Assembly: GCA_963704615.1 (NCBI GenBank)
Contig: OY969923.1
Coordinates: 2,572,068 to 2,636,067, forward strand
Reading direction: 5' to 3'
Origin: an uncultured Acidimicrobiaceae bacterium
Lineage (GTDB): Bacteria; Actinomycetota; Acidimicrobiia; Acidimicrobiales; RAAP-2
DNA length: 64,000 bases
Shown: positions 1 to 64,000 of the stretch, piece by piece
Layout of the letters: the number at the start of each line of letters is the position of its first letter
How positions within the stretch are numbered: position 1 is the stretch's first letter
The notes under the pieces: generated by a model
Told to the model about the DNA's origin: nothing
The model's database searches: none
What the model saw: the letters and a program-made list of their open reading frames with translations, nothing else
Program-made: the position numbers and the translations under genes

Positions 1-2
1 TG

Positions 3-155
3 CGCCGGTTCTCGCCACGGTTGCAGCAGCTGGTTGGCTATGGGATCTACAACGGGCTCATCGGTCACATCGACAAGAACGTCCCCGCCAAATTGCTCCT
101 CGGGGCAGACGACCAATCGCATCTCCTCTGGGACTACGCGATACCGACCCCCTGA
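3..155 (+). CDS. 3' end of an unidentified CDS (partial, runs off the window start)
   Basis: The frame starting at nt 3 is open from the window edge to TGA at 153-155 (..GYGIYNGLIGHIDKNVPAKLLLGADDQSHLLWDYAIPTP*). Third codon positions are G/C-rich, as in coding DNA elsewhere in the window. No family recognised. Confidence 0.4.
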   Translation, partial: RRFSPRLQQLVGYGIYNGLIGHIDKNVPAKLLLGADDQSHLLWDYAIPTP

Positions 156-239
156 GCTCGCTGTAGCTTCTCGGGCGTGCCCCACCAGCCTCGACCGCCC
201 GGTGGGCAATCACACATTCTGACAACACCAGGCACAAAT

Positions 240-279
240 TGACGAGGCCGCGCAGAAACTGACGAGGCCGCGCAGAAAC
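240..279. repeat. Perfect 2 x 20-bp tandem direct repeat (tgacgaggccgcgcagaaac) upstream of the ECF sigma gene
   Basis: Read directly: 240-259 and 260-279 are identical. A third AGAAAC follows at 291-296. Confidence 0.9.
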
Positions 280-291
280 CCGCCGATGGTA

Positions 292-317
292 GAAACGAAA
301 ATGACCCTCATTGCGTT
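292..317 (+). promoter_or_regulatory. Candidate ECF-type promoter (GAAAC-N17-CGTT)
   Basis: GAAAC at 292-296, a 17-nt spacer, then CGTT at 314-317, about 130 nt upstream of the sigma start. It resembles the GGAAC-N16/17-CGTT pattern of autoregulated ECF promoters. Motif match only. Confidence 0.3.
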
Positions 318-447
318 ACACCATCGAGTCGGACCGGGAACGGCCTGCTCAACAGGGGTTTCCCATGGTGGACAGGCCCGTCGAGCAGGTGTATGAATGG
401 CAACGGCAAGCGGGTTCACTACCTAGTCGAGTCGCAGGTGTCGTCAG

Positions 448-1095
448 ATGATCGACTTTCGGGGGAAGTTGCGGGCGGCCAAGCAAGGCGATGAAGACGC
501 ATTCGCCTACATCTGGCGGGAGTTTCACCCCTTTCTCCTCCGCTACCTGAAGGTCAAGGCGGCCCCAGACGCTGAGGACCTGGCTGCAGATATCTGGCAC
601 CGAGTCATTCGGGCGCTGCCTGATTTCGAAGGAGATGAGAACGCTTTCCGGGCTTGGCTCTTCACGTCCGCTCGCAACCGGCTGACCGATTGGTACCGCG
701 GCAACGAACGACGGCCCGTGCTGATCGACCGGTCGCTGCTCGTCGTACTGCCAGCCAGCAGCAATGTGGAGACCGAGGCCGAAGAGAATTCGGCGACGGC
801 AGTGGCGATCGCTCTGATTGCTCAACTTCCGCCCGACCAAGCCGAAGCCGTTCTGCTTCGGATTGTCTACGGGTTGGATGTTTCCTTCGTGGCCAAAATC
901 ATGAAGCGGTCACCGGGATCGGTGCGGGTCTTGTGCCATCGAGGCCTCCGCCACCTGGAAAGTGTCCTCCAACAGAGTTACGATGGCGCGGAATCGGGCG
1001 GTGGCCCACTGACCGGAGTGGCGGCAGCTGCGGTTGGTGCAGAGTCGGCGGGAGTTGGCGTGCTTGAATCTCATGAGGTTGGCCTCCATGGTTGA
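448..1095 (+). CDS. ECF-family RNA polymerase sigma-70 factor
   Basis: 215-aa ORF. Region-2-like DAFAYIWREFHPFLLRYL..AEDLAADIWHRV and FRAWLFTSARNRLTDWYR. Region-4 HTH LPPDQAEAVLLRIVYGLDVSFVAKIMKRSPGSVRVLCHRGLRHL. Confidence 0.9.
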   Translation: MIDFRGKLRAAKQGDEDAFAYIWREFHPFLLRYLKVKAAPDAEDLAADIWHRVIRALPDFEGDENAFRAWLFTSARNRLTDWYRGNERRPVLIDRSLLVVLPASSNVETEAEENSATAVAIALIAQLPPDQAEAVLLRIVYGLDVSFVAKIMKRSPGSVRVLCHRGLRHLESVLQQSYDGAESGGGPLTGVAAAAVGAESAGVGVLESHEVGLHG

Positions 1096-2048
1096 TGTGA
1101 GCATCGGAGGAATCCCGGAAAGCACGACGGTCGCAGACGACAACGTCGTGGCCTTTCCCACTCTGATGAGCGGCGGACTGGCCGATCTGATGGCGTCGGC
1201 ATCTGCTCCGGGGACACCCCATGAGTTGCGTCACGAGATGACGGCTCGCGCTGACTTCCGGTCACAGGCAACCTCTCGGATGCAACCTCGTCGACTGCGA
1301 TGGCGCAAGCCCCTGGGAATCGCGGTGGCTACGGGCGCCTGTCTGATTACGACAACGACCGGCCTGGCTGCGGCCACCGGCTTTCCGCAATCAGCGGCGC
1401 GAAATTGTCGACCCGATACTCAATCACGTCGATATCAACGTCACGCCCCAGACCGTCGCCCCTCCGCAAGTTGTCCCCGGCGGGAACAAAGCGGTCACCC
1501 AAGGGTCCTCCTCGAAGGGAACAGCCGACGTGTCCCGTTCGCGCTCCCGAAATACCCCCGCCTGTTCGGACAAGAGCGATCCGTCGGGTGGCGATGCGCC
1601 GAACCTCAACGCAACCGGCGGCTCGGGGTCTTGTTTGCATCAGGCCTCCACAGCGGCCGGCGGTGGGACCTCCGCTCGGACACCGGCCAATCAGGACCGC
1701 AACCTGGCGACCGGATTCCGCTCTGGCAGTGGACAGGGTGGAGCCGGGGGGGCTGATCAGTCCACCGGAACCGGTCAAGGCACCGGCTCCAACCGGGGTG
1801 GGAACCAAGGGACCGGCTCCAACCGGGGCGGGGACCAAGGGACCGGCTCCAACCGGGGCGGGAACCAAGGGACCGGCTCCAACCGGGGTAGGAACCAAGG
1901 GACCGGCTCCAACCGGGGTGGGAACAAGGGCACCGGCTCCGGCCGAGGCGGAAAGCATGGCACGGGCAAGGGACACGGCTCGGGCACCGGAGGGAACGGT
2001 GGAAGCGGCAGCGGCCATCATCACCACGGGACCACTCCCGACGGTTGA
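1088..2048 (+). CDS. Putative membrane-anchored anti-sigma factor with a Gly/Ser/Asn-rich repeat ectodomain; apparent frameshift near 1395-1402
   Basis: ATG at 1088 overlaps the sigma stop (ATGGTTGA). The first reading frame gives a cytoplasmic N-terminus and one TM helix (PLGIAVATGACLITTTTGLAAATGF). After about 1400 this frame becomes Arg-rich with poor GC3. The +1 frame, open from 1347, has high GC3 and reads EIVDPILNHVDINVTPQTVAPP...(GTGSNRGGNQ)x5...GHHHHGTTPDG*, ending at 2048. The span of 961 nt equals 3n+1. Confidence 0.55.
1776..1925 (+). repeat. Five tandem copies of a 30-bp unit (caaggRaccggctccaaccggggYRggRac) inside the anti-sigma ORF
   Basis: Units at 1776, 1806, 1836, 1866 and 1896 differ by 1-3 nt. 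A degenerate sixth copy runs to about 1955. The units encode QGTGSNRGGN repeats. Confidence 0.9.
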
Positions 2049-2102
2049 GGGAACGGATCCGCAACGTGACTGGGGGCAGGCAGAATGGGTAGAGATCCGG
2101 GT

Positions 2103-2945
2103 ATGACAAAGAAGGTCAGTCGGTCGGCAACGGCGGCAGCTGTGCTTGTTCTGTGGATCGGTGTGGCTCTTCTCGCATCCAACTCAGGGGCAGCGAGCAC
2201 CAGCCTTGCCGGTCAACATGCTCCCCTGGAGTCCGCATCTCCCGCTCCCAGCGCCGATCATGGGAATGGGAACCAATCGAATGGAACACAGACATCGCTC
2301 GACTGGGCCGGATATGCCGTCACCGGTCCGACTTTCTCCAACGTCGCAGGAAGTTGGACTCAGCCGACCGCCACGTGCCCCAAGAAACAACTGCAGGAAG
2401 CCGCGTTCTGGGTTGGAATTGACGGCTACTCGGCCTCGGATCCGACGGTAGAGCAAATTGGGACTGACTCCGACTGCACCAAAGCCAAGGGGAAGAAGCC
2501 CGGCGGGGCCAATTACTATGCCTGGTACCAGATGTTCCCCCAACCGGACGTCGTGCTTCCCACCTCGTCGTACCCGGTCGCCCACGGGGATGCCATCAGC
2601 GCAAGCGTGGCTGTCTCCGGTTCCACGTACACACTGACCATCGTCGACGGCGCCAAGTGGCACTTCTCCACCACGCAAACCCCCTCGAGCCAGCCTCAGA
2701 ATTCCTCTGCCGAGTGGATCACTGAGGCGCCATGCACCGGGTCGAAGTGCAAGGTTCTCCCCCTCGCCGACTTCGCCTCGGTCACCTTCAGCAGTGCTTC
2801 GGCCAACAATGCAGCAATTTCGTCAGCCGGGTTCACCGATCATCAGATCGACATGACCACCAAGGGCGCCAAGAAAACCAAGGCTCAACCCTCGGCGCTG
2901 TCAGCCGGTGGATCGGCGTTCACGGTCACCTGGCTGAGCAACTGA
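2103..2945 (+). CDS. Secreted peptidase, family G1 / Peptidase_A4 (scytalidoglutamic-peptidase-like glutamic peptidase)
   Basis: Signal-peptide-like N-terminus (MTKKVSRSATAAAVLVLWIGVALLASNSGAAS). Family-typical blocks: DWAGYAVTG, VAGSWTQPTATC, AAFWVGIDGY, VEQIGTD (candidate catalytic Gln), YYAWYQMFP and SAEWITEAP (candidate catalytic Glu). An alternative start lies at 2085. Confidence 0.8.
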   Translation: MTKKVSRSATAAAVLVLWIGVALLASNSGAASTSLAGQHAPLESASPAPSADHGNGNQSNGTQTSLDWAGYAVTGPTFSNVAGSWTQPTATCPKKQLQEAAFWVGIDGYSASDPTVEQIGTDSDCTKAKGKKPGGANYYAWYQMFPQPDVVLPTSSYPVAHGDAISASVAVSGSTYTLTIVDGAKWHFSTTQTPSSQPQNSSAEWITEAPCTGSKCKVLPLADFASVTFSSASANNAAISSAGFTDHQIDMTTKGAKKTKAQPSALSAGGSAFTVTWLSN

Positions 2946-3127
2946 TCGGCCTTCGACACACGGATCCCTTTCGCCCGACCCGATCGAGAGCTTGAGTTCA
3001 GGGCAAGTCCCGACGGCTGGGACGGCCCACCCTCCTCCGCTGGTCAGCGGCGTCACTGGGCATAGGCCGGAGCAGCCAACCGTGTTCCCGCCCATGCAGC
3101 CTTTGGTAGATAGCTGAGATCAGGTGA

Positions 3128-3202
3128 TGGAGGCGGCGGGCGGAATCGAACCGCCGTACGGGGCTTTGCAGGCCCCTGCCTAAGCCACTCGGCCACGCCG
3201 CC
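3128..3202 (-). tRNA. tRNA-Cys (anticodon GCA), CCA encoded
   Basis: The reverse complement folds as GGCGGCG-TG-GCC-GAGTGGCTTA-GGC-A-GGGGC-CTGCAAA-GCCCC-GTAC-GGCGG-TTCGATT-CCGCC-CGCCGCC-T-CCA. It has a 7-bp acceptor stem, a GCA anticodon and a U73 discriminator, as expected for Cys. Confidence 0.9.
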
Positions 3203-3251
3203 CGGGCGCTCGGCGATCCTACCCTCCCCGTCGGGATGCTTGAATCTCCTC

Positions 3252-4277
3252 ATGAGGATTGGAATCATCGCTCCGCCGTGGACTCCCATCCCCCCGCTCC
3301 TCTACGGGGGGATCGAGCTGGTTGTCGACCAGTTGGCCCGAGGGCTCCAGGACGCGGGCCAAGAGGTTCTCCTCTTCGCCACCGGCGATTCGACCTGTCC
3401 GGTCCCCCTCCAGTGGGTTCTTCCGGCGGCCGAGGGCACCCGGATCGGCATGGCTGTCCCCGAAATCCGCCACGTCATCCATGCCTATGAAGCGGTGCGC
3501 CACTGCGACGTGGTCCATGACCACACCCTGATGGGACCCTTCCATGCCGAACGGTACCCGGGTCTCCCCGTGGCCACCACCATCCACGGCCCGTTCAACG
3601 AGGAGTTGACCGATGTGTACCGGGCCAACGCCGAACGCGTCCCGATCATCGCCATTTCTCATGCCCAGCATCGAGCCGCGCCGGAGATCCCGATCGCCCG
3701 AGTCATCCATCACGGAGTGGACGCCTCGCACTTCCCGGTGGGAAACGGGGCCGGGGACCGGGATGGTCCCTATGTCCTGTTCCTCGGGCGCATGGCCGCA
3801 GAAAAGGGGGCCCACCGGGCCATCGAGGTGGCCCGCAAAGCCGGCATCCGTATATTCCTGGCGGCCAAGATGCGAGAGGCCTGGGAGATGCACTACTTCT
3901 CCGAGCAGGTGGAGCCCCTGTTGAGCGCGGACGCACGCTACCTGGGTGAGGTATCCCACGAGCGCAAGCTCGAGCTCTTGGCTGGTGCGTCGGCCCTGCT
4001 GTTCCCGATCCGCTGGAACGAGCCCTTCGGCATGGTGATGATCGAGGCCATGGCCTGCGGCACACCGGTCATCGCCTTCCCCGAAGGGGCGGCACCCGAG
4101 GTCGTGGATCACGGGCGCACCGGATTCCTGTGCGACGACGAGGCCTCGATGGTCGAGGGCATCGGCCGTCTGGGCGAAATCAAACGGAGTGACTGCCGAC
4201 TGGCGGTCGAAGGCTATTTCTCGACCAACCGGATGGTGGCCGAGCACATCGAGCTCTTCGAGTCGATGATGAGCTGA
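3252..4277 (+). CDS. Glycosyltransferase family 4 (GT-B, glycosyl transferase group 1)
   Basis: MRIGIIAPPWTPIPPLLYGGIELVVDQLARGL N-terminus typical of GT4. The C-terminal block is FPIRWNEPFGMVMIEAMACGTPVIAFPEGAAPEVVDHGRTGFL (EX7E-type). An alternative TTG start lies at 3240. Confidence 0.85.
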   Translation: MRIGIIAPPWTPIPPLLYGGIELVVDQLARGLQDAGQEVLLFATGDSTCPVPLQWVLPAAEGTRIGMAVPEIRHVIHAYEAVRHCDVVHDHTLMGPFHAERYPGLPVATTIHGPFNEELTDVYRANAERVPIIAISHAQHRAAPEIPIARVIHHGVDASHFPVGNGAGDRDGPYVLFLGRMAAEKGAHRAIEVARKAGIRIFLAAKMREAWEMHYFSEQVEPLLSADARYLGEVSHERKLELLAGASALLFPIRWNEPFGMVMIEAMACGTPVIAFPEGAAPEVVDHGRTGFLCDDEASMVEGIGRLGEIKRSDCRLAVEGYFSTNRMVAEHIELFESMMS

Positions 4278-4287
4278 GCTCGGCCTG

Positions 4288-4307
4288 GCGGCGCGGGCGA
4301 GCGCCGC
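4288..4307. terminator. GC-rich hairpin between convergent genes (candidate bidirectional terminator)
   Basis: GCGGCGC-gggcga-GCGCCGC: a 7-bp stem and 6-nt loop. It lies between the GT4 stop (4277) and the stop of the minus-strand small membrane ORF (4314). Confidence 0.4.
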
Positions 4308-4313
4308 TCAGCG

Positions 4314-4532
4314 TCACGAACGTCGGCGGAACACCAGCTTGACGACGAGGACAACCAGGGCGACGACCACCACCAGCTTGACGAAGAACCACAGCACGCC
4401 GGCGATGAATCCGAGCACCTCGAAGGCTACGAGCAGCGCGATCAGCCCGCCGCCGATGATCAGAACCCCGTCGAACAGGCTCAGCCCGCTGCGCTCATCC
4501 CGACGGGGCTCCATTTGTTGGTTTCTGGCCAC
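4314..4532 (-). CDS. Small membrane protein (two predicted TM helices), function unknown
   Basis: 72-aa ORF with a charged N-terminus followed by LSLFDGVLIIGGGLIALLVAFEVLGFIAGVLWFFVKLVVVVALVVLVVKLVF and an RRRS tail. It fits the gap between GT4 and glnD. Confidence 0.5.
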   Translation of the reverse strand: MARNQQMEPRRDERSGLSLFDGVLIIGGGLIALLVAFEVLGFIAGVLWFFVKLVVVVALVVLVVKLVFRRRS

Positions 4533-4640
4533 GTCCCCAGGGTAATCGACGGCGACCGCGGAGTGTCATCGCCGACCGCCGCTGACCTCTGCCACCCGCG
4601 AGTTGCCTGGTGGTACGGTCCGCACGTGTCCCTGCGTGCC

Positions 4641-7007
4641 ATGCGCCAGGCTCTCCTCGAGCGCGACGACCTGCGCGGGGATGCGTTCTGCCTTGCCTAC
4701 GCCGAGGCAGCCGACCGGTGGCTGAGCAGCCTGTTCGACCAGGCGACCGGAGGCGACGCCAAGGGCATGGCGCTCATTGCGGTGGGTGGGTATGGACGGG
4801 GCGAGCTCTGTCCCTACAGCGACCTCGATGTCGTGCTCCTGCACCGGGGGCGGGGCGACATCTCGGAAACGGCCGACAAGATCTGGTACCCGGTCTGGGA
4901 CGAGGGGATCGCGCTCGACCACAGCGTCCGTCGACCTAATGAGGCCCTGGACATGGTATCCAGCGACCTCCGGGTGGCCCTGGGTCTGCTCGACGGACGG
5001 GTCGTCGCCGGCGATCCCAAGGTGGCGGAGCCGGTGCTCGAAGGAGCACGCGACCGTTGGGTCAAGCAGAAACCACCGTGGCTCGGGATCCTGGCTGACC
5101 AGGTCGCCGAGCGGCACCGCACCTACGGCGATGTGGGCTTCCTTCTCGAGCCGGACCTCAAGGAGGCTCATGGCGGACTGCGGGACGTCGCCGCCCTGCG
5201 GGCCATGATGTTGGCCGTCCCCGTTCTGGCCGACTACGTGGACACCGTGGCCATCGACGAGGCCCGGCGGGTGCTGACCACCATCCGGGTGGAGCTCCAC
5301 CGACGTGCCGGCCGCGAGCAGAACAAGCTGCTCCTCCAGGAACAGGACCAGGTGGCCGCGGCCGTCGGCGACCCCGACTCCGACTCGTTGATGCGCGCCG
5401 TGGCCACCGCCGGGCGCACGGTGGCGTGGGAGGGGGACGACGCCTGGCGCCGCCGAAGCGCCTGGTCTCGATCGCAGGGCACGGCCCGCCGGCGCCTCTG
5501 GTCCTCCTCGCCCGCCAAGGAGGACAAGGCGGCCAATGGCGCCATCTCGCCGGTCCCCGGCGACCCTGACGTCGGCGTGACCGAGGACGAGGCTGTTCTG
5601 ATGGCCGGCGCCGACGTGGTCGGCGACGCCTCGCTGTCTCTGCGCCTGGCCGCGGTGGCCGCCGAAAAGAACCTGCCCATCAACCGGGACGCTCTCAACC
5701 TCCTCGGCCGCAAGGCGCCCACACCGCCAGTTCCCTGGCCGGACGATCTTCGGTCGGTCCTGATTCGGGTGTTGCTCACCGGGCCACCGGCCATTGCCGC
5801 CCTCGAGGCGCTCGATCAGCGCCATCTCCTCGAGCGCTCGATCCCGGAATGGTCGGCCGTCCGCAACAAGCCCCAACGCAACCCCTACCACCGCTTCACG
5901 GTCGATCGCCATCTCCTCGAGGCGACCGCCAACGCCGCCACCCTGTCCCATCGGGTCGACCGACCCGACCTGCTGGTGATCGGAGCCTTGCTGCACGACA
6001 TCGGAAAGGGCTTCCCCGGGGATCACACCGCGGTGGGCATGGTCGTCGCCGCCGAGGTGGCCGCTCGCATGGGTTTCCCGCCCGAGGACGTCGACACCGT
6101 GGTCACCTTGGTTCGGCTGCACCTCCTCTTGCCCGATACCGCCACCCGACGCGACCTCGACGATCCGGCCACCGCCGAGCGCGTGGCCCTCGAGGTCGGC
6201 AGCCGGTCGACCCTCGATCTGCTGGCCGCCTTGGTCGAGGCGGACGGTCTGGCCACCGGTCCGTCCGCCTGGGGGCCGTGGAAGGCCGGACTCATAGCCG
6301 ATCTGGTCGAGCGAACCGGCCGCCTGTTGGCCGGCAAGCCACTCGACCCACCAACCCCGTGGATCACCGACGAGCTCCGGGTGATCATGGACACCGTCCG
6401 CACCCACGGCGGGCCGGCCCTGTCGGTGGACGACCCCACCGTCACCGTCGTGGCGTCTGACCGTGCCGGGCTGCTCGCCGAGGTCACCGGGGTGCTCGCC
6501 CTCCACGGGCTCAACGTCCGTTCGGCGGTGGTGGCCGGCGAGGACGGCGTGGCCGTCGAGATCTTCACCTTAGAGCCCCCACGGGGGCGCTGGCCGTCGG
6601 TGGCCCGCCTGGCCGATGACCTGGCCGCGGTCATGGCCGGCACCCTCTCCATCGAGGACGAGCTGGTCGAACGGGCCCGCACCTACCGCAACGAGCGCCG
6701 GGTGACCACCCCCCAATTGGTGTCGACGCAGGTCACGGTGGACAACAACGCCTCAGCCTCGGCGACCGTCGTCGAAGTACGGGCCGAGGACGTGGTCGGC
6801 CAGCTCCACCGGATCACCCGGGCCCTCGTCGACCACCAGCTCGATGTGACGTGGGCCAAGGTCTCCACCTTCGGGTCGGCGGTGGTCGACGCCTTCTACG
6901 TGCGCGGGCCCGACGGCGAGAAACTCACCGACACCCGCCTCATCACCAAGCTGGAGGCGTCGATCGCCGACCGGGTGGCTCAGCACGCCTCGAGTCGGGC
7001 CGACTGA
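4641..7007 (+). CDS. glnD: [Protein-PII] uridylyltransferase / uridylyl-removing enzyme
   Basis: Nucleotidyltransferase motif GGYGRGELCPYSDLDVVLLH, HD domain (LLHDIGKG..DH) and two C-terminal ACT-like repeats (VVASDRAGLLAEVTGVLALHGLNV; VRAEDVVGQLHRITRALVDHQLDV). The ORF is open from 4515. The ATG at 4641 is preferred because it avoids overlapping the divergent upstream ORF. Confidence 0.9.
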   Translation: MRQALLERDDLRGDAFCLAYAEAADRWLSSLFDQATGGDAKGMALIAVGGYGRGELCPYSDLDVVLLHRGRGDISETADKIWYPVWDEGIALDHSVRRPNEALDMVSSDLRVALGLLDGRVVAGDPKVAEPVLEGARDRWVKQKPPWLGILADQVAERHRTYGDVGFLLEPDLKEAHGGLRDVAALRAMMLAVPVLADYVDTVAIDEARRVLTTIRVELHRRAGREQNKLLLQEQDQVAAAVGDPDSDSLMRAVATAGRTVAWEGDDAWRRRSAWSRSQGTARRRLWSSSPAKEDKAANGAISPVPGDPDVGVTEDEAVLMAGADVVGDASLSLRLAAVAAEKNLPINRDALNLLGRKAPTPPVPWPDDLRSVLIRVLLTGPPAIAALEALDQRHLLERSIPEWSAVRNKPQRNPYHRFTVDRHLLEATANAATLSHRVDRPDLLVIGALLHDIGKGFPGDHTAVGMVVAAEVAARMGFPPEDVDTVVTLVRLHLLLPDTATRRDLDDPATAERVALEVGSRSTLDLLAALVEADGLATGPSAWGPWKAGLIADLVERTGRLLAGKPLDPPTPWITDELRVIMDTVRTHGGPALSVDDPTVTVVASDRAGLLAEVTGVLALHGLNVRSAVVAGEDGVAVEIFTLEPPRGRWPSVARLADDLAAVMAGTLSIEDELVERARTYRNERRVTTPQLVSTQVTVDNNASASATVVEVRAEDVVGQLHRITRALVDHQLDVTWAKVSTFGSAVVDAFYVRGPDGEKLTDTRLITKLEASIADRVAQHASSRAD

Positions 7008-7090
7008 CTCGGGAGCCTCGCCGGCCGTCCCTCCGGTGCGGCGCCTGAAACCTTCTTCTGCCTGGTAGATTCGGTGCAGAGGAGAGCGGA

Positions 7091-8272
7091 ATGGCTGGAA
7101 CACACGCACACTCGAGGCCGCCGCGCCCCGAGCAAACAAGCGAGGGTCGCCACGGCTGGCTGATCGCCATCACTCTGGCGATCGTGGCCCTGGTGGGCGT
7201 GGGTGCGGCCGCGGTTGCGGTGCGGGGAACGTCCGACCGGGCGGCCGCGTCTCCGACCTCGTCACCGGCAAGCGGTGTCGAACTGTCCAGCCACCCCGGC
7301 CCGTTCACCGTGGTCGCGGTGACACCCGTTGATGGCACGACCCAGGTTCCGAGCGATGCCACCGTATCGGTGCGGTTCTCGCTCCCGTTGAGCGCCCACT
7401 CCCCCGCCCCCTCGCTGACCCCGGCGGTGGCCGGCGCCTGGCAGTTGGTCACCCCGGATACCTATGCCTTCGTGCCCACGGCCCCGCTGATCCCGTCGAC
7501 GATGGAGACGGTGACCGTGCCGGCCGGCGCAACCGGTGTGGTGAGTAGCACGGGCAAGAAGCTGGCCCAGCCGGTCGTCGCCCGGTTCACTGTGGCTCCG
7601 GGCAGCACCCTCCGCCTCCAACAGCTGTTGGCTCAACTCGGCTACCTGCCGCTCAGCTTCGCCCCGGCGGGGCCGCTCACCGCTCCCCAGGAGGCGGCCC
7701 AGCCCCAACAGGGCACTTTCGCCTGGCGTTGGAGTGAGCCTGCGTCGCTGACGAGTCTGTGGACGCTGGGAACTGCCAACACGATCACCAGTGGCGCGGT
7801 GATGGCGTTCGAGTCCCAGCACAACCTCAAGACCGATGGGATCGCCGGTCCCCTGGTCTGGCAGCAACTGCTGACCGTGGCCCAGGCCGGGACGGTCAAC
7901 ACAGCTCCGTACAACTATGTGTACGTGTCCAAGTCCCTCCCCGAGACGGCCACCGTCTACAGCGACGGGGCCGAGGTCTATTCGACACTGGCCAACACCG
8001 GAGTCGCGGCCGCCCCAACCGCCTCGGGTACCTTTCCCGTCTATGTCCGGTACCGGGTCACCACCATGACCGGAACCAATCCCGACGGATCGAAGTACTC
8101 GGATCCGGGCATCCCCTGGGTCAGCTACTTCAACGGCGGGGACGCCCTCCATGGATTCGTGCGTGGGAGCTACGGGTTTCCCCAGAGTGACGGCTGTGTG
8201 GAGATGCCGCCGGACCACGCCGAGGTGGTCTTTCCTCTGACGCCCATCGGCACTCTGGTCACCGTCTCCTGA
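7091..8272 (+). CDS. L,D-transpeptidase (YkuD domain) with a peptidoglycan-binding domain
   Basis: Good RBS (AGGAGAGCGGA-ATG) and an N-terminal TM anchor. PG_binding_1-like LRLQQLLAQLGYLP...HNLKTDGIAGPLVWQQLL. YkuD catalytic block GGDALHGFVRGSYGFPQSDGCVEMP. Confidence 0.9.
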   Translation: MAGTHAHSRPPRPEQTSEGRHGWLIAITLAIVALVGVGAAAVAVRGTSDRAAASPTSSPASGVELSSHPGPFTVVAVTPVDGTTQVPSDATVSVRFSLPLSAHSPAPSLTPAVAGAWQLVTPDTYAFVPTAPLIPSTMETVTVPAGATGVVSSTGKKLAQPVVARFTVAPGSTLRLQQLLAQLGYLPLSFAPAGPLTAPQEAAQPQQGTFAWRWSEPASLTSLWTLGTANTITSGAVMAFESQHNLKTDGIAGPLVWQQLLTVAQAGTVNTAPYNYVYVSKSLPETATVYSDGAEVYSTLANTGVAAAPTASGTFPVYVRYRVTTMTGTNPDGSKYSDPGIPWVSYFNGGDALHGFVRGSYGFPQSDGCVEMPPDHAEVVFPLTPIGTLVTVS

Positions 8273-8304
8273 CCGATCCACCGACCCGGCCGGAGCGGGA
8301 CGCC

Positions 8305-9141
8305 TCAGTCCGGGGTACCGGCGGAGGGAAAACGCGGTGGCCGGCGGTCACGCAGAGCGGCCACCCCCTCTTTGGCGTCGGGACCGAGGAATCCCAGCAT
8401 CTCGAGGGCCAGCGATTCGCCGAACACGGGTGACGTTGTCCTCAACCACTGATTGAGGACCCGCTTCGTCCACTGCACGGCGGTCCGGCTGCCTTCAGCC
8501 AGTCGAGCGGCGACGGCCAGCGCTTCGCCGAGCACGGCCTCGTCGGGCACGCACCGGGTTACCAGGCCGATGCGCTCGGCCTCGGGGCCATCGATGAAGT
8601 CGGCGGTCATCAAGTAGTACTTGGCCTTGGCCATGCCGCACAGCAGGGGCCAGAGCAGAGCGGCATGGTCACCGGCGGCCACGCCGAGCCGGGTGTGACC
8701 GTCAGAAAGCCGAGCCGACTCGGCGATGATGCTCACGTCGGCCAAGAGGGCAACCGCCAGCCCGGCTCCGACGGCCACGCCGTTGATGGCCGAGACGATG
8801 GGCTTGACCGATGAGAGCATCTCCTCGACCACGGCGTTGGCATCGCGCCACTGCTCAACGACGGTGGCCTGGTCGGTGGTCATCTTCTCCACCATGGCCA
8901 GATCGCCCCCCGCCGAAAAGGCCCGCCCGGCCCCGGTGATCACCGACACCGCCACCGACGGGTCGTCATCGATCACCGACCAGACCTCGGAGAGCTCTCG
9001 GTGCAGCCTCTCATCGGCGGCATTGAGCACGCCCGGTCGATCGATGGTGATGAGAACGACTCCGGGGCGGGATCGTTCGAATCGGAGATGCTCGAAGTCG
9101 TCGTAGGACCGGCACAGCCGGGATGGCGGGAGGTTGGTCAC
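8305..9141 (-). CDS. Enoyl-CoA hydratase/isomerase (crotonase) family protein
   Basis: VLITIDRPGVLNAAD..., ITGAGRAFSAGGDL and INGVAVGAGLAVALLADVSI are crotonase-fold signatures. The GTG start overlaps the upstream gene's stop (GTGA). Confidence 0.9.
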   Translation of the reverse strand: MTNLPPSRLCRSYDDFEHLRFERSRPGVVLITIDRPGVLNAADERLHRELSEVWSVIDDDPSVAVSVITGAGRAFSAGGDLAMVEKMTTDQATVVEQWRDANAVVEEMLSSVKPIVSAINGVAVGAGLAVALLADVSIIAESARLSDGHTRLGVAAGDHAALLWPLLCGMAKAKYYLMTADFIDGPEAERIGLVTRCVPDEAVLGEALAVAARLAEGSRTAVQWTKRVLNQWLRTTSPVFGESLALEMLGFLGPDAKEGVAALRDRRPPRFPSAGTPD

Positions 9142-10175
9142 GTCTCGAGCAGTGGATGGTGGAGACCGAGGTCGGTCAGCGAGCGCTCGGGGTACCAGGG
9201 TTCGACCACGGCCTCGGGGGCACCGGCGACTTTGAGAACGTAGATGTTCCAGAACGGGGCCAGGTCGGCCGGTTCGATGTCGGCGTACAACCGTTGCTCG
9301 ACGTCAACACAGCGGGTGAAACCCACCCGCTCGAACTGTTCCGTCCACCACTCGAACGAGGCGATGGTCAGGTGACCCTCCACCAGGTTTCCCTCGGCGT
9401 CGACGGCCAGGTCCTCCTCGGGGACCGGTCCCATGTACTCGGGCCCCAACCGGCGGTAGTGGTCCAGGCGCTCGGGCCGGACCTTGCCCTCGAAATGACC
9501 GGTCGTCCCGGACCGGTTGACGCCGAACGAGGGAATGGTGGCGTAGAGATATCCACCACAGACCCGGTGGACCTCGGCAAGGGCTTCGGGCACCCGGTCA
9601 GGGGGGAGGTGCTCGAGGATCTCCAACGCGGTCACCAGGTCGAAGGAGCGATCGTCCCAGGGCAAACCGGCGAAGAGGTTGGCCAACCGGATATGGCCGA
9701 CAGCGCCGGGCGAAGCGTGGTCGATGGCGAACTGGCTGACATCGCAGCCCTGGGCGTCGATGCCCCGTTCGCGGAGGACCTCCACCAGGAAGCCGGTGGC
9801 GCAGCCCACGTCGAGAGCCGTGAACACCCGGAAATTCCTCCACAGCAACCAGGCCGCGATGTCGGCGTTGGAGGCGATTCGGTCGTAACGCGTGTACCCC
9901 GACCTCCCGGCACGGTCACCGGAGGCATCACGACCCTCGCCGAAGTAGCTGCCCCCGTAGGTATCGGCCACGTCGGTGTCGCGGCCACCGGCCTCGGCCC
10001 CGGCCGCTCCCAGCTCGGAGGCCTGGGTCAGTTCCCGGCCGGCGACGGCGAACAATCGGCGCCAACCCGGATGGCGGGTGGCCAGGTGGACCAGGGTCCG
10101 ACGCACGCCGTCAACGGCCGGTTTCCAGCGGGCTGTCGGCATGGTTGCGAGGTTAGCCCTGGTCGGGTGGGGCAT
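9138..10175 (-). CDS. Class I SAM-dependent methyltransferase
   Basis: Motif I ALDVGCATGFLVEVLRERG and post-I CDVS. The ORF is open to 10328, but its first ~50 codons have A/T-rich third positions. The start is therefore placed at the ATG at 10175, with 10142 as an alternative. Confidence 0.75.
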   Translation of the reverse strand: MPHPTRANLATMPTARWKPAVDGVRRTLVHLATRHPGWRRLFAVAGRELTQASELGAAGAEAGGRDTDVADTYGGSYFGEGRDASGDRAGRSGYTRYDRIASNADIAAWLLWRNFRVFTALDVGCATGFLVEVLRERGIDAQGCDVSQFAIDHASPGAVGHIRLANLFAGLPWDDRSFDLVTALEILEHLPPDRVPEALAEVHRVCGGYLYATIPSFGVNRSGTTGHFEGKVRPERLDHYRRLGPEYMGPVPEEDLAVDAEGNLVEGHLTIASFEWWTEQFERVGFTRCVDVEQRLYADIEPADLAPFWNIYVLKVAGAPEAVVEPWYPERSLTDLGLHHPLLET

Positions 10176-10369
10176 CGCCGGCCGTCCAGTGGCCTCGCCA
10201 CCACCGGCCGGTGCGGACACATCGCCGAGAGCCACAACCCGAATTCGACCAGAAATACCACTTTCAGTGTGGAGATACTCACGTAAAGCGGTTATTGTAG
10301 AGCCAAGGGAGTCTCGATCGAAGGACATGGGCGATGGCCAGGAGACGTGGGTCCTCGGGAGGATCAGCG

Positions 10370-11380
10370 ATGGACAACCAGAACGGCACGGTGGACCGCA
10401 TGGTGGATCAACTGCCAGAACGTCCGGGCAGCTTCTATCCGGTCGAAGCGGGTGAAGCGCCCGCGCCGGTCACCTCACCCTTCTTCGGGCCGCCCGGCGA
10501 CGGGAGCGGAACGCTCAGCCCGACGGAGGTCTCCGAGGAGGCCCCGGCGGCATCTCTCGTCGGCTCCCTGTCTGCCTTCACCCTGGCCGACGTCCTGTCC
10601 ATGTTGGCCTCCACATCGCAGACCGGGGAGCTGCGGGTGGTCAGCGAGACGGTCGACGGCCGGGTGTGGCTCGACGGGGGTGAGCTCGCCGACGCCAGCG
10701 TCGGGGCGGCCACCACCCTCAGCCAGGCCGTCTTCGAACTGGCGTGCGTGCCTGAGGGCTGGTTCTCCTTCACCACCGATGCCTTCACCTCGAGCGGTCA
10801 ACCGACTGCTTCGGTCAGTGACGTCCTGGCCGAGGTTCAGCCCCAAGTCGACGAGTGGCGGGAGATCCGGCGGGTCGTGCCCCTCGAAGCCGTCGTCACC
10901 CTGTCCCCCGATCCTCCCGGCCAGGACGTCCAGATCCGCAGCGACCAGTGGCGGGTGCTCACCACGGTGGGTACGTCGGGACACACGGTCAAGTCGGTCC
11001 TGGACCTCATCGGGGACGATCAGATCGTCGGCCTCCGGACGCTACGTGATCTCCACGCGGCCGGACTGATCGATCTCGAACCGAGCGATGGCGCCGTCGA
11101 CGAGGCAATCGTGAACGCCGCTCCCCTGTTCGCCCCTCCGTCCGAGAACGAGCCCGACGGCGCCCCACTCACGATGCCACCCCGGTTGGTGGTGTCGGAG
11201 GACTCCGTCGCCGACGACTTGGCCACCGCCCCACCTCCGAGCGAGACCGACTCGGGACGGGAAGGCAACGATCGTTTCGACAGCCTGGCCGAAGTGGCGA
11301 TCATGCCGCCGCCCATCGCCGGCGACCCCTGGGCACCCATTGCCGAGTCCAACGGCACGGACGACGACGGGGTGGCCTGA
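10370..11380 (+). CDS. DUF4388 (PatA-N-like) domain protein with an acidic, Pro-rich C-terminal half
   Basis: RBS GGGAGGA lies 6 nt before the ATG at 10370. GSLSAFTLADVLSMLASTSQTGELRVVSETVDGRVWLDGGELADA matches the remembered DUF4388 pattern (L..f.l.dll..l....tG.L.v...g.i....G.i..A). Confidence 0.7.
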   Translation: MDNQNGTVDRMVDQLPERPGSFYPVEAGEAPAPVTSPFFGPPGDGSGTLSPTEVSEEAPAASLVGSLSAFTLADVLSMLASTSQTGELRVVSETVDGRVWLDGGELADASVGAATTLSQAVFELACVPEGWFSFTTDAFTSSGQPTASVSDVLAEVQPQVDEWREIRRVVPLEAVVTLSPDPPGQDVQIRSDQWRVLTTVGTSGHTVKSVLDLIGDDQIVGLRTLRDLHAAGLIDLEPSDGAVDEAIVNAAPLFAPPSENEPDGAPLTMPPRLVVSEDSVADDLATAPPPSETDSGREGNDRFDSLAEVAIMPPPIAGDPWAPIAESNGTDDDGVA

Positions 11381-11454
11381 GACGAGGCCCGCGCCGATGA
11401 CGGAGCCGAGTCCCCCCGAGGCACCCGTCACCGGTTCCCGGCCTCACGACAGAG

Positions 11455-11490
11455 GATGACCACACCGGCCTCCGGGCCGGTGTGGTCATC
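11455..11490. terminator. Perfect 16-bp stem / 4-nt loop hairpin between convergent genes (bidirectional terminator candidate)
   Basis: gatgaccacaccggcc-tccg-ggccggtgtggtcatc, read directly. It sits between the DUF4388 stop (11380) and the rdgB stop (11496). Confidence 0.7.
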
Positions 11491-11495
11491 ACTGC

Positions 11496-12119
11496 TCACG
11501 AGGGTCCTGACGGCGCCCCCAACAGCTCGGCGAGGGCACGGAAGGCCCGGCCGCGATGCGAGATCTGGTGCTTCTCGTCGGCACTCATCTGGGCAAAGGT
11601 GCGCCCCCCGTGACCGTCCGGGGCGAACACCGGGTCATACCCGAATCCCAAAGCACCCATCGGCTCCGACGTGATCACGCCGTTGACCTCGCCATCGGCC
11701 CAGACGTCGTGGCCATCGGGATAGGAGACCAGGGCCACGCTCCGGAACTTGGCCTCCCGCCGTTCGGGCTCATCGGCCCCGACCTTGGCCAGCTCGGCCA
11801 GGAGCTTGGCCACGTTGTCGGCGTAGGTGGCGTGATCGCCGGCGAAGCGGGACGAATAGACGCCCGGCGCCCCACCCAGAGCCTCGACCTCGAGCCCGGT
11901 GTCATCGGCGACGGCCGGCATTCCCGTGGCCTCGACCAGAGCTCGCGCCTTCAACCGGGCGTTGTCCACCAAGGTGTCTCCGGTCTCGTCGACCTCAGGA
12001 ACCGATGGGGGGCGCGGCAACAGGACAAGGCCCGCGACGGTCCCCAGGATGGCGGTGATCTCGGTTGCCTTGTCGGGATTGGCCGTCGCCAGGACCAGAC
12101 GGAGCTCGTGCCCGCTCAC
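11496..12119 (-). CDS. rdgB: Non-canonical purine NTP pyrophosphatase (RdgB/HAM1 family)
   Basis: [60 protein letters not shown] and ISHRGRA are the standard RdgB blocks. The start overlaps the rph stop. Confidence 0.9.
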
Positions 12120-12880
12120 CGGGGTGCGGGCGGTTCGCTCAACGTCGCCGATTGGACGTCGAGGAGCTGTGCGATGCCGTGCTCGGCCAGACTCAACATC
12201 TCGTCGAGCTCTCCCTTGGTGAACGGCATGCCCTCGGCGGTGCCTTGGACTTCGATGAAGCGACCTGACGAGGTCATGGCCACGTTCATGTCGACCTCGG
12301 CTCTGCTGTCTTCCTCATAGGGAAGGTCGAGCATGCACACCCCGTCGACCACGCCGACGGACACGGCGGCGACGGCCTCGGTCAGCGGATTGGCCCGCAG
12401 TGTCCCCTTCTGGATCAGCCGGGTGAACGCGTCGTGGAGGGCGACGTAAGCCCCGCAGATCGACGCCGTCCGGGTGCCTCCGTCGGCCTGCAGCACGTCG
12501 CAGTCCACGGTGACCTGCAGTTCACCCAGCACCACCATGTCGCACACTGATCGCAACGACCGGCCGATCAGCCGCTGGATCTCCTGGGTCCGGCCCGACT
12601 GCTTGCCCCTGGCCGCTTCACGGGTGACCCGCTCTCCGGTCGAACCGGGGAGAAGCGAGTACTCGGCCGTGACCCATCCCTTTCCGCTCCCTCGCATCCA
12701 CGGCGGGACCCGGTCCTCCACCGACGCGGTGCACAGGACCCGGGTCCGCCCCATCGACACCAGAACGGATCCGGGAGCGAAGACAGTGAAATCCCGCTCG
12801 AACACCACGGGGCGAAGTTCATCGATGGCCCGCCCATCGGCTCTTCCCGCCCAGGGCGGGCCCGTCGCTCCTTCGTTCAC
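12116..12880 (-). CDS. rph: Ribonuclease PH
   Basis: [13 protein letters not shown]..., [54 protein letters not shown] and [16 protein letters not shown]. The ORF is open to 12976. GTG at 12878-12880 overlaps the upstream stop (GTGA) and gives a normal 254-aa RNase PH. Confidence 0.9.
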
Positions 12881-13593
12881 AGTACGAATTCCTTTCCGAT
12901 CGCTGCTTGCTCTACCTCTCCCCCGAAAGCGTCCCGCACCTCGGCGAGAAGCGTCCCGGGGTCGATCGTCGGCCATCGGTGGGTGACCACCAGGCGGTCG
13001 ATGCCGGCCCCAGCCGCCTGCTCACCGGCCTGTCGCCCACTCATGTGGTCCGCGGTCCCTTCGTGGTCGACCGTATAAGTGGCCTCGGACAGCACCAGAT
13101 CGAGACCAACCCCGAGCTCGGTCAAGGACCAGCCCGGGCCGGTGTCGGCAGAGTACCCCAGGGAACGACCGGCACCGTCGATGCGCACGGCCAATGTCTC
13201 GAAGCTGTGGTCGGTACGGCGGAAGGAGCAGACCAGCTCACCGATCCTCTCGCGGTCGCCGGAGGTGACCTCGTGCCAGGTGAAGGCGGACGAGTCGGCC
13301 AGGCCCGACCGTTCGACCATCCCCGCAGGCGCATAGACGGGTATCCCCCGCCGGCCGAGGACCAGACGAGCGTGGGTCGACAATGGATGGAGATCGGTCC
13401 AGTGATCAGGGTGGTGGTGGGAAACGACGATGGCGTCGATCGTGGCCGGATCGACCAGGCACTGGAGGTTGGCGAACGTGCCTGGACCGATGTCCATCAG
13501 GACGCGGGTGCTCCGGGCAGAGACCATGTACCCGCTCCCCGCTCCTCCGGGACCCGTCCAACTGCCGTCGCAACCGAGCACGGTCAGAAGCAT
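12877..13593 (-). CDS. MBL-fold metallo-hydrolase
   Basis: [24 protein letters not shown] start and the [13 protein letters not shown] zinc-binding motif. The ORF is open to 13656. Confidence 0.8.
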
Positions 13594-13728
13594 CGCCGTC
13601 TGGGCCCGTGGGGTTGGCTGGAGATTTGCCGAGCTCCGCGTGGGTGGGCCGGTCACCGAAGAAGACTAGGTGACACCCGCACCATCGAGTCTCGCCGAAC
13701 GGGCCTTTTCCTGAGAAGTGCGGAACCC

Positions 13729-14676
13729 TCAGAAATACGTGATCGACTTGGCCCGCTCCTCGACCACGTCGAGGTCGTCGGTCCACGCACCGGTGGAGAG
13801 GTACTTCCAGCCGCCGTCGGCGGCCACCACCACGATGGTCCCGGATTCGATGGATGCAGCCGTCTTGACCGCCCCGGCCAGGGCTGCACCCGAGGAGAGC
13901 CCGGCGAAGATCCCCACGTCGCCAAGGCGGCGGGTCCACTCGATGGACTCGCGGGGCCGAACGATCCGCTTCCCGTCGAGAAGTTCCTTCCCATGGTTGT
14001 CGATGAAGATGGGGGGGATGTACCCGTCGTCAAGGTTGCGGAGTCCATCGACGATTTCGCCGGCGGGCGGCTCGATGGCCAGGACCTTGATATCCGGGTT
14101 CTGCTCCTTCAGATAGCGTCCCACCCCAAGCAAGGTCCCCGACGTACCCAGTCCGGCGACGAAGTGGGTGACCTCGGGACAGTCTCGCCAGATCTCCGGC
14201 CCCGTTCCTTCGTAGTGGGCCTTCGGGTTCGCCGGATTGGCGTACTGGTAGAGGAAGGCCCACTCGGGGTGTTCGGCAGCCAACGCCTGGGCTCTACGCA
14301 CGGCACCGTTGGATCCCTCCGACCCCGGCGATTCGATGATCTCGGCGCCCCACACCTCGAGGAGCTGGCGCCGCTCAATCGAGACATTGGTGGCCAGGAC
14401 CACCTTCAGGTGGTAGCCCTTGACCTTGCAGATCATGGCCATGCCGATACCTGTGTTGCCCGACGAGGGTTCGATGAGGGTGTGTCCGGGTTTGAGGATG
14501 CCGTCCTTTTCCGCTTCTTCGATCATGGAGAGAGCGATCCGGTCCTTCACCGAGCCCCCCGGATTCTGACCTTCGAGCTTGACCAGGATCCGCACCCTGG
14601 GATTCGGGCTCAACTCGGTGATGTCGACCGTCGGCGTGTTGCCGATCAGCTCCAGGATGGAGCTGAAGAGTGTCAT
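13729..14676 (-). CDS. cysM: Cysteine synthase, CysM-type (PLP-dependent; partner of CysO thiocarboxylate)
   Basis: IGNTPTV, KLEGQNPGGSVKDRIA (PLP lysine) and EPSSGNTGIGMA. It follows a MoaD/ThiS-like carrier and a JAMM protease, the same order as the mycobacterial mec-cysO-cysM operon. Confidence 0.9.
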   Translation of the reverse strand: MTLFSSILELIGNTPTVDITELSPNPRVRILVKLEGQNPGGSVKDRIALSMIEEAEKDGILKPGHTLIEPSSGNTGIGMAMICKVKGYHLKVVLATNVSIERRQLLEVWGAEIIESPGSEGSNGAVRRAQALAAEHPEWAFLYQYANPANPKAHYEGTGPEIWRDCPEVTHFVAGLGTSGTLLGVGRYLKEQNPDIKVLAIEPPAGEIVDGLRNLDDGYIPPIFIDNHGKELLDGKRIVRPRESIEWTRRLGDVGIFAGLSSGAALAGAVKTAASIESGTIVVVAADGGWKYLSTGAWTDDLDVVEERAKSITYF

Positions 14677-14978
14677 CGTGAGCGGGAAGCCTTGGCGGCG
14701 ACCGCTCCACCCGCCACCGCGGGCAGAATCGAGATCTCGTCGGTGTCCTTGACCGGGGTATCCAGGCCCGACAGGTATCGGACGTCGTCATCGTTGAGGT
14801 ACACGTTCACGAATTTATGGAGCGCGCCACCGTCGTCGATGACCTGACCAGCCAATCCTGGGTACTCGCCGACCACGGCCACCAGCACCTCACCGACGGT
14901 CGACCCGTCGGACGACACCGTCTTGGCCCCTCCGGCGTGGGACCTCAGTACGGTCGGCAGATTGACTTGGACGGACAC
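14673..14978 (-). CDS. cysO: MoaD/ThiS-family sulfur-carrier protein (CysO-like) with a 10-aa extension after the Gly-Gly motif
   Basis: 101 aa. ..VNVYLNDDDVRYLSGLDTPVKDTDEISILPAVAGG is followed by AVAAKASRSR*. The stop overlaps the cysM start (ATGA). Confidence 0.85.
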   Translation of the reverse strand: MSVQVNLPTVLRSHAGGAKTVSSDGSTVGEVLVAVVGEYPGLAGQVIDDGGALHKFVNVYLNDDDVRYLSGLDTPVKDTDEISILPAVAGGAVAAKASRSR

Positions 14979-15040
14979 GATTTCTCCTCTGGTTCCGGTG
15001 AGCGCACCCGGGCTTAATGTCGACTACTCCGCTTGGGATT

Positions 15041-15448
15041 CTATCTGGGCCACACCCTGACCGGTTCCTCGGTGATCGTGCCGTCGACGATGCGATAGCT
15101 CCGAACCACCGGCTGGATGTCCCGGAGCGACACCACGACGTAATGCCACTCGGGGTCCGGCGCTTGAGCAACGTCGGTCGGCGAAGGGTAAGCCTCGGTG
15201 TGGGTGTGGGAATGGAAGACGCCAATGATCGAGTAACCCGCGGCCTCAGCATCGCGGTCGGCCCGCAGATAGTCCGTCGGATCGACGGTGTAGAGCTTGG
15301 CTGACGCAGCCAGATTGCGGGTTGGATAGCAGGTGACGGCTTCGCCGGTTTCGAGATGGCCGCCCAGGAGTCCACACGCCTCGTCGGGCAGCCCTGTCAG
15401 ACAGTGGGCCACCATCTGATCGTGCACCATTTTGGGGAGGACGAGCAT
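15041..15448 (-). CDS. mec: JAMM/MPN+ metalloprotease (Mec-like)
   Basis: EACGLLGG plus the HSHTHTEAYPSPTD (HxHx7Sx2D) JAMM motif. It is the first gene of the mec-cysO-cysM cluster. Confidence 0.85.
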   Translation of the reverse strand: MLVLPKMVHDQMVAHCLTGLPDEACGLLGGHLETGEAVTCYPTRNLAASAKLYTVDPTDYLRADRDAEAAGYSIIGVFHSHTHTEAYPSPTDVAQAPDPEWHYVVVSLRDIQPVVRSYRIVDGTITEEPVRVWPR

Positions 15449-15504
15449 CGTCTTTGAACGCTAGATGAACCGGAGCGGAATCGGGCGACTATCGTCGGAG
15501 TGAC

Positions 15505-16050
15505 ATGGCAGCAGCGCGGAAGAAGAGCGGAGCGGGTGGCGGCCAGCCCAAGTCGACCAAGCCATCCGCCACCCGAAGCCCCGGGGAGGCCAACAAGGTC
15601 ATCGCCTCGAACCGGCGTGCCCGCCACGACTACGACATCATCGAATCCACCGAGTGCGGCATCGTCCTGCAGGGTTCCGAGGTGAAATCACTCCGGGCCG
15701 GGAGGATCGCCCTGCAGGATGCCTACGCTCGGATCATCGACGGCGAGATGTGGCTTTTCGGCCTCCATATTCCGCCCTATGCCCAGGCCAACGGATTCGG
15801 CGCCCACGATCCGGATCGCCGTCGCAAGCTGCTCATGCACCGCCGGCAGATCGACGAATGGATGGGTCGAATCCAGCAGCAGTCCCTGACCCTGGTGCCC
15901 TTGTCGATCTACTTGAAAGACGGACGGGCCAAGGTCGATCTGGCTCTGGCCCGTGGGCGCCGGCAGTACGACAAGCGCCATGCCATCGCCACCAGGGATG
16001 CGACCCGGGAAGCGGCCCGAGAAGCTCGATCGGCCTCGCGGGTGGGCTAG
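15505..16050 (+). CDS. smpB: SsrA-binding protein
   Basis: IASNRRARHDYDIIESTECGIVLQGSEVKSLR, LFGLHIPPY and RRRKLLMHRRQI are canonical SmpB blocks. tmRNA lies immediately downstream. Confidence 0.95.
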   Translation: MAAARKKSGAGGGQPKSTKPSATRSPGEANKVIASNRRARHDYDIIESTECGIVLQGSEVKSLRAGRIALQDAYARIIDGEMWLFGLHIPPYAQANGFGAHDPDRRRKLLMHRRQIDEWMGRIQQQSLTLVPLSIYLKDGRAKVDLALARGRRQYDKRHAIATRDATREAAREARSASRVG

Positions 16051-16100
16051 GCCTTCGAGGGACGGATCTGCTTCATATCGGCAGCGGTAAGCTGGTTGTC

Positions 16101-16121
16101 GGGTGAGCAGGCTGCTCACCC
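16101..16121 (+). terminator. Hairpin between smpB and ssrA (terminator or processing structure)
   Basis: gggtgagcag-g-ctgctcaccc: the arms are perfect reverse complements. Confidence 0.45.
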
Positions 16122-16135
16122 GTTCGAGACACCCA

Positions 16136-16486
16136 GGGGGTGACAGGCTTCGACTCCGGTCGTCGAAATAGGAGAAGCGAGCCGTGGTCTCCGGAGCCAC
16201 GTTAAAGAGCCGGAACAAAAAATAAACGCCGAGCCTCAGCTCGCGCTCGCAGCCTAGAAACTGCGACGTCCGACCGGTCTCAGTCCCACGGACCGGAGCC
16301 GGGCGCCATCAAGTGGGACTCACCTGGCCGGCTGTTCCGACGGGCCGCTAGGGACACTTCAGTCGGATACGGAACGATGCAGCCGCCGGTAACGGCATCG
16401 TTCCCGACAATCCAAAGCCGGCTGCGCTCGGAGAAGACCTATTGAGAAGCCGGAGGACGCGGGTTCGATTCCCGCCACCTCCACCA
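16136..16486 (+). ncRNA. ssrA: tmRNA (transfer-messenger RNA)
   Basis: 5' GGGGGTGACAGGCTTCGAC pairs with 3' CACCTCC-A-CCA, giving a 7-bp acceptor stem with a G3:U70 pair. T-arm GCGGG-TTCGATT-CCCGC. The internal tag reading frame ..GCC GAG CCT CAG CTC GCG CTC GCA GCC TAG encodes ..AEPQLALAA*, with the stop at 16255-16257. Confidence 0.9.
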
Positions 16487-16703
16487 ACCAACTGACGCAG
16501 GCACACCGCCACCAGCCATCGCGTCACGACCGACCATGAGTTGTAGGGCACCAATATGTCGATCGCGACGGACGAGCCAAACCAGCGCCTCTCGGACCTC
16601 AAGGACCGATAGACAGCCGGTGCCGGGTGCAGGGTGCCGATGCTCATCGCGTGCCGGTCCGTCCTGGGTGCCGCCATCGCGTTGGCGTTGCTCCCATTCG
16701 GAA

Positions 16704-18131
16704 TCAACGCCGCGCGGTGCGTTTCCTATCGGCGCGAGCCGTCTTCTTCTTCCTCTTTTGTTTCGACTTCGATGACCCGCCGCGAGCCTGCGCTGTTGGT
16801 GCTCGGGATCGCGCTGGCTCCGCTGGCTCTTCGGTGGGTGCCGGCTTGGCCGCGGCCGCGAGCAGGCCCGTCACTCCAACCGCCTGGAGTGCCCACCACG
16901 GGTACAATCCCAGATGCCACTGAGACACAATCGTCGTGCCTATCGCGCAAGCGATGGCGATGGAGAACCGAAGTTTGGTTCCTCGGGCCGCCACAAGCAC
17001 GCCCACAGCCAATGCTGGCCATGTGTAGTAATCCGTCATCACCGATTCTGTGTAGGTGCGGAGTGCAAGGGCCAGGGCGGCGGCCCACACGATCATCTCG
17101 GGTCTCCCTCGCCAGCGCAACGCCCACCATCCAATCGCAACCGCAAGCACGAGCGAGAAGGCCCGTGTCGGTCCACCGCCGATCTCTTCATGAACTCCCT
17201 GGCCGCTCAGCTTCGGTGCCAAGAACGTCCACGGCGTTTGGTGGTTGTTCGGCCCTTTGGGGTAGCCCGGTTGGGTCACGAGAGCATGGACGGTTGTACT
17301 GACATCAGAGGCCAGCGGCGCAATCGTGAGTGCCGCGGCGGGAATGACGGATCGGAGTGCCAGCCCGAGGGCGCGGCGCCTTCCCCCAAGGACGATGAGG
17401 AGCGGGAACAGGACGATGACAAGAGGTTGCACGGCCAGGGCCGCTCCGAAAAGCCAGCCAGCCCCGGCGAAGCGCCCATCGAGGGCAAGGATGAGGGCGT
17501 ATGCGGCGAGCGCCACGGCAACCGCATCCTCGGGATGCCCAGAGAACACCGTGACGTTCCAAAGCAGCACCGCTTCCACAACGCAGAGGAGAGCCCGTCG
17601 CGACCGAGTTACCTGAAGCCGTTCGGCAAGCGCGTCAAAAGCAAATAGCGCAAAGGCGGACAGAGCGAGGACGACCGGCGCAAGCAAGATGAACGCTTGC
17701 TGGTGTACGGCGTAGAGTTTCGATCCGACTCGGGTGAGGTCAAGGTTGTAGGGAGTGCCACTAACCAGCAGGTTGTGGAGCCCGACCACCGGGTGCCCGT
17801 GGTTGCTGATCTCGATGAATGTGGAGCCGAACGCATTGCTGAACGCACCGAGTGGCGCCAAAGCGACCAGGATGCCCGGCAACGCCAGAAATCCCGAACC
17901 GTATATGGAACCGAAGTGGCCGTGAGCCAGGGCACTGGACGCTTGATACGTCGTCCACAGGTCTCCCGGCGATACCCATTCTGAAGGAGTGTGACGGACG
18001 ATGGAACCCCACCGAAACCAGTAGGCCAGTCCCAGCGCGATGTAGGCGATCGACACAAGGATCGGCCAACTTCTTCGGGATAGGCGCTCGACGATCCTGT
18101 CTTCGAGGTCCGAGTTTTTGGTGTTGCTCAT
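16704..18131 (-). CDS. Polytopic integral membrane protein (at least 10 TM helices by eye; GT-C-glycosyltransferase-like topology, family not identified) with a Lys/Arg-rich tail
   Basis: 475 aa counted from the ATG at 18131. Hydrophobic segments run throughout. The C-terminus reads ..KPAPTEEPAEPARSRAPTAQARGGSSKSKQKRKKKTARADRKRTARR. Confidence 0.7.
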   Translation of the reverse strand: MSNTKNSDLEDRIVERLSRRSWPILVSIAYIALGLAYWFRWGSIVRHTPSEWVSPGDLWTTYQASSALAHGHFGSIYGSGFLALPGILVALAPLGAFSNAFGSTFIEISNHGHPVVGLHNLLVSGTPYNLDLTRVGSKLYAVHQQAFILLAPVVLALSAFALFAFDALAERLQVTRSRRALLCVVEAVLLWNVTVFSGHPEDAVAVALAAYALILALDGRFAGAGWLFGAALAVQPLVIVLFPLLIVLGGRRRALGLALRSVIPAAALTIAPLASDVSTTVHALVTQPGYPKGPNNHQTPWTFLAPKLSGQGVHEEIGGGPTRAFSLVLAVAIGWWALRWRGRPEMIVWAAALALALRTYTESVMTDYYTWPALAVGVLVAARGTKLRFSIAIACAIGTTIVSQWHLGLYPWWALQAVGVTGLLAAAAKPAPTEEPAEPARSRAPTAQARGGSSKSKQKRKKKTARADRKRTARR

Positions 18132-18166
18132 CCACACTGGCCGACATCCTGCCACGTATCCGCATT

Positions 18167-18210
18167 CGGCTCCGCGCTAACTCGGAGACCTGTGAGTCAG
18201 CGCGGAGCCG
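18167..18210. promoter_or_regulatory. 12-bp perfect inverted repeat with a 20-nt spacer, upstream of the membrane-protein gene
   Basis: cggctccgcgct (18167-18178) and agcgcggagccg (18199-18210) are exact reverse complements. Confidence 0.4.
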
Positions 18211-18551
18211 ATAAAGTCGAGGCGGTCGAACGACAGAGGTCGAACTCCCACCTTCGGGAACTGATCCGACGAGCCCGGCCCTACAACCACCAGTCGATTT
18301 ATGGTCGTCGATCTGGCTTCGCTTGGCCCCATCGGGGGTTCGGCTCAATCGGTGTTCGGCCAATGAACGCCTGGCGTGGATGTCCGACCGCCGACTCCAC
18401 TGCCGTGGTGTGCATGATTCTTTCTCGGCGCAGTTTGGCGACCGTTCGGCAGAACAACGTGGCGGTTGGTGCTTCCCCGCGGCCAATTACAACGGGGCCA
18501 TCTACTTCTTCGACGACTGATCCTACGGACAGCCTCAACCAGCGACTCTTA

Positions 18552-19028
18552 TTACTCCTGAACGAGGGTGTCTGTCAACGGGTCGACGCCGGCGAGGTTT
18601 CCGGCAATCGCCGGGTCGAGGTGATAGCGATGGGCGAGTGCACTGGGTGAGTAGTACGTCACCCTTGTTTGCCCGCTGTCATCCCACACCAACACCTTGA
18701 GTGGAAGGTCGAGTGCCGCCAGCGGCTCAGCAGCCATCACCGGAGTTCCCTGGAGCGGATTGCCGAAAATCACCAATGTGGTGTCTCGCAGATCAAGTCC
18801 GACTTTGCGAGCCTCATCCCTTTGGTCGATGACAGAGAAGACATTGATTCCCTTGGCCACGAGCAGCTCGGTGAGGCGTGAGACGGTGTCGGCAACCGAG
18901 CGAGGGCTGACTTTGGACACAACACCCCACTCGTTGTCGGCTTGCTCCGGTGCGGACACGGCGCCCTCTCTTCCACCTAGGGGGCTGGACTTCAAACGGC
19001 TCGTCTTTCGACTGCGAGCAACTTTCAT
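18552..19028 (-). CDS. DUF302 domain protein
   Basis: VADTVSRLTELLVAKGINVFSVIDQRDEARKVGLDLRDTTLVIFGNPLQGTPVMAAEPLAALDLPLKVLVWDD matches the remembered DUF302 pattern. The start is placed at the internal ATG (MKVARSRK). The ORF is open to 19187. Confidence 0.75.
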   Translation of the reverse strand: MKVARSRKTSRLKSSPLGGREGAVSAPEQADNEWGVVSKVSPRSVADTVSRLTELLVAKGINVFSVIDQRDEARKVGLDLRDTTLVIFGNPLQGTPVMAAEPLAALDLPLKVLVWDDSGQTRVTYYSPSALAHRYHLDPAIAGNLAGVDPLTDTLVQE

Positions 19029-19263
19029 GATGCCAGCTCGAGGCGTGAACCCGAAGGCGTTCTCGACCGGGCCCCCTTGACCTGACCCTCGGGTCCGGTG
19101 TCCTCCGGCCGGTCCCGTCCCGGTCGACGACCCGGTATCGGGGAAGCCCGAGACGGGCACGCCCTCTTCGGCCCACCGGACGAACACCGGGAGCGGGGGT
19201 CAGCGGCATCGGACGAACGTATATTCGGTTGCAGGTATATGCCAGTTAGGGTATGTTCGTGCC

Positions 19264-19581
19264 GTGACCATGACCGTCTGGCCGGCGCTGACCGAGCCCA
19301 AACGGCGAGCCCTGCTCGACCTGCTGCGCGAAAAGCCCCGCGATGTCGGCGAACTCGTGGAGGCCCTCGGGGTCAGCCAACCCACAGCTTCGAAGCACCT
19401 TCGGGTCCTGCGCGACGCCGGGCTGGTGCGGGTCACCGGTGTCGCCCAGCGACGCGTCTACGCGATCGAGCCAGGGCCCTTCGTGACGCTGGACCAGTGG
19501 CTGGCTCCGTACCGGGTGCTGTGGAACGACAGGCTGGACGCCCTCGGGGAGTACCTCGACGACGAGAAGGAGAACCCATGA
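19264..19581 (+). CDS. ArsR/SmtB-family transcriptional regulator
   Basis: LTEPKRRALLDLLREKPRDVGELVEALGVSQPTASKHLRVLRDAGLV is a winged-HTH signature. Confidence 0.9.
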   Translation: MTMTVWPALTEPKRRALLDLLREKPRDVGELVEALGVSQPTASKHLRVLRDAGLVRVTGVAQRRVYAIEPGPFVTLDQWLAPYRVLWNDRLDALGEYLDDEKENP

Positions 19582-20120
19582 CCGATCCGGGTACCTACGT
19601 CGAACTCGACGGCCGACCGGCGGTGCGTTTTGTTCGCACCTATCCCCATCCGATCGGGCGGGTCTGGACCGCGGTCACGACCCCCGAAGGACTCGCCCGA
19701 TGGTTTCCGGCCCAGGTCGAGGTCGACTTGCGACCCGGCGGTATCGTCACCTATCGCGGGGACCCCTACACCGAGCACAGACCAGGTCGAGTCCTGGTCT
19801 GCGACCCACCGATGCATCTGGCCTTCACCTGGGGGGACGACGAACTGACCTTCCAGCTCGAATCGACCGAGGGTGGGGGGTGCCGGTTCACGCTGTTCGA
19901 CCTCCTCGATGGGCGCGACTCGGCGGCTCGCAACGCCGCCGGGTGGGATGTGTGCCTCGACGCGCTCGACAGGTATCTTGCCGGCAAACCCAGTGACGGT
20001 CCCCGTAGCCCGGCGGCCATGCCCTGGAGGCCCCGCTACGACGCCTACGTCGCCGCCGGTCTCCCCTCGGGCGCCCACATCCCGAACGGTCCTGTCACCT
20101 CCACGGAACCCGCCTCCTGA
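19578..20120 (+). CDS. SRPBCC / AHSA1-like domain protein
   Basis: The ATG overlaps the arsR stop (ATGA). VRFVRTYPHPIGRVWTAVTTPEGLARWFPA...GGIVTY...LAFTWGDDELTFQLE is typical of Aha1-like SRPBCC proteins, which are commonly paired with ArsR regulators. Confidence 0.85.
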   Translation: MTDPGTYVELDGRPAVRFVRTYPHPIGRVWTAVTTPEGLARWFPAQVEVDLRPGGIVTYRGDPYTEHRPGRVLVCDPPMHLAFTWGDDELTFQLESTEGGGCRFTLFDLLDGRDSAARNAAGWDVCLDALDRYLAGKPSDGPRSPAAMPWRPRYDAYVAAGLPSGAHIPNGPVTSTEPAS

Positions 20121-21048
20121 GATTCGGTGATTGATGACGCCGACCTGCGGTGAAAGTCGGAGAGACAACCTTTCGGCCACTACGAGGCAGCTCGTCCAAC
20201 AGATAGCTCGAGGAATCGACCTCTCACAATTATGGTCGCCACCAAATGTCTTGCCATTTATGTAACGAATCCGTTGTTGACATATCGCACTATTGGGAGC
20301 ACACTCACAGTCCATTTATTGACAGAAAATGACCCCTGGGAACCGCCATGTGGGGTGACGAGAACCCAAACCGTGAGTTGCTGGGCCGTGCCCGGGCTGC
20401 GGCGCGGTTACCAGCGGAACAGAGCCGGATCGAGGCCGCTCGCCTTCGTCACCACTGCGTGCGCTCCGATACTGAGGATGTGTCCGGGCCGGCGACTCCG
20501 GGGACTGGCGGGATTTCCACCCAAGAAGACCTGGGCTCGGAGCCATCGCACCCCTGATCCACCGACTGACACGTCACTGAGCGGTGCGGACGTTCAGCCT
20601 GGTCCTGACCGCTTGACCCTGCCACTGCCGGCCCCCGAGAGGCTCCAGGGCCGACACTGACAGGGCACCTCATTATGCGGACGGTGGCCGCGTCGATACA
20701 TCACCAAAATTGGCAATCCGCGGCGAGCCCTGAATGGAAGAAGGCAACTCGCGATTGCTATGACGTTCACGACAACTGACGACGCCTCCATCACCAGAAC
20801 ATCTGCTTTACCCAGCCAGCACTGTCTGGGGATCCCGCCAACAGCCGCCGCTGATTTGAAAAGAGGAAGCTAGGTCGGTATCGACGGATGGTGGCACACG
20901 TAACGGCGGCTCGTCGCCGTTGACGGCCGTTAGCCTCGCACCAGCCGGGAGCGAGGTGGCGGAGTCCCGCTCACAGTCGATGCCCCACCCACTGTCGGTC
21001 AACGTGACACATTCGACGTCACAACCGACACCCCTGGTGTCAGCCATA

Positions 21049-21816
21049 ATGACCAAGGATTCCGATGCCCGCTCAATCTCGCCGATGACGTCCGACAATC
21101 GGGCCGCGCCCGCAGAAGGGACGGAAGCCCGTCATCTGGAGCTCCGCACTCTGGGCGATGAGATCGTCGGATGTCGGCGTTGCCCGCGCCTGGTCGCATG
21201 GCGGGAGCAGGTGGCAGTTCAGAAACGGGCGGCCTTCACCCAGGACACCTATTGGGGCCGGCCGGTTCCCGGATTCGGCGATCCGGAAGCCCGGGTGCTG
21301 TTCGTGGGGTTGGCGCCTGCAGCCCACGGTGCCAATCGCACCGGCAGGGTTTTCACCGGTGACCGGTCAGGCGATTGGCTCTTCGCCGCCCTTTGGCGAT
21401 GTGGTTTCGCCAACCAGCCCCACAGCGTGGCTGTCGACGATGGCCTCACCTTGTCTGATGCCTATGTCAGTGCCGCCGTCCGCTGTGCTCCACCAGCCAA
21501 CAAACCCACCCCAACAGAACGCGACGCCTGCATCCCCTTCTTCCGCCGTGAGCTGACGCTGCTCACGAATGTGCGGGTCATCGTCGCGCTCGGACAGTTC
21601 GCCCATCAGATCGTGGCAAGTCAATTGGATCTCAGACCACGTCCTCGATTCGGCCACGGCGCAGAGGCGAAGGCACACCAAGGCATCGTTCTGCTCAGCT
21701 CCTATCACCCCAGTCAACAGAACACCTTCACCGGCACGCTCACCGAACCGATGTTCGACGGTGTTCTCCTCCGGGCGCGCCGTCTGGCTGAGGGAGCTGA
21801 TCCCGCGTCCTCCTGA
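21049..21816 (+). CDS. Uracil-DNA glycosylase, family 5 (UdgB-like)
   Basis: CRRCPRLVAWRE, GFGDPEARVLFVGLAPAAHGANRTGRVFTGDRSG (a GLAPA-type motif A rather than the family-4 GEAPG) and LLSSYHPSQQNT (motif B). The start is uncertain among 20920, 21049 and 21085. Confidence 0.8.
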   Translation: MTKDSDARSISPMTSDNRAAPAEGTEARHLELRTLGDEIVGCRRCPRLVAWREQVAVQKRAAFTQDTYWGRPVPGFGDPEARVLFVGLAPAAHGANRTGRVFTGDRSGDWLFAALWRCGFANQPHSVAVDDGLTLSDAYVSAAVRCAPPANKPTPTERDACIPFFRRELTLLTNVRVIVALGQFAHQIVASQLDLRPRPRFGHGAEAKAHQGIVLLSSYHPSQQNTFTGTLTEPMFDGVLLRARRLAEGADPASS

Positions 21817-21855
21817 ACTCAACGGTCGGGGGGCCGGCTCAGCCGGCCTCGCGGA

Positions 21856-22431
21856 TCACCAAGGTCTACGCTGGGGCCGTTGGTGGGAACCCGCCTCGAT
21901 GCCGGCCCTCGGAAATGGGGACGGGCTTAGTGCCCAGGGCCGGACATCGGTGGCAGGCACCATTTGTTCGGAGTCGTTGCTGATCTGGATGAATTCGGAG
22001 GGTCCGGATCCCCAATCCCGACCCCTGGTCCAGGCGGCCCCGAACCCCTCAGAGACCCGCGAAACCGTCGCCCGTGTGGACCAGCGAGAATGTGGGAATA
22101 ATGGGGGCCGATGCCTGGCCTCCGGAGCGCGATTTCCAACCTCACAAATTTCCGGCTGGCGAGGGTCGCCCCTGTCCAGCCCGAACCAGGCACAATCCGG
22201 ATCCACGAAGCTGATCGGCGAGGCAATGCCCGGTGTCGGCGGTGCTTCCAACCCATCGCCATCCGGGGTGACGCGCACAACGTCCGCCGGTGGCATCATG
22301 TCGAGCCGCCCACACATCGGCTGTGCATCGATGCCGAGGCCGAGCAGGCCGGCAAGCCGTGCCTGCGGGTGGTTGTGAACTGAATCCGGCCGATGTCGGT
22401 CGCGCCACCATCCGGTCGTCGGCATCAACAC
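21856..22431 (-). CDS. Hypothetical protein (no family recognised; may be the remnant of a longer gene)
   Basis: 191-aa ORF with high GC3 through its middle part. Upstream (22432-22610), a second minus-strand frame also looks coding but has no start codon. Confidence 0.35.
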   Translation of the reverse strand: MLMPTTGWWRDRHRPDSVHNHPQARLAGLLGLGIDAQPMCGRLDMMPPADVVRVTPDGDGLEAPPTPGIASPISFVDPDCAWFGLDRGDPRQPEICEVGNRAPEARHRPPLFPHSRWSTRATVSRVSEGFGAAWTRGRDWGSGPSEFIQISNDSEQMVPATDVRPWALSPSPFPRAGIEAGSHQRPQRRPW

Positions 22432-22626
22432 GCTTGGGGGTTGGCCTGAGTCCGATTGTGTGACCTCGGAGCATGACAGGGCCTCCGTCTTCGAACCGAT
22501 CCCCGCCGTATCTCAATTCTGACATCGGCCCCGAATCCGGCTGGTCAGGGTCATCGATGCCACAATCGTCGCCCGTTCTGACCTCAGAGATGGCCCGTTC
22601 GATCTCCTGAGTTCAAGGGGGCCTGT

Positions 22627-23058
22627 TCACAACTCGAGGAGCCGGAGGGTCGCGGGGTCCGAAAGACCGTCGAAATGCCCTTCGAGGACCTCTTCGAACA
22701 CCGAGGTTCCTGGGGCGGCTCGCATGAACAACGTCATCGACGACTGCAGCTTCTGAGCATCGATCTTCCCGAAGATCTGTACCGCGGTCCGGTTCCGCGT
22801 CGTGAGGACGGCGCCGGCGACCTCAAAGAGTCGGGCACCGAGAATGGGGTGGTGAAGGTAAGCCTGCGCCTCGGCCAGTGAGGCGATGGCGAACTTCCTC
22901 GACTGGGCGCTCTGGCCCAGGCCGGAGATCTGGGGGAAGACGAACCACATCCAGTGACTGCTCTTGGCCCCTCGGCTCACCTCGGCGACAGCACGGTCGA
23001 AGGCACCGTCGGCGTTTTGAGCCGTGACGAATCGTTCCAAATCGTAGGGATCGTCCAT
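22627..23058 (-). CDS. DUF1810 family protein
   Basis: DPYDLERFVTAQ....AVAEVSRGAKSSHWMWFVFPQISGLGQSAQSRKFAIASLAEAQAYLHHPILGARL matches the remembered DUF1810 signature. The ORF is open to 23193. Confidence 0.8.
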   Translation of the reverse strand: MDDPYDLERFVTAQNADGAFDRAVAEVSRGAKSSHWMWFVFPQISGLGQSAQSRKFAIASLAEAQAYLHHPILGARLFEVAGAVLTTRNRTAVQIFGKIDAQKLQSSMTLFMRAAPGTSVFEEVLEGHFDGLSDPATLRLLEL

Positions 23059-23310
23059 CGCTGTTCGCCTGGAGCCCTTTCCCTCCATCAGACACGGGGG
23101 CGGCAGATCAGGCCCGAGGTGAGAGTAGCGGCCGCACCGCTCGTGAACATGCCCCACAACGGAGGATGGAGCACGGGGCGGCCTCACCGCCAACCCTCAG
23201 ACCTGGCAATTTGGCAGTAATACTGCCAGCACTGGAGGCCCACGGGGTGACAGTGGGCTGATGCTGGTGAAAAATGAGTGCCTGACAGCGCGGGGATAGG
23301 AGATGCCACC

Positions 23311-25518
23311 GTGGGAGATCCACAGACGAGCGGATCGTTCTCACCTCGAATGGTGGACAGTCTGGTCGACGCCGTTGTGTTGGTTGACGACCAGGCCCGG
23401 ATCCTCTATGCCAATCCGGCTGTCCAGCGGATGTTGGGGTGGGAGGTCACGTCTCTGTTCGGAGTGCCGTTCACCACGCTTCTGCCCGAGCGGACGCGGG
23501 GCGCCTCGGAAGCATTGTTCCACTCCTTGATGGACCCCGATACACGACCCATCAGCCGAGCCCCGATGCGGACCACGGTGCTGGCTGCTGACGGCTCCGA
23601 GGTCCCCGTAGACATCGCCACTTCCCTGGTCGACCCAGGCCAAGGCCTGCGGCTGCTCATCGCCGTCCTCTGGGATGTGAGCGACAGGATCGACATCCAA
23701 CGCTACCAGCGGGTGTCCGAGGAACTCCTTGCGTTCCTTGCCGGGGCATCCGGCTCGCAGGATGAGATCATTCCCCAGCTGCTCGGTGTCCTCTGCTCAA
23801 GTCTGGATTTCGAATTCGCGACGGCCTGGGAGTGGGACGCCGAAACGGAGCTGCTCCATTGTGGGCATGCGTGGCGCAACAATCCGTCCGACTTCGAATC
23901 GCTGTTCAACTCTTCGATCGGGATGAACATCAAACCGGGGGAAGGGCTACCAGGCCTGATCGTACGATCGAACGAGCCGCTGTGGTACTCCAAAGTCAGC
24001 GAGATTCCCACCCTCAAGCGCCACCGAGCCTTCGTAGCCGACGGCGTGCAGGCGGCTTTCATCTTTCCGATCAGGACCCGAGAACGACTTGCCGGCGTCA
24101 TTGAGCTTCTCACCCGGAGACCCCAGAGGCCGGATCAACCGCTGTTCGAGGCCATTGCCGACGTCGGCGCCACATTGGGAGACTTCATCGAGCGGCTCGA
24201 GCTCGATTTTGAGCGCCGACAACTGCTGGTCCAACTCGAGCGATCCCATCGGCGCCAGAACTTCCTGCTCAGTGCCAATCGGGCCCTGGCCGGTGCCCAT
24301 GGATTCCATGATGCCGTACGCAAGCTGGCCGAGGTGGCCGTGCCCACCCTGGGCGATATCTGTTTGATCGACGTCCTGGATTCGGATGGCGTTCTGAAGC
24401 GCATGGCAGCGCGGCACGCCGACCCGTCGTTCCAAGCGCTCACCGATGAGCTCGGAAGCCATGCTCCCGACCTCGAGGGATCGCATCCGGCCGCACTGGC
24501 CGTTCGCAAGGGCGAGTCGCAATGGTCCAGCGACATGGGCGAGCAATTCATGAGGAGCACCACGCAGAACGAAGACCATTATCAGCTCACTCGTTCCCTC
24601 GGATTTCAGTCCTTTGTCTCCGTACCTCTTTTGACTGACGACGAGGCGATCGGGGCCCTGACTCTGGTCACCGCCGGTTCGGGGCGGCCGATTGGGAGGG
24701 AGGAACTCCTCCTGGCCGAAGAGCTGGCGTCGCAGGTTGCCGCGGTCATCAAGCGTGCTCAGGCTTTCGACGAGCAGTCCACCATTGCCCGACACCTGCA
24801 GAGCAGCCTCCTCCCGCAGCGCCTCGATCGGATTCCGGGCATCAACGTGGCTGTCCGCTATGTGACGGGTGACCGCGGCGCCGAGGTCGGGGGGGACTTT
24901 TACGACGTGATCCCCCTCCCCAAGAGCCATGTGGCGTTTGTCATCGGGGACGTTGAGGGACACGACATGACAGCTGCAACCGTCATGGGACAGCTTCGCA
25001 GTGCGTTCCGCGCCTACCTCATGCTCACCCGCGATCCGGGCACCGTCCTCTCACTCCTCGCCGAGTTCGCTCTCCGGTCGGAATCGCCACGATTGGCGAC
25101 AGCAACGCTCGCTGTACTGGATCCGACCCGAGGGGAGCTCCAGGTTGCATCAGCGGGCCACCCGGCACCGTTTGTCGCCGACGACCAGACGGAAGCGACT
25201 CCCATCCGGCTCCGCTCGGGTCCACCGCTCGGCGTGAAGAGGCACAAATACACCGTCGAACAGATCACACTCCGGCCGGGAGCACGAATCGTGCTCTACA
25301 CCGACGGACTGATCGATGTGGGCCGTCCCGAAGCGGAACAGCAATTTTCCTATCTGATCCACACGATGGGCAACTCCGTGGCGGGCCGCTGTGACGAGCT
25401 GGCCGACGCCATTCTGGCCGGACAGTTCGGCCCCGAGGGCAACCCTGACGACATCGCTCTTCTGGTCGTCGAGTGGCTGGGAGCGCCGACCGTTTCGTCA
25501 GAGACGGCTGGCACTTAG
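23311..25518 (+). CDS. PAS - GAF - GAF - PP2C (SpoIIE/RsbU-type) serine phosphatase
   Basis: PAS-like VVLVDDQARILYANPAVQRMLGW, followed by two GAF-like regions. C-terminal PPM block VRYVTGDRGAEVGGDFYDVIPLPKSHVAFVIGDVEGHDMTAATVMGQL...YTDGLID. The start is placed at a GTG 8 nt after an AGGAG. The ORF is open from 23278. Confidence 0.85.
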   Translation: MGDPQTSGSFSPRMVDSLVDAVVLVDDQARILYANPAVQRMLGWEVTSLFGVPFTTLLPERTRGASEALFHSLMDPDTRPISRAPMRTTVLAADGSEVPVDIATSLVDPGQGLRLLIAVLWDVSDRIDIQRYQRVSEELLAFLAGASGSQDEIIPQLLGVLCSSLDFEFATAWEWDAETELLHCGHAWRNNPSDFESLFNSSIGMNIKPGEGLPGLIVRSNEPLWYSKVSEIPTLKRHRAFVADGVQAAFIFPIRTRERLAGVIELLTRRPQRPDQPLFEAIADVGATLGDFIERLELDFERRQLLVQLERSHRRQNFLLSANRALAGAHGFHDAVRKLAEVAVPTLGDICLIDVLDSDGVLKRMAARHADPSFQALTDELGSHAPDLEGSHPAALAVRKGESQWSSDMGEQFMRSTTQNEDHYQLTRSLGFQSFVSVPLLTDDEAIGALTLVTAGSGRPIGREELLLAEELASQVAAVIKRAQAFDEQSTIARHLQSSLLPQRLDRIPGINVAVRYVTGDRGAEVGGDFYDVIPLPKSHVAFVIGDVEGHDMTAATVMGQLRSAFRAYLMLTRDPGTVLSLLAEFALRSESPRLATATLAVLDPTRGELQVASAGHPAPFVADDQTEATPIRLRSGPPLGVKRHKYTVEQITLRPGARIVLYTDGLIDVGRPEAEQQFSYLIHTMGNSVAGRCDELADAILAGQFGPEGNPDDIALLVVEWLGAPTVSSETAGT

Positions 25519-25771
25519 TTCGGTCCGAACCGGCCGGCGGTCGGCGCGGCCCCTGCACTCGATCTGTCCTCTCACGGTGCTCCTCGGGGGCTCGGGGGCG
25601 AGACGAAGTGGAGCGACACCAACCCCCGACCTCCTTGCCGCGGGCCGTCGCCTCAGCGATGATGGGGCGGCTCGACTGACCGGAATCGACCCGCTCACCG
25701 ATGCCGTGGCCGGCTGAGCACTGACGGGTGACCATTGCTTGGCCACCGCGCTGCTGACAAATGGAGATGAC

Positions 25772-26290
25772 ATGGCCACGATCGATGAGCTGGCAGAGGA
25801 GGTTGGCGCGCTGCGTCAACGGGTCAGGGTCACTGAGGACATCCTCGAGTTGCAGGACCTCAAGGCTCGTTATGGCGAGCTGGTCGATGGGCGCTATACG
25901 GCCGGAGGGGTCGTCGATACCGCCACGTTGGAGCGCATCGCCGACGAGGCGGCCGCCCTGTTCACCGTCGACGGGATCTGGGACGGTGGCCCGGGACTCG
26001 GCATCGCCACCGGCCGGTCCGCCATCGCCGCCCGTCTCCGCACCCCCACTCTCTCGTTCTCTCGGCACCTGTTCGTCAAGCCCCGCCTCCAGGTGGAGGG
26101 GGACCGCGCCTCGGGCCGCTGGGATCTCCTCTGTCCATGCCGACTCAAGGACGGTTCGTCGTACTGGATGTGCGGATTCGAAGACGACTCCTACACCCGA
26201 ACGGACGGGACCTGGCTCCACAGTTCGATGAAGCTCACGACGCTGTTCATGTCACCCGTGGACCAAGGCTGGACGAAGATTCTGGCCTAG
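25772..26290 (+). CDS. NTF2-like / SnoaL_4-type protein
   Basis: 172 aa. ILELQDLKARYGELVD.., FTVDGIWDGG and GRWDLLCPC..DGSSYWMCGFEDDSYTRTDGTWL resemble SnoaL-like polyketide-cyclase-fold proteins. Assigned from memory only. Confidence 0.6.
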   Translation: MATIDELAEEVGALRQRVRVTEDILELQDLKARYGELVDGRYTAGGVVDTATLERIADEAAALFTVDGIWDGGPGLGIATGRSAIAARLRTPTLSFSRHLFVKPRLQVEGDRASGRWDLLCPCRLKDGSSYWMCGFEDDSYTRTDGTWLHSSMKLTTLFMSPVDQGWTKILA

Positions 26291-26376
26291 GTGTTCTGCC
26301 CAGCCGCAGTCGGATGCGAATGGGGCCCGAACCGGGCCCCTGGCCGTCCGACCGGTGATCGTTATACTCGGTCGGC

Positions 26377-29300
26377 GTGCGCCCGGAGGATTCGATCCGT
26401 GTCGGCCGGATCGTTCGGGTCCTCCACGAATTCGTCCGTCCCCGACGCCGTGGTCCGTCGGTGCCGGTGGAGGTGGGCGCCTTCCACGTCCACGGCGAGC
26501 CCGTTCCACCCCAACAGGCCTTCGATGCCAACTACGAACCGTTCCCCTTGGGCGGTTCGTGGGGGCCCCTCTGGGACACGACCTGGTTCCGCATCCGGGG
26601 CACCGTGCCGGTCGAATGGGCGGGTCGGGAGGTGGCCCTGGGATTCATCATCGGCAATGCCGGGTCCACCGGATTCGGTGCCGAGTCCCTGGTGTGGCGG
26701 GATGGCCGACCGGTTCAGGGACTCTCACCGAACCACAGGGAGTACGTGATCGACGGGGACGCATCCGGTGGCGACCCGATCGAACTCTTCGTCGAGTCGG
26801 CGGCCAATCCTTCCTCCCCCTTCGGGGCCAATCCGTGGCCGCTGCTGCTTCCCGAGCCTGACGGGGCACCCCAGTTCACTCTTCAGCACGTCGACCTTCA
26901 TATGCGGGATCAGGCCTTCGAGCGGTTCTGGCACGACTTCCGAGTCCTCGTCGAATTGCTGGAGCTGCCCGACGGAGAACCGCACTTCGCCCGGCTGTGC
27001 GGCGGTCTCGAACGGGCCTGCAACCTACTCCAGCTACCCGACATCGGAGACAGCTGGCAGCGGGCCCACCCGGTTCTCGAGGAGTTGCTGGCTGAACGAG
27101 CCGCGCCGGGCGCCCATGCGGTCAGCATTGTCGGCCACGCCCATCTGGATACCGCATGGCTCTGGCCTCTCCGGGAGACCGTCCGCAAATGCGCACGAAC
27201 CTTCAGCACGGTTCTCGAACTCATGGATCGGTACCCGGAATATCGGTTCGTTGTGTCCCAGGCCCAACACCTCGCCTGGATGCGCGACCACTATCCCGAC
27301 CTGTGGATCAGAATGAAGGAGCGGATCGCTGAGGGCCGGCTCGAGCCAACCGGCAGCATGTGGGTCGAAGCAGACTGCAACATCCCCTCCGGTGAGTCGC
27401 TGGTGCGCCAGATCGTCCACGGCAAGCGCTTCTATCTCGAAGAGCTCGGGATCGAGACAAACGACGTATGGCTGCCCGATGTTTTCGGCTACTCGGCCGC
27501 CCTGCCCCAGATCATGCGCCGGAGTGGCATCCGATGGTTTCTCACCCAGAAGCTCTCGTGGAACCAGTACGACGTTCTCCCTCACCACAGCTTCCTGTGG
27601 GAGGGCATCGACGGCTCACGGGTCTTTACCCACTTTCCTCCCGCCGATACCTACGGAGGCAAGGTGAACGTCCGCGAGCTGCGGTTCGCAGTCGACAACT
27701 TCAAGGATCACGATCGAGCTACTCGTTCCCTCTATCTGTTTGGATGGGGCGATGGTGGAGGTGGCCCCACCAGCGAGATGCTCGAGTCGGCTCGGCGCTT
27801 CGCCGACATGGACGATCTTCCCCGACTGACCATGGAAGGGGCGCGGGCGTTCTTCACTGCGGCCGAGGCTGACATCCGCGACCCAGCGGTCTGGTCGGGT
27901 GAGCTCTATCTCGAGCTCCACCGGGGCACGTACACCAGCCAGGCCACCACCAAGGCCGGGAACCGGCGAGCCGAGTACGCACTGCGCGAAGCCGAGTTGT
28001 GGTCGTCGCTGTCGCCCGGCGCCGCCTATCCGAGTCACCAGCTCGACGCCATCTGGAAGCTCCTGCTTCTCCACCAGTTCCACGACATCATCCCCGGATC
28101 GGGTATCCACTGGGTGTACGACGACACTGCCCGCGATCACGTCCGCATCATCAGCGAAGCGAGCAGCTTGGCCGACGACGCGAGGTCCCACCTCACTGAA
28201 GCCGTCGACACTACCGGGGCGGGCTACCCCGTCGTGATCTTCAATTCGCTCGCCCATGACCGCAGGGAATTGATCACCGTGGAGGCTCCCGGCGCACTCA
28301 CCGCCGCGGTGAGTGACACGGGCGCTCCCAGCCCCATCCAGAGGGATCCCGAGGGACGAGCGACCTTCGAAGCCAGGGTGCCAGCATGTGGATATCGGCT
28401 CTACGACCTGGTGACGGTGGACGCGGATACCGTCGGTGAGGTCACCGCCGGCCCGCGCCACCTGGAGAACGACCACCTCCGGATCGAGCTCGACGAACAG
28501 GGTCTTGTCTCCTCCATCGTCGATAAGGCGGCCCGGCGCCAGGTCCTCGCACCAGGGGCTCGGGGCAACCGCTTCCAGCTCCACCCGGACTACCCCAACT
28601 TCTACGATGCCTGGGACATCGACCGCTTCGCCTTTGACCAGGTGGTCGAGCTCGATTCGGTGGAATCGGTGGATCTCGTGGAACACGGCCCCCTCCGTGC
28701 CGGCATCCGGGTCCACCGTCGATTCGGGGACTCGGTTCTGACCCAGATCATCCGCCTCGACGCCGCATCGCGGTGGATCGACTTCGAGACCGAGATCGAC
28801 TGGCACGAGAGCAATCGGCTGCTCAAGGTGGCGTTCTCGGTCGACGTGCGCAGCCTCCGCGCCACCTACGAGATCCAGTTCGGTCACGTGGAACGGCCGA
28901 CTCATGCCAATACCAGCTGGGACGTTGCCCGCTTCGAGGTCTGCGCACACAAGTGGGCCGACCTCTCCGAGCCGGGGTACGGCGTCGCCCTCCTCAATGA
29001 TTCCAAATACGGGTACGACATCGCCGGAAACGTCATCCGTCTCTCGCTCCTGCGTTCACCGACCTGGCCCGACCCGGTGGCTGATCGCGGACACCACCGC
29101 TTCACCTACCGACTCCTCCCCCACTCCGGCGATCTCCGCGAGGCGGGCGTCATCGATGCCGGCTACGACCTCAACGTTCCCTTGCGCGCGGTCGTCGCCT
29201 CTCCTCACTCGGGCTCGGTGCCAGCCACCGCCTCACTGATCTCGGTCGATGTCCCGCACGCCGTGGTGGACACGGTCAAAATATCCGACGACGAATCGGG

Positions 29301-29499
29301 TGCATTGGTGGTGCGGATGTACGAAGCATGGGGAAGACGTGGTCCTGTCAACCTTCGACTCCCCTGGGACGTCGCTCGTGCCTCGGTGTGCGATCTGCTG
29401 GAGCAGGAGATCGGAGATACCCCAGCCCACGGCGCCACCGTCACCCTCGAGCTGTCCCCCTTCGAGATCGCCACCCTTAAGATCCATCCGGCCCGGTAA
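26377..29499 (+). CDS. Alpha-mannosidase, glycoside hydrolase family 38 (no signal peptide)
   Basis: 1040 aa. VGHAHLDTAWLWPLRETVRKCARTF, FVVSQAQHLAWM, DVFGYSAALPQIM and ELYLELHRGTYTSQ are GH38 core blocks. Confidence 0.9.
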   Translation: MRPEDSIRVGRIVRVLHEFVRPRRRGPSVPVEVGAFHVHGEPVPPQQAFDANYEPFPLGGSWGPLWDTTWFRIRGTVPVEWAGREVALGFIIGNAGSTGFGAESLVWRDGRPVQGLSPNHREYVIDGDASGGDPIELFVESAANPSSPFGANPWPLLLPEPDGAPQFTLQHVDLHMRDQAFERFWHDFRVLVELLELPDGEPHFARLCGGLERACNLLQLPDIGDSWQRAHPVLEELLAERAAPGAHAVSIVGHAHLDTAWLWPLRETVRKCARTFSTVLELMDRYPEYRFVVSQAQHLAWMRDHYPDLWIRMKERIAEGRLEPTGSMWVEADCNIPSGESLVRQIVHGKRFYLEELGIETNDVWLPDVFGYSAALPQIMRRSGIRWFLTQKLSWNQYDVLPHHSFLWEGIDGSRVFTHFPPADTYGGKVNVRELRFAVDNFKDHDRATRSLYLFGWGDGGGGPTSEMLESARRFADMDDLPRLTMEGARAFFTAAEADIRDPAVWSGELYLELHRGTYTSQATTKAGNRRAEYALREAELWSSLSPGAAYPSHQLDAIWKLLLLHQFHDIIPGSGIHWVYDDTARDHVRIISEASSLADDARSHLTEAVDTTGAGYPVVIFNSLAHDRRELITVEAPGALTAAVSDTGAPSPIQRDPEGRATFEARVPACGYRLYDLVTVDADTVGEVTAGPRHLENDHLRIELDEQGLVSSIVDKAARRQVLAPGARGNRFQLHPDYPNFYDAWDIDRFAFDQVVELDSVESVDLVEHGPLRAGIRVHRRFGDSVLTQIIRLDAASRWIDFETEIDWHESNRLLKVAFSVDVRSLRATYEIQFGHVERPTHANTSWDVARFEVCAHKWADLSEPGYGVALLNDSKYGYDIAGNVIRLSLLRSPTWPDPVADRGHHRFTYRLLPHSGDLREAGVIDAGYDLNVPLRAVVASPHSGSVPATASLISVDVPHAVVDTVKISDDESGALVVRMYEAWGRRGPVNLRLPWDVARASVCDLLEQEIGDTPAHGATVTLELSPFEIATLKIHPAR

Positions 29500-29715
29500 G
29501 CAGAGCGTGAGCGGACCGACCGACACGGTCGCCTGGTCGGCGATCGACAGGTCGATCCGGGCCTGGCCGATCGGCTCCCGGCCGGGCTGCACGGCGGCGT
29601 CCTCCGTGGCGTCAGCCGGTCACCGTGGCGCTGGCCAGGCTCCCGAAGGAGCACCTGCCCCAGTACGATGCGGCCACCCGACGCCGATGCTTTGACAACC
29701 GATGGAGGAGAGCGT

Positions 29716-31428
29716 GTGACCGTGCCCGACAAGCCACAGCTCTCGGCACTCGACATCGCCCGCAAGGCCTCCCTGAAGCCGATCGCTGAGGTTGCCCGCG
29801 AGATGGGCATTCCCACCAACCTCCTCGAGCCGTATGGGGAGTTCGTGGCCAAGATCAAGCTGGATGCCATCGCCGCTCTCGCCGACCGGCCCAAGGCCCG
29901 CTACGTGGTGGTGACCGCGATCACCCCGACACCGCTCGGCGAAGGCAAGACCACCACCACAATCGGGCTGTCCCAAGGGATGCGTCACATCGGCCAGCGA
30001 GCTACCGCCGCCATCCGCCAGGCATCGATGGGCCCCACCTTCGGCATCAAGGGGGGAGCTGCGGGCGGCGGATACAGCCAGGCCGCGCCCTTCGAGTCCC
30101 TCAACCTCCATCTCACCGGAGACATGCACGCCGTCACCGCCGCCCACAACACGCTCGCCGCCATGGTCGACAACCACATCTACCAGGGGAATCGTCTCGG
30201 GATCGATCCGCACCAGGTCAGCTGGCGCCGGGTTCTCGACGTGAACGACCGGGCACTACGGAACATCGTCATCGGTCTCGGCTCCAAGGACGACGGCACA
30301 CCTCGGCAATCGGGGTTCGACATCACGGCCGCATCCGAAGTCATGGCGGTTCTCGCTCTGGCCCACTCACTGCGGGATATGCGCCTGCGCATGGGTCGGA
30401 TCCTGGTCGGGTTCACCTCCGACGATCGGCCGGTGACCGCCGAAGAGATCCGGGCGGCCGGGGCCATGACAGTCATGATGCGTGACGCCATCAAGCCCAA
30501 TCTTCTCCAGACACTCGAGAACACCCCGGTGCTGGTCCACGCCGGGCCGTTCGGGAACATTGCCCACGGCAACTCGTCGGTTGTCGCCGATCTCATCGGG
30601 ATCCACACCGGTGACTACCTGATCACCGAAGCGGGATTCGGTGCGGACATGGGGGCAGAGCGGTTCTTCAACATCAAGTGCCGGGCGTCCGGACTGGTCC
30701 CTGACGCGGCCGTGATCGTGACCACCGTGCGGGCCCTGAAGGCTCATTCGGGCAACCATCGGATCATTGCCGGCCGGCCGCTACCGCCCTCGATACTCAC
30801 AGAGAACCCCGACGAGGTGACGAGCGGGGGTTCCAACTTGCGCAAGCAGATCGAGAACGTCCTCATTCACGGAGTGACGCCGGTGGTGGCCATCAACGCC
30901 TTCCCTGGTGACTTCGACTCCGAATATGCCGCCATACACGCCATCGCCCGTTCCCTCGGCGTGCGGTCCGCGGTCACCACCAACTTCCGGGACGGCGGGG
31001 CGGGGGCGGCCGATCTGGCCGAGGCCGTCGTCGCCGCAGCCGAGGAGCCGAATGACTTCCACTTCCTCTATCCGCTGGAGGCGCCTCTGGTCGAGAAGAT
31101 CGCGGCCATCGCGACATCGATCTACGGTGCCGACGGGGTCGATATTCTCCCCGCGGCGTCGACAGCACTCGAGCTCTTCGAGGCGAACGGATTCGGGAAC
31201 CTGCCGATCTGCATTGCCAAGACCCACCTGTCCATCTCCTCAGACCCCAAGCTGAGGGGCGCACCGACCGGCTGGCGTCTTCCGGTCCGAGAAGTCCGGG
31301 CGTCGGCCGGCGCCGGCTTCATCTACGCCATCTGCGGCGACATGCGCACGATGCCAGGCCTCAGCTCACATCCGGCGGCAGAGCACATCGATATCGACGA
31401 GAGCGGGGACGTGATCGGCTTGTCATGA
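29716..31428 (+). CDS. fhs: Formate--tetrahydrofolate ligase
   Basis: SALDIARKASLKPIAEVAREMGI, TAITPTPLGEGKTTTTIGL, PSMGPTFGIKGGAAGGGY and EAGFGADMGAEKFF-type blocks. The RBS GGAGGAGAG precedes the GTG at 29716. The ORF is open from 29668. Confidence 0.95.
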   Translation: MTVPDKPQLSALDIARKASLKPIAEVAREMGIPTNLLEPYGEFVAKIKLDAIAALADRPKARYVVVTAITPTPLGEGKTTTTIGLSQGMRHIGQRATAAIRQASMGPTFGIKGGAAGGGYSQAAPFESLNLHLTGDMHAVTAAHNTLAAMVDNHIYQGNRLGIDPHQVSWRRVLDVNDRALRNIVIGLGSKDDGTPRQSGFDITAASEVMAVLALAHSLRDMRLRMGRILVGFTSDDRPVTAEEIRAAGAMTVMMRDAIKPNLLQTLENTPVLVHAGPFGNIAHGNSSVVADLIGIHTGDYLITEAGFGADMGAERFFNIKCRASGLVPDAAVIVTTVRALKAHSGNHRIIAGRPLPPSILTENPDEVTSGGSNLRKQIENVLIHGVTPVVAINAFPGDFDSEYAAIHAIARSLGVRSAVTTNFRDGGAGAADLAEAVVAAAEEPNDFHFLYPLEAPLVEKIAAIATSIYGADGVDILPAASTALELFEANGFGNLPICIAKTHLSISSDPKLRGAPTGWRLPVREVRASAGAGFIYAICGDMRTMPGLSSHPAAEHIDIDESGDVIGLS

Positions 31429-32684
31429 AGCCCCGACGGGATTCCTGGTGCTCCGGCTCCGTGGGCGACTACGTTGAAGCTGTGCACAACGATCGATTCG
31501 GTCCCATCGATTTTGATCGATTTCACCGGAGCGAGCTCCCGGCCCTCCTCGAGGAACGGAAGGGGGTCTTCTCTCCCGCTGATGCCCGGGTTGTACGGCC
31601 CATCGGTTTCCAGCTCCACGACGGTCGGGCTTACACCTATCTCCCCTCGGGCGACATGTTCTCGGTCGTAGAAGGTTGCGACGACGCCCAGACGGTCGTT
31701 GTGCTCTCCTACGAGTCGTGGTGCGCGTTCGCCTGGGAGCTGCGCTCCTGTTTTGCCCTGCTCTACGCCGATGAGCTGGTCATCGCCCGGGGGAACTTCG
31801 GACAGCTGGTGCGCTGGGAGCCGCCCCTTCGGGTCGCCATCGACGGGCAGCCGCTCTACGACGTCGACGATCCAGCCCCGGTCGAGGACCTCCAGGGACG
31901 GGCACTCGATCTGGACCGCACCTTCACCCTCGATGATCCGGATGACGAAATCGCCGACTTCCTCCACTGTGCCGGATACGTTCATCTCCGAGGGGTGATC
32001 GATGGCAACGAAGTTGAGGCACTGCGAGCCGAGGTCAGCGCGGCTGTGGCCGCCGCTCGAGCCGACGACCGCCGATCGTGGTGGACCACCGTCGAGGGAC
32101 GCGAAGTGTGCAACCGGGTCAACTACCTCAACGACCGCTCCCAGCGCATCGCCCAGCTGGGTTCCGACGAGCGCTTCACCCGCGTCGCCGCCCTCGGGGG
32201 ACCCGAACTGCGTGATGCCTGCGACCGCCTCGATGGGAACAGCGTGGTCATCAAGGTTCCGGGTGCCAGTGCAGGCCTGGCCGACCTGCCCTGGCATCGA
32301 GACTGTGGAATGGGCGGCCACCCGGTCAAGTGCCCGATGATCAACGTGGGCATCCAGCTCGATCCCGCCACGGCCGAAACCGGCCAATTGCAGATGATCC
32401 CCGGCTCGCATCGGGGCACCTCGCGTCTGCCCAGGCCCGTCGAGGCGCAAAGGCTTCGGGTCGTAGCTCTGGCAACCGAACCCGGCGACGTGACGGTGCA
32501 CTTCGGCCATACGCTCCACGCCGCTCCCCCGCCCATCGATGAACACGCCAAGGGACGGCGGGCGCTGTACCTGACGTTCGTACCACCGCTCACCTTCGAG
32601 ATGATCGGGCCGGGCCAGGGCTACAACGACGTTCTGTTCACCAGGGGTGAAGGCCGGGTACAGCACGTCGACCAACTCCAATAG
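31425..32684 (+). CDS. Phytanoyl-CoA dioxygenase (PhyH) family Fe(II)/2-oxoglutarate oxygenase
   Basis: LPWHRDCG (HxD), QLQMIPGSHRG and VTVHFGHTLHAAPPP. The ATG overlaps the fhs stop (ATGA). Confidence 0.75.
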   Translation: MKPRRDSWCSGSVGDYVEAVHNDRFGPIDFDRFHRSELPALLEERKGVFSPADARVVRPIGFQLHDGRAYTYLPSGDMFSVVEGCDDAQTVVVLSYESWCAFAWELRSCFALLYADELVIARGNFGQLVRWEPPLRVAIDGQPLYDVDDPAPVEDLQGRALDLDRTFTLDDPDDEIADFLHCAGYVHLRGVIDGNEVEALRAEVSAAVAAARADDRRSWWTTVEGREVCNRVNYLNDRSQRIAQLGSDERFTRVAALGGPELRDACDRLDGNSVVIKVPGASAGLADLPWHRDCGMGGHPVKCPMINVGIQLDPATAETGQLQMIPGSHRGTSRLPRPVEAQRLRVVALATEPGDVTVHFGHTLHAAPPPIDEHAKGRRALYLTFVPPLTFEMIGPGQGYNDVLFTRGEGRVQHVDQLQ

Positions 32685-32774
32685 GGTTGGCCGACGATTA
32701 CGACGCCCACTGTCCCACTCCCGGCCCGTAGGGTGAGCAACGGCCGATCGGCTTCCGGTACCATTGGCCTCCAC

Positions 32775-32845
32775 GCGGGCGTAGTTCAGAGGCAGAACAC
32801 GAGCTTCCCAAGCTCGGAACGCGGGTTCGATTCCCGTCGCCCGCT
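32775..32845 (+). tRNA. tRNA-Gly (anticodon CCC), CCA not encoded
   Basis: GCGGGCG-TA-GTTC-AGAGGCA-GAAC-A-CGAGC-TTCCCAA-GCTCG-GAAC-GCGGG-TTCGATT-CCCGT-CGCCCGC-T. It has a 7-bp acceptor stem, a 4-nt variable loop and a U73 discriminator, as in bacterial tRNA-Gly. Confidence 0.9.
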
Positions 32846-32860
32846 CTCCAGGTCAAAAGA

Positions 32861-32888
32861 CATTTTTGTGGCTCAGCCATTTTTGTGG
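32861..32888. repeat. 11-bp direct repeat catttttgtgg x2 (period 17) immediately 3' of tRNA-Gly
   Basis: Copies at 32861-32871 and 32878-32888, read directly. This is an unusually A/T-rich patch for this window. Confidence 0.85.
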
Positions 32889-33016
32889 AGCGACTGGCTC
32901 GGTCCGCCGACCATGACCTCGGCGAACTCTGCCACCTTCACACAGGACCCGGGCGGTCTGGCTCACGGGCCACCTTGCAGACAGACTCACGGACCACGTT
33001 GCCGACAGGAGAGCAC

Positions 33017-33949
33017 ATGAAACGTTGGAGTGCCGTCTTCGCTGGCTCGCTCATTATGTTGGCCATGCTTGCCGTCGGCCAACAAGCCGGTGCAATACCT
33101 CGATCTGCTGCGGCCGCGCCGGCCTCATCGGGGATTGGCCCCGGATACGAGCTGCAAGTCTCCGATGCCGTGTACGGATTCAACGCCCCAGAGGTGAACT
33201 CCCTGCCAGACAACCCCACCGGAGGAACTCAGAAGTGCTTCACTCCAACGTGGGGAGCATGCACGAGCATTGGAATCGCGTCGACGGGAGACTACGTCAG
33301 TCCCGGTTACTGGATAGGGTCGACGACCCGCGTCACGGGCGCCAATGGCCAAGTTGCGTACGGTGCGGAGGTCGGCGGTTTCGGCAATACCGCTACATGC
33401 AATCAGGTATCAACCGTCGTCTCGGACGCTCCTGTTGTGGGCGTCGCCTCGGCACAGTTCGGCGCCCTCCTGACCGCCTCTGACGGCGGTGTGTTCGCGT
33501 TCTGCGGAGCACCCTTTTACGGCTCGATGGGCGGGGTGAGCCTGAGCCAGCCGGTCGTTGGGATCGCAGCCACTCCTGACGGCAAGGGTTACTGGCTGGT
33601 TGCTTCTGACGGCGGGGTGTTCAGTTTCGGGGATGCTCTCTTTTACGGTTCCATGGGTGGAAAACACCTCAACCAGCCCGTCGTTGGAATCGCTTCAACT
33701 CCTGACGGGAAAGGTTACTGGCTGGTTGCCTCTGACGGCGGAGTGTTCAGTTTCGGGGATGCAGGATTTCACGGCTCAATGGCCGGAAGCCACTTGAATC
33801 AGCCCATGGTGGCGATCGCCGCAAATCCCGACGGAACTGGCTACTGGACGGCCGCCGCGGATGGGGGTGTCTTCTCCTTCGGCGATGCGCCATTCCGAGG
33901 ATCGGCCACTGGTAGCGGCGTGCTGCAAGGGATCGCGGCAAACGGCTGA
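33017..33949 (+). CDS. Secreted protein with 4-5 tandem ~40-aa DGGVF-FGDA-FYGS repeats (beta-propeller-like)
   Basis: RBS GGAGAG and signal peptide MKRWSAVFAGSLIMLAMLAVGQQAGA. Repeats of the form LNQPVVGIA.TPDGKGYWLVASDGGVFSFGDA.FYGSMGG recur with a 120-bp period. Confidence 0.8.
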   Translation: MKRWSAVFAGSLIMLAMLAVGQQAGAIPRSAAAAPASSGIGPGYELQVSDAVYGFNAPEVNSLPDNPTGGTQKCFTPTWGACTSIGIASTGDYVSPGYWIGSTTRVTGANGQVAYGAEVGGFGNTATCNQVSTVVSDAPVVGVASAQFGALLTASDGGVFAFCGAPFYGSMGGVSLSQPVVGIAATPDGKGYWLVASDGGVFSFGDALFYGSMGGKHLNQPVVGIASTPDGKGYWLVASDGGVFSFGDAGFHGSMAGSHLNQPMVAIAANPDGTGYWTAAADGGVFSFGDAPFRGSATGSGVLQGIAANG

Positions 33950-34956
33950 ACATTGACATGGCCCTCCTGCGATGGGCGACTCGTCTGGCTATCGGGGGCT
34001 CCCACGAAGCAGGGTCAGTGCGCCATCCCTGAGACACACTCGACGTGTCCCCGACAATGACAATGGCCTTGATGGTCCACCTCTTTCGCTGGTCGTCAGC
34101 AGCGTCGGGAACACTGGGAGATTTTGCCTGACTTTGAGGCAAGGCATGAGGCATCCTCGGGCGTCGTCGGCCGTGCTCCTCCAGCGGCACATTGACAACG
34201 GGACTGCCCCATCCTGACCCTCGGATTGGTAGGGCAGTCAAACCACGGGAGGACAAGCTCATCTGCCTCCAACGTTTGACGGATGACCTCGGCTCTGTCA
34301 ATCGATTCTCCCGGCTGTGCAGGCAGCCGAGCCGCACTGCTCGGTGAGCGTTATCCACAGGCCCGCAGGTGCGGTCGGGGCGGGCCGTATCCCGTGTTTT
34401 GGGCAGCCTCAGAGAAGACTTCGCCATTGTCGCGACTCGGGCATAGGGTGGAGTGAAGGACAATGTGGCCTCATTCGGGTGCCGATTGCATTCCTTTCAG
34501 ATCGCCGCCAAGCCGCGCTGGGCTCGGCGGCCGATTGGAGAAGCGTGTCCACTGAAGCCGCAGTCCTCGCAGGAAGCCAGCTCGACGTACACCATGTGCC
34601 AGAGACGAACGGGCGAATGTCTGTGTGTCGACGATGCGGATCCCAAACTGATGGTCCCGAAGGTCGACACCACCTTCCTGTCGAACGACAACTGATTCGC
34701 TCCGGTGAATGGCTGGTCGCACAGGAGAGAATGGGCCACATCGATCGCGTTCGAGAGGTGCGACAAGGGTGACGCGATAGGCGTCTCAGCCCCGTGTGAT
34801 GAGGGCAGGGGCCCTTCCCTGAAAGCCCTTCGGCGCTTTGAATCCGCTTGCTTTAGCATGTGACCGATTGAAGACAGTCGGGCGATCGTCAGATTGTGCA
34901 TGAACGGTGGCGGCCGATACAAACGGATGCCGCCCTCCATCCGCAGCGGGGATCCA

Positions 34957-36609
34957 ATGAACGACGTGCCAGTGGAACACAGCCTGTGGCCGTACCCGGC
35001 ATCCGTGGAACGTCAGCCGGGTGAGTGGTATCTCCCTCCCGAGATCACAACATCGGTGGAGCACCCGGGGATCGCCGAGTTCGAGGTCATCGAGGCCCTC
35101 TGGTTCCTCCGTCCGATCGGCCCCTCACTCAGCGAAGTGAGCGACGTTCGGGTGCGTCGCGCCGACCTTCCCGCGGGCGCCTATCGTCTGACCGTCGATG
35201 CTGAGCGGGGTGTGGAGATCCGCATTAGGGACCGTCCCGGCCTCCTGGCCGCCGCCACTACTCTTCGCCAGCTACTGCCCGATGACGCTTGGCGGCCGAC
35301 GCCAGTGACCCGAGGTACTTGGTTTGTGCCGGCGGTGGTCGTCGATGACGAGCCGGTACACGAGTGGCGAGGCCTGATGATCGACGTGGCCCGGCACTTC
35401 CTCCCCGTCAACCAGGTATTGCGCTACATCGACCTGGTCGCAATGCACAAGCTCAATGTGCTGCACCTCCACCTGACGGACAACCAGGGTTGGCGAGTCG
35501 AAAGCCGGTGCCGGCCCCGGCTCAACGAGATCGCAAGCTGGAGACCGGAGACGGCCCTCGGCCATCCCCTAGAGGCGATCATGAGCGGTGCGAGCAGGTT
35601 GACCTTCGACGGGACGCCGCATGGTGGCTTGTACACGCACGCCGATCTCGCCGCGATTGCCGCCCACGGGAAGGTCCGGGGGGTGACGGTGGTGCCCGAG
35701 ATCGATCTTCCCGGCCATAGCGCCGCGCTCCTGGCGGCGGTGCCAGAGCTGGCAAGCTCCGTGGCGCCGGCCCGCTCGCATCCCGACGCCTTCACGTCGC
35801 TTCGGCCAGCCACGATCTCGCCGCTGCCGTCCGCGATGGAGGTCATCGGCGAGCTCTTGGAAGAGGTCGCCTCGGCCGTGGGTGGCCCCTACCTGCACGT
35901 CGGTGGAGACGAGGCGGATCTCTCCGAGTGGGAGACAGCGCCCGAGGTCATCGACTATCGCAAAACCCTGGCCTTGTCCGATGTGTCTGCTCTCGGTCAG
36001 CACGTCAACCAGACGCTGACTTCAACCGTCATCAGTTTGGGCCGGCTCCCCATCTTTTGGGACGAGGCGTTTGCCGCCGGTGGCTTGGACGAGCGGGCGT
36101 TCGTGATGTGCTGGCGGGGCGAGTCGATCGGGCTTCGCGCCGCGGCGGCCGGCCACAAGGTGATCATGGCCCCGGTCGACCCCACCTATCTCGACTACGC
36201 CGAAGTGGATGACGCCGACGAGCCGGTGGCCCTCGGCTATGGCAATGACATCGCCCGGCTGGCTGGCTGGGCACCTCCTGGTGGCGGTTCGAGTCGCATT
36301 CTGGGCTGCCATGCACCGATTTGGACCGAGGCGGTTCCCGACGGACGACTGCTCGACTATCGGGTGTTTCCCCGGCTCTGCCTGCTCGCACAGGCCGCGT
36401 GGTCAGGGCGGCCCAGCGAGTGGCCGGGACGCCGGGTTGCCCTGGAACGTCACTGCGGTCGGCTGCAAGCGGCTGGCGTCGAGTTTCGTCCCCTCGACGG
36501 CCCCCACCCTTGGCAGAGAGGCGGTACTGGTGCCCGGAGATGGGCGGGCGGGTTTTCCATCGAGACGGTCGGGGCATTCCTCGCTCAACAGGCGGATGAG
36601 GAACTGTAA
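34957..36609 (+). CDS. Beta-N-acetylhexosaminidase, glycoside hydrolase family 20 (no signal peptide)
   Basis: HEWRGLMIDVARHFLPV, MHKLNVLHLHLTDNQGWRVE, VVPEIDLPGHSAA and YLHVGGDEA (catalytic D-E pair). Confidence 0.9.
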   Translation: MNDVPVEHSLWPYPASVERQPGEWYLPPEITTSVEHPGIAEFEVIEALWFLRPIGPSLSEVSDVRVRRADLPAGAYRLTVDAERGVEIRIRDRPGLLAAATTLRQLLPDDAWRPTPVTRGTWFVPAVVVDDEPVHEWRGLMIDVARHFLPVNQVLRYIDLVAMHKLNVLHLHLTDNQGWRVESRCRPRLNEIASWRPETALGHPLEAIMSGASRLTFDGTPHGGLYTHADLAAIAAHGKVRGVTVVPEIDLPGHSAALLAAVPELASSVAPARSHPDAFTSLRPATISPLPSAMEVIGELLEEVASAVGGPYLHVGGDEADLSEWETAPEVIDYRKTLALSDVSALGQHVNQTLTSTVISLGRLPIFWDEAFAAGGLDERAFVMCWRGESIGLRAAAAGHKVIMAPVDPTYLDYAEVDDADEPVALGYGNDIARLAGWAPPGGGSSRILGCHAPIWTEAVPDGRLLDYRVFPRLCLLAQAAWSGRPSEWPGRRVALERHCGRLQAAGVEFRPLDGPHPWQRGGTGARRWAGGFSIETVGAFLAQQADEEL

Positions 36610-36787
36610 GACGAAACCATCAACAGGCGTTCGCAGACGAGCTGAGCCTGGTTCCCGGGTTCTTTGCCGACGAGCGGTGACCTGTGGCAGGTGTATCCGG
36701 GGTAGGCGCCCTACTCGTGGCGATGACGGCAAAGGCGGTGCGTCCCGCTCTTCAACTACTGGCTAACCCTGAGCGCGCCAGTGGCGA

Positions 36788-36982
36788 CTATCCGTCCTTT
36801 GAATTGACAACAGAGGCGTCAGGACCCGGGACGAAGAGGTCCTCATTTCCCGTGTCGCCCCACCGGACGAGGTAGGGCGGTTCGCCGTTCGGGTGACGGA
36901 TTTCTATCACTTCGCAATTTCGGCTGGGTTGCCCCACTCGCCGACCACCGATCACGATTTGGTCCCCAATTTTCGCTAGCAT
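36788..36982 (-). CDS. DUF1918 domain protein
   Basis: MLAKIGDQIVIGGRRVGQPSRNCEVIEIRHPNGEPPYLVRWGDTGNEDLFVPGPDASV matches the remembered DUF1918 pattern (..GSPPY.VRW.D...... FPGPDA.V). Confidence 0.75.
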   Translation of the reverse strand: MLAKIGDQIVIGGRRVGQPSRNCEVIEIRHPNGEPPYLVRWGDTGNEDLFVPGPDASVVNSKDG

Positions 36983-37458
36983 CGAGACTCCTTTCGTGTC
37001 TGCCTCTGCCTTCCATGGTGATCCCACGACCAGCCAAGGGCAAGAGCGAAAGTCCTGTTTTGGCCCCACCCTTCGGGCGACGCTGGGTAGCCCATCGAGA
37101 GTGGGGAGTAGGGTGGCCTTGGCGAGGTGACCGTGATCAGCACAATCTATGGAGGCAGTGGTTTGTCGGCGCTCATCACGCTCGTGGTGGTTGGCACCAT
37201 CTGGGTGCTTCTGACAGTGAGAAGTTCTCGGCCCAAGAACCGCTGACTATCCCACCCCTAGAGGGGCATGGCGGGGAATGTGCCTTCTGCGTACCCAACC
37301 AAGACGTCTCCCTCCTGTCAACATTGGTGCTCGCCGAATGAGCCCTTTTTCGACCCTGGCGACCTGTTACGCCAGAGGTGAAGGAACCCCCCCTACGGCA
37401 GCATTGCTGAGACGTCACATCGCCCGGTGATTCGACCACGCCATCGAATCGGACGGGC

Positions 37459-38049
37459 TTAACGCGAGACCGAGATCCTTTGGAGCACGGTACGCATGGC
37501 ATCTTCGGCGACGCGGAGTGGGTCTCGGTGAACGTAAATCAGGCTTACGGCGATGTAGTCGCCATCCTTAACCGAACTCAGCGAACCACCTTGTCCCCGA
37601 AGATCTTGTTGCGTCCACGGCAGCCACACGACGAGTTCCCGGTCAATGGTGAGGATCCGGGCACCGGGTTCACTTCTTGCTGCCATCGCTTGAATCCTCA
37701 GGGGCGGCGCCTTGGCGAGGGAGGCATTGATAATCAGCCTCATCTGGCTCCGTGATGATTGAAAGGTCAACCGACACTGGGAGTAGGTGGGGTTCGGTGC
37801 CGTAGTGCGAGAAACAGGAAAGCCCAGATCTGTGACCGCCTGGTCCGAAGCAGGCAACCTCAGGAGATTGCTCGCCTCTTTGGCCGACAACACCCGGCAC
37901 GCATCTGGTGCGGAGTGCACGGCGTCCGCGGCCCCTGCTTTGGAGGATGTCCCGCCCAGCTGAAGCGTGAAGCCGACAACGGCGATCAAGAAGCCGACGA
38001 CGGCGATCATGACGACTGCCGCGACCCTGAATCGGGTAGGACGCACCAC
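37459..38049 (-). CDS. N-terminally membrane-anchored hypothetical protein (loosely DUF3558-like), last gene of a 4-gene cluster
   Basis: TM helix VAAVVMIAVVGFLIAVVGFTL followed by a soluble domain (..PDACRVLSAKEASNLL..). The start lies 6-9 nt after the stop of the upstream small ORF. Confidence 0.6.
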   Translation of the reverse strand: MVRPTRFRVAAVVMIAVVGFLIAVVGFTLQLGGTSSKAGAADAVHSAPDACRVLSAKEASNLLRLPASDQAVTDLGFPVSRTTAPNPTYSQCRLTFQSSRSQMRLIINASLAKAPPLRIQAMAARSEPGARILTIDRELVVWLPWTQQDLRGQGGSLSSVKDGDYIAVSLIYVHRDPLRVAEDAMRTVLQRISVSR

Positions 38050-38058
38050 GGTGGAATC

Positions 38059-38229
38059 CTAGGGCAGGGCCGGGATGATCCGCCTCAGAAGCTTGCGGAC
38101 AGGTCCTTCGATCGGACCGGCGGCGCGCCGCATCAGGTCCAGCAGGCTCTTGCCGTCGGAACTGAACGGACTCCTCGTGGCAAACCTGGTCGAGCCCGGA
38201 AGACGAACATCGGGATCACCTCGAACCAT
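38059..38229 (-). CDS. Candidate 56-aa basic protein (below the ORF-track cutoff)
   Basis: My own translation: MVRGDPDVRLPGSTRFATRSPFSSDGKSLLDLMRRAAGPIEGPVRKLLRRIIPALP*. It exactly fills the gap between neighbouring genes, leaving 9 nt on each side. GC3 is moderate. Confidence 0.35.
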   Translation of the reverse strand: MVRGDPDVRLPGSTRFATRSPFSSDGKSLLDLMRRAAGPIEGPVRKLLRRIIPALP

Positions 38230-38238
38230 GAATCGACC

Positions 38239-38469
38239 CTAACGGCGGACCGATGAGTAGTCGGACTTCTCATCACGCTGCTGTCGAAAGGTTCGAACCG
38301 GCAGAAGGCCAACGCCAAGTCCGAGCACCACGCCGAGAGCGATGACCATGTCAGGAATGTCTGTACTCCATCCGACAATTCCGTAGAGACTCAACATCAA
38401 GCTCACGCCGATGCCCAAGAACAAACCGGCAAGGGTATTGGCAACGACGTGCCTCGCGTTGGAGTTCAT
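38239..38469 (-). CDS. Small two-TM membrane protein
   Basis: 76 aa: VANTLAGLFLGIGVSLMLSLYGIVGW and MVIALGVVLGLGVGLL. GGAGGAG lies directly upstream, between the previous stop (TAG) and this ATG. Confidence 0.55.
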   Translation of the reverse strand: MNSNARHVVANTLAGLFLGIGVSLMLSLYGIVGWSTDIPDMVIALGVVLGLGVGLLPVRTFRQQRDEKSDYSSVRR

Positions 38470-38478
38470 CCGCTCCTC

Positions 38479-39093
38479 CTAATCACTTGTCCGGACACGC
38501 ACAGGCCTGGTCCACTTCGAGATGCCGAATACGAAGAACATGACCAGTCCAGCGATGATCAAGAGCAACGCCAGCCACCAGAACGGGTTGTGACCAGGGG
38601 GGTCCATCACCCGCACCGACAAGGTTCCCGTGCAGTTCACTCCGCCGCTCCCAGTCACGGTGAAGCCGACCTCATATCTGCCGGGGAGAGTGACCGGCTC
38701 GATCGAGCTTGGCGTGAACGAGTTGGTGAATGAAGTACCACCTTGGCCGCTGTTGAATGTGCCGGACAGCCCATGCAGATGGCCGGTCACAAGTTCACCC
38801 AAGCCAAAGAGCCAAGAGGCGTTATTCACCGTAAGGCGCCACGTGCCGTCGGTCATCGGGGCATCGGTCTGCGCAGTCCATGTGACAGGGTCGGCCCAGT
38901 AGAGCTGGAATGGATTCGCACTGGTCCCGCCGGGTCCAGGGACTGCGACCGTATCGACAGAAGCGTTCTGACCGCCGGCCGAGGAGATGGAACCGGAGCA
39001 GCCCTGGCTGGCCGCGGCCTGCGCCGTCGATGCCAGTGGTCCGACTAGCAACAGGGTGACTGTCGTTGCGAGGGCAAGCGCCCGTACCATCAT
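38479..39093 (-). CDS. Secreted protein with a C-terminal TM anchor, function unknown
   Basis: Signal peptide MMVRALALATTVTLLLVGPLASTAQAAA, a Gly/Thr/Ser-rich beta-type domain, then FWWLALLLIIAGLVMFFVFGI and a basic tail. Confidence 0.65.
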   Translation of the reverse strand: MMVRALALATTVTLLLVGPLASTAQAAASQGCSGSISSAGGQNASVDTVAVPGPGGTSANPFQLYWADPVTWTAQTDAPMTDGTWRLTVNNASWLFGLGELVTGHLHGLSGTFNSGQGGTSFTNSFTPSSIEPVTLPGRYEVGFTVTGSGGVNCTGTLSVRVMDPPGHNPFWWLALLLIIAGLVMFFVFGISKWTRPVRVRTSD

Positions 39094-39234
39094 GTGGGAG
39101 TTATCGACCTCTTGCCCGCTCTCCTGAAGGTGGAGAATGCCGCCTGACCCTGCTCCGAGGCAGCAGTCGGTCGGGCAGGCGGGGACTTTCTTGATCGACT
39201 GTCGAGTGAGCTGCCGGGCTTTGCGCCTGACGCA

Positions 39235-39431
39235 CCGGCCCTGATCGTCAACTGCGACGATTTCGGCACGCTCGACGCGGTGAACGCCTCCGTGGTCGAA
39301 TCATCGACAACGGCATCGCGAGATCGGCCGGCACGGTGGTTCCATGCTCCTCCCGCGGATGGTCCAGTGAGCTTCCCGAACCCGGAGCCGGCTCAGACTG
39401 CGATCGGTCGGTGACCTCGAAGGCTCGGTGA
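39235..39431 (+). pseudogene. Relic of a YdjC/ChbG-family carbohydrate deacetylase gene (N-terminal fragment, frame-shifted, no start codon)
   Basis: PALIVNCDDFGTLDAVNASVVES reads in one frame. After a frame change near 39301-39305 it continues IDNGIARSAGTVVPCSS... Compare the remembered E. coli ChbG sequence [35 protein letters not shown]. The rest of the gene is missing, and the opposite-strand DUF2630 gene starts 70 nt further on. Confidence 0.4.
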
Positions 39432-39503
39432 GCACCTGCGCGTCCTTGATCGAGGTGGGTGTGCGCCCAGTGCCCCCGACGCCTGGCACCGCCCCTGGGC
39501 TTC

Positions 39504-39746
39504 CTACTGCCGATACCCCTCCACGGTGCCCTCCGGTCGGATCACGGCCTCGTCTGGGCTACGCCCGGCACTCCGCAGGGCTCGCCTCTGGCGGAGAAGG
39601 TCCCACATCTGGTCGAGAGCCACCTCGATCGACTTGAGACGCTTCTCTTCCTCCGGGGACAGACCCTCACCGACGTGCGTCTCCTCGAGACGCTTCTCCT
39701 CGTCGGCCAGGCTGCTGATCCGGGTGATGAGTTCGTGATCGTCCAT
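39504..39746 (-). CDS. DUF2630 family protein
   Basis: MDDHELITRISSLADEEKRLEETHVGEGLSPEEEKRLKSIEVALDQMWDLLRQRRA matches the remembered DUF2630 signature. Confidence 0.8.
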   Translation of the reverse strand: MDDHELITRISSLADEEKRLEETHVGEGLSPEEEKRLKSIEVALDQMWDLLRQRRALRSAGRSPDEAVIRPEGTVEGYRQ

Positions 39747-39829
39747 GGCCGGCTCCTTTGCTCACGGGGGACTCCGCCTCCGGGACCAGACTACGTGCTC
39801 GGATCACGCAGTCTGGATCCCGGTCGGTT

Positions 39830-40483
39830 CCCGCTGACACCAGTCGCCGTGGGCAGGCCTGCTCCCGAGGCGTCTAGGACTTCACCGTGATGGCGCCGAT
39901 CGCCGTCGTGTTGGCTCCGTTGCTGGAGTCGGTGATGGTGACGTTGAAGGGACCGAGAGTGGCCGTCTTGGACGCCTTGAGCTTGAGCTTGAGGGTCGGG
40001 ATGGGGTGCTTCTTACTGGTCTTGCTGAGCTTGGCTGACCTCACCGTCACCCCCGCATTGGACACGGTGACGACGTCATGGGAGTCGAACCCCGTTCCCG
40101 AGACGACGGTGGTCAGCGTCAGGCCCTGCTTGATCGACGTCTTGGAGAAGCCCGTGATGGTCGGTCCGGCAACGGTGACCGACTCGGACGTCGTCTGAGT
40201 GGTGCCGTTGGTGTTGGACACCGAGGTGGTCACCGTGTACGTGCCAGGCGTGGTGTAGGTGTGGCTCGGTCCGACAACGGTCCCGGTGGCCCCGGTGATG
40301 TTGACGGTGGCCGTCTGGGGGCCACTGCCGTCGCCGTAGTTGACGGTGCCGCTCCAGGTGGCGGTGGTGTCGTCATTGGCGTTGGCGATGGTGGCCACCT
40401 GGGGCGTCGTCAGCTGCACGTTCTCTGCCGGTGACAGGGCGGTCGGGCTGGTCGTGAACGGGTTTTCGGCGGTCAGTACCACC
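39830..40483. repeat. 654-bp segment duplicated at 46065-46718 (3 mismatches seen; offset 6235 bp)
   Basis: Base-by-base comparison. Identity starts 44 nt beyond the stop codons and covers the last ~203 codons of both giant genes. Mismatches were seen near 40096, 40169 and 40188. Confidence 0.9.
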
Positions 40484-42954
40484 CCGGTGGTGCCGTACGC
40501 CACCGAATAGGCGTTCGACCCGAAGACCAAGTTGGAGAAGGTTCCGCTTACTGCGTCGCCCGAGGAGCCGCCGATCACGGTGAACATGGTGCCCGCCGTC
40601 GGCTGTGAACCCACGGTGGTCACGGCCAGGGTGCTGCCCGAGGCCAGGGACACGCCGGGTCCGGTGATGTCGCCGGTACCGGCTGTGCCGTTGACCGTGA
40701 CGCCAATGGTGCCAGTGGCTGTGTTGCTCAGCGTGCTGCTGCCGGCCAGGGCCAGCTTGCCGCCGTTGAGCACCTGCAAAGTCCCCGAGTTCGTCGTCAG
40801 GGTGGTGTCGTTCTGGGCGGTGTCGGCTGCCCCGATTGTCACCCTGCCGCCAGCCTGGTTGGTCAAGGGCGACTGGATCTGGACGGCGTTAGCCGAACCT
40901 TCGGTGGTCAGTATCCCGCCCGAGGCCACGGTCACGCCGCCCGCTCCGGTGAGCGTGTCATTACCACTGACGCCCGACTCCAGGGTGAGGGTTCCGTCGA
41001 CGGTGACCGCGCCCGGGTCGCTGAGGTCGATGCTGCCGCCCGCCCCGTCGTCGGTCACCGTCTGCCCGGAGGGGACGGTGCCGGACAGGGTGATCGAGCC
41101 GGTGGCCAAAAAGGCCCCGGTGCCCACGCTGTCGGCCAAGGTGCCACCGGTCAGGCCCACCGGGCTGCCGGACTCGGTTCCCCCGGACTGGGTGAAGGTT
41201 CCGCTGTTCTCGCTGAAGGCCCCGGTCACCGTCAGGGTGCCGGCCGCCTGGGTGAAGTTGCTGGACCCGCTCAGGTTGTATGCGCCCCCGCTGGAAACAG
41301 TGAAGGTTCCGTCGTTGGTGGTCGTGGTGGTGTCGTTCTGTGCGGTGTTGGCCGCGCCGATGGTCACCGTGCCGCCGGACTGGTTGGCCAACGTCGATTG
41401 GATCTGGACGGCGTTGGCCGAACCCTCCGTGGTCAGTTGCCCGCCCGAGGCTACGGTCACGCCGCCCACCCCGGTGAGCGTGTCATTACCACTCGCGCCG
41501 GACTCGAAGACGAGGGTGCCGTCGACGGTGATCGCCGTTGGGTCGCTGAGGTCGATGCTGCCGCCCGCCCCGTCGTCGGTCACCGTCTGCCCGGAGGGGA
41601 TGGTGCCTGATAGGGCGATCGAGCCGGTGGCCAGAAAGGCCCCGGTGCCGGCGCTGTCGGCCAGGGTGCCGCCGGTCAGACCCACCGGGTTGCCGGACTC
41701 GGTTCCGCCGGACTGGGTGAAGGTCCCGCTGTTCTCGCTGAAGGCCCCGGTCACCGTCAGGGTGCCGGCCGCCTGGGTGAAGGTGCTGGACCCGCTCACG
41801 TTATAAGCCCCACCGCTGGAGACGGTGAAGGTACCGTCGTTGGTGGTCAGGGTGGTGTCGTTCTGCGCGGTGTTGACTGCGCCGATGGTCACCGTGCCGC
41901 CCGCCTGGTTGGTCAAGGGCACCTGGATCTGGACGGCGTTGGTCGAACCCTCGGTGGTCAACTGGGCTCCCGAGGCCACGACCAGGCTCCCCGACCCGGT
42001 GACCGTGTCGTTCCCGCTGCTGCCCGACTCCAGGGTCAGGTTCCCGTCGACGGTGACCGGGCTGTTCACGCTGAGGTCGATGCTGCCGGCGGCCCCGTCG
42101 TCAGTCACCGTCTGCCCCGAGGGGATGGTGCCGGACAGGGTGATCGAGCCGGTGGCCAGAAAGGCCCCGGTGCCGGCGCTGTCGGCCAGGGTGCCACCGG
42201 TCAGGCCCACCGGGTTGCCCGATTCGGCTCCGCCGGACTGGGTGAAGGTCCCGCTGTTCTCGCTGAAGGCGCCGGTCAGGTTGAGGGTGCCGGCCGCTTG
42301 GGTGAAGTTGCTGGACCCGCCCAGGTTGTAGGCCCCCCCGCTGGAGACGGTGAAGGTTCCGTCGTTGGTGGTCAGGGTGGTGTCGTTCTGTGCGGTGTTA
42401 GCCGCCCCGATGGTCACCGTGCCCCCGGCCTGGTTGGTCACGGGCACCTGGATCTGGACGGCGTTGGTCGATCCCTCGGTGCTCAGGGTCCCGCCCGAGC
42501 CCACGGTCAGGTTGGTCCCGGTTGTGCCGACGAGCGAGGCATTGCCACTGGCGCCGGACTCGAAGGTGAGAGTACCGCCACTCTCGAGGGTGCTTGTGGT
42601 GGCGCCCAGGGACAGGTCAATGGAGCCGGCGGCCCCGTCGTCGAGGACGGTCTGGGCCCCGCTGGTCGCGCCACCGATCTGCAGTGTCCCGACCGAGGCG
42701 CTGGCGGTCAGCTCCACGGTGTACGTACCGGCCGCGCTGATGCAGGCCACGCTCGTGGCATTGGGGAAACCGGTCGACCAGTCGGACGAGCTGTTGTTCC
42801 AGTTGGTCGTTCCCGTGGTTGGGCCCACCCAGTTATCCGTGCACGTCTGAAGTGCCGCGCTTGGCGTCGCCGTGACCAGCGACACCAGGGCAATCGATCC
42901 CAACGACGCGACGGCAATGACGACCGCCATGAAGATTCTGCGCAATCCAACCAT
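39874..42954 (-). CDS. Secreted ~1026-aa repeat protein A: 4 x ~175-aa beta-helix-like units + PKD domain + Ig-like (IPT/Big-type) C-terminal domain
   Basis: GGAG lies 9 nt before the ATG at 42954. Signal peptide MVGLRRIFMAVVIAVASLGSIALVSLVTATPSAA. Repeated units have the form SGQTVTDDGAAGSIDLS...LTTEGS.NAVQIQ.PLTNQAGGTVTIGA.NTAQNDTTLTTNDGTFTVSSGGAYN..GSS.FTQAAGTL.LTGAFSENSGTFTQSGG. PKD signature VNYGDGSGPQ...HTYTTPGTYTVTTSVSN. No LPXTG motif, no C-terminal TM helix and no beta-barrel. The ORF is open to 43131. Confidence 0.85.
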   Translation of the reverse strand: MVGLRRIFMAVVIAVASLGSIALVSLVTATPSAALQTCTDNWVGPTTGTTNWNNSSSDWSTGFPNATSVACISAAGTYTVELTASASVGTLQIGGATSGAQTVLDDGAAGSIDLSLGATTSTLESGGTLTFESGASGNASLVGTTGTNLTVGSGGTLSTEGSTNAVQIQVPVTNQAGGTVTIGAANTAQNDTTLTTNDGTFTVSSGGAYNLGGSSNFTQAAGTLNLTGAFSENSGTFTQSGGAESGNPVGLTGGTLADSAGTGAFLATGSITLSGTIPSGQTVTDDGAAGSIDLSVNSPVTVDGNLTLESGSSGNDTVTGSGSLVVASGAQLTTEGSTNAVQIQVPLTNQAGGTVTIGAVNTAQNDTTLTTNDGTFTVSSGGAYNVSGSSTFTQAAGTLTVTGAFSENSGTFTQSGGTESGNPVGLTGGTLADSAGTGAFLATGSIALSGTIPSGQTVTDDGAGGSIDLSDPTAITVDGTLVFESGASGNDTLTGVGGVTVASGGQLTTEGSANAVQIQSTLANQSGGTVTIGAANTAQNDTTTTTNDGTFTVSSGGAYNLSGSSNFTQAAGTLTVTGAFSENSGTFTQSGGTESGSPVGLTGGTLADSVGTGAFLATGSITLSGTVPSGQTVTDDGAGGSIDLSDPGAVTVDGTLTLESGVSGNDTLTGAGGVTVASGGILTTEGSANAVQIQSPLTNQAGGRVTIGAADTAQNDTTLTTNSGTLQVLNGGKLALAGSSTLSNTATGTIGVTVNGTAGTGDITGPGVSLASGSTLAVTTVGSQPTAGTMFTVIGGSSGDAVSGTFSNLVFGSNAYSVAYGTTGVVLTAENPFTTSPTALSPAENVQLTTPQVATIANANDDTTATWSGTVNYGDGSGPQTATVNITGATGTVVGPSHTYTTPGTYTVTTSVSNTNGTTQTTSESVTVAGPTITGFSKTSIKQGLTLTTVVSGTGFDSHDVVTVSNAGVTVRSAKLSKTSKKHPIPTLKLKLKASKTATLGPFNVTITDSSNGANTTAIGAITVKS
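40600..42750 (-). repeat. Intragenic tandem repeat in protein A, period 525 bp (about 4 units; boundaries approximate)
   Basis: The anchor string gtcaccgtctgccc(c/g)gagggga recurs at 41054, 41579 and 42104. A degenerate copy lies near 42637. Flanking sequence is roughly 90 % identical between units by eye. Confidence 0.8.
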
Positions 42955-43406
42955 GATTATCCGCTCCGTTTCAGGTTCAGTGTGCCGCCCATACCGCCCG
43001 CCACCACAGCCACGAACCACGCGGGTCCTTGGCCGGTGTTCCCCAGGACATAAAAGCCGACAAACATCTTCTGTGCAACCACAGCGACGGCGACCGATCG
43101 AACGCATGACCACGTGTCGGTGGTCGTTCACGGTCAGTGGTCAACGCATCACTAATCGGAAATACCCCATTCGGCGTACTCGTGTGATGGTGCCGCTCGC
43201 CGCCGGGCGGTCGCCCTCTCCGCGCTGAGTTCATCACCGCCATGGTGTCGGATCGAGTCGATCACTTTAAAGGCAACGTTCGCGCGCGCGTGTCCGGCAG
43301 ATGGTTCAGCTGGGACAATCCGATTCCGCCTTCCCCGTCCTTATCCACGGAACGCGGCGACAGGGTCTCTCTCGGTGACGGACTAGAAATTCGTCGCCGG
43401 CGGGGT

Positions 43407-44123
43407 TCACTCCGTCTCGGTGTCGTTCACTCCCCGAGCCAGGTTGACCAGACGCACCACGTGGCGCCATTCGGGCTCGCGACGGTCCCCGTCCGGACCA
43501 GGCTGGGTCATTCGGGCCAGAGCCGCCACTCGACGACGGGTGGCGATCAGGGACCGGCGTCCGAAGGGCAGCGACTTCTGCGATGTCCGGGGTCGAAAGG
43601 CCCCTTGGAGTCCTCGTTCCTCGATGTCGTGCAGCGCGGCGTTGAGCTGGGAGGATGAGGAGATTCCGAGGGCGGCAACCTTGGTACTGGAACCCGGCCT
43701 GGCCCGCCGCGCCTCGTCGGGTGAGCGGATGGCATGGAGCAGGTCATCCAGGTCTCGCAGCTCGCCGTGGCCATAGAAGAAGTCAGCGCCCGCTTCCGCC
43801 ATACGCAATCGCAACAGCTCGTTGGTGACGTGGCCGCTGATGACGATGACAAGGGTCTCTTCCCTCGAGCGAACCCGTCGGACCGCCTCCACGACACGGA
43901 CCCCCGGGAATCGGTCCCACGCCTGACTGGCATCCCAGGCGTCGACCAGCACGGCATCCACGTCCGCCCACGGGACCACTCCCGAAAGAGCCTGGTCGTG
44001 ATCGCAGGCCGCCACGACCGTCAGCCCGGCGGACTCGAGTGCTGAGACCCGACCGGTCCGGACCCACATGTCGTCATCGATCACTGCGATGCGGATGCCC
44101 GGATCCTTTGCCACCGCCACCAT
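43407..44123 (-). CDS. Receiver (REC)-like domain protein with an uncharacterised C-terminal domain (atypical or pseudo-receiver)
   Basis: IRIAVIDDDMWVRTG..(acidic pocket DDD), VDAVLVDAWD (candidate phospho-Asp), TLVIVISGH (Ser at the T87 position) and AGADFFYGHG, where CheY has ..VVKPF, so no Lys is evident. The C-terminal ~110 aa has no LuxR/OmpR-type HTH that I recognise. The ORF is open to 44243. Confidence 0.65.
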   Translation of the reverse strand: MVAVAKDPGIRIAVIDDDMWVRTGRVSALESAGLTVVAACDHDQALSGVVPWADVDAVLVDAWDASQAWDRFPGVRVVEAVRRVRSREETLVIVISGHVTNELLRLRMAEAGADFFYGHGELRDLDDLLHAIRSPDEARRARPGSSTKVAALGISSSSQLNAALHDIEERGLQGAFRPRTSQKSLPFGRRSLIATRRRVAALARMTQPGPDGDRREPEWRHVVRLVNLARGVNDTETE

Positions 44124-44174
44124 GGTGACTCCTGCGAATGGATCGCGCAAACAGGGCTCTGCGAGACTTGGCCT

Positions 44175-45935
44175 GTGACCAGCGATTCGAGACGTTGGGG
44201 ACTTGCGCCCGACAGCTTCGTTGAAGCGCGTATCGCCACCCATCTGATGTGGAGGCTCGGGTCACGGTTCCATGCCGTCGTCTCGACCAGGGGTGCAGCC
44301 AAAACACCCCTGTGGCGGAGCATCGCAGCGGCGTCGGTCGGAGCCGACCTGGTCGGCGCCCGACGACTTCGGCGAGACCGAGACTTCCATCTTCTGTCCC
44401 GGCTGGTCGTCGACGCAGCTGACCTGGCCCTGTGGTGTCGAGCGGCCGGTGACGACCCGGACACCACCTCGGACAGCGTGATTCCCGGCGTCGGGCTGGC
44501 GGCCGAAGCTGGCGCACGTCTCGGTCTGGCCGGCATGGTGGTTCCCGTCGTGAACGCATCAGTCATGGCCGTCGTGCGAAAATGTCGCGGTCATGACCTT
44601 CGCCTGTGGCAGATCGGTTGGCAGGTGATGGGTGTGCTGGGAGGAATCGGGCTCTCGGTGTCGGCGGCACGTCGACGCAACGCGGTACAGGAGGACCATC
44701 GACGGGACCTCGAGGCGAGGGTGCAGGCGGCTGAGTTGGCCGGGTACCACTCATTCGTCACCGACACCGACCCGGTTGCCGACCGATTGCAGCGGGCAAC
44801 CGCCCTGGTCGAGTTGGGCGGAGGCGACCGGCGCCGTACCAGCTCGGTAGCTGCTTGGAAAGCAACCCTGGCCGAGGTCACCCGGGAACGAGCGGCCTTT
44901 CTGGCCGATGCGCTGCTGTTGTGGCAAGCCGCTCACAACCTGCACCCTGACCTGCGATCCGTTGTCCAGTTCGACATCGAACCCGGGGCCGGCACGGTGC
45001 TTTTGACACTGAGTCAGGCTGATGACCTGCGATTGGCACTCGACAACCTCGACTTGCGGGGCACGGTGGCGGTCGGACTGGTCGACGCCGCCGAAGCCCG
45101 GCGCGCCGACGGGCGTCGAGACCTGATCGTGGCTGACCACGTGGTCTCCCTGGGGCGACCGCTCGAGGCGCTCTCGGTCATCTACGACGCCATTCCGACC
45201 GCGTTCGTCATGAGCACCCTGTGGTTCGTGCCCCAACTGTCGGACACCAGAGAGGGCGTGCCGGTCCGCGCCACCCTCGTCCCCGCGGTCCTGACCACCG
45301 GTGCGGCGCTGTGGACTGCCGTCCGGGCCAATCGGGTCGGGTTGGCGCCCCGCCGCCCCTCGGTGCTGGTCTCGGGACTGGCCACCGCGATCTACACCCA
45401 GATCAGCGCAACTGGAGCCCGCAACCCCCACTCGCCGGACGGGGCGTCGTGGTTCCCCTGGATGTTGGCTCTGCAGGGCTATGAACTGGTCACCGAGCAC
45501 TGTGGCCCGGATCTGTCTCGTCGGGAGCTTCGCCTGGCCCGTCTTGGGGCCGCGGCCCTGGTGGCGGTGGGATGGTTTCGTTCGCCCCACCCCCGGTCAC
45601 TTCGCGCCCTGCTGAGCGAGGCGGTGTGGCCGCTCGGTATCGGCATCTGGGCCAGCGCCACCGCCCGGGCCATCAAGACCGATGCCGGCAATCTGGCCAC
45701 GGAGATTCGCACCGAGGACGCAGAAGCGGTTGCCGCCGCCTTCGCCGAGGGTCGCAAGCGTGTCCTTGACTATCTGACCAGCGAACTGCAGATCGCCGAG
45801 CGGGAGCTCGATCAACGTGGCAGAACGATGGAGACCCGCCACCGCTCCGAGGCCCGACGTCGACTCGCCGAGGTGAGGGATGATCTGGACGAGCTTGAGC
45901 AGATGGCGACCGCCTCGCCGGTCTCGGTCTCCTAG
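44175..45935 (+). CDS. Polytopic membrane protein with a central cytoplasmic domain and a C-terminal coiled coil; no HisKA/HATPase motifs recognised
   Basis: 586 aa. There are two clusters of hydrophobic helices (about 45-190 and about 350-510). The intervening soluble region reads ..EDHRRDLEARVQAAELAGYHSFVTDTDPVADRLQRA... The C-terminus AEAVAAAFAEGRKRVLDYLTSELQIAERELDQRGRTMETRHRSEARRRLAEVRDDLDELEQ is heptad-like. It diverges from the REC gene with a 51-bp gap. Confidence 0.65.
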   Translation: MTSDSRRWGLAPDSFVEARIATHLMWRLGSRFHAVVSTRGAAKTPLWRSIAAASVGADLVGARRLRRDRDFHLLSRLVVDAADLALWCRAAGDDPDTTSDSVIPGVGLAAEAGARLGLAGMVVPVVNASVMAVVRKCRGHDLRLWQIGWQVMGVLGGIGLSVSAARRRNAVQEDHRRDLEARVQAAELAGYHSFVTDTDPVADRLQRATALVELGGGDRRRTSSVAAWKATLAEVTRERAAFLADALLLWQAAHNLHPDLRSVVQFDIEPGAGTVLLTLSQADDLRLALDNLDLRGTVAVGLVDAAEARRADGRRDLIVADHVVSLGRPLEALSVIYDAIPTAFVMSTLWFVPQLSDTREGVPVRATLVPAVLTTGAALWTAVRANRVGLAPRRPSVLVSGLATAIYTQISATGARNPHSPDGASWFPWMLALQGYELVTEHCGPDLSRRELRLARLGAAALVAVGWFRSPHPRSLRALLSEAVWPLGIGIWASATARAIKTDAGNLATEIRTEDAEAVAAAFAEGRKRVLDYLTSELQIAERELDQRGRTMETRHRSEARRRLAEVRDDLDELEQMATASPVSVS

Positions 45936-46108
45936 TCCTCTTGATGGATCGGGTGGAGTCCACGCGCCCCTTCGGCCCGCAGACCCCCGCCTTTACTCGC
46001 CACAGCCGAGCTTGTTTCACCCGATGCAACCGGACACGCTGACGACCGCCGGGTGCGGGACTCCCCCGCTGACACCAGTCGCCGTGGGCAGGCCTGCTCC
46101 CGAGGCGT

Positions 46109-49100
46109 CTAGGACTTCACCGTGATGGCGCCGATCGCCGTCGTGTTGGCTCCGTTGCTGGAGTCGGTGATGGTGACGTTGAAGGGACCGAGAGTGGCCG
46201 TCTTGGACGCCTTGAGCTTGAGCTTGAGGGTCGGGATGGGGTGCTTCTTACTGGTCTTGCTGAGCTTGGCTGACCTCACCGTCACCCCCGCATTGGACAC
46301 GGTGACGACGTCATGGGAGTCGAACCCCGTGCCCGAGACGACGGTGGTCAGCGTCAGGCCCTGCTTGATCGACGTCTTGGAGAAGCCCGTGATGGTCGGT
46401 CCGACAACGGTGACCGACTCGGATGTCGTCTGAGTGGTGCCGTTGGTGTTGGACACCGAGGTGGTCACCGTGTACGTGCCAGGCGTGGTGTAGGTGTGGC
46501 TCGGTCCGACAACGGTCCCGGTGGCCCCGGTGATGTTGACGGTGGCCGTCTGGGGGCCACTGCCGTCGCCGTAGTTGACGGTGCCGCTCCAGGTGGCGGT
46601 GGTGTCGTCATTGGCGTTGGCGATGGTGGCCACCTGGGGCGTCGTCAGCTGCACGTTCTCTGCCGGTGACAGGGCGGTCGGGCTGGTCGTGAACGGGTTT
46701 TCGGCGGTCAGTACCACCGCGCTCGAGGGGTAGGTCACGGCGTAGGCGTTGGGCCCGAACGACAGATTGGTGAAGGTACCGGTCACCGGGCCGCCGATCG
46801 GGGTGAACATGGTGCTTGCGGTGGGCTGACTGCCCACGGTGGTCACGGCCAGGGTGCTGCCGGTGATGGTTACCCCCGGCCCGGATATGCCACCCGTACC
46901 GACGGTCCCGTTGACGGTGACCCCTAGGGTGCCGGTGCTGGTCAGGGTGCCGCCGCTACTCATGGTCAGGTGGCCGCCATTGACCACCTGGAGGGTGCCG
47001 GCGTTGGTGGTCAGGGTGCTCTCATCCTGACGGGTGTCCGGAGCACCGATGGTCACGGTGCCACCGGCCTGGTTGGTGAGCGGGGTCTCGATGTAGGCCG
47101 CCACGTCGCCCGTCCCGGTAAAGCTGGTGGACAGGTGGGCGCCGGAGGCGACGGTGAGGCCAGTTCCCGAGCCTTCGATGTCGGCATAACCACCGGCCGA
47201 GTTGGAGGTGAGGGCGAGGGTCCCGTGATCGGTCACGCCGGTGACCTGGAGGATCACATTGGTGACCCGCCCGTCGACGGTGACCGTCTGTCCGACCGGG
47301 ATGGTGCCGGTCAGCGTGGATCCGCTGCCGATGTCGTCGAACGATCCCGTGCCGGCGCTGTCGGCCAAGGTGACGTCGTTGACGTTCACCGCGTTGCCCG
47401 ATTCAGTGGCGCCGGACTGGGTGAAGGTCCCCCCGGTCTCGGTCATGGTGCCGGTCAGTGTCAGGGTACCCGCCGCGTCGGTGAACGAGCCGCCACCGGT
47501 GATCGCCAGGTTCCCACCGCTGGCCACGGTGAACGTCCCCGAGTTGGTGGTCAGCGTGTTCGAGTCCTGACGGGTGTCGGGAGCAGCGATGGTCACGGCG
47601 CCACCGGCCTGGTTGGTGACGGGAGTCTCGATGTAGGCCGGCACGTCGCCCGTTCCGGTAAAGCTGGTGGTCAGGACACCACCCGAGGCGACGGTGAGCC
47701 CACTTCCCGATCCGACGACGTCGGCATAGCCACCGGACGAGTTGGAGCTCAGGGCCAGCGTCCCGTCGTCGGTCACGCCGGTGACGGTGAGGCTCACGTT
47801 GGTGGTCCTCCCGTCCACGGTGACCGTCTGACCGACCGGGATGGTGCCGGTCAGCGTGGATCCGCTGCCGATGTCGTCGAACGATCCGGTGCCGGCGCTG
47901 TCGGCCAAGGTGACGTCGTTGACGTTGACCGGATGGCCCGATTCGGTACTCGACTGGGTGAAGGTCCCGCCGGTCTCGGTCATGGTGCCGGTCAGTGTGA
48001 GGGTGCCCGTGTTGGTGAACGAGCTGCCACCGGTGACCGACAGGTTCCCACCGCTGGCCACGGTGAACGCCCCCGAGTTGGTGGTCAGCGTGTTCGAGTC
48101 CTGACGGGTGTCAGGAGCGCTGATGGTCACGATGCCGCCGACCTGGTTGGTCAGAGGGGTCTCGATGTAGACGGGCACGGACGACACCGAGGCCAGGCTG
48201 GTGGACAGGACACCGCCCGAGGCGACGGTGAGGCCACTCCCCGACCCGGTGATCTGGGCATAGCCACCGGAAGAGTTGGAGCTCAGGGCCAGCGTCCCGT
48301 CATCGGTCACGCCGGTGACGGCGAGGCTCACGTTGGTGGTCCTCCCGTCCACGGTGACCGTCTGTCCGACCGGGATGGTGCCGGTCAGTGTGGATCCGCT
48401 GCCGATGTCGTCGAACGATCCGGTGCCGGCGCTGTCGGCCAAGGTGACGTCGTTGACGTTCACCGCGTTGCCCGATTCAGTAGCGCCGGACTGGGTGAAG
48501 GTCCCGTTCGTCTCGGTCATGGTGCCGGTCAGTGTGAGGGTGCCGGCCGTGTTGGTGAACGAGCTGCCACCGGTGACCGCCAGGTTCCCACCGCTGGCCA
48601 CGGAGAACGTCCCCGAGTTGGTGGTCAGCGTGTTCGAGTCCTGACGGGTGTCGGGAGCACCGATGGTCACGGTGCCGCCGGCCTGGTTGGTGAGGGGGGT
48701 CTCGATGTAGGCCGGCACGTCGCCCGTTCCGGTAAAACTGGTCGACAGGACCCCACCGGAGGTGACGGTCACGCCACCGGCGCCACTGATGTCGGCATAA
48801 CCACCGCTGGAGTTGGGGTTGAGCGCCAGTACGCCGGTGCTTCCCACCGTGCTGGCCGCGCCAACCGACAGGTTGACGTTGGTGGAGGAGCCGTCCACCT
48901 TCAGCGTCTGGGTGCCGCTGGCCCCGTCGCTGATCTGCACCGCACCGACAGTTTCGCTCCCGGTCATATCCACCGTGTAGGTGCCACTTGCGTAGATGCA
49001 GGCCACATCGCTGCTGGTCGGCACTCGCGCCGGTAACCAGTTGCCGGGGGAAGACCAGTTTCCGCTGGAGCCCGTCGCCCAGTCGATCGTGCAGGTGGCG

Positions 49101-49201
49101 GCGGCGCTGGGCGTGGCTGTGGCCACGGACACCGCCGCTATCGAACCCAACGAGGTCAATGCAAGCGCGACCGCCATGACAATTCTGCGCATTCCCACCA
49201 T
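46109..49201 (-). CDS. Secreted ~1030-aa repeat protein B, a paralogue of A: 4 x ~178-aa beta-helix-like units + PKD + Ig-like C-terminal domain
   Basis: GGAG lies 9 nt before the ATG at 49201. Signal peptide MVGMRRIVMAVALALTSLGSIAAVSVATATPSAA. Units have the form VGQTVTVDGRTTNVSL.VTGVTDDGTLALSSNSSGGYA...VPAYIETPLTNQAGGTVTI.APDTRQDSNTLTTNSGTFTVASGGNL. The C-terminal 203 aa are identical to protein A except for one residue (A/V). The ORF is open to 49312. Confidence 0.85.
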   Translation of the reverse strand: MVGMRRIVMAVALALTSLGSIAAVSVATATPSAAATCTIDWATGSSGNWSSPGNWLPARVPTSSDVACIYASGTYTVDMTGSETVGAVQISDGASGTQTLKVDGSSTNVNLSVGAASTVGSTGVLALNPNSSGGYADISGAGGVTVTSGGVLSTSFTGTGDVPAYIETPLTNQAGGTVTIGAPDTRQDSNTLTTNSGTFSVASGGNLAVTGGSSFTNTAGTLTLTGTMTETNGTFTQSGATESGNAVNVNDVTLADSAGTGSFDDIGSGSTLTGTIPVGQTVTVDGRTTNVSLAVTGVTDDGTLALSSNSSGGYAQITGSGSGLTVASGGVLSTSLASVSSVPVYIETPLTNQVGGIVTISAPDTRQDSNTLTTNSGAFTVASGGNLSVTGGSSFTNTGTLTLTGTMTETGGTFTQSSTESGHPVNVNDVTLADSAGTGSFDDIGSGSTLTGTIPVGQTVTVDGRTTNVSLTVTGVTDDGTLALSSNSSGGYADVVGSGSGLTVASGGVLTTSFTGTGDVPAYIETPVTNQAGGAVTIAAPDTRQDSNTLTTNSGTFTVASGGNLAITGGGSFTDAAGTLTLTGTMTETGGTFTQSGATESGNAVNVNDVTLADSAGTGSFDDIGSGSTLTGTIPVGQTVTVDGRVTNVILQVTGVTDHGTLALTSNSAGGYADIEGSGTGLTVASGAHLSTSFTGTGDVAAYIETPLTNQAGGTVTIGAPDTRQDESTLTTNAGTLQVVNGGHLTMSSGGTLTSTGTLGVTVNGTVGTGGISGPGVTITGSTLAVTTVGSQPTASTMFTPIGGPVTGTFTNLSFGPNAYAVTYPSSAVVLTAENPFTTSPTALSPAENVQLTTPQVATIANANDDTTATWSGTVNYGDGSGPQTATVNITGATGTVVGPSHTYTTPGTYTVTTSVSNTNGTTQTTSESVTVVGPTITGFSKTSIKQGLTLTTVVSGTGFDSHDVVTVSNAGVTVRSAKLSKTSKKHPIPTLKLKLKASKTATLGPFNVTITDSSNGANTTAIGAITVKS
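46850..49000 (-). repeat. Intragenic tandem repeat in protein B, period 534-540 bp (about 4 units; boundaries approximate)
   Basis: The anchor ggtgaccgtctg(t/a)ccgaccggg recurs at 47279, 47819 and 48353, with a degenerate copy near 48893. Confidence 0.8.
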
Positions 49202-49459
49202 GTTCATCCGCTCCGTTCCATGTTTCGGTCCGCCGGGCCGCGCACATCGACAGACATTTGCATGCACGACGGCTGGCAGGCCCCTTGGGACAGTTAAACG
49301 GAAGCCGATCAAGCTTGCAAGCGACGTCAGTCTCTTACCGTGTCAGCCCTCGAAGCGTGGCCACACGTTCTCATTACGTCGCCGATTCATCGATCGGCAA
49401 GCCAGCCGCGATCCTGCCGGCCGGAATGCAATCGGACGATCTCCCTCGGCAGTCCGTCC

Positions 49460-50617
49460 TCAGCGCGGCGCCCTCGGCATCCCCATGCCGACCATGGCGA
49501 TGATGTCGCGCTGGATTTCGTTGGTCCCGCCCCCGAAGGTGAAGATGGTCTGGCTACGGGAGCTGCGTTCGAGCTGGCCGCGCAGGACGGCCCCGGGCGA
49601 CCCCTCGGGTAGGTAGCCGGCCTGGCCCACGATCTCGAGGAGCAGGCGGTAGGCCTCGAGGGCGAACTCGGTGCCGAACACCTTGGTGGCCGAGGCGTCC
49701 GCCGGATCGAGGCCCTTGTCCGCGGCCCAGGCCACCTTCCAGTTGAGCAACTTCAGGAACTCGGCCCTGGCCTCGGCCCGGGCCAGATGGAGCTGGACCC
49801 ACTCCCGGTCGATGACTCGCCCCCCGTCGGCCAACCGCTCGTTCCGGGCCCATTCCGCCACCTCGGCGATGCTGCGAAGGATGCCAGACACCGGGCAGAT
49901 GGCCACCCGCTCGTGGTTGAGCTGGTTGGTGATCAGCTTCCAGCCCTGGTTCTCCTCGCCCACCAGGTTGGCCACCGGAACCCTGACCTCGTCGTAGAAG
50001 GTGGAGCTGGTGAATTCACCGGCCGTCGTGCGCAGCGGTGTCCAATGGAACCCGGGTGCGTCGACGGGGACGATGAACACCGAGAGCCCCTTGTGTTTGG
50101 GCAACGTCGGATCGGTCCTCGCCGCCAGCCACACGTAGTCGGCGTACTGGATGGCGCTGGTGTACAGCTTCTCGCCGGTGATCACGTACTCGTCACCGTC
50201 TCGCACCGCCCGGGTCTGGAGCGAGGCCAAGTCGGTTCCGGCGGTGGGCTCGGTGTAGCCGATGGCGAAGTGGACCTCGCCCCGGAGGATCCCCGGGAGG
50301 ATCCGTTGCTTCTGCTCGTCGGTGCCGAGTGCCATCAGGGTCGGACCGACGCTGTTGAGGGTGAGCAGCGGGAGCGGAACCCCGGCCCAGTGGGACTCCT
50401 CGACGAAGATCATCTGGTCAATGGGCCCACGGGCCTGGCCTCCGTATTCGATGGGCCATCCCAGGCCGAGCCAGCGGTCCTCCCCCATCCGCCGGATGAA
50501 GTGCTTGTAGGCCGGCTCTTCGGAGTCGAGTGCGTCCACCTCGTCGACCAAGCCCGCGAAGTAGGCGCGCAGCACACACTTGAGGGCGTCTTGTTCTTCG
50601 GTCAGTGCCAACTGCAT
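49460..50617 (-). CDS. Acyl-CoA dehydrogenase family protein
   Basis: 385 aa. LGWPIEYGGQ, GYTEPTAGTDLASLQTRA, ITGEKLYTS and the C-terminal IFTFGGGTNEIQRDIIA are ACAD blocks. Confidence 0.9.
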   Translation of the reverse strand: MQLALTEEQDALKCVLRAYFAGLVDEVDALDSEEPAYKHFIRRMGEDRWLGLGWPIEYGGQARGPIDQMIFVEESHWAGVPLPLLTLNSVGPTLMALGTDEQKQRILPGILRGEVHFAIGYTEPTAGTDLASLQTRAVRDGDEYVITGEKLYTSAIQYADYVWLAARTDPTLPKHKGLSVFIVPVDAPGFHWTPLRTTAGEFTSSTFYDEVRVPVANLVGEENQGWKLITNQLNHERVAICPVSGILRSIAEVAEWARNERLADGGRVIDREWVQLHLARAEARAEFLKLLNWKVAWAADKGLDPADASATKVFGTEFALEAYRLLLEIVGQAGYLPEGSPGAVLRGQLERSSRSQTIFTFGGGTNEIQRDIIAMVGMGMPRAPR

Positions 50618-50745
50618 GGGCCTCCCCTTTCGGAAGGGACGATAACAAGACGCCGGTCCCGCCCGAGCGGTCGAGGTCGCTGGAGGTCGGTCCCAGCGGT
50701 GGACGGATCGATGGCCGCACCGATGTCTGCACTACCGTCGGGCCC

Positions 50746-51540
50746 ATGAGCGAGACCTCGGTACCCACCCCCCCGATCGACCTCTTCTCCGTTGCTGGAA
50801 AGACCGTGGTGGTGACCGGCGGCAGTCGGGGCATCGGTCGGATGATCGCCGGTGGCTTCGTCGTCGCCGGAGCCAGCGTGATCATCGCCTCACGCAAGGA
50901 CGAGGCCGTCCAGACCGCGGTCGCCGAGCTCTCCCAGTTCGGCGAGTGCTCAGGCCTCACCGCCGACCTTTCCCGCGAAGAGGGTGCCCAGCGGCTCGCC
51001 GAGCAGGTGGGCGCCGACCACCAACGTGTCGATGTGCTGGTCAATAATGCCGGGGCCACCTGGGGGGCACCGCTGGCCGAGCACGACACCGCGTCGTGGG
51101 ATCGGGTGCTCAACCTCAATGTGCAGGGGATCTTCCACACCACCAAGTTCTTCCTTCCCCTGCTGGAGGCCGGAGCGAGCACCGAGCAACCGTCCCGGGT
51201 CATCAACATCGGGTCCATCGACGGCATCCACGTTCCCGTACTCGAGTCGTACTCGTATTCCGCCTCCAAGGCCGCCGTCCACCAGCTCACCCGTCATCTG
51301 GCCAAGCGCCTGGCCCCGACGATCACCGTGAACGCCGTCGCACCCGGCCCCTTCGAATCCAAGATGATGGCGGCCACGCTCGAGGCGTTCGGTGACCAGA
51401 TCGCCGCGGGCGCCCCACTCAAGCGCATCGGCCGGCCCGATGACATGGCCGGTGTGGCCATCTTTTTGGCCTCCCGTGCCGCCTCGTACGTCACCGGTGC
51501 CATCATCCCGGTCGACGGGGGCATCGCCACCACTGCCTGA
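50746..51540 (+). CDS. Short-chain dehydrogenase/reductase (SDR)
   Basis: GKTVVVTGGSRGIGRMIA (TGxxxGIG), LVNNAG, YSASKAAV (YxxxK) and PGPFES. The ORF is open from 50605. Confidence 0.9.
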   Translation: MSETSVPTPPIDLFSVAGKTVVVTGGSRGIGRMIAGGFVVAGASVIIASRKDEAVQTAVAELSQFGECSGLTADLSREEGAQRLAEQVGADHQRVDVLVNNAGATWGAPLAEHDTASWDRVLNLNVQGIFHTTKFFLPLLEAGASTEQPSRVINIGSIDGIHVPVLESYSYSASKAAVHQLTRHLAKRLAPTITVNAVAPGPFESKMMAATLEAFGDQIAAGAPLKRIGRPDDMAGVAIFLASRAASYVTGAIIPVDGGIATTA

Positions 51541-51810
51541 CGGGGCCCCGGGAGGACCCGTTGGTGGTCCCCACTGAGGCGGCGTTCTACGCATCTGCGA
51601 CAGCAGGAGTACAAGAGCAAGAACTCCAGGTCAGATCCGATCGGCCCAATTCCGCCCACGCAAGCTCAGGCCGTCAAAAAAGGGACCGCTCTTTGGGCAT
51701 TGCCCACCTGGGTGGCCGACTTCAACCCTCTCCGTGTCGGCGCTTCGGTCGGACATGTCCTGAACTCGCCCGTCCAACTTACGCCTGAGACCGGTTGTGT
51801 TCAAGAGGCA

Positions 51811-52653
51811 TTAGGCGAATTCGGGTACGTCCGGGAGGCGGCGGTCGACCAGTGCCTCCATCCGCGCCGTCAAGGCCGGTCCATAGGCGTCGTGGGTCAG
51901 GATCAGGAAGTCTTCCGACCGGATCCCGTCCACCACCCGCTGCCCCACTTCGGCCGGATCCATCCCTTGGTCGACAGCTCGGGCCAGAAAGTCGCCGACG
52001 AACTTCTGATCCTCGGTCACCGGGGTGACCAAGCGCTCGGGGCGATGTCGATCGGAGTCGGCGATGTTGGTGGCGATCATCCCCGGGCACAACACCGAGG
52101 CCCTGATCAGCGAGCCGACTGCGGCCAGGTCATGAGCCAGCGACTCGGTGGCGGCGAAGGCGGCGAACTTGGAGATGGCATAGGGAGACTCGAACGGGGC
52201 CCCCAACAGGCCGGCCACCGATGAGGTGTTGACCACGTGTCCCTCGGTGCCCTGGGCCATCATCCGGGGCACGAAGGCCCGAATGCCGTTGAGGATCCCC
52301 CACAGGTTGGCTCCGAGTACGAACTCGAAGTCCTCGTTGGGACGGTCCCAGACGAAACCCCCGACAAACACCCCGGCGTTGTTGCACACCACGTCGACCT
52401 GGCCGAACCGATCGAACACCTCATCCGCCCATGCCCCGACGGCGTCCCCGTCGCTCACATCGCAAGCGGCAGCCATCACCTCGGCCTCGGGGTACAGGGC
52501 CGCCACCCGATCGGCCGTTTCGGCCAGCGCGGCACCATCGATGTCGGCCACCGACACCCGCATACCCTGGGCCGCCAAGGCCAGCCCCAGGGCCCGTCCG
52601 ATACCGCTTCCGGCTCCGGTAACCGCGGCGACCTTCCCTCGGAACTCCTGCAT
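51811..52653 (-). CDS. Short-chain dehydrogenase/reductase (SDR)
   Basis: GKVAAVTGAGSGIGRALG, VCNNAG, YAISKFAA and LCPGMIATN. Confidence 0.9.
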   Translation of the reverse strand: MQEFRGKVAAVTGAGSGIGRALGLALAAQGMRVSVADIDGAALAETADRVAALYPEAEVMAAACDVSDGDAVGAWADEVFDRFGQVDVVCNNAGVFVGGFVWDRPNEDFEFVLGANLWGILNGIRAFVPRMMAQGTEGHVVNTSSVAGLLGAPFESPYAISKFAAFAATESLAHDLAAVGSLIRASVLCPGMIATNIADSDRHRPERLVTPVTEDQKFVGDFLARAVDQGMDPAEVGQRVVDGIRSEDFLILTHDAYGPALTARMEALVDRRLPDVPEFA

Positions 52654-52682
52654 GACGACGATCCGTCCTCTCCGTGGCCCGA

Positions 52683-53612
52683 TCAGGTGGAATGCCGCAG
52701 GCCGGCGGCAGGGTCCGACAACCCGAGGTGGTCGACCAGGAAGGCTCCGACGCCGGCAACGCTCTGGTCGGCCTCGGGGATGACCGAACCGGGAAATGCC
52801 TGGAAGACATGAATGAGATCAGGCCAGACGATGAGTGAGACGCTCACCCCCGCCGTCTCGAGGCGTTCGGCCAGCCGGGTGGCGTCCTCGATGAGCACCT
52901 CGCGCTCGCCGACCTCGATGCGCATCGGCGGGAGCCCGCTCAGATCCTCGGCATAGACAGGCGAGGCGAGCTCGAGGCGGGCATCGGTGTCACCCAGGTA
53001 CGCGTGTGCCATCACGTCGAGACCGGCCTTGGACACCATCGGATCTTGATCGGCACGGTGACGGTAGGCGGGGGCCGACTGGGTGAGATCGGCCCAGGGT
53101 GACAGGCAGACGGCCGCGGCCGGAAGGGGATCGCCAGAAGCCCGCAGGGCGAGGAGCGCGGCCACGGTCAAGCCGCCCCCGGCCGAGTCTCCGGCGATGG
53201 CGGTGCGGTGGGGCTTCAAGCCGCGCCCGAGGAGCGCTCGGTAGGCACCAGCAGCATCGTCCACGGCAGCAGGAAAAGGGTGCTCGGGGGCCAGCCGGTA
53301 GTCCAGGGTGACCACGGCGCAGCCGGCGGCGAGGGCCAACCTCCCGGCCAGATCACGGTGGGTGGCGAGCGAACCGATGCAGTACCCCCCACCGTGCAGG
53401 TAGAGCACAGCGGCATCCGTGGTGCCGCCTTCGGGCATCAGCCATTCGCCGCCACACCCACCCAGCGAGACCGGTTCGACGGTCACCCCCTCGGGAGGCA
53501 CCGCTTGGGCCGCCACCGCGGCCATGGCGGCCCGCTGCTCGAGAATGGTCCCCTGGGAGAGGTTCGATTCGGCCAGGTAGGCCGCGATCGACTCGACGCC
53601 CGGATGGGTCAT
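52683..53612 (-). CDS. Alpha/beta hydrolase, hormone-sensitive-lipase-like esterase
   Basis: LYLHGGGYCIGS (HGGG oxyanion motif), IAGDSAGGGL (GDSAG nucleophile elbow), and DPL...H near the C-terminus. The ORF is open to 53657. Confidence 0.85.
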   Translation of the reverse strand: MTHPGVESIAAYLAESNLSQGTILEQRAAMAAVAAQAVPPEGVTVEPVSLGGCGGEWLMPEGGTTDAAVLYLHGGGYCIGSLATHRDLAGRLALAAGCAVVTLDYRLAPEHPFPAAVDDAAGAYRALLGRGLKPHRTAIAGDSAGGGLTVAALLALRASGDPLPAAAVCLSPWADLTQSAPAYRHRADQDPMVSKAGLDVMAHAYLGDTDARLELASPVYAEDLSGLPPMRIEVGEREVLIEDATRLAERLETAGVSVSLIVWPDLIHVFQAFPGSVIPEADQSVAGVGAFLVDHLGLSDPAAGLRHST

Positions 53613-53710
53613 GGCGGCACCGTACTCGGCGTCCGGTCCCCGCCGCTCAGGGCCCACCTCCGGCCGAGTCGGACGTCGGGCTCAACCTCGGGGTCGGATG
53701 TGCCGATACT

Positions 53711-53742
53711 GGCCCGGTGGGCGGGTTGGCGCCCACCGGGCC
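53711..53742. promoter_or_regulatory. Perfect 13-bp stem / 6-nt loop palindrome in the divergent intergenic region, 25 nt upstream of the NlpC/P60 start
   Basis: ggcccggtgggcg-ggttgg-cgcccaccgggcc, read directly. Both flanking genes are transcribed away from it, so it cannot be a terminator for either of them. Confidence 0.5.
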
Positions 53743-53767
53743 GTAATCACGGGCAGAGGGGCGCAGT

Positions 53768-55009
53768 ATGACAAGTCGGTATCGACGGTGGCAGGGAATC
53801 TTCGCGGTCGTGGGCTGCGCTCTGTTCTCTCTCTCAATAGCCGCCGCCCCCATCCCCGCGGCGGCCACCGCCGGAGCAGACTCCGGTCATGCCATCGGCT
53901 CGCTGACCCCCGGAAACTTCTGGCTGGCCACGGCCAGCGGCCACCTCTATGCCTTCGGCGTACCGGACGACGGATCCCCCGGTGGCGCTCCCCTCAACCG
54001 ACCCATCGTCGGCATGGTCCCCACCCGGAGCCAGCAGGGCTACTGGATGGTGGCCTCCGATGGCGGCGTCTTCTCGTACGGCAACGCCCGGTTCTACGGC
54101 TCGACCGGAAACCTCACCCTCAACAAGCCCATCGTGGGCATGGCGGCAACGCCGGATCAGAAGGGTTACTGGATGGTGGCCTCGGACGGGGGCGTCTTCT
54201 CGTACGGCGACGCCCGGTTCTACGGCTCGACCGGAAACCTCACCCTCAACAAGCCCATCGTGGGCATGGCGGTGACACCGGACGGCAACGGGTACTGGCT
54301 GGTGGCCTCCGACGGGGGCGTCTTCGCCTTCGGTGACGCCACCTTCTACGGCTCCACTGGCAACCTCACCCTGAACCAGCCGATCGTCTCCATGGACGCC
54401 ACCCCCGACGGCAGGGGTTACTGGATGGTGGCCGCCGACGGCGGTGTCTTCGCCTTCGGCGACGCCACCTTCTACGGCTCCACCGCCAACAGCCCCGAGG
54501 ACCCGGTGCAACGCCTCCTGACCACGCCGACAGGCAACGGCTATTGGATCGTGCAACAGAACGGGACGGCCACCCCCTTCGGAGACGCGGTGTCGCTCCA
54601 ACCTCCGCCCACCGCCTTGCTGTTCGCGCCGGTCACCCCCGGTGATGCCGCCGTTCTGTTCGCCTTCCAGCAATTGGGCAAGCCGTACATCTACGGCGGG
54701 AACGGACCGGTGGGCTACGACTGTTCCGGACTGGCCCTGGCCGCCTGGAGTCAGGGTGCCGGCGTTGAGTTCGCCCGGGTGGCAGACGACCAGTACAACA
54801 CCGCCGGGGTGCCGGTCCCGATGACCTCGCTGGAGGCGGGCGATCTCGTCTTCTGGGGTACTGACACCACCGACTGGACGACGGTGTACCACACGGCCAT
54901 CTACGTCGGCGGCAACCGGATCGTCGAGGCCACCGGCGACCAGGTGCAGCTCAACACCCTCGATCAGTGGGGGGCGAGCAATCTGATGCCCAATGGACGC
55001 CGCCCCTGA
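53768..55009 (+). CDS. NlpC/P60 peptidoglycan endopeptidase fused to 5-6 N-terminal DGGVF-FGDA-FYGS repeats
   Basis: N-terminal signal/anchor (FAVVGCALFSLSIAAAPIPAAA). The 40-aa repeats read LNKPIVGMAATPDQKGYWMVASDGGVFSYGDARFYGSTGN. The C-terminal NlpC/P60 domain is GKPYIYGGNGPVGYDCSGLALAAW (catalytic Cys) ...YHTAIYVGGNRIVEA (His). Confidence 0.85.
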   Translation: MTSRYRRWQGIFAVVGCALFSLSIAAAPIPAAATAGADSGHAIGSLTPGNFWLATASGHLYAFGVPDDGSPGGAPLNRPIVGMVPTRSQQGYWMVASDGGVFSYGNARFYGSTGNLTLNKPIVGMAATPDQKGYWMVASDGGVFSYGDARFYGSTGNLTLNKPIVGMAVTPDGNGYWLVASDGGVFAFGDATFYGSTGNLTLNQPIVSMDATPDGRGYWMVAADGGVFAFGDATFYGSTANSPEDPVQRLLTTPTGNGYWIVQQNGTATPFGDAVSLQPPPTALLFAPVTPGDAAVLFAFQQLGKPYIYGGNGPVGYDCSGLALAAWSQGAGVEFARVADDQYNTAGVPVPMTSLEAGDLVFWGTDTTDWTTVYHTAIYVGGNRIVEATGDQVQLNTLDQWGASNLMPNGRRP

Positions 55010-55048
55010 GGGCTCCGGCGCCATCGCACCACCCAGGCCAGACCCGAC

Positions 55049-55336
55049 TCACACCACGAAGGCGCATCCGTCCCACGACGCCACCGGACGTCGTCGACGC
55101 CAGCCGCTGAGAGTGAGATGCAGCTCAGCGGGCCGGGTGGACCGAGGAAGACGGGCGAGCACGAAGACCCCGTCGACGACGTACAGCTCATACTCGTCGA
55201 GAGCGGCCGGAGCTTTGGTGGTGGCCTCCAGGAAGGTCACCCCGGGACAGCTTCGGCGCCGTCGGCATCCCACGTAGACCGATCCGCCCCGCTCCTCCAG
55301 ATGCCGGTGAAGCTCGGACGAGACCGTGACGAGCAC
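55049..55336 (-). CDS. Small hypothetical protein (~95 aa), Arg-rich with three Cys
   Basis: Only the C-terminal part of the 207-aa ORF looks protein-like: ..HLEERGGSVYVGCRRRRSCPGVTFLEATTKAPAALDEYELYVVDGVFVLARLP..HLTLSGWRRRRPVASWDGCAFVV*. The start is placed at the GTG at 55334-55336. The upstream part of the ORF overlaps the MFS gene. Confidence 0.35.
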   Translation of the reverse strand: MLVTVSSELHRHLEERGGSVYVGCRRRRSCPGVTFLEATTKAPAALDEYELYVVDGVFVLARLPRSTRPAELHLTLSGWRRRRPVASWDGCAFVV

Positions 55337-55469
55337 AAGACCCACGATACCGGCGACCCGGTAGGGGGCGACGACGCTGGTCAGCGGCCCAACAGACCGG
55401 CGCCGGGACGCCCCATGGCGGCGCCCCTCCCCCTGGCGAGCCGAGCCCCGGGGGCAACATTGTGAAACG

Positions 55470-57005
55470 GTGTCGGACGTGACCAGCGCGCCCGAGACCC
55501 CCGGCCGCCCCGATCTCCTCCGCGTCCATTCGAGCCGGGGCCGGTGGGTCATCGCGGCCACGGTGCTCGGCTCGGGCATGGCCGCCATCGACGCCACCGT
55601 CATCGGTATCGCCCTCCCCACCATCGGCCGCGCCTTCCACGCCTCGTTGGGCACCTTGCAGTGGGTGGTCACCGGCTACACCCTGACCTTGGCGTCATTG
55701 CTGCTCCTCGGCGGGTCACTCGGTGACCGCTTCGGAAGAAAGCGGGTCTTCATGATCGGGGTCGGATGGTTCGCCCTGGCCTCGGCGGCGTGCGCGGTGT
55801 CGACCGGCTCGACCCAGCTGATCGTCACCCGCATCCTCCAAGGAGTCGGGGGTGCCCTGCTCACCCCGGGAAGCCTGGCCATCCTGGAGGCCTCGTTCGT
55901 ATCCAACGATCGCAGCGAGGCCATCGGTGCCTGGTCGGGTCTGGGCGGTGTGGCCACCGCCGCCGGCCCGCTCCTCGGGGGGTACCTGATCACCGCGGCC
56001 TCGTGGCGGTGGATCTTCCTCATCAACGTGCCCATCGGCGCCGCCGTCCTCCTGCTGACGGCCAGGCACGTACCCGAATCGCGCGACCCGACTGCTTCCG
56101 GAAAGATCGACGTCATCGGTGCCGCGTTGGCCACGGCATCGTTGGCCACCATCACCTATGCCCTGATCGAGGGGCCGTCTCGCGGATGGACGTCAGCCGC
56201 GGTGATGGCATCCCTCGTGGTGGGCGCGGTCGGTTCGCTGGCCTTCGTCCTCGTCGAGCGGCGTTCGACGGCACCGATGCTCCCCCTCGGGCTGTTCGCC
56301 AACCGCCAGTTTTCGGTGACCAATGCTGTGACCCTGGTCGTCTACGCCGGCCTGGGTGGTGCGCTCTTCCTCCTGCCGGTCGTCCTCCAGGTGGTCAACC
56401 ACTACTCCCCCCTCGAATCAGGGGTGGCGATGCTGCCGCTGACCGCGGTCATGCTCGTCTTTTCCGCTCGGTCGGGCCGGATCGCCGCCTCCATCGGGCC
56501 GCGGCTGCAGATGAGCGTTGGTCCGGTCGTGGTGGGCGTGGGCATGATCCTCCTCGTACGAGTCCCGGACAGCTCGTCCTATGTGACCGGCGTGCTCCCT
56601 GCGGTGCTGGTCATCGGCGTGGGCCTGGCCACCACGGTGGCCCCCCTCACGGCCACCGCCCTCAACTCGGTGTCGGCGGCCCATTCGGGGATGGCCTCCG
56701 CCGTCAACAACGACGTCGCCCGGCTCGGCTCCCTGATCGCCGTGGCTGTCCTGCCGGCTCTGGGCGGGATCGTGGGTCTGAGCTACCTCCATCCCCACGC
56801 GCTGGCGCACGGTTTCAACAAGGCGGTGGTCATCGCCGGATCCTGGTGTGTGGTCGGCGGCCTGGGCGCGGCCATCGGCATCCGCAACCCTCCGGCCCGG
56901 GGACCCGGGGAGCCGGCGGTGACCGCGGTCGGACCCAGCTACTGCGCACTGGAGGCCACGCCGATCACCCACCAGAGCCCGACGCCGACGACGAAAGCTT
57001 CGTAA
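55470..57005 (+). CDS. MFS transporter, DHA2 (EmrB/QacA, 14-TMS) type
   Basis: MAAIDATVIGIALPTI, LLLGGSLGDRFGRKRVF (motif A) and about 14 hydrophobic segments over 511 aa. Confidence 0.9.
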   Translation: MSDVTSAPETPGRPDLLRVHSSRGRWVIAATVLGSGMAAIDATVIGIALPTIGRAFHASLGTLQWVVTGYTLTLASLLLLGGSLGDRFGRKRVFMIGVGWFALASAACAVSTGSTQLIVTRILQGVGGALLTPGSLAILEASFVSNDRSEAIGAWSGLGGVATAAGPLLGGYLITAASWRWIFLINVPIGAAVLLLTARHVPESRDPTASGKIDVIGAALATASLATITYALIEGPSRGWTSAAVMASLVVGAVGSLAFVLVERRSTAPMLPLGLFANRQFSVTNAVTLVVYAGLGGALFLLPVVLQVVNHYSPLESGVAMLPLTAVMLVFSARSGRIAASIGPRLQMSVGPVVVGVGMILLVRVPDSSSYVTGVLPAVLVIGVGLATTVAPLTATALNSVSAAHSGMASAVNNDVARLGSLIAVAVLPALGGIVGLSYLHPHALAHGFNKAVVIAGSWCVVGGLGAAIGIRNPPARGPGEPAVTAVGPSYCALEATPITHQSPTPTTKAS

Positions 57006-57123
57006 AGCAGCGAGAAGGCCAGCCGGCCGCGCCGACGTCGATCACTTGACAACCGAGTGTCCACCGTGAGCAGACTCGGACCGCCGGGGGAGCCTCCGGT
57101 CCGCCGTCCAGGAGCCAGTCACC

Positions 57124-58125
57124 ATGACGTCCACCACAGTGAGGTTCGGGGTCCTCGGGGCGGCACGGATCACCCCGGCCGCGCTGATCCGACCGGCGAC
57201 GGCCAGTCCCGAGGCGACCGTTGACGTGATCGCCGCCCGCGATGGGGGACGGGCGACCGCCTACGCCAAACGGCACGGGATCCCCCGGGTTCTCGACAGC
57301 TACCAGGCTCTGGTGGAGGACCCGGAGATCGACGCCGTCTATGTTCCCCTGCCCAACGGCCTCCACGGCCGTTGGACCCTGGCCGCCCTGGCCGCCGGCA
57401 AGCACGTCTTGTGCGAGAAGCCCTTCACCGCCAACGCGGAGGAAGCCGATGCCGTGGCTACGGCGGCCGACACGGCGGCGGCCGACAGCGGCCTGGTGGT
57501 CCTTGAGGCCTTCCACTACCGCTACCACCCCCTGGCCCATCGCATGCGCCAGATCGTCGACAGCGGCGAGCTGGGCCGGCTCCATCACATCGAGACCTGG
57601 CTGTGCGCTCCGATTATCAACAAGTCCGACATCAGATACCGGATCGACCTGGCCGGTGGAGCCATGATGGACATGGGCTCCTACGTGGTCAACATGGCCC
57701 GGATGCTCGGCGGCGAAGAGCCCACGGTGACCTCCGCCCGAGCCAAGCTCCTGAATCCGGAGATCGACCGGTCCATGTCCGCCGAACTCCAGTTCCCGAG
57801 CGGTCACACCGCGTCGGTGCACTGCTCGATGTGGTCCTCTTCGGTCTTGCACCTGGCGGCACGGGTCATCGGGGACGAGGGCGAACTGCGAGTCTTCAAC
57901 CCGATCGCCCCGCAGTACGTCAGTTGGCTGACGGTGCGCTCCGGAGGTGCCCGTCGCACCGAGATCCCGGCCCGCCGGGCCACCTACGCCTACCAGTTGG
58001 ACGCTTTCTGCAACGCGGTCCTCCGAGGTCAGCCGGCTGAGACCACGCCGGACGACGCCGTGGCCAACATGACGGTGATCGATGCCGTGTACCGTGCAGC
58101 CAACATGCGCCCGAGAGGTGCCTGA
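57124..58125 (+). CDS. Gfo/Idh/MocA family oxidoreductase
   Basis: VRFGVLGAARITPAALI (Rossmann N-terminus), AVYVPLPNGLH and VLCEKPF (EKP motif). Confidence 0.9.
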   Translation: MTSTTVRFGVLGAARITPAALIRPATASPEATVDVIAARDGGRATAYAKRHGIPRVLDSYQALVEDPEIDAVYVPLPNGLHGRWTLAALAAGKHVLCEKPFTANAEEADAVATAADTAAADSGLVVLEAFHYRYHPLAHRMRQIVDSGELGRLHHIETWLCAPIINKSDIRYRIDLAGGAMMDMGSYVVNMARMLGGEEPTVTSARAKLLNPEIDRSMSAELQFPSGHTASVHCSMWSSSVLHLAARVIGDEGELRVFNPIAPQYVSWLTVRSGGARRTEIPARRATYAYQLDAFCNAVLRGQPAETTPDDAVANMTVIDAVYRAANMRPRGA

Positions 58126-58153
58126 GCCGAGCCAGCCCAAGGAGGCCGCACCC

Positions 58154-59545
58154 ATGAGCACCTTCCCCTACGCAGGCCGCTTCCCCGTGCACCGGACGCT
58201 TCCCGAGAAAGGAACGCCCCGTTCCGAGATCCTCGAGGAACTGCGATCGATGGCCACAGAGGAAGATCTGGCCTGGGAATCCGGCAAGTGTTCCGGCACC
58301 ATGTACTGCGGCGACCACGACCACTACCGCTTCATGACCGAGGCCTTCGGGCTGTTCGCCCACGTCAACGTGCTCCAGCGGGACATCTGCCCCAGCGCGA
58401 CCAAGTTCGAGGCCGAGATCATCGCCATGACCCTCGACCTCCTGCACGCCGAAGCGGTCACCGATGGCGAGCCGGCCGGGCTGGTGTCCACCGGGGGGAC
58501 CGGGAGCATCTGCCACGCCATGCTGGCCTACCGGGAGCACGCCGCCCAGAGCCGGGGCATCCGACGACCCAACGTGATCAAGCCGGAGACCGCCCACCCG
58601 GCCTTCGACAAGGCCTGTCATCTGTTCGGCATCGAGCTCAAGGTGGCCCCGGTGGACCCGGTCACCACCCAGGTCGACACCGACTGGGTCGCGGCCAACA
58701 TCGACTCCGACACCGTGGCCATCATCGGATCGGCCTGTAACTACGGCTACGGAACCATCGATCCGATCGCCGAGCTCTCCGATGTGGCCCTGCACCACGG
58801 GGTCGGGCTCCACGTGGACAGCTGTCTGGGTGGGTTCATCCTGCCGTTCGGCCAGGACCTGGGGTACGACATCCCCGTTTTCGACTACCGCCACCCTGGC
58901 GTGACCTCGATGTCGGCCGACACCCACAAGTACGGCTACGCCCTCAAAGGCACCTCGGTGATCACCTTTCGCGACAAGTCCCTCCGCGACGCCCAGTACT
59001 TCTTCCTGACCGGGTGGAGCGGCGGCAAGTACTGCTCGCCGGGAATGGAGGGTTCCCGCTCGGGGGGACTGATCGCCGCCACCTGGGCGGCCATGGTCCA
59101 GTTGGGCCGCGAGGGGTACCGCCGTTACGCCAAGGACATCTTCGCCACCGCCGCGGCCATGCAGACGTCGGTACTCTCGCATCCCGAACTCCGGCTGATC
59201 GGCGACCCGACCTTCCTGTTCAGCTTCACCTCCGACCAGTTCGACATCTACCTGGTGAACGACTTCATGCGCCGCCGCGGGTGGCGGTTCAACGGCCAGC
59301 AGTACCCCAACGCCCTCCACATGGCGGTCACCCGACCCCAGACCCAGCCCGGGGTGGCCGAGACCTTCGCTGACGACCTCGCCGACGGGGTGGACTATGC
59401 GCGGGTGCACGCGGACGAAGAACCCCAGTCGGGTGCGATCTACGGAGGCGTGGCCGGTGGGCTGACCGACGAGGCCGACAGCTTCATCACCATGGTCATG
59501 GCGGACATGATGGACGCCCAGCAGGCCATTCCGGCCGACGCCTGA
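58154..59545 (+). CDS. PLP-dependent group II decarboxylase-fold enzyme, sphingosine-1-phosphate-lyase-like
   Basis: GGAGG lies 8 nt upstream of the ATG. SGKCSGTMYCGD, VSTGGTGSI, HVDSCLGGF and SADTHKYGYALKGTSV (PLP lysine) resemble SPL/DPL1-type lyases and related decarboxylases. Confidence 0.8.
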   Translation: MSTFPYAGRFPVHRTLPEKGTPRSEILEELRSMATEEDLAWESGKCSGTMYCGDHDHYRFMTEAFGLFAHVNVLQRDICPSATKFEAEIIAMTLDLLHAEAVTDGEPAGLVSTGGTGSICHAMLAYREHAAQSRGIRRPNVIKPETAHPAFDKACHLFGIELKVAPVDPVTTQVDTDWVAANIDSDTVAIIGSACNYGYGTIDPIAELSDVALHHGVGLHVDSCLGGFILPFGQDLGYDIPVFDYRHPGVTSMSADTHKYGYALKGTSVITFRDKSLRDAQYFFLTGWSGGKYCSPGMEGSRSGGLIAATWAAMVQLGREGYRRYAKDIFATAAAMQTSVLSHPELRLIGDPTFLFSFTSDQFDIYLVNDFMRRRGWRFNGQQYPNALHMAVTRPQTQPGVAETFADDLADGVDYARVHADEEPQSGAIYGGVAGGLTDEADSFITMVMADMMDAQQAIPADA

Positions 59546-59596
59546 TCCCGTCGGCGCGCCGATCCAGGCGCGGCACACACACGCTCGGCCCGCGGT

Positions 59597-61471
59597 TCAG
59601 CCGACGGACGAGCGAGCCCGTCCGCCCGGGTTCCGCTCGAAGTCCCCGGCGCTCGAGAACGTATGGGCGGGGGCGGGACGAGCCAGCAGGAACCCCTGCG
59701 CCTCGTCGCACCCCATCGCCTGCACGGCACGTAGCTCCGCCTCCGTCTCGACCCCTTCGGCCACGACGGCCAGGCCCAGCCTGTGGGCCAGGTCGATGAC
59801 GGTGGCGACAATGGTCGGATCCTGATCCGCCGATCCCAGGCCGGCCACGAAGCTCCGATCGACCTTCACTCGATCGATGGGAAGGCCCTTCAGATAGAGG
59901 AGCGACGAGTACCCCGTGCCGAAGTCGTCGAGTGCCATGTGCACACCCAGATCTCTGATCCTCTGCATGACTGCGCCGATCTCCACAAAGTCCATGACCA
60001 GCACCGACTCGGTCACCTCGAGAACCAAGGCACCGGGGTCGAGCCGCGACCGGGCCAGGGCCCCGCACACATCGTCGAAGAACGACGGATCCTGGAGCTG
60101 ACGGGCCGACACATTGACCGAGACGGCAAGCCCGGATCGACCCTCCTCCCGCCACGTCCGGCATTGATGGGTCGCCTCACCCAGGACCCAACGGCCCACC
60201 GGGACGATCTCTCTGCTCCGCTCGAGGAGGGGAATGAACTCGGCGGGGGAAATGGCGCCCAGCTCGGGGTGTTGCCATCGGAGCAGTGCCTCCATCCCCA
60301 CCATCTGGCCGCCCAGCTTGAACAGGGGCTGGTAGTGCACCGACAGCTGGCCGCCCTGATGGGCCTCACGCAGATCGTGGGCCAACTGGCTCTGCCGCTG
60401 GCGGTCCTCGCCGATGACCGAGTTGTAGCACTCATAGCGGGCCGGTCCCCCGCGCTTGGCCTGGTACATGGCCGCATCAGCCCGCGCCAGGGTCACCTCG
60501 GGGTCGGCACCGGCGACCACCTCGGCGATCCCGATGCTCACCGACGTATGCAACTGTCGATCACCCACCAGCACCGGCGACCGCATGGTCAGGTGGATGC
60601 GCTCGGCCAACGAACGAGCCGCGACCTCAGGATCGTCGAGGTCCACCGCCAGCACAACAAACTCATCACCACCCAGCCGGGCCACGGTGTCCGCCCCACG
60701 GACCAGCCCCTCAAGGCGGGTGGCCACGGCGGCCAACAGGACGTCCCCGGCCGCGTGACCGAAGCGGTCGTTGATGGCCTTGAAGTTATCGACGTCGAGA
60801 AACAAGAGCACGGCACCGGTCCCCCGGCGATCCAGCGAGCTTGCCGCCTGTCCGATTCGGTCACTCAGGAGGGTCCTGTTGGGCAGACCGGTGAGTTGGT
60901 CGTGCAGGGCCTGATGGGCCAGCGAGGCCTGTTCTTCACGAAGGCGACGCTGCAGGGCTCGGCGAGTGGCATCGAATTGCCGGACGATCCGGACCAGGCT
61001 GCCATCGCAGCTGAACCGGACCACGTTGCAGGCCAGATCGACCACTGAGTCGCTGACTCCGAGCGTGGCGGCCTCGTCGAGGATGACAGAGATGGTGGCG
61101 TCCCGCCAGGCCAAGTAGGCCTTGGCCACGCTGCCCAGCTCGGCGTTCTCCAAAATGGCCTGCTCGCCCTGCTCGGCCAGAGTGGCTTCGTCCTCGGTCG
61201 AGGCCACCTCGTCGGTGGCCAGCCAGCGGCCGATCAGGTGGGTGCCCAGGCGCGCCGTGGCGAAAGCTTCACCGGCCAGCTCCACCGCGAACTTGGCGTC
61301 CACCCGCATGCCCACCTCGTCGGCCCGGGCCTGCACCGCCTCGCCCAGGGCGACCCGATCCTCGCTCACCGCGGCGCCCGTCCGGGCGGGACGCGAGCTC
61401 GATCCGGGCGCGACGTCGTCGGTGGGGCCGGTGGAGACGTCCGGCTCCTCGGGTCGCATGCCGTCGATCAT
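59597..61471 (-). CDS. Cytoplasmic GGDEF-EAL protein (diguanylate cyclase / c-di-GMP phosphodiesterase) with an unassigned N-terminal sensor region
   Basis: RGAD-TVARL-GGDEF (I-site RxxD plus an intact GGDEF). MEALLRWQHP, DDFGTGYSSL, VKVDRSF, AEGVETE and EAQGF indicate an intact EAL catalytic set. Confidence 0.9.
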   Translation of the reverse strand: MIDGMRPEEPDVSTGPTDDVAPGSSSRPARTGAAVSEDRVALGEAVQARADEVGMRVDAKFAVELAGEAFATARLGTHLIGRWLATDEVASTEDEATLAEQGEQAILENAELGSVAKAYLAWRDATISVILDEAATLGVSDSVVDLACNVVRFSCDGSLVRIVRQFDATRRALQRRLREEQASLAHQALHDQLTGLPNRTLLSDRIGQAASSLDRRGTGAVLLFLDVDNFKAINDRFGHAAGDVLLAAVATRLEGLVRGADTVARLGGDEFVVLAVDLDDPEVAARSLAERIHLTMRSPVLVGDRQLHTSVSIGIAEVVAGADPEVTLARADAAMYQAKRGGPARYECYNSVIGEDRQRQSQLAHDLREAHQGGQLSVHYQPLFKLGGQMVGMEALLRWQHPELGAISPAEFIPLLERSREIVPVGRWVLGEATHQCRTWREEGRSGLAVSVNVSARQLQDPSFFDDVCGALARSRLDPGALVLEVTESVLVMDFVEIGAVMQRIRDLGVHMALDDFGTGYSSLLYLKGLPIDRVKVDRSFVAGLGSADQDPTIVATVIDLAHRLGLAVVAEGVETEAELRAVQAMGCDEAQGFLLARPAPAHTFSSAGDFERNPGGRARSSVG

Positions 61472-61508
61472 CGATTCACCAGACTGGACTCCCGAGCAAC
61501 GACCGTGG

Positions 61509-63509
61509 TCACCGCTGCCTCGCCGGAGTCAGGGTGCTCCGCTCGGTCATCGACCGAGGGCCACGCTGAGCGGAGAAGCCAGCCGCATTCGCGTACTCCT
61601 TCAGCCAAGCCCAGAACAGCTCGGCCGCCATCGGGCGGGCCAGGTAGTACCCCTGCACGCTGTCGCACCCCAGTTCCCGCAGTCGTTCCCAGGTGGCGAG
61701 GTCTTCGACTCCTTCGGCCACCGTCTGGAGGCCGAGGTTGCGAGCCAGGTCGACCACGGCACGCACGATGACCCCGTCCTCGGTTTCCGTCCCCAAGTCC
61801 TGGACGAAGGCTCGGTCGATCTTCAGCTCGTGCACCGGGAGGTCCCGCAGGTAGGCCAAGGACGAGTAGCCGGTGCCGAAGTCGTCGATGGACAAGGTGA
61901 CTCCCATGTCGGCCAACTCGATCAACACCCGACGGGCCCGTTTGGGGTCGGTCATGATGATCGTTTCGGTGATCTCCAGATGGAGCAAGTGGGGTGGGAC
62001 GTCCCAGCGGGCGAGCTCCTGGCTCACGGTGTCGATGAGCGAGGCGTCGAGCAGACTGCGAGTGGACAGGTTGACGGCCACCGACAGATCGGTGGGGTCC
62101 CCGGGACCGGCGGCGTCGATCCATCGACGGCATTGATGGAGGGCTTCGCCGAGAACCCACTCGGTCATCGGCTCGATCAACCCGGTCCGCTCGGCCTCGG
62201 AGATGAACCGGTCCGGATAGAGAAGTCCGAGAGTGGGGTGTTGCCATCGAACCAGCGCCTCCGCTCCGGTCACCCGACGTGATGCGATCGATGCCTTGGG
62301 TTGGAAGTGCAGGACGAACTGGTGCTGGGTCACGGCGTTCCGCAGATCGCCGAGCATGGCCATACGCGCCGGGGTGTTGACGTTCAGGTCCTCCGTGTAC
62401 ACGACCACGCTGGCTGGTGAGTCTTTGGCCACATACATAGCGACGTCGGCCCGCTGCAACAGGGCGTCGGCGCTCTCGCCGTCGGTCGGGGCCATCGAGA
62501 TCCCGCAGCTGGCCTCGATGCCGAGGGTGGTCCCTTCCACCTCGAAAGGCTCCTCCAAAGCGCCGATGATCCGTTCGGCCACCCGGACAGCTTCGCCCTC
62601 ACCGCCGATGTGGGGCAGGAGGACACAGAACTCGTCCCCTCCGAGGCGGGCCAGGGTGTCACCGGAGCGGAGGACGGTCTTCACCCTCGGGCCGACCTCG
62701 ATGAGGACCTGGTCCCCGTAGCGGTGACCCATGGTGTCGTTGATCTCCTTGAACCGGTCCAGATCGAACAACATCACGGCGCAGAAGCTGTCGGCGGCGG
62801 CTCCGGCCAAGGCGGTATCGGTCCTCTCATAAAAGAAGGCGCGGTTGGGAAGTCCGGTGAGCATGTCGTAGAGCGCTTGATGAGCCAGGAGCGCCTCCAC
62901 CTCCTCTTTTTTTGCTCCGGTCGCTCCTGCCATCCGGATGACCATGGCCAGAACGAAGGCGCCGAGGGCACCAACAGCTTCGGCCTGGCCACGGCCGAGG
63001 AAGGAGGGGGCCCACCCGATCCAGATCAGGGACTGGGCCACCATGATGGAGAGCAAGGTCCAGAACAGGACCGGTCGCCACAGACGGGAGCCCCACAGCT
63101 CGATCTCCTGGACGGCCACAAAGGCATAGGCCATACCCAGAGCCGGCCCCCATCCGCTCATGTAGATGACGACGGCGACGGCGGACACGTGGATGACCAG
63201 GCGGATGTGCCGCTTGAGCGACCCGGGAGGGGCGGCGTGCCAGGGCTCGACGAGCACCGAGAGCACGCCGGCGCCGGCGATGGCGGCCAGATAGGCCCAA
63301 ATGGGCAGACCGGCCACCAGACCGAAGTGCCGGAAGACGAGGAGGACGCCCAGAGCCAGAGGACCGACGACGTAACTCAACACCACCGGCGACAGGCTGG
63401 TGGACCTCTTAAACACCTCGGCGGCCGCCGGGGCGGGTTCCGGCGCAGGTTCCTCGACTGAGCGGGCCACCCGGATCCGATCCACGCCCTCAGATGGAGT
63501 GATTCCCAC
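61509..63509 (-). CDS. Membrane-bound GGDEF-EAL protein (5-6 N-terminal TM helices)
   Basis: Hydrophobic N-terminal ~190 aa. RSGD-TLARL-GGDEF, AEALVRWQHP, DDFGTGYSSLAYL, LKIDRAF, AEGVEDL and VQGYY are all present. Confidence 0.9.
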   Translation of the reverse strand: MGITPSEGVDRIRVARSVEEPAPEPAPAAAEVFKRSTSLSPVVLSYVVGPLALGVLLVFRHFGLVAGLPIWAYLAAIAGAGVLSVLVEPWHAAPPGSLKRHIRLVIHVSAVAVVIYMSGWGPALGMAYAFVAVQEIELWGSRLWRPVLFWTLLSIMVAQSLIWIGWAPSFLGRGQAEAVGALGAFVLAMVIRMAGATGAKKEEVEALLAHQALYDMLTGLPNRAFFYERTDTALAGAAADSFCAVMLFDLDRFKEINDTMGHRYGDQVLIEVGPRVKTVLRSGDTLARLGGDEFCVLLPHIGGEGEAVRVAERIIGALEEPFEVEGTTLGIEASCGISMAPTDGESADALLQRADVAMYVAKDSPASVVVYTEDLNVNTPARMAMLGDLRNAVTQHQFVLHFQPKASIASRRVTGAEALVRWQHPTLGLLYPDRFISEAERTGLIEPMTEWVLGEALHQCRRWIDAAGPGDPTDLSVAVNLSTRSLLDASLIDTVSQELARWDVPPHLLHLEITETIIMTDPKRARRVLIELADMGVTLSIDDFGTGYSSLAYLRDLPVHELKIDRAFVQDLGTETEDGVIVRAVVDLARNLGLQTVAEGVEDLATWERLRELGCDSVQGYYLARPMAAELFWAWLKEYANAAGFSAQRGPRSMTERSTLTPARQR

Positions 63510-63748
63510 ACCCGGTTATCGGCACTCCTCGAGGACTACTTGAGCAGCAAACGTAAGCCCGCCGCCGGAGAACTCCCTGGTGAGCACCAACTTTCCGCGC
63601 TGGGAGACCTCCCCGGTTCCGACGCTCCGTCCCCCCCGGATCGAGGTCGGTCCGGGGGTGGAGCGCCATCCGATCGAGGGCCCCGGAGCGATGAGCGCGG
63701 GGGCAGAACACCTAAGGTGAGGCGGTTCGGCCCACCGAGGGAGATCCA

Positions 63749-64000
63749 GTGAAGGCAGCGGTGTACTACGAGACAGGTGGTCCCGAGGTGTTCCGCTACG
63801 AGGAGGTCCCTGATCCGGTGATGGGCCCGGGCGACGTGCTGGTCCGGGTCGAGGCGGTCAGCATCGAGGGTGGTGACACCCTCAATCGGCTGGGGGGCGA
63901 TATCGCTCAGGTCCCCCACGTCGTGGGTTACCAGTGCGCGGGCACGGTGTTGGCCACCGGCGCGGATGTGACCCGCTTTGCCGAAGGTGACCGGGTGGTC
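63749..64000 (+). CDS. Zinc-type alcohol dehydrogenase / quinone oxidoreductase (MDR superfamily), 5' part only
   Basis: GTG follows GAGGGAG. MKAAVYYETGGPEVFRYEEVPDPVMGPGDVLVRVEAVSIEGGD...GYQCAGTVLATGADVTRFAEGDRV is a typical MDR N-terminal (GroES-like) domain. It runs off the window end. Confidence 0.8.
   Translation, partial: MKAAVYYETGGPEVFRYEEVPDPVMGPGDVLVRVEAVSIEGGDTLNRLGGDIAQVPHVVGYQCAGTVLATGADVTRFAEGDRVV

Follow-up and report, generated by a model that had tools for sequence, protein, structure and literature searches.

Genes for an atypical response regulator and a polytopic membrane protein form a conserved pair between two secreted repeat proteins in Acidimicrobiia

The 64,000-nucleotide stretch of DNA analysed here (the window) encodes two large secreted repeat proteins, A and B, which flank an atypical response regulator (REC) and a polytopic membrane protein (MEM) (Table 1). 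The best explanation of the locus, with a probability of roughly 0.6, is that it combines two independent things: the family of repeat proteins to which A and B belong, and an autonomous non-kinase signalling pair, REC-MEM, which was possibly co-opted locally. REC-MEM is the interesting part of the locus, whereas A and B are ordinary large secreted repeat proteins. Judged from its gene neighbourhoods, the pair travels autonomously through many genomes of Acidimicrobiia, and the control of A and B is not its dedicated role.

The four genes and their layout are as first described, and the coordinates of the open reading frames agree. No histidine kinase is encoded among the 20 other open reading frames of the window that were scanned.

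Table 1. Positions of the genes and sequence features of the locus within the window
Feature	Positions	Strand	Basis
Gene A, 1026-aa secreted repeat protein	39874..42954	-	ORF; PKD_4; repeats; paralogy with B
Four tandem 175-aa Thr/Gly/Ser-rich units of A (aa 94-796)	40567..42675	-	Motif spacing 175/175/175 aa
Gene-conversion tract, copy 1 (3' end of A and 44 bp past the stop)	39830..40483	-	Comparison with 46065-46718
Non-coding stretch of 452 nt, REC stop to A start	42955..43406	-	Alignment of relatives
REC-like gene, 238-aa atypical response regulator	43407..44123	-	Pfam, AF2, Foldseek
Divergent REC/MEM intergenic region, 51 bp	44124..44174	.	ORF coordinates
MEM, 586-aa polytopic membrane protein, unnamed family	44175..45935	+	ORF; AF2; no Pfam/NCBIfam match
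Gene B, 1030-aa paralogue of A, four 178-180-aa units	46109..49201	-	ORF; PKD_4; repeats
Gene-conversion tract, copy 2 (3' end of B and 44 bp)	46065..46718	-	Comparison with copy 1
DUF2630 gene, left synteny anchor	39504..39746	-	Pfam E 1.6e-27
Acyl-CoA dehydrogenase gene, right synteny anchor	49460..50617	-	Synteny in L004, L006, L015

REC and MEM form a conserved pair

The gene for REC adjoins that for MEM in 13 of 15 distinct loci. The adjacency holds down to a MEM identity of about 25-30%, with MEM matches of only 215-375 bits, and the two genes occur in three arrangements: divergent, convergent-overlapping and co-directional overlapping. In the remaining two loci (L013 and L019) MEM is present and REC is not detectable in the flanking DNA examined. 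In the indexed search, the families of REC and MEM were of similar size and had contigs in common. Neither MEM nor the C-terminal domain of REC has a confident match to a well-characterised family, and the two proteins stand as a real, conserved and uncharacterised pair, in line with the original prediction.

The gap between the divergent REC and MEM genes is nearly identical in the related loci L004 and L006, but not in L005, and a search of its 51 bp for a sigma-70 consensus found none. The non-coding stretch upstream of A is 76-79% identical in L004 and L006, and its substitutions relative to these loci have no 3-base periodicity. It matches no Rfam family and probably serves A as promoter or leader.

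REC has a receiver fold and an unassigned basic domain

REC is composed of a receiver domain (residues ~10-121) and a basic helical C-terminal domain (residues ~122-238). The match of REC to Response_reg (PF00072) scores 27.0 bits, which is under the gathering score of 30.2, and about half of the REC homologues have a precomputed PF00072 match. Despite the sub-threshold score, structure prediction indicates that the receiver fold is real. In the AF2 model (pLDDT 90.6), strands and helices alternate over residues 10-121 as in the (beta-alpha)5 CheY-like fold. Isolated receiver domains identified by Foldseek have TM-scores of 0.65-0.79 (normalised to target length) and an rmsd of about 3 Å. Full-length matches include RcsB, EvgA and FixJ (E 1e-5 to 1e-6), which align over 225-245 columns with an rmsd of 7-13 Å and TM-scores of 0.43-0.49, values that refer to the receiver and output domains together.

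The acidic pocket (D15 and D16) and the phospho-acceptor (D60) do not vary among 24 homologues, and D60 lines up with the acceptor Asp in 2qsj and 3luf. S95 is conserved as Ser or Thr within the motif (I/V)(S/T)GH. As had been noted from the sequence of this locus, the conserved Lys is missing; its position is occupied by His118 in most homologues, by Ala or Arg in a few, and never by Lys. The intact Asp-Asp/Asp/Ser pocket counts against the favoured explanation, since REC may still be phosphorylated, for which it would need a donor. An extended loop between beta3 and alpha3 bears the conserved signature DAWD...FDRFPGV. The C-terminal domain is very basic, with a pI of 11.3, and has no match in Pfam or among PDB sequences, in agreement with the earlier claim that REC lacks a known output domain. 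None of 14 C-terminal domains matched Pfam at E<=10, and a small hhalign test of the domain against four GerE domains gave a probability of 0.05, that is, no profile similarity.

MEM is predicted to contain two helical bundles with long helices

MEM has no sequence match in Pfam, NCBIfam or the PDB. Its family contains 406 representative clusters, almost all of proteins 560-610 residues long with a single architecture. The AF2 model of MEM (pLDDT 87, pTM 0.76) is organised in two halves, each of which has a helical bundle followed by a long helix (residues 144-215 and 476-551). A small alpha/beta domain (residues 240-332) follows the first long helix, and a terminal helix the second. No internal sequence duplication is detectable, and the hydropathy of several helices is only moderate.

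Residues R31, D58, R76, E111, D203, N255 and R563 are conserved in 133 family members, and the charged residues of the bundles are 94-99% conserved. The original prediction saw no H-box or ATPase motifs in MEM, and this is borne out. No histidine is conserved in the 133 members; the best candidate, H175, is His in 61 of them (46%), and H33, H140 and H419 in 23-26%. No Pfam or NCBIfam domain is matched at E<=0.1, with no signal of HisKA or HATPase_c. The only non-helical domain is approximately 90 residues long and contains neither equivalents of the G1 and G2 boxes nor an Asp conserved in the 133 members. The best Foldseek matches of MEM are the membrane adenylyl cyclases 7pde, 6r3q and 8sl3 (E 6e-4 to 7e-3, probability ~1). 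The likeness is weak, with TM-scores of 0.32-0.39 and an rmsd of about 21 Å, and the predicted structure points to a resemblance in layout only. Many of the lower-ranked matches are transporters.

A and B belong to a large family of secreted repeat proteins

By sequence, A and B are paralogues from a large family of secreted repeat proteins, rich in Thr, Gly and Ser, that occurs in Acidimicrobiales. The two proteins align colinearly with 62% identity, and they share most of the architecture first described for them: a signal peptide, a Cys/Trp cap with two Cys and three Trp within residues 37-71, four repeat units of 175-180 residues and a PKD domain. The repeat period is exactly 175 residues in A and 178-180 residues in B. 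The PKD_4 domains of A (29.8 bits; residues 845-926, E 6.4e-7) and B (29.9 bits) score above the Pfam cut-off of 27 (E ~6e-7). The PKD domain of A is followed by a C-terminal domain of about 95 residues. The C-terminal domain of A and B, first described as Ig-like, has no Pfam match, and the repeat unit, first described as beta-helix-like, matches neither Pfam nor PDB sequences. In line with the original prediction, neither protein has a recognisable anchor: LAxTG-like strings are only internal, within the repeats, and the C-terminus (...AIGAITVKS) has neither an LPXTG motif nor a transmembrane segment.

The family has at least 168 proteins, members of which are named "beta strand repeat-containing protein" or "fibronectin-binding autotransporter adhesin" in the source databases. 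They have in common the signal peptide, the Cys/Trp cap and a variable number of ~175-residue units, and their C-terminal domains vary among PKD, TIG and other Ig-like domains. A and B probably lie outside the cell as adhesin-like or matrix proteins.

Within one protein, units 1-3 have identities of 77-85%, compared with 48-57% between A and B, which indicates that the repeats evolve in concert. Unit 4 is the divergent one; in A it is 53-64% identical to units 1-3, which are 77-84% identical to each other. The 3' ends of the two genes contain tracts of 654 bp that are 99.5% identical at a constant offset of 6235 bp, with mismatches at only three positions (40096, 40169 and 40189). Each tract includes the last ~203 codons, which encode the PKD and C-terminal domains, and 44 bp beyond the stop codon. 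The proteins are identical at 196 of 197 positions over their last ~200 residues, and the DNA of the two genes outside the tract is about 70% identical. The near-identity of the 3' ends indicates that they were homogenised recently through gene conversion between A and B. The tract does not feature in the first description of the locus.

REC-MEM is not dedicated to A and B

The original prediction proposed the four genes as a candidate surface-protein module. They are not a conserved module: homologues of A and B are found beside REC-MEM in only three of 13 loci, which belong to one syntenic clade; outside the window, they accompany the pair only in the close syntenic relatives L004 and L006. 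The other ten loci have no A/B homologue in the flanks examined, which extend up to 10 kb per side, and their neighbouring genes are unrelated (for example TetR, GGDEF-EAL, GroEL, methyltransferase, beta-lactamase and cytochrome bd). Conversely, none of four independent loci with A/B homologues outside the clade contains REC-MEM. By the terms of the original prediction, this largely refutes the four-gene module.

Within the clade, L004 and L006 have the same layout as the window except for a single A/B-family gene: there is no gene at the position of B, and the acyl-CoA dehydrogenase gene directly follows MEM. The anchors occupy the same relative positions in L004, L006 and L015, with identities of 79-84% for DUF2630 and 75-91% for the acyl-CoA dehydrogenase. 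The synteny of L015 extends to both sides, and there a 970-residue regulator with a BTAD domain is encoded between two A/B homologues, exactly where REC-MEM lies in the window. In L018, a homologue with 55% identity to this regulator is divergent to another A/B homologue. The position of REC-MEM therefore looks like a regulator slot, and REC-MEM may have been co-opted there to control A. Other large secreted repeat proteins (Big_3_5, FG-GAP and CHAP-NHL-fn3) are encoded near REC-MEM in the unrelated loci L009, L010 and L021. In all, six of 15 loci have large secreted repeat proteins close to the pair, which leaves room for a looser functional link to surface proteins.

Alternative explanations and a possible mechanism

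It is unlikely that the four genes are a dedicated surface-protein module with MEM as its sensor, REC as its transducer, and both A and B as its regulated output. Such a module would explain why the REC gene immediately precedes A on the minus strand, separated from it by a conserved leader, and why the layout recurs in L004 and L006 with their single A/B-family gene. The regulator slot of L015, the pairing in L018 and the repeat proteins of L009, L010 and L021 are also consistent with it. It is contradicted by the ten pairs that have no A/B homologue nearby, by the four A/B loci that lack the pair, and by L004, the closest relative, which keeps REC-MEM yet has no counterpart of B at its position. 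Furthermore, the sequences upstream of A and of B have no more than about 23 bp in common, and a shared motif was not detected in them.

MEM could instead be a transporter, channel or secretion-associated component under the control of REC, which would be phosphorylated by an unlinked kinase or acetyl phosphate. The buried conserved charges R31, D58, R76 and E111 are typical of ion- or substrate-translocating proteins, transporters are frequent among the lower-ranked structural matches, the acidic pocket of REC is intact, and a divergent arrangement of regulator and target is common. Also in favour is a MEM homologue (P0220) that is joined, whether by fusion or by merging, to YukD-EccD at a type VII secretion locus and precedes WXG100-sized genes; it is, however, the only such case, comes from a 4.8-kb contig and may stem from a merge in gene calling. 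Nevertheless, this role is improbable, since the long paired helices and the small alpha/beta domain resemble a signalling module, and the co-directional overlap of the genes in L020 and L021 suggests co-translated partners rather than a regulator and its target. A non-canonical phosphorelay, in which MEM is a new kinase or phosphatase for D60 of REC that has neither a Bergerat ATPase domain nor a conserved His, is very unlikely. It would fit the family-wide invariance of the phosphorylation pocket (D15, D16, D60 and Ser/Thr95) and the 93-98% conservation of D203 and R563 at the helix tips of MEM, and the near-invariant N255 at a helix end, followed by a Gly-rich strand, faintly recalls an N-box. 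Against it, MEM lacks a HisKA or HATPase_c signal at any threshold and a conserved histidine, its alpha/beta domain is short and devoid of G1/G2-box equivalents, and REC has lost the Lys by which phosphorylation is normally linked to the switch in conformation.

If REC-MEM is an autonomous non-kinase signalling pair, MEM would sense a membrane or envelope cue via the conserved network of buried charges formed by R31, D58, R76, D80/D83 and E111. The long helices in which its two halves end, together with the small alpha/beta domain, would form a non-membrane module that is presumed to be cytoplasmic. REC would receive the signal from the helices through direct protein contact rather than His-to-Asp phosphotransfer, and would then bind nucleic acid via its basic C-terminal domain. 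In the clade of the window, the pair may have been recruited for the control of A, whose gene follows the conserved leader.

Comparison with known systems

Like sensor histidine kinases, MEM is a membrane protein encoded beside a receiver protein, and long helices leave its predicted transmembrane bundles in the manner of signalling helices and DHp domains. However, it has two such bundles per chain, no HisKA or HATPase_c domain and no histidine conserved in the 133 family members. The predicted succession of transmembrane bundle, long helix, soluble domain, transmembrane bundle and long helix in MEM resembles that of class III adenylyl cyclases (AC9, 7pde and 6r3q; AC5, 8sl3), at the low TM-scores given above. 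MEM differs from them in sequence: it has no match to the catalytic domain PF00211 or to PDB sequences, and its single ~90-residue alpha/beta domain lacks the conserved metal-binding Asp pair.

REC resembles response regulators of the NarL/FixJ type (RcsB, EvgA, FixJ and VraR) in its receiver fold, Asp-Asp pocket, acceptor Asp and Ser/Thr, and in its two-domain organisation and length of about 235 residues. It differs from them in the His in place of Lys, the extended beta3-alpha3 loop, a conserved partner that is not a histidine kinase, and a C-terminal domain that has no GerE or other Pfam match and, at about 115 residues, is longer than the GerE helix-turn-helix of about 65 residues. Like REC, the atypical receivers or pseudo-receivers FrzS, HP1043, ChxR and AmiR have an incomplete set of active-site residues and probably signal via protein contacts. 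Many of this group lack the acidic pocket or the phospho-acceptor Asp, whereas REC has lost only the Lys. None of them is known to pair with a MEM-like membrane protein.

A and B are similar to autotransporter-adhesin-like and "beta strand repeat-containing" proteins in their signal peptide, Thr/Gly/Ser-rich repeats, short beta-strand patterns and C-terminal PKD domain. They differ in having no beta-barrel translocator, which is not expected in a presumed monoderm, no LPXTG, SLH or transmembrane anchor, and a repeat without a match among Pfam or PDB sequences. Although BTAD/SARP-like regulators are unrelated in sequence to both REC and MEM and have no homologue in the window, they occupy in L015 and L018 the place beside A/B homologues that REC-MEM holds here.

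Organization of the locus

The four open reading frames of the original prediction were all recovered by ORF calling at their predicted positions. Two paralogous genes for large secreted repeat proteins, A and B, flank the gene of a REC-like protein, which is an atypical response regulator (REC), and the gene of a polytopic membrane protein (MEM). The GC content of the window is high (0.62–0.70). The antisense ORFs of up to 688 aa that cover A (40532-42850, plus strand) and B (46970-49036, plus strand) are shadow ORFs and not genes, because they result from the GC-rich third codon positions of the Thr/Gly/Ser-rich sense frame. No histidine kinase was found among the 20 other ORFs of the window that were scanned.

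Positions of genes in the window and of structural elements in the AlphaFold2 (AF2) model of MEM
Feature	Position	Strand	Description
PAS-GAF-SpoIIE sensor protein	23278-25518	plus	746 aa; PP2C-type phosphatase
GH20 hexosaminidase	34894-36609		within PhyH-DUF2630 interval
N-terminally anchored protein	37459-38049		196 aa; PhyH-DUF2630 interval; no family match
Secreted protein with C-terminal TM helix	38479-39093		204 aa; PhyH-DUF2630 interval; no family match
A	39874-42954	minus	ORF, 1026 aa
REC-like gene	43407-44123	minus	ORF, 238 aa
Divergent gap REC/MEM	44124-44174		51 bp
MEM	44175-45935	plus	ORF, 586 aa
B	46109-49201	minus	ORF, 1030 aa
GGDEF-EAL, tandem gene	59597-61471	minus	
GGDEF-EAL, tandem gene	61509-63509	minus	
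MEM model, four helices	residues 13-137		AF2
MEM model, 72-residue helix	residues 144-215		AF2; first third hydrophobic
MEM model, return helix	residues 224-239		AF2
MEM model, alpha/beta domain	residues 240-332		AF2; ~90 aa
MEM model, five further helices	residues 340-469		AF2
MEM model, 76-residue helix	residues 476-551		AF2
MEM model, final helix	residues 554-580		AF2

REC and MEM form a conserved gene pair

REC adjoins MEM in 13 of the 15 distinct loci (the window, L001, L002, L004-L007, L009-L012, L020, and L021; L numbers denote homologous loci in other genomes and MAGs), and was not detected in L013 and L019. Most loci have the two genes in divergent orientation. In L002 they converge and their 3' ends overlap, and in L011, L020, and L021 they point the same way, with an overlap of stop and start codons in L020 and L021. 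The MEM proteins of the latter two loci are among the most distant homologues examined. The neighbors of the pair are otherwise unrelated, and include genes for SDR, TetR, GGDEF-EAL, GroEL, DinB, periplasmic binding, methyltransferase, beta-lactamase, and cytochrome bd proteins, as well as GerE regulators. The adjacency across different orientations and unrelated neighbors indicates that REC and MEM constitute an autonomous conserved pair. In L007, a GGDEF-EAL gene lies downstream of the pair; the window also encodes two tandem GGDEF-EAL genes.

The pair has no general third partner. A protein of ~380-390 aa without a match in Pfam or NCBIfam is encoded 3' of MEM in two otherwise different loci only (L001, 3595-4770; L012, 9022-10155), and may be a lineage-specific third partner. 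The relatives recovered by similarity are MAGs named Acidimicrobiales or Acidimicrobiia. The titles of L006 (CAWHLU010000003.1) and L009 (DASRCF010000270.1) name Acidobacteriaceae and Chloroflexota, respectively; these contigs are probably mis-binned or mislabelled, because their REC-MEM loci, in L006 with full synteny, match Acidimicrobiia.

REC is a receiver without the switch lysine

The Pfam model Response_reg matches REC with 27.0 bits against a cut-off of 30.2. The AF2 model of REC, built from 24 homologues, has a pLDDT of 90.6 and a pTM of 0.89. Foldseek searches with the model retrieved receiver domains, with an rmsd of about 3 Å, and the full-length NarL/FixJ-type regulators RcsB, EvgA, FixJ, and VraR, with E-values of 1e-5 to 1e-6. 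Across the family alignment, D15, D16, and D60 do not vary, and S95 is conserved as Ser or Thr. As originally predicted, the conserved Lys is missing: His118 occupies its position, which is now and then Ala or Arg. Apart from this position the receiver is intact, with an extended beta3-alpha3 loop in which the signature DAWD...FDRFPGV is invariant.

The C-terminal ~115 residues of REC are helical and strongly basic, have a pI of 11.3 compared to 4.8 for the receiver, and contain a conserved SRRxxIxARRR motif. None of 14 homologues has a Pfam match in this domain, and no PDB sequence matches it. A GerE/LuxR identity was rejected, with Pfam, PDB, and an hhalign comparison to GerE domains all negative, in agreement with the prediction that REC lacks a known output domain. 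The domain plausibly binds nucleic acid.

MEM is neither a histidine kinase nor a cyclase

MEM has no match in Pfam or NCBIfam, its family profile has none among PDB sequences, and ten distant members are likewise devoid of Pfam domains. A word-indexed search identified 32 homologues, and an exhaustive profile search 406 clusters at 50% identity, 198 of them with E<=1e-30. Nearly all are 560-610 aa long and align end to end. A metagenome scan added one short locus only, and a literature search returned nothing relevant.

The AF2 model of MEM has a pLDDT of 87 and a pTM of 0.76, and the overall shape of its predicted fold is that of a signal-transducing membrane protein. Several of the helices, not all, are backed as transmembrane by hydropathy. 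Conservation was evaluated in an alignment of 133 members with a median identity of 28%. In the first helical bundle, R31, D58, R76, and E111 are at least 90% conserved, D80 87%, and D83 82%. Conservation extends to D203 and R563, which are located within or close to the two long helices, and to the alpha/beta domain core, of which N255 is a part. An internal duplication was rejected, as the hhalign comparison of the N- and C-terminal halves is not significant (E 0.18).

The absence of an H-box or ATPase motif from MEM, claimed from the sequence alone, extends to the family, in which no histidine is conserved among the 133 members. H175 resembled an H-box in an alignment of 21 sequences, but is a His in only 46% of the 133 members, and an ATPase domain is lacking. 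The membrane adenylyl cyclases AC9 and AC5 were the only Foldseek matches that combined E below about 1e-2 with a high match probability; the Umb1 toxin particle matched in the same E range with a TM-score of 0.12 and a probability of 0.44. MEM contains no catalytic domain, and the TM-scores to the cyclases are low. MEM is thus neither a histidine kinase nor a cyclase.

A and B are repeat proteins shaped by concerted evolution

A and B are colinear and 62% identical. Much of the predicted architecture was found in both: a Sec-type signal peptide, a cap in which two Cys and three Trp lie at aa 37-71, four repeat units that recur every 175 aa without deviation in A and every 178-180 aa in B, and a PKD domain. 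PKD_4/PKD at aa ~835-930 is the sole Pfam match, and the repeat unit has no counterpart in Pfam or in the PDB sequences, so that the beta-helix fold and the Ig-like domain of the original prediction are putative. Tandem Repeats Finder detected no repeats, since it handles periods of up to 500 bp and these measure 525-540 bp; the repeats were instead established at the protein level. Neither protein has a C-terminal LPXTG motif or TM segment, so that, as had been noted, no anchor is recognizable.

Units 1-3 are 77-85% identical inside one protein and 48-57% identical between A and B, which indicates concerted evolution inside each gene. Unit 4 is the divergent one, and is 60% identical between A and B. 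The 3' ends of the genes are nearly the same: positions 39830-40483 and 46065-46718 differ by 3 mismatches in 654 positions (99.5% identity), whereas the remaining sequence outside this tract is ~70% identical. The tract, which was not part of the original prediction, spans the last ~203 codons and 44 bp past the stop codon, and is the product of recent gene conversion. Its two copies are direct repeats 6.2 kb apart. Recombination between them would remove the 3' end of B, MEM, REC, and whatever part of A lies upstream of its copy, so that a single B-like gene would remain.

The family of A and B comprises at least 168 proteins of 450-1400 aa that vary in the number of units and in the C-terminal domain (PKD, TIG, LTD, or Big), and are named 'beta strand repeat-containing protein' or 'autotransporter adhesin' in their sources. 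A and B are ordinary members of this large, lineage-specific family of secreted repeat proteins, and their chief interest lies in how clearly they show concerted evolution and in the 654-bp conversion tract.

The space between A and B is probably a regulator slot

Homologues of A and B occur beside REC-MEM only in L004 (MEM 90% identical) and L006 (63%), both syntenic with the window. L004 contains one A/B-family gene, at the position of A; the acyl-CoA dehydrogenase gene directly follows MEM, and the position of B is without a gene. No A/B homologue adjoins the pair in L005 (MEM 69% identical), and L016/L017, L018, and L022 have A/B homologues without REC-MEM. Other giant proteins are encoded near the pair, with Big_3_5 (L010), FG-GAP (L009), and CHAP-NHL-fn3 (L021) domains. 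The original interpretation therefore stands for REC-MEM as a conserved uncharacterized pair, but not for a four-gene module: most REC-MEM loci lack A/B homologues, and A/B homologues are found elsewhere without the pair.

In L015, synteny with the window extends to either flank, with anchor proteins 70-80% identical, and the shared order is SnoaL_4, GH38, FTHFS, PhyH, DUF2630, A/B homologue, X, A/B homologue, acyl-CoA dehydrogenase, SDR. PhyH and DUF2630 are adjacent in L015 and separated by ~6.8 kb (32685-39500) in the window. In the place of REC-MEM, X is one BTAD-domain regulator of 970 aa on the opposite strand (6984-9896, minus), with a weak MalT-like N-terminus. A regulator 55% identical to it is divergent to an A/B homologue in the non-syntenic L018 (7018-9855, minus). 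The two regulators, both divergent to A/B-family genes, are 945-970 aa long. Of the two, only that of L015 has a recorded Pfam BTAD match, and no homologue of it is encoded in the window. Because two A/B genes surround X within conserved synteny, the two flanking genes are probably ancestral to the group. The space between them is probably a regulator slot, the occupant of which has been exchanged. This slot is the main argument, a circumstantial one, that REC-MEM might have been co-opted here to regulate A, B, or both.

The 452 nt between the stop codon of REC and the start codon of A (42955-43406, minus) are 76-79% identical in L004 (8782-9235) and L006 (8776-9225); the MEM proteins of the three genomes are 63-90% identical. 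The stretch probably serves as promoter or leader for A, possibly as a complex promoter or a leader with structure. A small conserved ORF was ruled out, as the substitutions lack codon periodicity. An Rfam scan for riboswitches and known RNAs in the leader and the rest of 39-50 kb gave sub-threshold chance matches only, and the RNAalifold covariation term of -0.6 kcal/mol comes from three sequences, which are too few to be informative. No motif shared upstream of A and B was detected by blastn, and their homology ends ~23 bp before the start codons. Scans for consensus promoters and terminators yielded nothing beyond shuffle expectation, and the 3' tails have no significant hairpins.

Proposed mechanism and alternatives

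REC-MEM is a novel, widespread, and unnamed kinase-less partner system of an atypical response regulator. MEM may sense a membrane or envelope signal through a buried charge network, and could pass it on to REC by way of its two long helices and its alpha/beta domain. REC, with its intact acidic pocket, special beta3-alpha3 loop, and no switch Lys, would answer by contact, whether or not it is also phosphorylated by another donor, and bind nucleic acid through the basic C-terminal domain. The divergent rec/mem promoter region is the probable local target, and the conserved leader of A a possible further one in this clade. In the full form of this reading, to which we give a probability of about one in four, MEM belongs to a new class of sensors with a cyclase-like layout and no catalytic, kinase, or His-phosphotransfer function. 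It would control, through direct contact, a Lys-less REC with a novel nucleic-acid-binding domain, and in this lineage the pair would have replaced a BTAD regulator and gained control of two adhesin-like genes.

The dedicated four-gene module is unlikely in view of the neighborhoods of the other loci. It is also improbable that MEM is a transporter or a secretion component under the control of REC. This alternative draws on a single homologue, P0220 (JGI metagenome 3300047160, 4.8-kb contig), in which MEM is continuous with YukD and EccD, the latter a membrane component of type VII secretion (T7SS); next come three short genes (93-116 aa) and a weak WXG100 gene. P0220 may be a true fusion or may result from merged gene calls, and is the sole hint of a T7SS; a link of REC-MEM to T7SS was rejected, since it appears in this one fused homologue only. 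The Peptidase_S8 protein near L002 matched no NCBIfam model, including that of mycosin. That MEM is a new kind of kinase or phosphatase is quite improbable for a family that conserves no histidine.

Should the kinase-less sensor reading be true, a two-component system without a kinase is widespread in Acidimicrobiia. Acidimicrobiia abound in soil, freshwater, and the sea; as they are poorly cultivated, even their basic signalling modules are, to our knowledge, unstudied. If the pair works in the proposed manner, a membrane partner lacking both a kinase domain and a phosphorylatable histidine can drive receiver signalling, and the pair offers the first functional handle on ~400 clusters outside the Pfam and NCBIfam models. 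The swap of a BTAD regulator for REC-MEM at one syntenic slot represents a natural experiment in the exchange of surface-protein regulators. Compared to known systems, MEM resembles the membrane adenylyl cyclases AC9 and AC5 in layout only, as indicated by TM-scores of 0.32-0.39 and an rmsd of about 21 Å.
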